A stretch of 24,000 nucleotides of DNA from an uncultured Coriobacteriaceae bacterium (GTDB taxonomy: Bacteria > Actinomycetota > Coriobacteriia > Coriobacteriales > Coriobacteriaceae), in contig OZ007012.1 of NCBI GenBank assembly GCA_963931435.1, forward strand, positions 623,710 to 647,709, read 5' to 3'. Of the stretch, positions 1-24,000 are shown piece after piece (the first letter of the stretch is position 1; the number at the start of each line of letters is the position of its first letter). A program made the position numbers and the translations under genes. The notes under the pieces are model-generated. The model saw only the letters and a list, made by a program, of their open reading frames with translations. It had not been told where the DNA came from and did not search any database.

Positions 1-40
1 GCTCGCGGGTCCCAAGACCACCGAGGGTAAGGATCATTCG

Positions 41-661
41 ATGATCAGTATGATTCTCGGCCGCAAGATCGGGATGACCCAGGTGTGGGACGACGAGGAC
101 AACGTCGTGCCCGTCACCGTCATCCAGGCTGGCCCCTGCGCCGTCTCGCAGGTTAAAACTCAGGCGACCGACGGCTACGATGCCGTCCAGATCGGCTTTG
201 GCGACATCAAGGCCAAGAACGTCAACAAGCCTATGGCGGGCCACTTCGCCAAGGCTGGCGTCGAGCCCGTCCGCTATCTGCGCGAGGTCCGCGTGGAGGC
301 CGGCGAGGAGCACAAGGTCGGCGAGACCGTCACGGTCGCCGACTTCGCCGACGTCAAGAAGGTCGATGTCATCGGCACTTCCAAGGGCAAGGGCTTCCAG
401 GGCCGCATCAAGCGCTGGGGTCAGCGCCGTGGTCCGATGACCCATGGTTCCCACTTCAAGCGTCACCCCGGCTCCATCGGCCAGTGCGCCTATCCCGCCC
501 GTGTTCTCAAGGGCGTCAAGATGGCTGGTCACATGGGCAACGAGCGCGTGACCGTGAAGAACCTGTCCGTTGTCCGCATCGATGCCGAGCAGAACCTCAT
601 GCTGGTCAAGGGCGCTGTCCCTGGCGGCAAGAACGCTCTGGTCGCCATCCGTATGGCGTAA
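41..661 (+). CDS. rplC: 50S ribosomal protein L3
   Basis: 206-aa ORF with L3 hallmarks (GRKIGMTQVW, KGKGFQGRIKRW, SIGQCAYPARV). AAGGA RBS 7 nt upstream. First gene in the conserved L3-L4-L23-L2-S19-L22-S3-L16-L29-S17 order. Confidence 0.97.
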   Translation: MISMILGRKIGMTQVWDDEDNVVPVTVIQAGPCAVSQVKTQATDGYDAVQIGFGDIKAKNVNKPMAGHFAKAGVEPVRYLREVRVEAGEEHKVGETVTVADFADVKKVDVIGTSKGKGFQGRIKRWGQRRGPMTHGSHFKRHPGSIGQCAYPARVLKGVKMAGHMGNERVTVKNLSVVRIDAEQNLMLVKGAVPGGKNALVAIRMA

Positions 662-710
662 ACGCTGATTTAAGCAGACAAGCCTCACGTCATACCAAGG
701 AGAACACCGT

Positions 711-1337
711 ATGTCTAAGTATGAAGTAAAGAACAGCGAGGGCCAGAAGGTCGCTGAGGCCGAGCTCGCTTCCGCGGTGTACGGCATCGAGCCGAACATC
801 CATGTCATGCATCACATCGTCGAGTGCCAGCGCGCCTGCTGGCGCAGCGGCACCCAGTCCGCCAAGGGCCGTTCCGAGGTCTCCGGCGGCGGCAAGAAGC
901 CCTGGCGCCAGAAGGGCACCGGCCGTGCCCGCCAGGGTTCGATCCGTGCCGCCCAGTGGCGTCACGGCGGCGTGGTCTTCGCTCCGAAGCCGCGCTCGTA
1001 CGCCAAGCGCATGAACCGCAAGGAGGTCAAGCTCGCGATGCGCTCCGCGCTTTCCGCCAAGGTGCGCGACAACGAGCTGGTGCTCGTGGACGACTACGGC
1101 TTCGAGAAGCCGTCCACCAAGGCCGCCGTGGCCATGCTCAAGGCTCTCGGCCTTGAGGGCAAGCGCCTCACGATCATCGTGCGCGAGGACGACATCAACG
1201 CGTTCCTGTCGTTCCGCAACATCCCCAAGACGTTCATCATCACGCCGAACGAGGCCAACACCTACGACCTCGTCAACAATGGCGCCCTGCTGATGCCCGC
1301 CGATGTTGCCGCTCACTTCGGGGAGGTGCTCGCATAA
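711..1337 (+). CDS. rplD: 50S ribosomal protein L4
   Basis: 208-aa ORF with the L4 core ([19 protein letters not shown]). AAGGAGA RBS at 697-703. Conserved position after rplC. Confidence 0.97.
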
Positions 1338-1625
1338 ATGACCGCCCACGAGATCATCATCCGCCCCATCGTCTCCGAGCGCAGCTACGCCCAGATGGAG
1401 CAGAACAAGTACACGTTCGAAGTTCATCGCGACGCGAACAAGTACCAGATCAAGGATGCTATCGAGGAGCTCTTCAACGTCAAGGTCACCTCGGTCAACA
1501 CCCTGAACGTCAAGCCCAAGACCAAGCGCGTGCGCATGGTCGCCGGCAAGACCCGTTCGTGGAAGAAGGCGATCGTCACCGTCGCCGAGGGCGATTCGAT
1601 CGAGATCTTCGGCAACCAGGCCTAA
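1338..1625 (+). CDS. rplW: 50S ribosomal protein L23
   Basis: 95-aa ORF starting immediately after the rplD stop. L23-like sequence (IIRPIVSERS..., YTFEV, KDAIEELF) in the conserved position. Confidence 0.96.
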   Translation: MTAHEIIIRPIVSERSYAQMEQNKYTFEVHRDANKYQIKDAIEELFNVKVTSVNTLNVKPKTKRVRMVAGKTRSWKKAIVTVAEGDSIEIFGNQA

Positions 1626-1804
1626 GGCTTCTCGAGGGTTGCAGGTTTGCGCATCTCAAGAGGGGATGCGCAAACGAACTTGTATCGGGCACATAAGATG
1701 GAACCGCCCGGTACCGTGGTATCCGGTGTCATCGCACCCCGGAGTGAAAGCTCCGAATCCCTGCTTGCGGTGGCGAGCGGATAGAGATTGAAAGGGATAC
1801 GTAA

Positions 1805-2635
1805 ATGGCTGTAAAGCACCTTAAACCGACCAGCGCGGGCCGCCGCTGGCAGACGATCTCGGACTTCGCCGAGATCACCTGTACCACGCCCGAGAAGTCG
1901 CTCCTCGAGCCGCTTCCCAAGAAGGCCGGTCGCAACAACAACGGCCGCATCACCGTCCGCCATCAGGGCGGCGGCGTAAAGCGTCGCTATCGTCGCATCG
2001 ATTTCAAGCGCAACAAGGACGGCGTGCCCGCCAAGGTTGCCACCATCGAGTACGACCCCAACCGCTCCGCCCGCATCGCGCTGCTCCACTACGTGGACGG
2101 CGAGAAGCGCTACATCCTGGCGCCCAAGGGCCTCAAGGTGGGCGACATGGTTGAGTCCGGCGAGAACGCCGACATCAAGCCTGGCAACGCGCTGCCTCTC
2201 TCCGAGATCCCCGTGGGTACGCTCATCCACGCGATCGAGTTCCAGCCCGGCAAGGGCGCCGCTATCGCCCGCTCGGCCGGCTGCGCCTGCCAGCTCATGG
2301 GCAAGGAGGGCAAGTACGCCATCATCCGCATGCCGTCCTCCGAGATGCGCCGCGTGCTCATCACCTGCCGCGCCACGGTGGGCGAGGTGGGCAACGCCGA
2401 CCACGCCAACATCGTCATCGGCAAGGCCGGCCGCAAGCGCCACATGAACGTGCGCCCGACGGTGCGCGGTACCGTCATGAACCCGGTCGACCACCCGCAT
2501 GGCGGCGGCGAGGGCAAGAACCACACCTCTGGTCGCCCGTCTGTCACCCCGTGGGGCAAGCCGACGAAGGGCTATCGCACCCGCAAGAAGAAGAAGGCGT
2601 CGAATAGCCTCATCATCCGTCGTCGCAAGAAGTAG
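1805..2635 (+). CDS. rplB: 50S ribosomal protein L2
   Basis: 276-aa ORF with L2 motifs ([29 protein letters not shown], basic C-terminus). Confidence 0.98.
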
Positions 2636-2665
2636 TCGATACCGAGAATTAGGAGATAACGACTT

Positions 2666-2926
2666 ATGAGCAGAAGTCTCAAAAAGGGGCCGTTCGTTGA
2701 AGCTCGCCTGCTCTCGCGTATCATCGCGATGAACGAGGCCGGCAAGAAGGACGTTGTCAAGACCTGGTCCCGCGCTTCGACCATCTTCCCCGAGATGGTC
2801 GGTCACACGATCGCCGTGCACGACGGCCGCAAGCACGTCCCCGTGTACGTCACCGAGTCCATGGTTGGTCACAAGCTCGGTGAGTTCGCACCCACCCGTA
2901 CGTTCCGTGGCCACAAGGCCAAGTAG
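2666..2926 (+). CDS. rpsS: 30S ribosomal protein S19
   Basis: 86-aa ORF ([11 protein letters not shown]..., [30 protein letters not shown]). AGGAGA RBS upstream. Confidence 0.98.
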
Positions 2927-2940
2927 GGGGTTTCACGTAA

Positions 2941-3312
2941 ATGGCAACTAAAGCTACCGATACCGAGACCCGCGAGGTTCGCGCCGTCGCCAAGTACGTG
3001 CGCGTTTCCCCGTCCAAGGCTCGCCTCGTGGTCGATCTTATCCGCAACAAGTCCGTTGAGCAGGCGTTCGAGATCCTGCACTTCTGCGAGCGCGCCGTCG
3101 CCGTGGACGTGGAGAAGGTTCTCCGCTCTGCTGTGGCTAACGCCCAGCACAACAACGGCATGCGCGCCAGCGACCTCGTGGTCGTCAAGGCCTATGTCGA
3201 CGAGGGCCCGACCCTCAAGCGCATCCGTCCGCGTGCCAAGGGCTCCGCGTCGCGCATCCTGAAGCGCATGAGCCACATCACCGTCGTCGTCGCTCCTCGA
3301 AAGGAGGCATAA
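2941..3312 (+). CDS. rplV: 50S ribosomal protein L22
   Basis: 123-aa ORF, L22-like ([32 protein letters not shown]), in the conserved position. Confidence 0.97.
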
Positions 3313-3317
3313 GCGCT

Positions 3318-4456
<1,139 letters not shown>

Positions 4457-4672
4457 ATGAAGCCCGCAGAGATTCGTGAGCTCAACGACGCTCAGCTTGC
4501 TGATAAGCTGAAGGAGATGCGCGCCGAGCTCTTCAACCTCCGTTTCCAGATGGCCACCAGCCAGTTGGACAACACCGCTCGCGTCAAGCTCGTGAAGAAG
4601 GATATCGCCCGCATCCTTACGGAGCAGCGCGCCCGTGAAATCGCAGCGGAGAAGGCCGCTGCGGCGAACTAG
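4457..4672 (+). CDS. rpmC: 50S ribosomal protein L29
   Basis: 71-aa ORF directly after the rplP stop. L29-like ([27 protein letters not shown]). Confidence 0.96.
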
Positions 4673-4688
4673 ATCTCAAGGAGAGAAC

Positions 4689-4949
4689 ATGAGCGATACG
4701 CGTAACCAGCGTAAAGTCCGTACGGGCGTCGTCGTTTCGATCTCCGGCAACAAGACCATCGTGGTCCAGACCGAGGAGCGCAAGCGCCATCCCAAGTACG
4801 GCAAGATGATGACCACCACCAAGAAGCTGCACGCGCACGACGAGGAGTGCACTGCAGGCGTCGGCGACAAGGTTCGCGTCATGGAGACCCGTCCCCTGTC
4901 CAAGATGAAGCGTTGGCGTCTCGTCGAGATCATCGAGCGCGCCAAGTAA
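4689..4949 (+). CDS. rpsQ: 30S ribosomal protein S17
   Basis: The track ORF starts at 4635, but the ATG at 4689 follows an AAGGAGAG RBS (4677-4684). It gives the typical 86-aa S17 ([10 protein letters not shown]..., [22 protein letters not shown]). Confidence 0.93.
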
Positions 4950-5036
4950 GCTGCTTGTCCTGACTTCACGCTGACGACGTGCGACGCGCAAGGCAAGCTG
5001 CGCACCTCTCGCCAGCCTATGTTCGGAGGAACAACC

Positions 5037-5405
5037 ATGATTCAAATGCAAACCATGCTGAACGTCGCCGACAACTCCGGTGCGCGCAAGGTTCGCTGCA
5101 TCAAGGTGCTTGGTGGTTCCAAGCGCCGCTATGCGGGGATCGGCGACGTGATCGTGGCGGCCGTCCAGGAGGCCACTCCGGGCGCCAACGTCAAGAAGAA
5201 GGATGTCGTGAAGTGCGTCGTCGTGCGCACCGTCAAGGAGATCCGCCGCAAGGACGGCTCCTACATCCGCTTCGACGACAACGCCGCGGTCGTCATCAAC
5301 AACGACGGCTCGCCCGTGGGCACCCGCATCTTCGGGCCCGTGGCGCGCGAGCTGCGTGACAAGAAGTACATGAAGATCGTCTCGCTTGCTCCCGAGACCC
5401 TGTAG
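5037..5405 (+). CDS. rplN: 50S ribosomal protein L14
   Basis: ATG at 5037 after a GGAGGA RBS gives the canonical [16 protein letters not shown]... N-terminus, 122 aa. The track start at 5019 is probably too far upstream. Confidence 0.96.
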
Positions 5406-5424
5406 AAGAAAGGAGAGAGCAGCT

Positions 5425-5748
5425 ATGGCCATGTCCATCAAGAAGGGCGACACCGTCAAGATTCTCTCCGGCAAGGATCGCGGCAAGCAGGGCACCGTGC
5501 TCCGCGCCTACCCTGCTGAGGGCAAGATCAAGGTTGAGGGCGTTGCCGTGGTCACCAAGGCCGTGCGTCCCAACCAGCAGAACCAGGCCGGCGGCTTCGA
5601 GCACAAGGAGGCCAAGATCGACGCCTCCAACGCCATGCTCGTGTGCCCCAAGTGCGGCGCCGCCACCCGCGTGGGCCACAAGTCCGGCGAGCTCGACGGT
5701 CACAAGACCAAGATCCGCGTCTGCAAGAAGTGCGGTGCCGAGTTCTAA
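5425..5748 (+). CDS. rplX: 50S ribosomal protein L24 with a C-terminal CxxC...CxxC motif
   Basis: ATG at 5425 after an AGGAGAG RBS, 107 aa. KOW motif (KKGDTVKILSGKDRGKQGTV). The C-terminal part carries CPKC (C74/C77) and CKKC (C100/C103). Confidence 0.95.
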   Translation: MAMSIKKGDTVKILSGKDRGKQGTVLRAYPAEGKIKVEGVAVVTKAVRPNQQNQAGGFEHKEAKIDASNAMLVCPKCGAATRVGHKSGELDGHKTKIRVCKKCGAEF

Positions 5749-5793
5749 ATCCGCTATCGAGCTGATTCGATAGTTTCGCCTGAGGGCGCCTGA

Positions 5794-5823
5794 GCCCCGT
5801 CGCGCAAGCGGCGGGGCTTTTTT
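5794..5823 (+). terminator. Rho-independent terminator after rplX
   Basis: 10-bp GC stem GCCCCGTCGC/GCGGCGGGGC (one G-U pair), GCAA loop, then a T6 run at 5818-5823. A smaller hairpin CTATCGA/TCGATAG lies upstream at 5754-5773. Confidence 0.85.
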
Positions 5824-5880
5824 CCGCCGATTGAAGGGGGCGCGTTTCGAGGAGACGCATATCCTCTATGAAACTAAGTT

Positions 5881-6080
5881 GAGCCCGACCTGCCCAACTA
5901 AGTCCAACTGGGCCCAACCGGGCCCAACAGGTCCCAGGTGAGCCCAGCCGGCCAAACCGGGCCCAATCGAACCCAACGAGCCCGGCCGAGCCTAACCAAG
6001 CTCTACCAAGCTCTACCAAGCTCTACCAAGCTCTACCAAGCTCTACCAAGCTCTACCAAGCTCTACCAAGCTCTACCAAG
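5881..6080. repeat. 10-bp-periodic tandem array: about 12 degenerate units (NNCCCAANNN-like) then 8 perfect CTCTACCAAG units
   Basis: Read directly. 6001-6080 is exactly 8 x CTCTACCAAG, 5991-6000 is the variant CCTAACCAAG, and 5881-5990 repeats a CCCAA/CCCAG core every 10 bp. Confidence 0.9.
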
Positions 6081-6144
6081 CCAGATCTCCGCACTGCTCA
6101 CCTTCGTCGACCTCAGAACGAGCATGAATGTACAAAAAGCCGAG

Positions 6145-6180
6145 TAGGGAACAGTTTAGGGAACAGTCTAGGGAACAGTT
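6145..6180. repeat. 3 x 12-bp direct repeats (TAGGGAACAGTT / TAGGGAACAGTC / TAGGGAACAGTT), iteron-like
   Basis: Read directly. An 11-bp inverted copy of CGAGTAGGGAA (6141-6151) occurs at 6265-6275 (TTCCCTACTCG). The surrounding sequence is visibly AT-richer than the rest of the window. Confidence 0.85.
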
Positions 6181-7046
6181 CACAAAATGCCTGGTAGATG
6201 AGGTGCTGAATCTCGAAGGTAATGCCTCATCGGCGTATTTCAAGGGTTTTGGCGCACTAAACTATTCCCTACTCGACTTTCTGTACATAAGCGCAACGCC
6301 GTCGTGTGCAGGTATCGCTGTAGAGCAGTGCTGCCCCGGGCTTCTGAGCCGGGGCCACCGGCACACGGTCGGGCATCTCCCTTGCGGTTAAAACGTCGAA
6401 TGCCGCATAAAGGCGACCCCAGCACGTGTGCGGGCACCGCCATAGGTCTACCGCTTGTCCTTCGGTGGACGCTTTGGTTTCTGTCCACGCGCACCATCCC
6501 TGTGCACGCTCTGCACGCCGGCGCTGGGGCGGTAGCTTTGATGCAGCAGAAGGGTGCATGTCAGAACCATCGCTTAATAGATGGCTTTGTCAACACATCG
6601 TAGATCCTGCGCAGGGGTTGTCGCGATCTGGCCCGGCGTAGGTTGCTCCACCTTAACCCTGCCGCCCTGCAGTCAGCATCTCATTGTGCCTGCTGCCTGT
6701 CCGCTTGCCGCCCACCTGAACGCCGCCCTGCATGTCGGCCATGTTGCGCGCCCGACGTCTTCCTGCACGTCGCGAGCCCTGCTAAAAAGCGGCTGCGATC
6801 CGGCCTAACGCAGATGGTTCCGTTTGCGCCCCACCATCCCGTACACCATCTTTTCGCGTGTCCGCAGCCGCGCCTGCGTGCACGCTGCTGCACCTGCAAT
6901 GCAAGCCGGCGCACGGCCCGAGACCGTAACGCGCGCCCCCGAGCCGTCTTTTCACCGGAACGGTGCAATCTCAAGTGAAGACTTTGTGTGCGCGGTCGAG
7001 TATCCTCATGTAGGAGGAACCCGTCTGCAGAAAGGGGGATGGTTGC

Positions 7047-8954
7047 ATGAACGATCGCGCGCGCAAGCTCGTGATGCTGCTCGAGCAGAGCGGCACCTGG
7101 ACCACGGCCGCTTCGCTGGCCTCGTCGCTGGGATGCTCGGCGCGCACCGTCAAGACAACCGTCGCCCAGCTGAACGAGTCCCATCCCGGCATCGTCGTCT
7201 CGAGCTCCCATGGCTACCGCCTGGGCGATGCCGACGCGGTCGAAGACCTGCTCTCCTCGGCGACCACGCGCGTCGAGGGCGTGCCGCAGACGGCCCAGGA
7301 GCGCCGCACGCGCATCCTGTGCCAGCTGCTCATGCGCCACAACGAGCTCTCCGTCGAGGATCTTGCCCAGGAGCTGTGCATCTCGCTCACCACGCTGGAG
7401 AACGAGATTCAGGCCATCAACGCCGACCTCTCGGCGAGCGACGTGGCCCTGCGCACGCGCGGGGGCCAGCTGTTCGTGGCCGGTGACGAGGCCGCCAAGA
7501 AGCGCGTCATCAGCGACCTGCTCTTCGGCGAGACCCGGGACTTCTTCAACCAGCTCGAGCTGGTGAACGTCTACTTTCCCGATATCGACATCAAGGAGCT
7601 GCGCGCCGCGATCGACGAGCGGCTGAAGCGCGAGGGCTTCTTCATCAACGGCTACTCGCTCTCCAACCTGATTCTGCATATCGCGATCGCGCTGGAGCGC
7701 TGCCTCAACGGCTTTCCGGCGGCGGACAGCGGGTTTCCCGTCCAGGGCTCGATCTCCACGGAGGTCGACCGCGTCACCGAGGACATCCTGGGCGGCATCG
7801 AGGAGAAGTACCAGGTGTCCTTCTCGGCGGCGGATCGTCGCTCGCTCAAGCTCATCCTCTCCACCTGCCTAGTGGATGTCGACAGTCTGGAGGACGCGCG
7901 CCCGCAGAACAGCCAGGTCGCGCGCCTGCTCGACCATATCCGCGCCCGCGTGAGCAGCGAGTACGCGGTCGATCTCTCGGACGGGGAGTTTGGCGTGCGC
8001 TTCTCGCTCCACCTCGAGAACCTGCTCGCCCGCGGCGAGAGCGACGTGGTGCTGCGCAATCCGCAGTTCGACCTCATCAAGAACGCCTACCCCTATGTCT
8101 ACGAGATCGCGGTCTTCATCGCCGAAATCATCCAGAGCGATACCGGGCTCATGGTGAGCGAGGACGAGATCGCCTTCATCGCCCTCCACGTGGGCTGCTT
8201 CATCGAGGAGCAGGCGTCGCGCGGCAACAAGCTGCGGGCGTTCGTGGTGAGCCCGCGCTACAACGCGCGCAGCACCTCGCTCGCCGAGCTTTTGAGCGAC
8301 TACTTCGCGCAGGACCTCTGCATCGACGCGGTGGTGGAGGAGCCCGACGAGATCCGCAACGCCAGCCAGGTCGACATCATCATCTCGACGCAGGAGCTGC
8401 GCGGGCGGTTCGCCGCGCCCGTGGTCAAGGTCTCGCCGTTTCTGGGCGAGGTCGACCGCGCGCTCATCCGCACGCGCATCGACGCGATCCGCGCCGCCGC
8501 GCGTCGCCGCGCGATGGAGCGCAATCTCTACGCGTTCTTCCGCAGCGACCTGTTCTTCATCGACACGCCGTTCAAGGACGAGCACGACGTGATCGAGGCG
8601 ATGGGTGGCACCCTCGTGGAGCGCGAGTTCGCGTTCCCCGACTTCAAGGAGCGCCTCTACGCGCGCGAGGCGATCAGCTCGAGCGTGTACCGCGACATCG
8701 CTCTACCGCACCCCATCGACATGGATGGGATCAAGACGGCGGTGGCGGTCTCGCTCCACCCCGATCCCATCTCGTGGATGGGCTCGCCGGTGCATGCGGT
8801 GTTCATGCTGTGCGTCACGCGCGAGGACCGCTCGTTCTTCCGCGAGGTGTTCGAGTTCGTCGCCCACGTGCTCAACGAGCCCACGAGCGTGCAGACGGTG
8901 AGCCGCGCGCGCACGTTCGAGGAGTTCGTCGAGATGCTGCTGAGGTACTACTAG
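7047..8954 (+). CDS. PRD-domain transcriptional activator of the MtlR/LicR/ManR class (HTH - Mga-like HTH - PRD1 - PRD2 - EIIB(Gat)-like - EIIA(Mtl/Fru)-like)
   Basis: 635-aa ORF with a GGGGGA RBS before the ATG. N-terminal winged HTH. PRD-like segments with His (LILHIAIALER; FSLHLENLL; IAFIALHVG). EIIB-like segment KLRAFVVSPRYNARSTS. EIIA-like C-terminus with DIALPHP and AVFMLCV. Confidence 0.85.
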   Translation: MNDRARKLVMLLEQSGTWTTAASLASSLGCSARTVKTTVAQLNESHPGIVVSSSHGYRLGDADAVEDLLSSATTRVEGVPQTAQERRTRILCQLLMRHNELSVEDLAQELCISLTTLENEIQAINADLSASDVALRTRGGQLFVAGDEAAKKRVISDLLFGETRDFFNQLELVNVYFPDIDIKELRAAIDERLKREGFFINGYSLSNLILHIAIALERCLNGFPAADSGFPVQGSISTEVDRVTEDILGGIEEKYQVSFSAADRRSLKLILSTCLVDVDSLEDARPQNSQVARLLDHIRARVSSEYAVDLSDGEFGVRFSLHLENLLARGESDVVLRNPQFDLIKNAYPYVYEIAVFIAEIIQSDTGLMVSEDEIAFIALHVGCFIEEQASRGNKLRAFVVSPRYNARSTSLAELLSDYFAQDLCIDAVVEEPDEIRNASQVDIIISTQELRGRFAAPVVKVSPFLGEVDRALIRTRIDAIRAAARRRAMERNLYAFFRSDLFFIDTPFKDEHDVIEAMGGTLVEREFAFPDFKERLYAREAISSSVYRDIALPHPIDMDGIKTAVAVSLHPDPISWMGSPVHAVFMLCVTREDRSFFREVFEFVAHVLNEPTSVQTVSRARTFEEFVEMLLRYY

Positions 8955-8995
8955 CCCCGCGGCAAAGCCGCTGGTGCGAAGGGAAGGGATGGAAG

Positions 8996-10039
8996 ATGGC
9001 CGATCTAGAGTTGTTGAAGCGTCTGAGCAACGCCGACGCCGTCGCAGGGCGCGAGCGCGAGGTGCGCGCGATCCTCGAGGCGGAGCTCGCCGACTCGTGC
9101 GACCGCATCGAGCACGACGGCCTGGGCAGCGCCCTGTTCGTGAGCGAGGGCGCCGAGGAGAACCCCGTGCGCATCATGTTCGCCGCGCACATGGACGAGG
9201 TCGGCTTCATGGTGCGCCACATCTCCGATCTGGGCATGCTGCATCTCACCGTGCTGGGCGGAGTGCTCGACAAGAGCAAGCACATGCAGGCCGTGCGCGT
9301 CACCTGCGCCGACGGCACCAAGGTGCCCGGCGTCCTCAACGCCAAGACGGGCGCGGACGGACACGTCGAGGAGGCCTACGTCGACCTGGGCTGCGAGAGC
9401 CGCGCCGACGTCGAGGCGCTCGGCGTCGCCGTGGGCGACATGGTGACCTTCGCCAGCGAGGCGCATGAGCTGGCCCTCGACAAGGTCGCCGGCAAGGCCA
9501 TGGACGACCGCTCCGGCCTCTACGTCATCGCCGAGGCGCTGCGCCGCCTCCACGCCGAGGGCCATGCGGCCGAGGTGTGGATGGCCGCGACCTCCAGCGA
9601 AGAGGTGGGCACGCGCGGCGGCAAGACCGCGTGCGCCTACGCCGATCCCGATATCTTCGTCGCGGTGGACGTCGCCTCCGGCGCCGACCTGTCCCGCGAT
9701 TTCACCAACCACCGCAAGCTGGGCCAGGGCTGCATGATCGAGCACTACGACAAGACCATGGTCCCGCATGAGGGGCTGCTCCGCATCGCGCGCGACCGCG
9801 CCCGCGAGGAGGGCATCGCGGTCCAGCTCGACATGCTGGGCGGCGGCGGCACCGATGCCGGCACCGCGCACCTGGTGGGGGCGGGACGCGCCGCGCTCGT
9901 CATCGGCATCCCGCTGCGCGGGTGTCACGGCGCCTGGTCGGTGGCCAGCGCCGCCGACATCTCATCCGCAATCGATCTGGTGTGCGCTATCGCCAGGTCG
10001 TTTGATAGGAACACCTACCAGTCCGTCATCGAGTTCTAA
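8996..10039 (+). CDS. M42 family metallo-aminopeptidase (FrvX/YpdE/CelM-like; often mis-annotated as endoglucanase)
   Basis: The in-frame ATG at 8996 (MADLELLKRLS...) lies after the regulator stop, 347 aa. M42 metal-site motifs are present: HMDEVGFMV, GKAMDDRSG, SSEEVGTRG, GGGGTDAG. Confidence 0.88.
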   Translation: MADLELLKRLSNADAVAGREREVRAILEAELADSCDRIEHDGLGSALFVSEGAEENPVRIMFAAHMDEVGFMVRHISDLGMLHLTVLGGVLDKSKHMQAVRVTCADGTKVPGVLNAKTGADGHVEEAYVDLGCESRADVEALGVAVGDMVTFASEAHELALDKVAGKAMDDRSGLYVIAEALRRLHAEGHAAEVWMAATSSEEVGTRGGKTACAYADPDIFVAVDVASGADLSRDFTNHRKLGQGCMIEHYDKTMVPHEGLLRIARDRAREEGIAVQLDMLGGGGTDAGTAHLVGAGRAALVIGIPLRGCHGAWSVASAADISSAIDLVCAIARSFDRNTYQSVIEF

Positions 10040-10054
10040 GGGAAGGGGGGAAAG

Positions 10055-10378
10055 ATGGCAGGAACGTACGAGCAGGTGATCATGGGCATCATCTCGTCTG
10101 CGGGCGAGAGCAAGGCGCGCGCCTTCGATGCGCTCAAGAAGGTCAAGGAGGGCGACTACGACGGCGCCCGCGCGGCGCTCAAGGAGTCGCGCGACCTCGA
10201 TCTCGAGGCGCACGAGGAGCAGACCAAGCTCATCACCGCGGAGCTCGCCGGCGGCGACGACCGTCCCGAGATGAGCCTCCTCATGGTGCACGCCCAGGAT
10301 CACTACATGTGCGCCGCTCTGGCGCGCGACCTGATCGAGGCGATCACTGAGGTTTTCGAGTCCAAGGAGGCAAAGTAA
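10055..10378 (+). CDS. PTS lactose/cellobiose-family EIIA component
   Basis: 107-aa ORF. Helical EIIA(Lac/Cel) pattern with the conserved LLMVHAQDH histidine region. Confidence 0.9.
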   Translation: MAGTYEQVIMGIISSAGESKARAFDALKKVKEGDYDGARAALKESRDLDLEAHEEQTKLITAELAGGDDRPEMSLLMVHAQDHYMCAALARDLIEAITEVFESKEAK

Positions 10379-10717
10379 ATGAAGATCGTTCTGTGCTGCC
10401 AGGGTGGTTTCTCCACCACCATGCTCATGGATAGCATGAAGCGCACCGTCAAGGAGAGCAAGAAGCTCAACGAGGCTGACTTCACTTTCAAGGCGATCCC
10501 TGCGGACCAGTTGCCGATGGAGGTCGAGGACACCGACGTGGTCATCCTCGGGCCCCAGGTCGCGCACCGCGTCGACTCCATCCGCGAGGTCATCGATCCG
10601 TACAAGATCCCCTACACGGTGGTCGACAAGGACACCTACGGCAAGATGGACGGCGCCACGGTGCTCAAGATGGCCCTCGTCGCCCGCAAGAAGGCCGATC
10701 TCGCCCAGGGCAAGTAG
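10379..10717 (+). CDS. PTS lactose/cellobiose-family EIIB component
   Basis: 112-aa ORF starting directly after the EIIA stop. N-terminal MKIVLCCQGGFSTTML matches the active-site Cys loop of EIIB(Cel). Confidence 0.9.
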   Translation: MKIVLCCQGGFSTTMLMDSMKRTVKESKKLNEADFTFKAIPADQLPMEVEDTDVVILGPQVAHRVDSIREVIDPYKIPYTVVDKDTYGKMDGATVLKMALVARKKADLAQGK

Positions 10718-10809
10718 GCCTCACGTGAGCACCCCGCAGACGCACCTCGGTTTCCACGCGCGGGCGCGTCTGCAAGGCACCATCTCGATTCTAGAAAGGT
10801 GTGACCCCC

Positions 10810-12168
10810 ATGGGAGCACTTGAGAATTTCCTCAATAAATACCTCGGCCCCATCGCGGAGTGGATGGACAAGAACCGCTATCTGAGCGCGATCAAGAAGT
10901 CCATGGTCGCCATGACCCCGCTGCTCATCATCGGTTCGTTCTGCCTCATCCCCGACGCGATCCCCAACTACATCGGCGTGGACAACCCGGTGTCGCAGTG
11001 GATCATGGCCAACAGCTCGCTGATCACCATGCCCAACACCGTCGGCATGGGCCTGATGGCGCTCTACGTCACCGTGATCATCGCCTATCACCTGTCGCAG
11101 CACTACAAGCTCGACGTGCCCGGCGCGACCAGCATGGCGCTCATCGCCTTCCTGCTGCTCGCCGTGGCCTTCGATGAGGAGGGTGGCTGGGACGTCACCT
11201 ATCTGGGCACCAAGGGCCTGTTCGTGTCCATGGTCGCCGCGATCCTCGCCGTCGAGATCTACCGCTGGTTCAAGAACAAGAACATCACCATCAAGCTGCC
11301 CGAGTCCGTGCCGGACTTCGTGTCGAACTCCTTCGCCATGATCCCGCTCGCGGTGGGCACCGTTCTGGTGTTCCTCATCATCCGCATCGTGTGCGTGAAC
11401 GTCTTCGGCATCATGCCACCGCTGATCTTCACCAACCTGCTGGCACCGCTCGTGGGTTCCATGGACAACCCGCTCGCCGTGACCTTCCTGCAGATCCTGC
11501 GCTGCCTGCTGTTCTTCTTCGGCATCCACCCCTCGGTGCTGTCGCCGATCACCAGCCCGATCTCCACGCAGTTCCTGGCTGAGAACATCGCGGCCGTCCA
11601 GGCCGGCGGCGTGGCCACGCACTTCTTCGCCCCCGGCCCCGAGTCCGCGTTCGGCAACTTCACCGGTACCGGCGTGACCTTCGGCCTGGTGTTCTGGAGC
11701 ATGCTGTCCAAGTCCGACGCGCAGAGGAAGATCGGCCGCCTGGCCCTCATCCCGGCACTGTTCGGCATCAACGAGCCCATCCTGTTCGGCGCCCCCATCG
11801 TGCTGAACCCGATCTACTTCATCCCCTACGTCATCTTCGGCGGCCTCATGGGCGTCATCCCGTACTGGATGATGTACTTCGGCATCCTGGATTGCTCCAC
11901 CTTCACGCCTCCCTACGTCGGCGTGTTCCTGGAGGGCTTCCTCACCAACTTCGACTACATGTCGATCGTGGCGAACGCCATCCAGCTGATCTGCTCCATC
12001 ATCGTGTGGTTCCCGTTCTTCAAGATCTACGAGAGGCGCGAGCTGGAGAAGGAGGCCCAGATCGAGGCCGAGAAGGCTGCCGGCATCGCCGTCGATTCCG
12101 AGGGCGGCTCGGTGACCATCTCCGAGGAGGACATGAAGCTCCTCGACGACATGGATCTCGACTTCTAG
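10810..12168 (+). CDS. PTS lactose/cellobiose-family EIIC permease
   Basis: Multi-pass membrane ORF closely resembling ChbC/CelB/LicC (ITIKLPESVPDFVSNSF, FFFGIHPS, GINEPILFGAPIVLNPIYFIPYV). The ATG at 10810 is preferred over the GTG at 10801 because of GAAAGG RBS spacing. Confidence 0.92.
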   Translation: MGALENFLNKYLGPIAEWMDKNRYLSAIKKSMVAMTPLLIIGSFCLIPDAIPNYIGVDNPVSQWIMANSSLITMPNTVGMGLMALYVTVIIAYHLSQHYKLDVPGATSMALIAFLLLAVAFDEEGGWDVTYLGTKGLFVSMVAAILAVEIYRWFKNKNITIKLPESVPDFVSNSFAMIPLAVGTVLVFLIIRIVCVNVFGIMPPLIFTNLLAPLVGSMDNPLAVTFLQILRCLLFFFGIHPSVLSPITSPISTQFLAENIAAVQAGGVATHFFAPGPESAFGNFTGTGVTFGLVFWSMLSKSDAQRKIGRLALIPALFGINEPILFGAPIVLNPIYFIPYVIFGGLMGVIPYWMMYFGILDCSTFTPPYVGVFLEGFLTNFDYMSIVANAIQLICSIIVWFPFFKIYERRELEKEAQIEAEKAAGIAVDSEGGSVTISEEDMKLLDDMDLDF

Positions 12169-12276
12169 CAGACCCCTTTGGAGATGCCCCGGCTGCCTGG
12201 CGGCCGGGGCGTCGCGAAGACGTCGGCGCCCCGGGGAGATGGCAGATGCGCTCCCTGGGGCGCTGTTGAGAGTGAG

Positions 12277-13377
12277 ATGAGTCCCATGGCGGATCTAAAC
12301 CATATCGAGCGGGTGCGTGCGCAACTCGCTGCCAGCGATTGCGACGCCGTGCTCATCAAGAGCAAGACGATGAAGAAGTACCTGGGCACCCTCACAGGGA
12401 GCGGCTGCAAGGTGCTCATCACCCGCGAGCGGGCCTACATGATCCTCGACGGCCGCTACGTCAACGAGGCGCATGAGCGCGAGCACACCCTGGAGCTCGT
12501 GGAGCACGCCCAGGGCGAGAGCTACCTGCCCTATGTGAAGCGCCTGCTCGAGGCCGAGGGCGCCCGCCGCCTGGGCGTCGAGGCCGATCAGATGCTCGTG
12601 GGGGAGTACCGCAAGGTCGAGGCGCTCGGCTTCGAGGTGGTGCTGCTGGACGATGAGATCCCTCTCATGCGCATCATCAAGGACGCGGACGAGGTGGCAC
12701 ATCTGCAGCGCGCCATCGACCTCACCGACGAGATCTACGAGGAGGTCATCTCGCGCCTGCGCGTGGGCATGACCGAGTACGAGATCAGCGCGCTTCTGCA
12801 CTACCACTCCTATCTGAGGGGCGCCGAGGCCATGAGCTTCGACACCATCGTGGGCACAGGCCCGCGCAGCGCCCTGCCGCATGGCCGGCCGACCGGGCGC
12901 GTGGTCGAGCCGCACGACGCGGTGCTCATCGATTTCGGCATCCAGTTCGAGGGCTACCAGTCCGATATGACCCGCGTGGTCTTCATGGGTGAGCCGACCC
13001 CGGAGATGCGGCGCATCTACGAGGTGGTGCTCGAGGCCCATCTGGCTGGCATCGACGCCATGCGCGTCGGCGCGGTGGCCGAGGACGTCGACCGCGCCGC
13101 CCGCGACGTGATCGAGCGCGCCGGCTACGGCGAGAACTTCAACCACGGCCTGGGCCACGGTATCGGGATCGGCAACGACAACGAGCTGCCGCTCCTGCGC
13201 CCCGGCAGCAAGACGGTGCTCGACAACGGCATGATCATGTCCTGCGAGCCCGGCGTGTACGTGGCGGGCGTGGGCGGCGTGCGGATCGAGGACGACGTCC
13301 TCATCGACGGCGGCGTGGGACGGCCCCTCAACCACACGCCCAAGGAGTTTCGCATCATCCCCATCAAGGAGGCGTAA
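12277..13377 (+). CDS. M24B family metallopeptidase (Xaa-Pro aminopeptidase/dipeptidase, YpdF/PepQ/PepP-like)
   Basis: Pita-bread fold motifs and a complete metal-ligand set (DFGIQFEGYQSDMTRV, GHGIGI, EPGVY, GGVRIEDDV). Start is uncertain: ATG 12277 or 12286. The track start at 12178 is unlikely. Confidence 0.88.
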   Translation: MSPMADLNHIERVRAQLAASDCDAVLIKSKTMKKYLGTLTGSGCKVLITRERAYMILDGRYVNEAHEREHTLELVEHAQGESYLPYVKRLLEAEGARRLGVEADQMLVGEYRKVEALGFEVVLLDDEIPLMRIIKDADEVAHLQRAIDLTDEIYEEVISRLRVGMTEYEISALLHYHSYLRGAEAMSFDTIVGTGPRSALPHGRPTGRVVEPHDAVLIDFGIQFEGYQSDMTRVVFMGEPTPEMRRIYEVVLEAHLAGIDAMRVGAVAEDVDRAARDVIERAGYGENFNHGLGHGIGIGNDNELPLLRPGSKTVLDNGMIMSCEPGVYVAGVGGVRIEDDVLIDGGVGRPLNHTPKEFRIIPIKEA

Positions 13378-14568
13378 ATGAGCTACGACTTCGACGCGGT
13401 CCACGACCGCCTGGGTACCTACTGCACGCAGTGGGATTACATCCAGGATCGCTTCGGCGAGGCGGGGCTGCTGCCGTTCTCCATCTCCGACCACGACTTC
13501 CGCGTGCCCGACCCCATCGTCGCGGCGCTGCACAAGGTGGTCGACCACGGCATCTACGGCTACACCCGCTGGAACCACCACGAGTTCAAGGGCGCCATCA
13601 CAGGCTTCTTCGCCCGCCGCTTCGGCGTCGAGATGCCCGAGGACTGGGTGCTCTACAGCCAGAGCGTCATGTACACGCTCGCCAAGCTCATGTGCTTCTT
13701 CACCGAGCCGGGCGACGGCGTCGTCTCGTTCGCGCCCATGTACGACTCGTTCATCAAGATCTGCGTGGGCAACGGCCGCAGGCTCATCTCCAACAAGCTC
13801 GTCAACGTCGACGGCCACTACGAGATCGACTTCGAGCAGCTCGATCATGATCTGGCCGATGCGCGCGTGATGCTTCTGTGCTCGCCCCACAACCCCAGCG
13901 GCCGCGTCTGGACGCGCGAGGAGCTCTCCCGCATCGTGGCGATGTGCCGCGAGCACCGCGTGAAGATCATCTCCGACGAGATCCACATGGACCTCGAGAT
14001 GGCTGATGAGCGCCGCCAGATCCCGGCGCTGGCGTTCTATGACGAGTACCCGGAGATCTACATCGCCTCCGCCTGCTCCAAAACCCTCAACACCCCGGGC
14101 CTCATGGGTTCTTACGCCATCGTCCCCGATCCGGACGTGCGCGAGGAGTTCCTCTACCAGACCCGCAACCGCGACCTGCTCAACTCGGCCAGCATCCCGG
14201 GCCTTTACGCTACCATGGTGGGCTACACCGAGTGCGATGACTACATCGACGAGTTGAGGGCGTATCTGCGCGGCAACCACGAGCTCGTCAAGAGCTTCAT
14301 CGACGCCAACCTGCCCGACCTGCGCTTCGAGGTGCCCGAGGCCACGTGCCTCTCCTGGATCGACGCGCGCCAGGTGCCCTTCACCTCGGCTGAGATCCAG
14401 GACGCGCTCGTGCACGTGGGCCGCGTCGGCATCATGCCCGGAGAGACCTACGGCGAGGGTGGCCTGGGCTACCTGCGCATGTGCATCGGCGGCCCGCGCT
14501 CCAAGGTCGAGGAGGGCCTGAAGCGCATGAAGTTGGCATTCGACGCCCTCTACGAGCGCGCCGACTGA
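13378..14568 (+). CDS. malY: PLP-dependent C-S lyase / aminotransferase class I-II (MalY/PatB family cystathionine beta-lyase-like)
   Basis: 396-aa ORF colinear with E. coli MalY as I recall it (FD...V.DR.GT.CTQWDY..DRFG...LLPF.ISD.DF; LLCSP.NP.G.VWT..EL; ISDEIHMD; PLP-lysine context SACSKTLN; MPG.TYGE.G.G..R...G.PRSK). Confidence 0.88.
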   Translation: MSYDFDAVHDRLGTYCTQWDYIQDRFGEAGLLPFSISDHDFRVPDPIVAALHKVVDHGIYGYTRWNHHEFKGAITGFFARRFGVEMPEDWVLYSQSVMYTLAKLMCFFTEPGDGVVSFAPMYDSFIKICVGNGRRLISNKLVNVDGHYEIDFEQLDHDLADARVMLLCSPHNPSGRVWTREELSRIVAMCREHRVKIISDEIHMDLEMADERRQIPALAFYDEYPEIYIASACSKTLNTPGLMGSYAIVPDPDVREEFLYQTRNRDLLNSASIPGLYATMVGYTECDDYIDELRAYLRGNHELVKSFIDANLPDLRFEVPEATCLSWIDARQVPFTSAEIQDALVHVGRVGIMPGETYGEGGLGYLRMCIGGPRSKVEEGLKRMKLAFDALYERAD

Positions 14569-14602
14569 GAACGCAACCCTTGAGACGTCAGGATCGTGAG
14601 CG

Positions 14603-15274
14603 ATGAGCAAGAAGCATAAGAAGCGCAACCGCCGTCCCGCTGGCGGCGCATCCGGCGCGAGCGCGCAGCCCGCGTCCCATACCGAGGAGGAGAAGCTGCC
14701 CGTGCGGTCGGTGGCGGTGACCACGCAGGTGTCCGTCCTGCGGCGCTTCGGCGCTTACGCCATCGATTGGGCGGTCGGCGGCGTTGTGACGGGGGCACCC
14801 GCGGTGCTGCTCTACAGCGCCGTCACGCGCCGCACCGATTTCTACTCCGACCTGTACGTGTTCGAGGCGCTCGGCTACCCCATGTGGTGGGGCGTGCTCG
14901 CCGGGGTGCTCTGTATCCTGGCCGGCCTCTTCTACTACGTATGGGTGCCCGCCCGCATGATGCCGGGCCAGACCCTGGGCAAGCGCCTGCTGGGCCTGGA
15001 GGTCCGCTCCATGGATGGCTCGCTGCCCTCCCTGGGGGCGCTCGCCGTGCGCTACGGCCTCATCGGCTTCCTGCTCGAGGGCAACGCCTTCGTCACGGGG
15101 CGCTTCATCCGCGAGCTCGCGACGCTCATCATCCGCATCGACGTGGCCACGCCGTGGTCCATCGCGTGCGTCGGCATCACGATCGTCTCGGCGTTCCTGG
15201 CGCTCTACCGCCCGCAGCATCGGGCGCTGCATGATTTCGCCGCGGGCACCCGCGTGGTCGCCCGCATATCCTGA
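14603..15274 (+). CDS. RDD family membrane protein
   Basis: 223-aa ORF. Basic N-terminus, RRFGAYAIDW (R..D) plus a later PGQTLGKRLLGL segment, about 3 hydrophobic helices, C-terminal ALHDFAAGTRVV typical of RDD proteins. Confidence 0.75.
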   Translation: MSKKHKKRNRRPAGGASGASAQPASHTEEEKLPVRSVAVTTQVSVLRRFGAYAIDWAVGGVVTGAPAVLLYSAVTRRTDFYSDLYVFEALGYPMWWGVLAGVLCILAGLFYYVWVPARMMPGQTLGKRLLGLEVRSMDGSLPSLGALAVRYGLIGFLLEGNAFVTGRFIRELATLIIRIDVATPWSIACVGITIVSAFLALYRPQHRALHDFAAGTRVVARIS

Positions 15275-15321
15275 CAACCACGACGGGGGCCGTGCGGCCC
15301 CGCCAACCGGAAGGACAGCCA

Positions 15322-15594
15322 ATGTATTCCAAGACCACCACCATCGTGAACGCTTCGGGCCTGCACGCCCGTCCCGCCGCCGTCTTCGCCAAGCAGGCGG
15401 GCTCCTACGAGTCCAAGGTGACCATCCGCAACATCACCAAGGAGAGCTCCGCGCTCGACGCCTCCTCGATGCTCTCGATCATGATGCTCGCCGCCAAGCA
15501 GGGCAACGAGGTGGAGATTGCCGCCGAGGGCGCCGATGAGCAGAAGGCCGTCGACGAGCTCGTGCAGCTCCTGGAGGACGGCTGCGGCGAGTAG
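15322..15594 (+). CDS. ptsH: Phosphocarrier protein HPr
   Basis: ATG at 15322 after a GGAAGGA RBS, 90 aa. Active-site SGLHARPA (His15 equivalent) and a Ser in the Ser46-equivalent region (DASSMLSIMML). Confidence 0.93.
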   Translation: MYSKTTTIVNASGLHARPAAVFAKQAGSYESKVTIRNITKESSALDASSMLSIMMLAAKQGNEVEIAAEGADEQKAVDELVQLLEDGCGE

Positions 15595-15801
15595 CCGCAG
15601 GCATCTTTTCCTTCTGCCGCGTTAACGCCATCAAGGGCTCCGGGGGTTTCCGGGGGCGACAATCCGTAGCCGCGAAGCGGCGAGGACGTCGCCTGCGAAA
15701 ATCCCCGGAGCCCCTTTCAGCTTGGCGTTCGCGCACCCCTTGTGCGATGATGGCCTTGTGCGGTGCCAGCGGGGTGCCGCGCCCTGCGAAAAGGGGGTAC
15801 C

Positions 15802-17085
15802 ATGGCACATCATCAACGAGAGGTCATCGGCGTTGACGACCGGGTGTCGGTCGGTCGCGCCATCCCGCTCGGCATCCAGCACATGATGAGCATGTTCGGC
15901 TCGACGGTGCTCGTGCCGGTGCTCACGGGGCTCGACCCCAACGTCGCCATCATGTGCTCGGGCATCGGCACCATCTGCTACCTGCTCGTCACGGGCAACA
16001 AGATTCCGAGCTACCTGGGCAGCTCGTTCGCCTTCATCAGCCCGATCCTGGCCGTCGGCGCCACGCAGGGGCTCGACGCCGCCCTGTCGGGCGTCGTGGT
16101 GGCGGGCATGGTGTTCCTCGCGGTGGCGGGCATCATCCGGCTCGTGGGAACCGGCTGGCTCGACCGGCTGCTCCCGCCGGTGCTCGTGGCCTCGGTGATG
16201 GTCGTGATCGGCGTGGGGCTCTCGGCCACGGCGGTCGACATGGCCTTCATGCAGGATCTTCCGGATGGCTCCACGGCGTTCTACGGGCTCGGCGCCATCG
16301 TCGCGGCGATCACACTCGTGGCGGCTGTGGTGTTCTCGAGCATGGGTGGCATCTTCGGGACGATCCCGGTGCTCCTCGCCATCATCGTGGGCTACCTCGT
16401 CTCGGTGCCGCTCGGTCTCGTGGACTTCGCGCCAGTGGCGGAGGCCGCCTGGATCGGCTTGCCGCACATCTCGGCGCCGCACTTCGATATGGGCGCTATC
16501 GCGCTCATCGCGCCCGTGGCCGTGGTCGTGGTGATCGAGCACATCGGCCACCTGCTCGCCGTGGGCGAGATCGTGGGCAAGGACTACCGTCCCATGCTGC
16601 CGCGTTCGCTGGCCGGCGACGGCATCTCGACCATGATCTCGGGCTTCCTCGGCGGTCCTCCCACCACCACCTACGCCGAGAACATCGGCGTCATGAGCGT
16701 CACGCGCGTCTACTCCACCCAGATCTTCTGGTATGCGGGCGGGTTCGCGCTCGTCATCGGCGGCTTCTGCCCCAAGCTCGCGGCGCTCATCCAGTCCATC
16801 CCCGGCCCGGTGATGGGCGGCGTGTGCCTGCTGCTCTTTGGCCTCATTGCCTCCAACGGCCTGCGCATGCTCGTGTCCAACAAGGTGGACTTCGACGTCA
16901 ACCGCAACCTCATGATCGCCTCAGTGGTCATCATCGTGGGCGTGGGCATGGAGACGAGCGGCATCTCGATCCCCGTCGGCGATTACACGCTCCCCGGCAT
17001 GGCCACCTCGGCGCTGGCGGGCATCTTGCTCAACCTCATCCTGCCTGGCGGCAAGACGGAGCCGTCGGCAGATGTCGCCGAGTAG
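15802..17085 (+). CDS. uraA: Uracil permease (NCS2/nucleobase:cation symporter-2 family)
   Basis: ATG at 15802 after an AAGGGGG RBS, 427 aa. Colinear with E. coli UraA as recalled (QH..SMFG.TVLVPVL, IPSYLGSSFAFISP, EHIGHL, TTYAENIGVM..TRVYST, PGPVMGGV.LLLFG). Confidence 0.92.
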   Translation: MAHHQREVIGVDDRVSVGRAIPLGIQHMMSMFGSTVLVPVLTGLDPNVAIMCSGIGTICYLLVTGNKIPSYLGSSFAFISPILAVGATQGLDAALSGVVVAGMVFLAVAGIIRLVGTGWLDRLLPPVLVASVMVVIGVGLSATAVDMAFMQDLPDGSTAFYGLGAIVAAITLVAAVVFSSMGGIFGTIPVLLAIIVGYLVSVPLGLVDFAPVAEAAWIGLPHISAPHFDMGAIALIAPVAVVVVIEHIGHLLAVGEIVGKDYRPMLPRSLAGDGISTMISGFLGGPPTTTYAENIGVMSVTRVYSTQIFWYAGGFALVIGGFCPKLAALIQSIPGPVMGGVCLLLFGLIASNGLRMLVSNKVDFDVNRNLMIASVVIIVGVGMETSGISIPVGDYTLPGMATSALAGILLNLILPGGKTEPSADVAE

Positions 17086-17091
17086 CGAGGT

Positions 17092-17121
17092 GCGGGCCCT
17101 GGCACAGCTGTCGGGGCCCGC
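17092..17121 (+). terminator. Putative terminator hairpin after uraA
   Basis: GCGGGCCC / GGGCCCGC 8-bp stem, 6 nt after the stop codon. Only a short TT follows, so it is weak as a canonical terminator. Confidence 0.4.
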
Positions 17122-17255
17122 TTGCGCCGTAGGGTCATACCGAGCGTTTACCGGCAAGCAGAGAAACCCTGAGAGCATCTCCCATTAGCCCCTCCTCCTA
17201 TATTGAAGTTGCCACTTCTCGCGCAGTGGCCGCGCTTCTTTACCCGTAGACGCGA

Positions 17256-18699
17256 ATATGGGATAAAGGGCGCGAACGGGGCGGAGGGCGCGCGCTCCTC
17301 CTTGGGGTACGGCCCCTGTCGAGAGAATCGCGCCTCCGGCCCGCGGGTGGACGCGGATTAGGCAGAATGGCGTTCGGCGCCGGATCTCCCAGGAGGTTGC
17401 GCCCGCGGATTCCGAAGGAAAACCTTCGTCCCGCCGAGAGGACGGAGGGGAAAGATGCTCTACATCGGGATCGACGTCGCGAAGAGGTCGCACGTGGCGG
17501 CCGCGATGGGCGACGGCGGGGAGGTCGCCGTCGAGCCGTTCGAGTTCAGAAACACGCAGAAGGGGTTCGAGCGTCTGCTCGAGCGCCTTGCCAGACGGGG
17601 CGTCTCTGCCGAGGGGTCGCTGGTCGGCATGGAGGCCACGGGGCACTACTGGGTGGCGCTCTTCGACTTCCTCGCCGCCAACGGCTTCGAGGTCGCCGTC
17701 ATCAACCCCATCCAGACCGACGCGTGGCGCAGGGTCGACACCGTGCGGCCGGCGAAGACCGACGGCATCGACGCCCTGCTCATCGCGGACCTCCTGCGTT
17801 GCAAGCGCTTCGAACCCTCGGCGCTCGGGGACGAGGCGACCGAGGAGCTCAGGCAGCTCGCCCGGTACCGCTTCGAGCTCGTGCAGGAGCTCACCGCCCT
17901 CAAGAACCGGGCGACGGCGATTCTCGACCGGGTGTTCCCGGAGTACGAGCGGCTCTTCGCGGACAAGTTCGGCCCGACGTCGTCGGCGCTGCTCAAGGAG
18001 TGCGCCACGCCCGCCGACGTGCTGGCGGCGGACCCCGAGGCGCTCGCCGGGCTGCTCGCCGAGGCCAGCCGCGGCAGGCTCGGGCGCGAGAGGGCCGACG
18101 AGGTCGTCGAGGCCGCCCGCTCCTCGGTCGGCGTGTCCTTCGGCTCCCGGGCGCTCGCCTTCGAGCTCAGGGTGCTCGTCGAGCGCATGGAGTTCACCCG
18201 CGGGCAGATCTCGGAGCTGGAGGCGGAGATTGCCCGCGCGCTGTCCGAGACCGCCGGCAGGCACCTGACGAGCATACCGGGCGTCGGGCCCGCGCTCGCG
18301 GCGCTCATCGCCGGCGAGGTCGGCGACGCCGCGCGCTTCGAGACGCCCTCCAAGCTCGTCGCGTACGCGGGCATGGACGCGACCAGGCGCGTCTCGGGAG
18401 AGAGCCTCGACAGCCCCGGGCACCTCTCCAAGCGCGGCTCGTCGTACCTCAGGTGGGCGCTCATGCAGGGCGCCGACCGGGCAAGGAGGTTCGACCCGTA
18501 CTTCGGGGAGTGCTACGCGCGCAAGATCTCGCAGGGCAAGCACCACTACGTGGCCCTCACGACGGTCGCCCGCAAGCTCGCCGCCGTCTGCCTCGCCCTC
18601 ATGAAGGAGGACAGGGACTGGTCGCCCGACCCGCCGGCCGGGCATCTCCCCGGTCACCTCTCGCAGAAGAGGTGACCGTTCGCGCCCTTTATCCCATAT
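17256..18699 (+). mobile_element. IS110-family insertion sequence (minimum extent, bounded by 24-bp perfect inverted repeats; true termini not determinable here)
   Basis: ATATGGGATAAAGGGCGCGAACGG at 17256-17279 is the exact reverse complement of 18676-18699. The repeats enclose a single DEDD/Tnp_20 transposase gene. Confidence 0.8.
17455..18675 (+). CDS. IS110 family transposase/recombinase (DEDD RuvC-like N-domain plus Transposase_20 C-domain)
   Basis: 406-aa ORF. N-terminus LYIGIDVAKRSH and GMEATGHYW. C-terminal IPGVGPALAALIAGEVGDAARF...AYAGMDATRRVSGES...LSKRGSSYLRWAL. GGAGGGGAAAG RBS upstream. Confidence 0.93.
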   Translation: MLYIGIDVAKRSHVAAAMGDGGEVAVEPFEFRNTQKGFERLLERLARRGVSAEGSLVGMEATGHYWVALFDFLAANGFEVAVINPIQTDAWRRVDTVRPAKTDGIDALLIADLLRCKRFEPSALGDEATEELRQLARYRFELVQELTALKNRATAILDRVFPEYERLFADKFGPTSSALLKECATPADVLAADPEALAGLLAEASRGRLGRERADEVVEAARSSVGVSFGSRALAFELRVLVERMEFTRGQISELEAEIARALSETAGRHLTSIPGVGPALAALIAGEVGDAARFETPSKLVAYAGMDATRRVSGESLDSPGHLSKRGSSYLRWALMQGADRARRFDPYFGECYARKISQGKHHYVALTTVARKLAAVCLALMKEDRDWSPDPPAGHLPGHLSQKR

Positions 18700-18734
18700 C
18701 CGGTTTTCAAGGTTCCTATCAAAAGTCTCCGGAA

Positions 18735-18965
18735 TTACCCTTGACTCCTAATAGCAGGTCTCTCTATAAAGACATCCAATCCAAGGGTCGTGAGCACGTT
18801 GAGCGTCTTCCCAAGCTCGGCAGTTTCTTTGCCGTTTTCGAGCTGAGAGAGAAAGGTGATGCCGACGTTGCAGAGCCCGGCAAATTCTGCCTGTGTCAAT
18901 CCTTGACGCCTGCGCTCCGCTTTGATGATGCTCCCGAGCTCTTTGGAAGTGGATGCTTTCTCCAT
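18735..18965 (-). CDS. XRE-family HTH protein, HipB/y4mF-like (putative antitoxin-type regulator)
   Basis: 76-aa product from the ATG at 18965 (GGGAGGAG RBS): LGSIIKAERRRQGLTQAEFAGLCNVGITFLSQLENGK...VLTTLGLDVFIE. The upstream part of the 179-aa track ORF is antisense to arfB and rejected. Visibly lower GC than neighbouring genes. Confidence 0.8.
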   Translation of the reverse strand: MEKASTSKELGSIIKAERRRQGLTQAEFAGLCNVGITFLSQLENGKETAELGKTLNVLTTLGLDVFIERPAIRSQG

Positions 18966-19037
18966 GCGCTCCTCCCATATATGCGAACGCGAAAGCGAGT
19001 GAGGCATGATGTGAATCGTATCGTGAGGCTGTGCGCG

Positions 19038-19067
19038 TTGTCCCAAGCGAGACTTGCGGGATAGTAT
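19038..19067 (+). promoter_or_regulatory. Candidate sigma-70-type promoter for arfB (TTGTCC - 18 nt - TAGTAT)
   Basis: Hexamers read from the sequence, about 50 nt upstream of the arfB start. A match by eye only. Confidence 0.3.
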
Positions 19068-19118
19068 AAGGCGACAAGGTCGCAGGAGATAAGATCGAGC
19101 AAAAGGAGGAGGTGGCCC

Positions 19119-19493
<375 letters not shown>

Positions 19494-19532
19494 CAGCCGG
19501 CGGCTGCACGGGAAGAATGCGCTCTACGCAAC

Positions 19533-19563
19533 GCGCCCCGGATCCCTTGGAGATCCGGGGCGC
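19533..19563 (+). terminator. Putative terminator hairpin after arfB
   Basis: GCGCCCCGGATC / GATCCGGGGCGC 12-bp perfect stem, followed by TGTTGG (weak U tract). Confidence 0.55.
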
Positions 19564-19579
19564 TGTTGGAAAAGGGGGC

Positions 19580-20921
19580 TTATAGGACAAAATGTGTGTC
19601 CGCTTCTGGGGCATCGACGCAGGTCGATGCCCCTTTTCCATGCGTTTAAATCTGCGGGGCGAATTTAACCACTCGGACAGAAAGTGTGTCCGGATTCGCA
19701 CCTTCCCCGCAGGTAGATGACTGAAAATCAGGCCGTTAAAATCCCGATTTCCGAGGAGCTGGGGATGAAGGCGGTCAGGTGCCCCTCATGCGGGGCTGCG
19801 ATGAAGAGGAACGGGAGGACGAGCGCGGGGTCCCAGCGATGGAGGTGCAAGGCGTGCGGGGCCTCGAACACGGTCTCCTACGACGACGCGGCGGCGAGGC
19901 TCGGGGAGTTCCTGGCGTGGCTCACCTCCAAGGACACGCAGCTCTCGATGCCCGGCCAGGGCAGGACGTTCAGGAGGAGGACCGCCGGGTTCTGGCGCGT
20001 CTGGCCCATGCCCGAGCCGACCGGGGAGGTGCACCGGGTGCTCTTCGTCGACGGGATATGGCTCGCCCGCGACCTCGTCGTGCTGATCGCCTACGACGGC
20101 GAGCACGTCGTCTCGTGGTACATGGCCCAGGCCGAGACCTCGAGGGCCTGGGAGGCCCTGATGGCGCCGATCCCGGCCCCGGACGTGGTGGTGTGCGACG
20201 GCGGGACGGGCTTCGAGGGGGCGAGGCGCCGCTCCTGGCCCCGCACGCGCGTGCAGAGGTGCCTCTTCCACGCGTTCTGCCAGGTCAAGCGCTGCACCAC
20301 GACGAGGCCGAGGCTCCAGGCGGGCAGGGAGCTCTACGCGCTCGCGCTCGAGCTCATGCACCTGGACACCCTCCGCCAGGCCGACTGGTGGGTCGAGCGC
20401 TACCTGCAGTGGTGCGAGTTCTGGGCGGACTTCCTCGAGGAGAGGTCCATGCAGGACGGCCGGCTCGTCTACACCCACGAGAGGCTCAGGAGGGCCCGCT
20501 CGTCGCTCTCGCGGCTCGTCTCGCGGGGGACCCTCTTCACCTACCTCGACCCGGCACTGACCGCGGAGGGGCCGCTGCCGCGCACCAACAACCCGATCGA
20601 GGGAGGGGTCAACGCGCAGCTCAGGGACGTCCTGCGCAACCACCGAGGCCTGTCGTCAATGCGCAGGGTCAAGGCGGTCTTCTGGTGGTGCTACCTGCAC
20701 ACGGAGTCGCCGAGGCCCGCGCGCGAGGTCATTGCGGCCATGCCGACCGACGACGACGTTGACCTGCTCTACAGGACCTACTCGGCGGGGCCCAAGCGCG
20801 ACGACGGGGGCCCGGAGTGGGGCGACCGGGTCGTCTGGGAGGAGCTCCACCACAAGGACCCGTACCCCTTCTGGCTGGACTAGGACAGATGTTCTGTCGA
20901 GACACACATTTTGTCCTATAA
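19580..20921 (+). mobile_element. IS1249-like (IS256 superfamily) insertion sequence with 21-bp perfect terminal inverted repeats
   Basis: TTATAGGACAAAATGTGTGTC (19580-19600) is the exact reverse complement of 20901-20921. An 11-bp direct repeat GAAAAGGGGGC flanks the element (19569-19579 and 20925-20935). One transposase gene fills the interior. Confidence 0.85.
19765..20883 (+). CDS. IS1249/IS256-like transposase with an N-terminal zinc-finger
   Basis: N-terminal CPSCG...CKACG zinc ribbon and a DDE-type core (VLFVDGIW, VVVCDGGTGF, NNPIEGGVNAQLR). The ATG at 19765 follows a GAGGAG RBS. The track's alternative start at 19717 has a poor RBS. Confidence 0.85.
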   Translation: MKAVRCPSCGAAMKRNGRTSAGSQRWRCKACGASNTVSYDDAAARLGEFLAWLTSKDTQLSMPGQGRTFRRRTAGFWRVWPMPEPTGEVHRVLFVDGIWLARDLVVLIAYDGEHVVSWYMAQAETSRAWEALMAPIPAPDVVVCDGGTGFEGARRRSWPRTRVQRCLFHAFCQVKRCTTTRPRLQAGRELYALALELMHLDTLRQADWWVERYLQWCEFWADFLEERSMQDGRLVYTHERLRRARSSLSRLVSRGTLFTYLDPALTAEGPLPRTNNPIEGGVNAQLRDVLRNHRGLSSMRRVKAVFWWCYLHTESPRPAREVIAAMPTDDDVDLLYRTYSAGPKRDDGGPEWGDRVVWEELHHKDPYPFWLD

Positions 20922-21025
20922 CCCGAAAAGGGGGCCATGTGCTGCGCGCTACATCGGGCCGGCGCTCCGGGTGGACCCAGGGCGTCGAGGTGTCCAAAGC
21001 TCCCCGTGCCGGAGCGGCTGATGCG

Positions 21026-22009
21026 CTAGTGGACCTCGAACGGCGAGTCCTCGCCGCGGCTGAAGGCCAGAAGCGCTTTGGTGCTGTTGTAGACCATGCC
21101 CTTCACGTCGTCGTGTGTGTAGAAGGCCATGTGCGGCGACACGATGACGTTCGGGAACGACATGAGCAGGGCCCGATCGCGGTTGGGCAGGATCTCGCGG
21201 CTCTTGTCCAGGTAGTAGAGGTTGTCCTCGTGCTCGATGGTGTCGAGCGCCGCGCCGCCCAGATGACCGGACTCCAGCGCCTCGATCATGGCGGCGGTGT
21301 CCACGAGCGAGCCGCGGCCGGCGTTGACGAGCACGGTGCCCGGGCGCATGCGCGCGAACTGGTCGCGGCCGATCATGTGGATGTTCTCGGGCAGGGCGGG
21401 GGTGTGCAGCGTGATGACGTCGGACTCGGCGAGCAGCGTGTCGAGGTCCACGTAGGTGGCCAGCTCGCGCAGCTCGTCTTTGGGGTAGGGGTCCGAAGCC
21501 AGGATGCGGCAGCCGAAGCCCTGCAGGTGGCGAATCACGCAGGCGCCGATGGCGCCGGTGCCCACCACGCCGACGGTGCAGGAGGAGATGTCGCGGCCGA
21601 GCTTGCCCTCGAGTGAGAAATCCTGCACGGCGGCCATATCGAGGATGAACTTGACGCGGCGCAGGCCCATCATCATGAGCATGATGGTGTAGTTGGCGAC
21701 GCCCTCGGGCGGATAGGCGGCATGTCCGATGCGCATCCCGAGCTTGCGGGCGTAGGGCAGGTCGATGTGGTCGTAGCCGATGGAGCGCGTGGCGATGGCC
21801 TGGATGCCCATGCGATGGTAGCAATCGAGCAGCTCGGGCGTCATGGGGTTGGTGAGGATGGAGAGAGCCGAGGCGCCGGCAGCCAGATGCACGTTGTTCA
21901 TGGAGGGGTACTCGGTGGTCCACCCGAAGTCGAAGCCCAGCTCCTGGCTCAGCTCCTCCATGAAGCCGAGCTCGTCGTAGGGACGAAGGGCGAACGCGAA
22001 CAGTTTCAT
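21026..22009 (-). CDS. D-isomer-specific 2-hydroxyacid dehydrogenase (D-lactate dehydrogenase LdhA/VanH-like)
   Basis: 327-aa ORF. NAD-binding GVVGTGAIG, DFSLEG, YVDLDTLLAESDVITLHTP..PEN.H, NAGRGSLVD, and the catalytic His context VSPHMAFYT. Confidence 0.9.
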   Translation of the reverse strand: MKLFAFALRPYDELGFMEELSQELGFDFGWTTEYPSMNNVHLAAGASALSILTNPMTPELLDCYHRMGIQAIATRSIGYDHIDLPYARKLGMRIGHAAYPPEGVANYTIMLMMMGLRRVKFILDMAAVQDFSLEGKLGRDISSCTVGVVGTGAIGACVIRHLQGFGCRILASDPYPKDELRELATYVDLDTLLAESDVITLHTPALPENIHMIGRDQFARMRPGTVLVNAGRGSLVDTAAMIEALESGHLGGAALDTIEHEDNLYYLDKSREILPNRDRALLMSFPNVIVSPHMAFYTHDDVKGMVYNSTKALLAFSRGEDSPFEVH

Positions 22010-22318
22010 GATGATCCTCCCTCAAGGGTCGCCTGCGGCCGCAGCGCGCGGGGTGATGCGGCCGAGAGCGCGCCGGCGCGCGCATCGGGCGGCCCGTCGA
22101 CCACCGGATGCGCCGCGGCGCAATGTCGTCGCGCCCATCGTACTATGTCGGACGCGCTTCTTTAAGCACCGAGAATTGCCCTGCTGAGGTGCAATTGCGC
22201 GCGGCGGCCCGCGAGCGCCGCCGCGCGCCCGATCTTCGGCGCCCGCCCGCGCGTCGCGTCTCGGCATCGCCGGGCCCGGTCGGCAGCGCGGCCCGCGGCC
22301 CCTGCACGTGGGCGTCGA

Positions 22319-23146
22319 TCAGGTGTCGAGTCGTGGGAACAGGGCCCGCATGCGCGCGGGGGCGGGGGAGACGATGCGCACGCGGGCACCGGAGACGGGG
22401 TCGGTGAAGGAGAGCTCGGTCGCGTGCAGCATGAGGGTGGGCGATGGGTTTGCCTGCTGGCGGTTGATGCGGTTTCCGTTCAGGGGCCGCGCGCAGCCGA
22501 CTTGGACGTCGCGGGCGCCTGCATAGCCGGAGCGCATGCCGCCGGCGCGCCCCGGCGCGCAGCCGTAGAGCTCGTCGCCGAGCAGGGGCAGGCCGGCGTG
22601 GGAGAGGTGCACGCGGATCTGGTGCTTGCGGCCCGTCTCGATCTCCACGGCGAGCAGCGTGACGGGGCGGCCGTGCCAGCGCGCGCGGGCGAGGACGCGT
22701 GCGCGCGTGAGCGCGGGCTTGCCGGTGCGGCTGACGCGCATCCTGCGCGCGTCGTGGCGGTCCCGGCCGATCGGCTGCTTGAAGACGCGCTGCTCCCAGG
22801 AGGCGTTGCCAGCGACGATGGCGAGGTAGCGCTTGGCCAGGGCGTGCTCGGCGATCATGCGGTCGTAGGCGGGCTGGGTCGCCTTCGCGAGGGAGAACAG
22901 GACGATGCCGGAGGTGTCGCGGTCCAGCCTCTGGAGCGCCTGGAGCTCCGCCGCGGCGCTCGTGGAAAACGAGGAATCGCCCGCGACGAGGGCGCGCACG
23001 GTGTCGGTAAGCGTCGGCGCGCCCGTTCCGTCGCCGTGGACGATGACGCCCTGGGGCTTGTCGACCGCGACGAGCGTCTCGCTGCGGTAGAGGATCCGGG
23101 GCTCGGGCGCGGTCGCTCCGGCGCGCTGCTGGCGGTTGCGCGTCAT
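22319..23146 (-). CDS. RluA-family pseudouridine synthase
   Basis: The ATG at 23146 lies 1 nt after the upstream gene's TGA, 275 aa. Catalytic motif LQRLDRDTSGIVLF, plus KRYLAIV and HQIRVHL. No S4 domain. Confidence 0.88.
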   Translation of the reverse strand: MTRNRQQRAGATAPEPRILYRSETLVAVDKPQGVIVHGDGTGAPTLTDTVRALVAGDSSFSTSAAAELQALQRLDRDTSGIVLFSLAKATQPAYDRMIAEHALAKRYLAIVAGNASWEQRVFKQPIGRDRHDARRMRVSRTGKPALTRARVLARARWHGRPVTLLAVEIETGRKHQIRVHLSHAGLPLLGDELYGCAPGRAGGMRSGYAGARDVQVGCARPLNGNRINRQQANPSPTLMLHATELSFTDPVSGARVRIVSPAPARMRALFPRLDT

Positions 23147-23147
23147 C

Positions 23148-24000
23148 TCAGTCGACCCCGGCGAACAGGCAACCGGAGGTGGTGCCGGGCAGGCGCTTGG
23201 GCGGCCGGACACCGGAGGCGACGGCATCGAGCGCGCGGCGGATGCGGCGCACCTGCGCTGCGAGCTCGTCGGGTGCGAGCAGGGTGCCGTCGACGAGGAA
23301 GCGCGTGACGCCGGCCTGCAGGAGCCGCGGGATCTGGGGCGCGAGGTCCAGGGGGTCGCCCGCGTAGAGGCGCGAGCGCCCGTGGATGTCGGTGCGCACC
23401 GGAAGCAGCTTGCCGTCGATGTTGCGCAGGAAGAGCTCGCGCTCCCTCAGGCGGCAGCGCGCGCAGTCAAGGCAGCAGGCGTCGGCGACCTGCAGGATGC
23501 AGTGCTCGCTCGTCATCACGCGCGGGCGCCCGTAGACGGCGATGCCGCAGGCGGCGCCGATGCGCGGGACCAAAAGCTCGATCTCGTCGAGGGAGAGCTC
23601 GGGCGAGAGCCAGAAGCTCCGGGCGCCCCGGTGCCCGAGCGCGCGGGCGCAGAGGGCGTTGTGCACGGGCACGCACGAGCGCAGCTCGGCCTCGGCGCCC
23701 CGCTGGGCGGCGAGCGCCAGATGGGAGATGTTGCCGCAGGCCACGGCCGCACCGGGAACCACCCAGCGGTCGAGGCGCTCGGCGTCGCGCGCGCGGCAGA
23801 CCTCGTCGAGCACGGGGACGATACCGGCCGCCAGCGCCTCGGCGGGGGAGAGGCCGGCCGCATCGAGGGCGTCGGTGCCCAGGTAGACGCGCTGCGCGCC
23901 GGCCGCGCGGGCGGCCTCGGCGCCTTCAAGCGTGGCGGCGAGGGCGCAGGCGACCGGTTTGCCGGGGACGCCGCCCGCCGCCGCGAGAGCGCCGGCTGCC
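23148..24000 (-). CDS. Peptidase U32 family protein (partial; 5' end lies beyond the window)
   Basis: The reading frame stays open upstream of the track start at 23813 to the window edge, reading ...AGAQRVYLGTDAL.... It has SPELSLDEI, YGRPRVMTSEHC and the Cys cluster C-x7-CC-x2-C-x2-C typical of U32 proteins. Confidence 0.8.
   Translation of the reverse strand, partial: AAGALAAAGGVPGKPVACALAATLEGAEAARAAGAQRVYLGTDALDAAGLSPAEALAAGIVPVLDEVCRARDAERLDRWVVPGAAVACGNISHLALAAQRGAEAELRSCVPVHNALCARALGHRGARSFWLSPELSLDEIELLVPRIGAACGIAVYGRPRVMTSEHCILQVADACCLDCARCRLRERELFLRNIDGKLLPVRTDIHGRSRLYAGDPLDLAPQIPRLLQAGVTRFLVDGTLLAPDELAAQVRRIRRALDAVASGVRPPKRLPGTTSGCLFAGVD

Follow-up and report, generated by a model that had tools for sequence, protein, structure and literature searches.

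A putative slippage-born 10-bp tandem array beside a MITE-like element downstream of rplX in an uncultured Coriobacteriaceae bacterium

The stretch of DNA analyzed here (the window) comprises 24,000 nucleotides, genome positions 623710–647709, of the single-contig 2.40-Mb chromosome (67% GC) of an uncultured Coriobacteriaceae bacterium. Its upstream part carries the S10/spc cluster of ribosomal protein genes, recognized by Pfam matches to L3, L4, L2, L22, S3, L16, L29, L14 and L24, with rplX as the final ribosomal gene ahead of a break in the operon. The C-terminal tail of the encoded L24 has a four-cysteine, zinc-ribbon-like CxxC...CxxC arrangement (CPKCG...CKKCG, window positions 5644–5745). 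On the far side of the break lies a gene for a transcriptional regulator, the first of an accessory PTS-peptidase cluster that continues with genes for PTS IIB and IIC components, an M24 peptidase and an aminotransferase (Pfam). The features of this region, in window coordinates, are as follows.

5425–5748, plus strand: rplX, ribosomal protein L24 (Pfam ribosomal_L24 and KOW; ATG at 5425 spaced from an AGGAG)
5794–5823, plus strand: intrinsic terminator of rplX, built of a G+C-rich stem of 10 bp, a GCAA loop and a T6 tract (sequence reading)
5881–5994, no strand assigned: decayed part of the array, about 12 units of the GGGCCCAACC type, two of them 9 bp long (TRF and register/autocorrelation)
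5995–6081, no strand assigned: perfect part of the array, 8.7 copies of a 10-mer, with eight CTCTACCAAG units at 6001–6080 (TRF)
6082–6127, no strand assigned: unique linker of 46 bp that separates array and MITE (sequence)
6128–6288, plus strand: MITE-like element of 161 bp, ATGTACA...TGTACAT, one of ten copies in the genome (self-BLAST and alignment)
6145–6180, plus strand: three tandem 12-mers TAGGGAACAGTT, the left subterminal repeats of the MITE (TRF period 12, 3.0 copies; 12-mer map)
6289–6949, no strand assigned: species-specific non-coding spacer with no recognized gene or RNA
6950–7046, plus strand: conserved region 5' of the regulator gene (window positions 6950–7400 are 83% identical to the sister species G008)
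7047–8954, plus strand: PRD/Mga-HTH/EIIA PTS transcriptional regulator (Pfam PRD, PTS_EIIA_2, HTH_11 and Mga)

The rplX–rplE junction of the spc operon is otherwise near-universal. Here, rplE is found at genome position 657649, about 28 kb downstream of rplX; the operon is thus divided by an accessory insertion, and the array marks the left edge of this insertion. The break 3' of rplX is common to the congeners G008 and G009. The gap of about 28 kb also contains a transposase-like ORF (19717–20883), with weak matches to Mutator-family and InsA transposases below the Pfam cut-offs. Between rplX and the regulator gene (5749–7046), no Rfam family was found at gathering score (best sub-threshold E = 0.12), nor any tRNA or tmRNA, and an RNA gene or riboswitch was rejected on these grounds. 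No promoter-like site was found in this gap, and none of the small proteins encoded in 5750–7046 had a Pfam match. The spacer 6289–6949 had no DNA match in 40 relatives, plasmids or phages and no Rfam or Pfam match. The conserved region 6950–7046 probably holds the promoter of the regulator gene.

The array consists of a perfect run on the right and a decayed run on the left. The perfect run detected by TRF (5995–6081; period 10, 8.7 copies, 100% matches, score 174) includes the eight identical CTCTACCAAG units noticed in a preliminary description of this DNA, and its autocorrelation is 1.00 at lag 10. These 87 perfectly periodic bases cannot be due to chance, and the array is one of just two long perfect arrays genome-wide. 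The dozen or so degenerate units described 5' of the perfect ones were recovered as well in the layout of the sequence, and TRF reported 7.6 copies of a period-10 unit at 5892–5966 (68% matches, 3% indels). In this degenerate part, the autocorrelation is 0.59 at lag 10 versus 0.48 at lag 9, and two units, near 5949–5958 and near 5979–5988, are 9 bp long, so that the register of the array is off by 2 bp over 200 bp. The "exact" 10-bp periodicity previously ascribed to the entire 200 bp is therefore a property of the 87-bp perfect run and breaks down elsewhere. Set in tens, the older units read as (G/T)GGCCCAAC(C/T)-like sequences, of which the perfect unit is a diverged form (for example, AAGCTCTACC versus GAGCCCAACC). 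The rightward gradient from degenerate to perfect units is real by sequence, TRF and autocorrelation alike, and the recent slippage expansion at the right end that had been proposed to explain it is consistent with all observations, although we infer the mechanism. With its head-to-tail tandem copies of a short unit at high identity, the array has the structure of a minisatellite.

The array is non-coding. In agreement with the preliminary description, no credible ORF covers it: the sole candidate is a 69-aa GTG ORF (5938–6147) that has no Pfam match, lacks an RBS and is atypical in codon composition. Within the array, the GC3 of this ORF is about 50%, in a genome of 67% GC, because all three frames cycle through the 50%-GC unit. 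On reading the sequence, all three frames of the plus strand are open through the array, and the minus strand contains TAG in every frame.

A perfect array with a unit that is not a multiple of 3 is a classic substrate for phase variation, and the three open plus-strand frames would add to the case for a contingency locus, in which copy number tunes a neighboring promoter or small ORF. The only other long perfect array of this genome, CCGCAGCC repeated 11.4 times, sits just 5' of a –10-like hexamer, which also lends this reading some weight. Repeats of contingency loci, however, lie inside an ORF or in or just 5' of a promoter, and the studied array occupies neither position. There is no promoter-like site in or beside it, the one ORF over it has the shortcomings given above, and the nearest gene start is about 970 bp away, past the MITE and a 660-bp spacer, with the conserved, putative promoter region beginning only at 6950. 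We consider phase variation at this site highly improbable, and the same distances argue against the earlier suggestion that the array sets the spacing of a promoter or operator. The CCGCAGCC array itself (genome positions 1298030–1298120) lies between divergent genes and ends 13 nt 5' of the TATACT hexamer and about 50 bp 5' of the ATG of a 478-aa ORF; phase variation of a promoter is a good possibility there.

The position and composition of the array also bring Rho-dependent termination to mind. Rut sites are C-rich, G-poor, unstructured RNA. The plus strand of the perfect array contains 32 C and 8 G per 80 nt (a C:G ratio of 4:1), placing it in the top 1.4e-5 of windows, and its predicted single-strand fold is weak (–6.4 kcal/mol, z = –1.4, with DNA energy parameters whose transfer to RNA is assumed). 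Thus, if transcribed, the array would offer the at least about 80 nt of C-rich, G-poor and weakly structured RNA of a rut site. Since it lies directly 3' of the rplX terminator and 5' of a strong hairpin in a genome that encodes Rho, it could load Rho on read-through transcripts of rplX, with the MITE hairpin as a pause site, and act as a back-up terminator that insulates the accessory PTS island from the strongly expressed ribosomal genes. Nevertheless, the C-richness follows automatically from the composition of the unit, the intrinsic terminator already looks strong (10-bp GC stem and T6), the sister species G008 has the same gene junction with no array at all, and C-richness on a transcribed strand is not a consistent property of the other arrays next to MITEs. 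A rut-like role appears quite unlikely.

We compared the locus with those of relatives and searched for the array elsewhere. The gap was matched in just 2 of 40 relatives, both congeners. The rplX 3' end and terminator (5300–5824) are 85–86% identical in G008 and G009, and 31 bases over the terminator stem (5794–5824) are 97% identical in the congeners. In G008, an array-free spacer of 268 bp leads from the same terminator to the conserved region that starts 97 bp ahead of the same regulator gene, a distance of 1125 bp in the studied genome; in G009, a different gene follows the terminator. No significant similarity was detected between the spacers of G008 and the studied genome. A 9-mer, TCCAACTGG, common to the array and the G008 spacer is at chance level (P = 0.23), and seeding of the array from an ancestral spacer was rejected. 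No relics of the congeners' MITE families were found in the spacer.

The follow-up proposed in the preliminary description, a search for the same array in the genome and on plasmids, yielded nothing beyond the studied locus when extended to phages and viral contigs. A two-unit pattern of the array had no second locus in the genome, and neither the 185,579 species-representative genomes nor the viral contigs contained it. It was found in 14 metagenome stretches, whose unrelated flanks and GC contents of 33–65% identify them as independent microsatellites, and a pattern spanning the array junction had no match in metagenomes. Import from a mobile element was rejected as no similarity to the array was found in plasmid and phage collections. 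Cyclic 10-mers of the unit occur 2–25 times each elsewhere in the genome, mostly in coding DNA; the unit is not enriched outside the array, and a dispersed operator motif was rejected for this reason. Absence from relatives and databases indicates that the array is young and species-specific. It is lineage-specific and missing at the orthologous site of close relatives, as expected of a minisatellite.

Direct repeats spaced by about one helical turn could in principle bind a protein of the ParR, TubR or RHH type cooperatively, in the manner of a centromere or of iterons, or form an intrinsically bent segment. Both had been raised for this array, and we find them barely plausible. The array does resemble the plasmid centromeres parC and tubC, with their ParR or TubR iterons, in having direct repeats of about 10–12 bp in phase. 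In contrast to these systems, it is chromosomal and single-copy, lacks an adjacent par or tub operon as well as a plasmid or phage setting, has no carriers among relatives, and is losing its register. Consistent with the initial remark that no par genes are nearby, no par or tub gene is present among the window ORFs scanned against Pfam, which encode ribosomal, PTS, peptidase, aminotransferase, RDD and transposase-like proteins, with several lacking a match. Neither the adjacent partition operon nor the plasmid or phage replicon of a parC or tubC site is seen here, and the absence of the array from the sister species and of plasmid, phage or viral matches points the same way. For the bend, a wedge model ranks the array among the top ~2% of 87-mers of the genome, but the predicted curvature is slight: the end-to-end/contour ratio is 0.96 versus 0.55 for a phased A-tract. 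The unit has neither a dyad nor an A-tract, and, apart from the 2-bp loss of register, its 10.0-bp period would drift by about 17 degrees per unit against a 10.5-bp helix.

About 46–47 bp to the right of the array begins an element of the form ATGTACAGAAACCCGGGTAGGGAACAGT...ACTGTTCCCTACCCGGGTTTCTGTACAT, present in the genome in ten copies of 161–163 bp with terminal inverted repeats (TIRs) of about 30–45 bp. The copies are 65–81% identical in pairwise comparisons, except for one pair at 94%. Their ends are strongly conserved, and the center is nearly free to vary apart from the island GCCTGGTAGATG. One end bears the 12-mer TAGGGAACAGTT two or three times in tandem, the other a single inverted copy; the 12-mer repeats beside the array are the left end of a dispersed MITE. 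The copy studied here (6128–6288) folds into a hairpin with z = –3.7. The element is short and non-coding, has TIRs, and occurs in multiple dispersed copies with unrelated flanks, as is typical of MITEs. As its ends are palindromic (ATGTACA...TGTACAT), a target-site duplication (TSD) is not distinguishable from the TIRs. A search of the genome for an autonomous full-length partner, or for a transposase flanked by such ends, found none. One relic, at genome positions 1432224–1432295, juxtaposes a right and a left end of the MITE, both facing outward (CCTGTTCCCTA x2 ... GTAGGGAACAGT), and may represent either a deleted copy or a two-element junction.

The MITE was not found in 11 congeners and had no match in species-representative genomes or viral contigs, and a search of 300 other genomes of the family for the 12-mer dimer returned nothing beyond control level. 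The congeners have their own dispersed inverted-repeat elements, with other 12-mers, among them CGGGTTCATTAC and GCGGCAATGTAC, and a common central CTGGTAGA motif; a 13-copy family in G006 has the form TAGGGGGTCA...CAATGTAAGGATGGAAT. The rpoC–rpsL spacer contains one such inverted-repeat element in every species examined. Judged from these sequences, the elements look like a genus-wide superfamily with species-specific ends.

REP and REPIN elements are mobilized by RAYT (Y1 HUH) transposases. The MITE shares with them conserved inverted ends, a variable center, a recurrent GTAG, intergenic location and hairpin formation. It differs from them in having only about ten copies and 12-mer direct repeats at its ends, and no Y1_Tnp gene was found in the genome. 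Identity as a REPIN was rejected on the basis that PF01797 (Y1_Tnp) had no match in this 99.8%-complete genome, with six control genomes matched in the same search. An integron attC-like reading was rejected by eye: the element lacks a GTTRRRY core, and its copies are dispersed singly.

The proximity of the array and the MITE proved not to be confined to the studied locus. An external non-coding tandem array lies within 250 bp of 6 of the 10 MITE copies, against 0.35 copies expected (~17-fold), an association that was noticed after the fact and is based on one genome. The expectation was derived by placing copies at random in non-coding segments and scoring TRF arrays with a score of at least 60; none of 5000 simulations reached six array-bearing copies. 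The association was stable for TRF score cut-offs of 50–100 and distances of 100–400 bp. In each case, the array lies at the 12-mer-bearing end of the MITE (six left, none right), and MITE left ends account for two of the genome's five strongest non-coding arrays. One of these arrays, at 2036243, has a 19-bp unit in 5.3 copies, lies 10 bp from its MITE, and shows a decayed-to-perfect gradient running towards the MITE, like that of the studied array. At the MITE copy at 769110, a 20-bp duplication spans the junction between flank and MITE, and must therefore have arisen after insertion. In congeners, the rpoC–rpsL spacer contains neither the MITE nor the accompanying array present in the studied genome. 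An array (20 bp x 4) also lies about 75 bp from a second MITE-like family, at 859590–859850. The wider locus of this family (859590–860002) has three GGTAGTGAACCC sites per arm in inverted orientation and a central CACTGGTAGAGAG, followed by a terminator-like hairpin and the 20-bp x 4 array. Among related elements in congeners, 3 of 25 have arrays (one of the 13 from G006, two of the 12 from G009), a weak replication.

Further comparisons bear on how such an association could come about. Generic inverted repeats other than the MITE (arms of at least 20 bp) have arrays at the null rate (5 of 127), with only a weak trend for those with longer arms (3 of 36 and 2 of 13); generic hairpins are not enriched, and a model of simple hairpin-stalling slippage is not supported. 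The left flanks of the MITE copies are not homologous to one another. Shared ancestry of the array flanks was rejected, as the ACCAAGC-containing flanks of two sister MITE copies align no better than shuffles. The polarity of replication forks was also rejected as a determinant of the array side, the two directions being represented 3:3 (origin at about 2.36 Mb, terminus at about 1.03 Mb), and the array side has no polarity relative to the flanking genes. Elsewhere in the genome, two arrays with a 37-bp period and near-identical units (CTCCCGGCTCAGGCCAGCCGCTCCGCC...), at 1412308–1412408 and 1840037–1840136, appear to represent another dispersed repeat family.

The one-sidedness of the arrays is also a feature expected if the array served as a set of auxiliary sites for a MITE-recognizing protein, a transposase or host factor, such that array and MITE formed one composite module. 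In favor of this possibility, the reverse-complemented unit GCTTGGTAGA and the central motif of the MITE GCCTGGTAGA, the only conserved island in the center, are identical at 9 of 10 positions, a match with P values of 0.008–0.07 depending on the control (0.024 against shuffled units on the island) in what are post hoc statistics. The motif CTGGTAGA likewise occupies the center of the congeners' related elements and of the second MITE-like family in the studied genome. Moreover, GCTTG(G/C), a motif picked after looking, is present in the units of 4 of 8 MITE-adjacent arrays versus 1 of 71 others. Other properties do not fit a set of binding sites. The unit varies by locus in sequence and in length (10, 15, 19, 20, 21 and 24 bp), the other arrays show no match to the center of their own MITE at that motif, and GCTTG does not keep to one strand with respect to the MITE (616391 versus 629704). 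Together with the non-homologous left flanks and the failure to find an autonomous element or transposase with MITE ends in the genome, these observations make the shared-module interpretation unlikely.

A broader possibility is that the 12-mer end of the MITE is a polar hot spot that seeds and expands arrays in the DNA beside it, or recruits them as extra binding sites related to the central GC(C/T)TGGTAGA. This is conceivable, although we regard it as rather doubtful. If it is true, the MITE and the array would form a composite 'transposon plus satellite' module, of which the 10-bp array would be the youngest and clearest product. To our knowledge, such a module has not been described in bacteria.

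Bacterial intergenic VNTRs and minisatellites include the loci used for MLVA typing and MIRU-type loci, and slipped-strand mispairing is their accepted mechanism. Like them, the studied array is head-to-tail and non-coding, has perfect young copies beside decayed old ones, and is missing in the sister species; taken alone, it is an ordinary bacterial minisatellite. A VNTR is defined by copy-number variation between strains, and, with one genome per species, the array is a putative VNTR. Unlike typical VNTRs, it adjoins a particular MITE end, as do other arrays in the genome.

The closest described bacterial case is BrickBuilt of Porphyromonas gingivalis, a species-restricted intergenic MITE with a minisatellite and multiple copies per genome, in which a single 23-nt unit, identical in all copies, is repeated between inverted-repeat ends (Klein et al. 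2015, PMC4596501). The MITE described here is likewise species-restricted, intergenic, multicopy and minisatellite-associated, whereas its arrays lie outside the TIRs, on one side only, have units of 10–24 bp that differ between loci, and accompany 6 of 10 copies. Thus, the studied array is not, as in BrickBuilt, located between inverted-repeat ends and built from the same unit throughout. In plants, too, small DNA transposons and short tandem repeats reportedly co-locate non-randomly. The microsatellite-associated and microsatellite-targeting transposons described there are eukaryotic and involve mostly 2-bp repeats, which are reported to be either pre-existing and targeted or carried inside the element (PMC8449440, PMC4486113, PMC5907723). 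In the studied genome, in contrast, at least one duplication occurred after insertion (the copy at 769110), and neither the MITE nor the array is present in relatives.

Considering these observations together, we find it reasonably likely that the array, a species-specific, non-coding 10-bp minisatellite, arose by slippage in unconstrained DNA as a by-product of a duplication-prone MITE neighborhood. Under this scenario, an older GGGCCCAACC-like array would have decayed through point changes and two 1-bp deletions, after which slipped-strand mispairing or unequal exchange would recently have multiplied a variant unit at its right end, CTCTACCAAG, to 8.7 identical copies. The growing array would have met no opposition in the unconstrained DNA that separates a strong terminator from a distant promoter, and it would have no sequence-specific job. 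Its position is probably not accidental: because it lies near the 12-mer end of an array-accompanied MITE family, we read it as a mutational by-product of that neighborhood, in which the MITE end may play a causal part. The likeness between the unit and the MITE center and the GCTTG units of MITE-adjacent arrays are hints against pure neutrality.

In practical terms, the array could serve as a marker for strain typing or within-host evolution of this species, and the locus marks the edge of an accessory insertion of about 28 kb at the rplX–rplE junction. More interesting is that tandem arrays occur together with one MITE family and on one side of its copies only. Satellite DNA made or attracted by the ends of mobile elements is known mainly from eukaryotes. 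If the association holds in other strains and species, it would provide a tractable bacterial case of mobile-element ends creating or attracting satellite DNA.

Follow-up and report, generated by a model that had tools for sequence, protein, structure and literature searches.

A conserved Lac/Cel-family phosphotransferase cassette with two peptidases and a MalY/PatB-type lyase, possibly serving catabolism of glycosides with amino acid or peptide aglycones

Overview

In the 24 kb stretch of DNA analysed here (the window), a nine-gene + strand cluster at 7047–15594 combines a lactose/cellobiose (Lac/Cel)-family phosphotransferase system (PTS) with M42 and M24B peptidases and a MalY/PatB-type lyase (PatB). 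The association of M42, M24B and PatB with this PTS is far beyond chance, as 73–74 of 79 loci of different species hold the three genes in the same order. We tentatively propose, with slightly less than even confidence, that the cassette is a conserved, horizontally spread operon for the catabolism of a small glycoside with an amino acid or short peptide as its aglycone.

Gene content and organisation of the cluster

Profile searches with Pfam and NCBIfam confirmed the family of each gene in the order PRD activator, M42, EIIA, EIIB, EIIC, M24B, MalY/PatB, RDD and HPr (Table 1), with intergenic gaps of 41, 15, 0, 92, 117, 0, 34 and 47 nt. The true start of M42 is ATG 8996 rather than GTG 8774 of the listed open reading frame, and M24B likely begins at ATG 12286 rather than TTG 12178; the refined starts match those called independently on metagenome contigs of identical sequence. 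This bears out the nine-gene inventory given in an earlier note on this DNA. Its claim that a phospho-glycosidase is missing also held, as no glycoside hydrolase is encoded in the 24 kb window, where all open reading frames with coding-type GC3 were annotated. The catalytic motifs that it had described as intact are indeed so: the peptidase residues and the PLP lysine are present and at least 97% conserved in the approximately 73 orthologues on which our residue conservation figures rest.

Within the cluster, the + strand showed no terminator-like site with a T-run. Such a hairpin does overlap the HPr stop codon, where transcription probably ends; the cluster genes are likely co-transcribed. 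The non-coding stretch of about 1.3 kb between rplX and the regulator gene presumably holds the promoter/operator region. It contains tandem repeats at 5892–5966, 5995–6081 and 6145–6180 (TRF); a simple scan of the stretch found no sigma-70-like site, Rfam gave no match to it, and Pfam gave none for the open reading frames 6128–6391 and 6643–6978.

Table 1. Features of the cluster and its flanks, in window coordinates
Feature	Position	Strand	Evidence
Non-coding stretch, rplX to regulator gene	5749–7046	+	no open reading frame with coding-type GC3
PRD activator, LicR/MtlR/ManR architecture	7047–8954	+	PF08279, PF05043, PF00874, PF00359
M42 (TET-type) aminopeptidase, YpdE-like, 347 aa	8996–10039	+	PF05343, 1.7e-71
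EIIA, Lac/Cel family	10055–10378	+	PF02255, 1.7e-26
EIIB, Lac/Cel family	10379–10717	+	PF02302
EIIC, Lac/Cel family	10810–12168 (ATG)	+	TIGR00410 266.8, cut-off 236
Two GC-rich, very stable hairpins, EIIC–M24B spacer	12171–12264	+	MFE −72.1 kcal/mol
M24B Xaa-Pro peptidase, YpdF-like	12286–13377	+	PF00557, PF01321; NF007310 229 bits
MalY/PatB-type PLP-dependent β-lyase (C-S lyase family)	13378–14568	+	TIGR04350 335.5, cut-off 340
RDD-family small membrane protein	14603–15274	+	PF06271, 6.5e-18
HPr phosphocarrier	15322–15594 (likely)	+	PF00381; TIGR01003 94.7 bits, cut-off 47.9
Terminator-like hairpin with T-run	15582–15600	+	overlaps HPr stop codon

Conservation of the cassette across species

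The comparison covered 79 loci with an EIIC orthologue, one genome per species, from Coriobacteriia, Erysipelotrichales, Clostridia and Lactobacillales. M42 and M24B are each present in 73 of these loci and PatB in 74, with order and strand unchanged and gaps below about 100 nt. At least 70 species of gut, oral and food bacteria, belonging to two phyla, carry the cassette almost unchanged, and an identical eight-gene order is found amid unrelated flanks in Collinsella, Longicatena and Dubosiella. Neither GH1 nor GH4 genes occur inside the cassette (0/79 loci), and a GH1 gene lies near it in only six loci, about 5.7 kb off and on mixed strands.

Such GH1 genes, less than 9 kb from the cassette, would fit a reading in which the PTS imports an ordinary β-glucoside or disaccharide for a glycosidase encoded elsewhere, and the peptidases and lyase are co-regulated enzymes of housekeeping type for scavenging of peptides, cysteine or sulfur; the cluster would then link the supply of carbon, nitrogen and sulfur instead of forming one pathway. 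The bona fide Lac/Cel-family EIIC, with the His and Glu of its sugar site intact, and the generic in vitro activities of YpdE, YpdF and MalY are consistent with this. Further support comes from the hairpins in the EIIC–M24B spacer (z = −4.6; 0/200 shuffles equally stable), which may terminate transcription incompletely or stabilise the mRNA. An analogous terminator-like hairpin directly follows the EIIC stop codon in 48 of 60 loci, where spacers are often only 39–50 nt; it could partly uncouple M24B–PatB expression from the PTS genes, which counts against a single pathway. However, gene order has persisted in more than 70 species from two phyla despite changing genomic contexts, which would be difficult to account for if the genes did not share a substrate, and the enzymes bracket the transporter, with M42 upstream of the PTS genes and M24B and PatB downstream. 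Spacers of 39–50 nt are too short for a separate promoter, the cassette itself is free of glycoside hydrolase genes, and PatB stays beside EIIC even in reduced variants. We consider this scavenging role unlikely.

PTS components, regulator and membrane protein

All substrate-specific equivalog models scored the window EIIC below cut-off, and it belongs to an uncharacterised Lac/Cel-family clade. ChbC (PDB 3QNQ) matches it at 1.5e-42, with the GIHP histidine (H240) and the NEP glutamate (E322) aligned; both residues are at least 97% conserved. The identical EIIC protein was found on 19 contigs. A clade-specific C-terminal tail (…LLDDLDLDF; …LLDDMDLDF in the window) was observed in 70 of 72 orthologues. 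The phosphorylation partners are similarly retained: EIIA His79 (in HAQDH) and EIIB Cys7 are at least 97% conserved, and the respective genes are present in 72 and 73 of the 79 loci. HPr, with its histidine in an intact GLHARPA motif, is a cassette-dedicated phosphocarrier, and its gene is part of the cassette in Collinsella and Olsenella loci alone (5/79).

The PRD activator, composed of HTH_11, Mga HTH, PRD and C-terminal EIIA2 domains, heads the cassette in 58 of 79 loci and is only about 20% identical in Firmicutes; the FrvR model NF007366 matches its N-terminus weakly. The RDD gene is present in 51 of 79 loci and adjoins the 3′ side of EIIC in Lactobacillaceae; its product may have an accessory function or take part in export.

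The two peptidases and the lyase

M42 scored 394.9 bits against NF007421 (cut-off 412), and its best PDB match was the Shigella YpdE orthologue 1YLO (4.6e-65). Residues H65, D67, D170, E202/E203, D225 and H311 are intact, and the metal and catalytic residues are at least 97% conserved. For M24B, PDB matches included 3Q6D (9e-73) and YpdF 5CNX (6e-59); the metal ligands D216, D227, H291, E321 and E335 are intact and conserved to the same degree. Inspection of the N-terminal sequences of M42, M24B and PatB revealed no signal peptide, so these enzymes would act on imported material, and M42 and M24B are predicted to be cytosolic.

Of the three enzymes, PatB shows the closest linkage to EIIC: it is retained without M24B in three loci (L017, L071 and L088), where it lies directly 3′ of EIIC. 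In the PDB it matches E. coli MalY (1D2F, 4e-88) best and B. subtilis PatB (6QP3) second best, and the PLP lysine K235 as well as Y122, N172, D200 and R367 are at least 97% conserved. The only earlier mention of the cassette that we found in the literature concerns MalY of L. sakei LT-13, which showed β-lyase activity on L-cysteine, cystine and cystathionine in vitro and whose role was left open (PMC5845896). L-cysteine desulfhydration was its best measured activity; activities were low (nmol/min/mg) and accompanied by racemase side activities, and free L-serine underwent no β-elimination (PMC5845896).

The closest solved structure is that of E. coli MalY, for which negative regulation of MalT activity is annotated. 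By analogy, the MalY-like protein could instead act mainly as a protein–protein regulator of the PRD activator or another regulator, its lyase activity being vestigial. This alternative, raised in the earlier note, is weakened by the near-universal conservation of the PLP lysine, stacking tyrosine and carboxylate-binding arginine (at least 97% in 73 orthologues), by the linkage of RidA and alanine dehydrogenase genes to the PatB gene, and by the catalytic activity of the L. sakei orthologue in a genome without a MalT homologue (PMC5845896). We regard it as very improbable.

Variant loci point to PatB β-elimination yielding aminoacrylate, pyruvate and NH3. In 11 loci a RidA gene immediately follows the cassette on its strand, alanine dehydrogenase sits between M24B and PatB in one locus (L043), and L088 carries an HPr::D-2-hydroxyacid-dehydrogenase fusion together with a lactate permease. 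About 16 loci have LDH-type or 2-HADH genes in the vicinity of the cassette, as does the window (21026–22009).

Proposed pathway and substrate

In the catabolic route that we propose, EIIA, EIIB and EIIC, with the dedicated HPr in Coriobacteriia, would import the compound and phosphorylate its sugar, and substrate flux through the PTS would turn on the PRD activator and thereby operon expression. In the cytoplasm, M42 and M24B would remove amino-terminal residues, including those preceding proline, leaving a free β-substituted amino acid bearing the phosphosugar. β-Elimination by PatB would then release the phosphosugar (1-thio-sugar-6-P if S-linked to cysteine, sugar-6-P if O-linked to serine) and 2-aminoacrylate, which would yield pyruvate and NH3. 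PatB would thus take over the role of the absent 6-phospho-glycosidase. We infer both the glyco-amino acid or glycopeptide substrate and the cleavage of its sugar–amino acid link by PatB, and likewise the sugar; no sugar-phosphate catabolic gene is linked to the cassette in the neighbourhoods of the loci, a hint that the sugar is glucose or another one that housekeeping enzymes process. Chemical precedent is provided by the PLP enzyme LmbF, which performs β-elimination on S-glycosyl-L-cysteine (PMC11794154).

The earlier suggestion of a sugar–amino acid, sugar–peptide or S-linked conjugate gains support, short of proof, from glycoside hydrolase-free conservation in two phyla, from the PatB–EIIC linkage and from the variants with RidA, alanine dehydrogenase, LDH-type genes and a lactate permease. 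Several points count against it. We know of no abundant natural source of S-glycosyl-cysteine, and glycocins are scarce and of a size that would keep them from passing through EIIC intact. It is not obvious how the 1-thio-sugar-6-P of the S-linked version would be metabolised further. As the PatB family is mainly known for C–S cleavage and the L. sakei enzyme does not β-eliminate free L-serine, the O-linked version would require an activity not yet seen in the family. A glycosidase or another member of the regulon may also be encoded elsewhere in the genome, outside the 24 kb window. Residues C-terminal to the modified amino acid are beyond the reach of aminopeptidases alone.

The RidA, alanine dehydrogenase and LDH associations would fit an amide-linked Cys-GlcN-X substrate (bacillithiol-like or deacetylated mycothiol-like) or another N-aminoacyl-glucosamine equally well, and the lack of a linked sugar-catabolic gene also agrees with it. 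The PTS would phosphorylate the GlcN moiety, M42 and/or M24B would serve as amidases on the free-amine aminoacyl–sugar bond, PatB would desulfhydrate the cysteine to pyruvate, H2S and NH3, and GlcN-6-P would pass to housekeeping NagB, with no glycosidase required. L-cysteine desulfhydration is the best activity of the cassette MalY (PMC5845896). The creatinase/prolidase fold includes non-peptide amidohydrolases, such as the ectoine hydrolase DoeA found among the weaker NCBIfam matches. However, two different aminopeptidases appear excessive for a single amide bond, removal of a malate or inositol aglycone would still require a glycosidase, and the cassette lacks a linked NagA/NagB gene. Furthermore, to our knowledge neither bacillithiol nor mycothiol is made by Coriobacteriia, Erysipelotrichales, Clostridia or Lactobacillales, and little of either would be available from the environment. 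Such a substrate seems to us a little less probable than the scavenging role considered above.

In about five loci, genes for a GntR regulator, a mannose-family PTS and a SIS-domain protein lie directly downstream of the cassette and resemble known Amadori/amino-sugar operons. Known glucoselysine and fructoselysine systems employ a PTS, and the substrate could correspondingly be a glycated (Amadori/Heyns) peptide, for instance one with ε-fructosyl- or lactulosyl-lysine that derives from heated food or host proteins. M42 and M24B would free the glycated amino acid, an unlinked SIS-type deglycase would complete the degradation and PatB would be ancillary. This would leave PatB, the most conserved enzyme, and RidA without a role; moreover, a deglycase is missing from the cassette in all loci, and the adjacent operon, confined to few and mostly Lactobacillaceae loci, has its own regulator. 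We judge a glycated peptide improbable.

Comparison with E. coli systems

The parallels drawn earlier to E. coli fry/ypdE/ypdF and malX-malY are supported by both gene order and sequence identity. In the arrangement fryB-fryC-ypdF-ypdE-fryA, a PTS is accompanied by the same peptidase pair as in the window, where M42 shares 39% identity with YpdE and M24B 37% with YpdF. The fry EIIC belongs to a family unrelated to the Lac/Cel-type EIIC of the window, which indicates a PTS–peptidase link independent of one sugar family. frvX and sgcX presumably offer further parallels, which we take from general knowledge and model names only. The malX and malY genes, 10 nt apart, are mirrored by the placement of PatB directly after EIIC in loci without M24B, and the window PatB is 38% identical to E. 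coli MalY.

Gene content and genomic setting of the cassette

Within the high-GC DNA of the window (about 65%), which stems from a Collinsella-like member of the Coriobacteriia, ORFs were selected by GC3 and annotated with Pfam and NCBIfam scans. All nine plus-strand genes listed in the earlier note were recovered, in the order it had claimed. Its gene inventory therefore stands; the start codons of the M42 peptidase, EIIC and M24B peptidase genes have been corrected. For EIIC, the form starting at GTG 10801 gave no match in exact-protein look-ups and the form starting at ATG 10810 did; an identical protein is encoded on a 2.39 Mb ENA metagenome contig, and the EIIC of Collinsella stercoris is 85% identical. 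The same scans found no glycoside hydrolase in the 24-kb window, in agreement with the note's claim that a phospho-glycosidase is absent. The genes lie close enough together for co-transcription. A terminator-like hairpin with a T-run lies on the HPr stop codon.

Features of the window, with the number of EIIC-orthologous loci (of 79) in which tblastn matched each cassette protein
Feature	Position	Strand	Loci (of 79)	Remark
Ribosomal protein genes rplC…rplX	41-5748
rplX	5386-5748			weak zinc-ribbon matches
Non-coding stretch	5749-7046			1.3 kb, lower GC
Tandem arrays	5892-5966, 5995-6081, 6145-6180			in the non-coding stretch
PRD/Mga/EIIA2 activator (regulator)	7047-8954	+	58
M42 peptidase	8996-10039	+	73
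EIIA-Lac	10055-10378	+	72
EIIB-Lac	10379-10717	+	73
EIIC-Lac	10810-12168	+		C-terminal tail at 12100-12168
Double GC hairpin	12171-12264			-72 kcal/mol, z = -4.6
M24B peptidase	12286-13377	+	73
MalY/PatB lyase (PatB)	13378-14568	+	74
RDD protein	14603-15274	+	51
HPr	15322-15594	+	5
IS110-family transposase	17455-18675			3' of the cassette
RF-1-domain protein	19119-19493			124 aa, ArfB-like
Second transposase-like ORF	19717-20883			zinc-ribbon and weak Mutator/MULE matches
D-2-hydroxyacid dehydrogenase	21026-22009			3' of the cassette

The cassette lies directly 3' of rplX, where the ribosomal cluster ends; none of rplE, rpsN and rpsH occurs 3' of rplX within the window. Because the C. stercoris copy sits in an entirely different context, we regard the cassette as relocated. 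Three tandem arrays, all short, occupy part of the non-coding stretch between rplX and the cassette; in one, a 10-bp unit is repeated perfectly (ACCAAGCTCT, 8.7 copies), and another has a 12-bp unit (TAGGGAACAGTT, 3 copies). Gene calls over this region differ on related contigs (L004/L006), which suggests variation in repeat number. The weak zinc-ribbon Pfam matches of rplX fall near residues 84-96 and 110-120 and its product ends in …CKKCGAEF, features that suggest a zinc-binding variant of L24. An Rfam search of the window returned no known RNA element, and scanning for the sigma-70 consensus gave no promoter in front of the regulator gene. The 3' flank of the cassette comprises a xanthine/uracil permease gene, the IS110 transposase, the RF-1-domain protein, the transposase-like ORF and the dehydrogenase; the presence of the two transposase-type genes and the RF-1-domain protein beside the cassette fits a rearrangement-prone region.

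Transporter, HPr and regulator

EIIC belongs to the Lac/Cel family (TC 4.A.3), scoring 266.8 against TIGR00410 (cut-off 236) and 150.8 against PF02378 (cut-off 30.7). It fails all equivalog models specific to a substrate such as cellobiose, lactose or chitobiose, with scores for TIGR00359 of 266.8 (cut-off 434), for TIGR00394 of 197.7 (cut-off 614) and for NF007634 of 109 (cut-off 760). When aligned to ChbC (PDB 3QNQ), both the GIHP histidine and the NEP glutamate match. EIIA (PF02255) and EIIB (PF02302) are separate Lac-type proteins. Phosphotransfer residues are complete in the PTS components, the EIIB cysteine, EIIA histidine and HPr histidine all being visible in the sequence; EIIA H79 (within HAQDH) and EIIB C7 are at least 97% conserved, and HPr (TIGR01003, 94.7 with a cut-off of 47.9) carries the His15 motif GLHARPA.

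The regulator combines N-terminal HTH/Mga domains (PF08279 and PF05043), a PRD (PF00874) and a C-terminal EIIA2-like domain (PF00359), which is the architecture of PRD-containing PTS activators of the LicR/MtlR/ManR type; Pfam identified no second PRD and no EIIB-like domain. A LicR/MtlR-type architecture ties expression to how much of the cognate substrate the PTS is transporting. Being compact and PRD-controlled, the cassette should be induced by its own substrate.

We also observed an acidic-hydrophobic C-terminal tail on EIIC (…S-x-E-D-x-x-L-L-D-D-L-D-L-D-F-COOH), which is kept in 70 of 72 cassette EIICs from both phyla (loci L013-L090), those of the Companilactobacillus clade, with EIICs at 47% identity, among them. 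Neither the reduced variant L088 nor the GH1-linked outgroup L091 has it. The tail looks like a short docking motif, by analogy with the C-terminal tail of SSB, and might dock a soluble enzyme or regulator onto the transporter.

Active sites of the peptidases and the lyase

Alignment of M42, M24B, PatB and EIIC to solved structures showed their active-site residues to be intact, in agreement with what the earlier note says of the peptidases and the PLP lysine. M42 matches the TET aminopeptidase family PF05343 (241 bits), and its active site is intact in comparison with YpdE (PDB 1YLO), the ligands and catalytic glutamate (H65, D67, D170, E202, E203, D225, H311) all being conserved. Its score against the YpdE equivalog model NF007421 is 394.9 bits, under the cut-off of 412; based on this, M42 is classed as YpdE-like (39% identity) and formally not as the equivalog. 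M24B is composed of Creatinase_N (PF01321) and pita-bread (PF00557) domains, and its active site is intact relative to PDB 3Q6D and to YpdF (PDB 5CNX). With the conserved ligands D216, D227, H291, E321 and E335, it belongs to peptidase family M24B and is a predicted Xaa-Pro peptidase.

PatB scored 335.5 bits against TIGR04350 (cut-off 340), and its nearest matches in the PDB are MalY (1D2F, 4e-88) and B. subtilis PatB (3e-77). K235 aligns with the PLP-binding lysine of MalY, K233; both K235 and the α-carboxylate-binding R367 are at least 97% conserved. The same level of conservation applies to the catalytic residues of all components in about 73 orthologues. In a search for cassette-specific phosphate-binding residues in PatB, every conserved basic residue proved to be family-wide. 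Inspection of the N-terminal sequences identified no signal peptide in M42, M24B or PatB.

In the literature, β C-S lyase activity is documented for a single cassette orthologue, the MalY of L. sakei LT-13. The purified protein uses PLP and acts as a β-lyase on L-cysteine, cystine and cystathionine, and it also racemises a broad range of substrates weakly; L-serine is not accepted, and the physiological role of the enzyme was left open by the authors (PMC5845896).

Conservation and transcriptional layout across 79 loci

An EIIC-alignment scan with one genome per species yielded 79 loci (numbered with the prefix L), in which gene presence was scored by tblastn with the window proteins, counting matches up to 7 kb from EIIC. 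Their hosts include the Coriobacteriia Collinsella, Olsenella, Lancefieldella/Atopobium and Olegusella as well as Erysipelotrichales, Clostridium, Peptacetobacter, Terrisporobacter, Lactobacillaceae, Enterococcus, Granulicatella, Lactococcus and Bavariicoccus. Co-occurrence with the Lac-type EIIC, a check proposed in the earlier note, was found for M42, M24B and PatB in 73, 73 and 74 of these loci, respectively. Nearly all matches share one strand and preserve the gene order, and genes that are missing are mostly missing at contig ends. The cassette is more than a chance neighbourhood.

The order regulator-M42-IIA-IIB-IIC-M24B-aminotransferase-RDD is common to C. stercoris (with HPr), Longicatena and Dubosiella muris, and exact-protein look-ups of EIIC homologues showed wholly different flanking genes among the three. 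Between the Actinomycetota and Bacillota versions, EIIC, EIIA and EIIB are 55-75% identical, the enzymes about 45-60% and the regulator about 20%, and the codon usage of the cassette fits its host (GC3 0.9). These cross-phylum identities together with the host-matched codon usage point to horizontal spread long ago and to local adaptation since then.

Directly after the EIIC stop codon, the window contains a double GC hairpin whose equivalent is present at the same place in 48 of 60 loci. The Firmicutes form is often AAGGCAAGC-N4-GCTTGCCTT followed by U residues, with spacers of only 39-50 nt. This element, which divides the operon into a PTS half and an enzyme half, probably serves as a leaky terminator or stabilises the mRNA. 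Since many EIIC-M24B spacers could not accommodate a promoter, it is best read as setting the ratio of PTS to enzyme transcript rather than as evidence for independent transcription. A hairpin considered in the EIIB-EIIC spacer was dropped, its stability being no greater than that of shuffled sequence (z = -0.3).

Clustering of the remaining flank ORFs identified no glycosidase inside the cassette at any of the 79 loci; 6 loci do have a GH1 gene, but at a distance of about 5.7 kb and on mixed strands. The cassette thus lacks the canonical feature of cellobiose, chitobiose and lactose PTS operons, a linked GH1/GH4 6-phospho-β-glycosidase. One explanation would be an ordinary disaccharide PTS whose glycosidase is encoded elsewhere and with which scavenging enzymes are merely co-regulated. 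We consider this unlikely, as both the conserved synteny, in which the enzyme genes bracket the transporter, and the 39-50 nt spacers speak against it.

Variant loci and accessory genes

Among the enzymes, PatB shows the most constant link to the permease: where M24B is absent (L017, L071), PatB directly follows EIIC. A reduced Coprobacillus locus (L088; positions 6954-8249 on the minus strand, 8387-9940 and 12411-14201) consists of an L-lactate permease gene directly upstream of EIIC, then PatB and an M3 oligopeptidase F gene, and this string is adjoined by a single-ORF fusion of HPr with a D-2-hydroxyacid dehydrogenase.

In 11 loci, a RidA/YjgF gene (Ribonuc_L-PSP) directly follows the lyase gene on the same strand, about 3.6 kb downstream of the EIIC start (L040, L042, L044, L053, L072, L074, L080, L082, L085, L087, L090). 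An alanine dehydrogenase gene is inserted between M24B and PatB in Lactococcus (L043, 12454-13575), and LDH-like or D-2-hydroxyacid dehydrogenase genes are found near the cassette in about 16 loci and in the window. RidA removes the 2-aminoacrylate that PLP β-eliminases set free, and pyruvate is acted on by both alanine dehydrogenase and LDH. These accessory genes argue that PatB works catalytically, with pyruvate and ammonia as products. That the MalY-like protein acts purely as a regulator is most improbable, given that its active-site conservation and the RidA linkage both speak against this role.

Several further neighbourhoods were observed. A sub-clade with Collinsella tanakaei, Olsenella uli and a Coriobacteriaceae MAG (L019, L024, L027, L045) lacks the downstream PatB. 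Instead of following EIIC, an aminotransferase gene of class I/II lies there between those for the regulator and M42, in opposite orientation; its product is longer (541 aa in L027) and about 30% identical. An ABC-transporter ATPase, presumably BceA-like, is encoded within 9 kb of the cassette, at about -6 kb, in 11 of 79 loci from several phyla (L014, L027, L028, L030, L035, L055, L063, L066, L073, L078, L083), and an OmpR-type response regulator within 9 kb in 6 loci. These neighbours may reflect chance or a link with antimicrobial peptides.

In L078, L080, L082, L085 and L090, the cassette is directly followed by genes for a GntR/UTRA regulator, a mannose-family PTS (IIB, IIC, IID, IIA), a 681-aa protein without a Pfam match and a SIS-domain protein. 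By its gene content this operon resembles Amadori or amino-sugar operons. Its position beside the cassette in about 5 loci is a hint of Amadori or Heyns peptides as the substrate, an assignment that would leave no role for PatB and that we judge very unlikely.

Proposed pathway

Based on these observations, we propose that the substrate would be a small glycoside on an amino acid or short peptide, phosphorylated during entry. M42 would trim the conjugate from its N-terminus, M24B would take X-Pro bonds, and PatB would take off the β-substituent, which would be the phosphosugar itself. The products would be a sugar-6-phosphate from O-linked or a 1-thio-sugar-6-phosphate from S-linked conjugates, with aminoacrylate as the co-product going on to pyruvate and NH3. 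Such a pathway would account for the missing phospho-glycosidase, the tight coupling of EIIC and PatB, the RidA, alanine dehydrogenase and LDH accessories, and the lack of any linked sugar-phosphate catabolic gene. S-glycosides in particular are resistant to O-glycosidases.

The observation made in the earlier note is upheld and gains much strength, and the conjugate interpretation it raised appears plausible and better grounded than before. We hold the complete scheme (conjugate import, peptidase trimming and release of the phosphosugar by PatB) tentatively, at somewhat less than an even chance. More confidence attaches to its core, that the cassette forms one pathway for some sugar-amino-acid or sugar-peptide conjugate, and less to the step in which PatB would replace the glycosidase. 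Alternatively, the conjugates could be amide-linked cysteine-aminosugars, in which case the peptidases would be working as amidases and PatB would simply desulfhydrate cysteine; this appears quite unlikely. Muropeptide recycling, which would combine a GlcNAc-MurNAc-peptide substrate, MalY racemase activity and the alanine dehydrogenase/D-LDH links, was rejected as the lead idea because the amidase, etherase and glycosidase it needs are never linked to the cassette. GlcNAc-Asn, the N-glycan core, was also set aside, since it is cleaved by glycosylasparaginase and requires no β-lyase. Natural S-/O-β-glycosylated peptides (glycocins) are known, and their action has been linked to PTS; as glycocins are rare and too large for EIIC, at best their fragments could serve as substrates of the proposed pathway.

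A broader form of this proposal, which we regard as doubtful, is that PLP-dependent β-elimination could be a general glycosidase-free route for releasing a PTS-phosphorylated sugar from S- or O-glycosylated Cys or Ser, with PTS-linked M42 and M24B enzymes trimming glycopeptides. If true, it would constitute a new catabolic logic for glyco-amino-acids, and the E. coli orphans MalX-MalY, FryABC-YpdEF, FrvX and SgcX would gain a function in the cell.

The cassette is widely distributed among bacteria of the human gut and mouth (Collinsella, Olsenella, Lancefieldella, Erysipelotrichaceae, Clostridium) and among food lactobacilli. Such a distribution of a glycosidase-free cassette implies that conjugates of sugars with amino acids or peptides are a class of nutrients left out of current metabolic models. 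Induction by its own substrate would open to experiment the role of E. coli MalY, YpdE/YpdF, FrvX and SgcX beside PTS genes, and a promoter-reporter of the cassette would serve as a biosensor for its compound. The cassette would also matter for gut sulfur metabolism if conjugates from the diet or the host were a source from which PatB frees H2S or thiols.

Comparison with known systems

The cassette has already been seen in L. sakei and was not explained there. LACBS_00568-00576 of strain LT-13 encode the same set of PRD protein(s), aminopeptidases, Lac-type IIA/IIB/IIC, RDD protein and MalY (PMC5845896), although RDD directly follows EIIC, HPr is absent and the regulator is split into two ORFs. 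Kato & Oikawa (2018) framed the cluster as a curiosity of D-amino-acid metabolism and did not analyse its conservation or the missing glycosidase (PMC5845896). Strain LK-145 lacks the 8 kb cluster (PMC5845896) and forms with LT-13 a natural test pair. Apart from PMC5845896, no study of the function of the cassette came up in our literature search; YpdF appears in a thioproline paper only as a phylogenetic outgroup, and a C. difficile MalY paper has no link to the cassette.

The textbook PTS operon consists of a transporter plus a phospho-glycosidase. E. coli chbBCARFG, B. subtilis licBCAH and lacFEG share with the cassette separate EIIA, EIIB and EIIC of TC 4.A.3 with the His, Cys and His/Glu sites, and canonical Lac/Cel operons also share control by a PTS-responsive regulator (LicR-type PRD activator). 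These operons carry a GH1/GH4 6-phospho-β-glycosidase, whereas the cassette, with none in 79 loci, instead encodes two metallopeptidases, a PLP β-lyase and an RDD protein.

In reportedly similar logic, the thioalcohol pathway of Staphylococcus hominis is said to import Cys-conjugates, trim them with a dipeptidase and cleave the C-S bond with a PatB-family enzyme. Uptake there reportedly occurs through a peptide transporter, with no PTS, sugar or phosphorylation, and the genes are said to form no conserved operon of the cassette architecture. LmbF of lincomycin biosynthesis, a fold-type I PLP enzyme that β-eliminates S-glycosyl-L-cysteine to a thio-sugar, provides a chemical precedent for the proposed PatB step (PMC11794154). 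LmbF is biosynthetic and has no PTS context, whereas the proposal for the cassette is catabolic; it was not among the PDB matches of the window PatB at E ≤ 1e-20, and the precedent does not imply membership of the PatB/MalY subfamily.

The E. coli fryB-fryC-ypdF-ypdE-fryA operon likewise places an M42 (YpdE) and an M24B (YpdF) peptidase, 39% and 37% identical to those of the window, within an orphan PTS operon. However, FryC belongs to an EIIC family unrelated to that of the cassette, the fry operon lacks PatB, RDD and a PRD activator, and its peptidase genes are adjacent, whereas those of the cassette bracket the transporter. In E. coli malX-malY, a PTS permease gene is followed after 10 nt by a MalY-type β-C-S lyase gene, as EIIC and PatB are associated in the cassette; MalY, best known as a MalT antagonist, is 38% identical to the window PatB and is its nearest solved structure. 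MalX, however, is a Glc-family EIICB, and malX-malY lacks peptidases. The association of a PTS permease with peptidases or a lyase in at least three PTS families is the strongest argument for a functional and general link. The cassette is a widespread variant of the PTS catabolic operon rather than a categorically new system, and offers a tractable handle on the old puzzle of PTS-linked MalY, YpdE/F, FrvX and SgcX.
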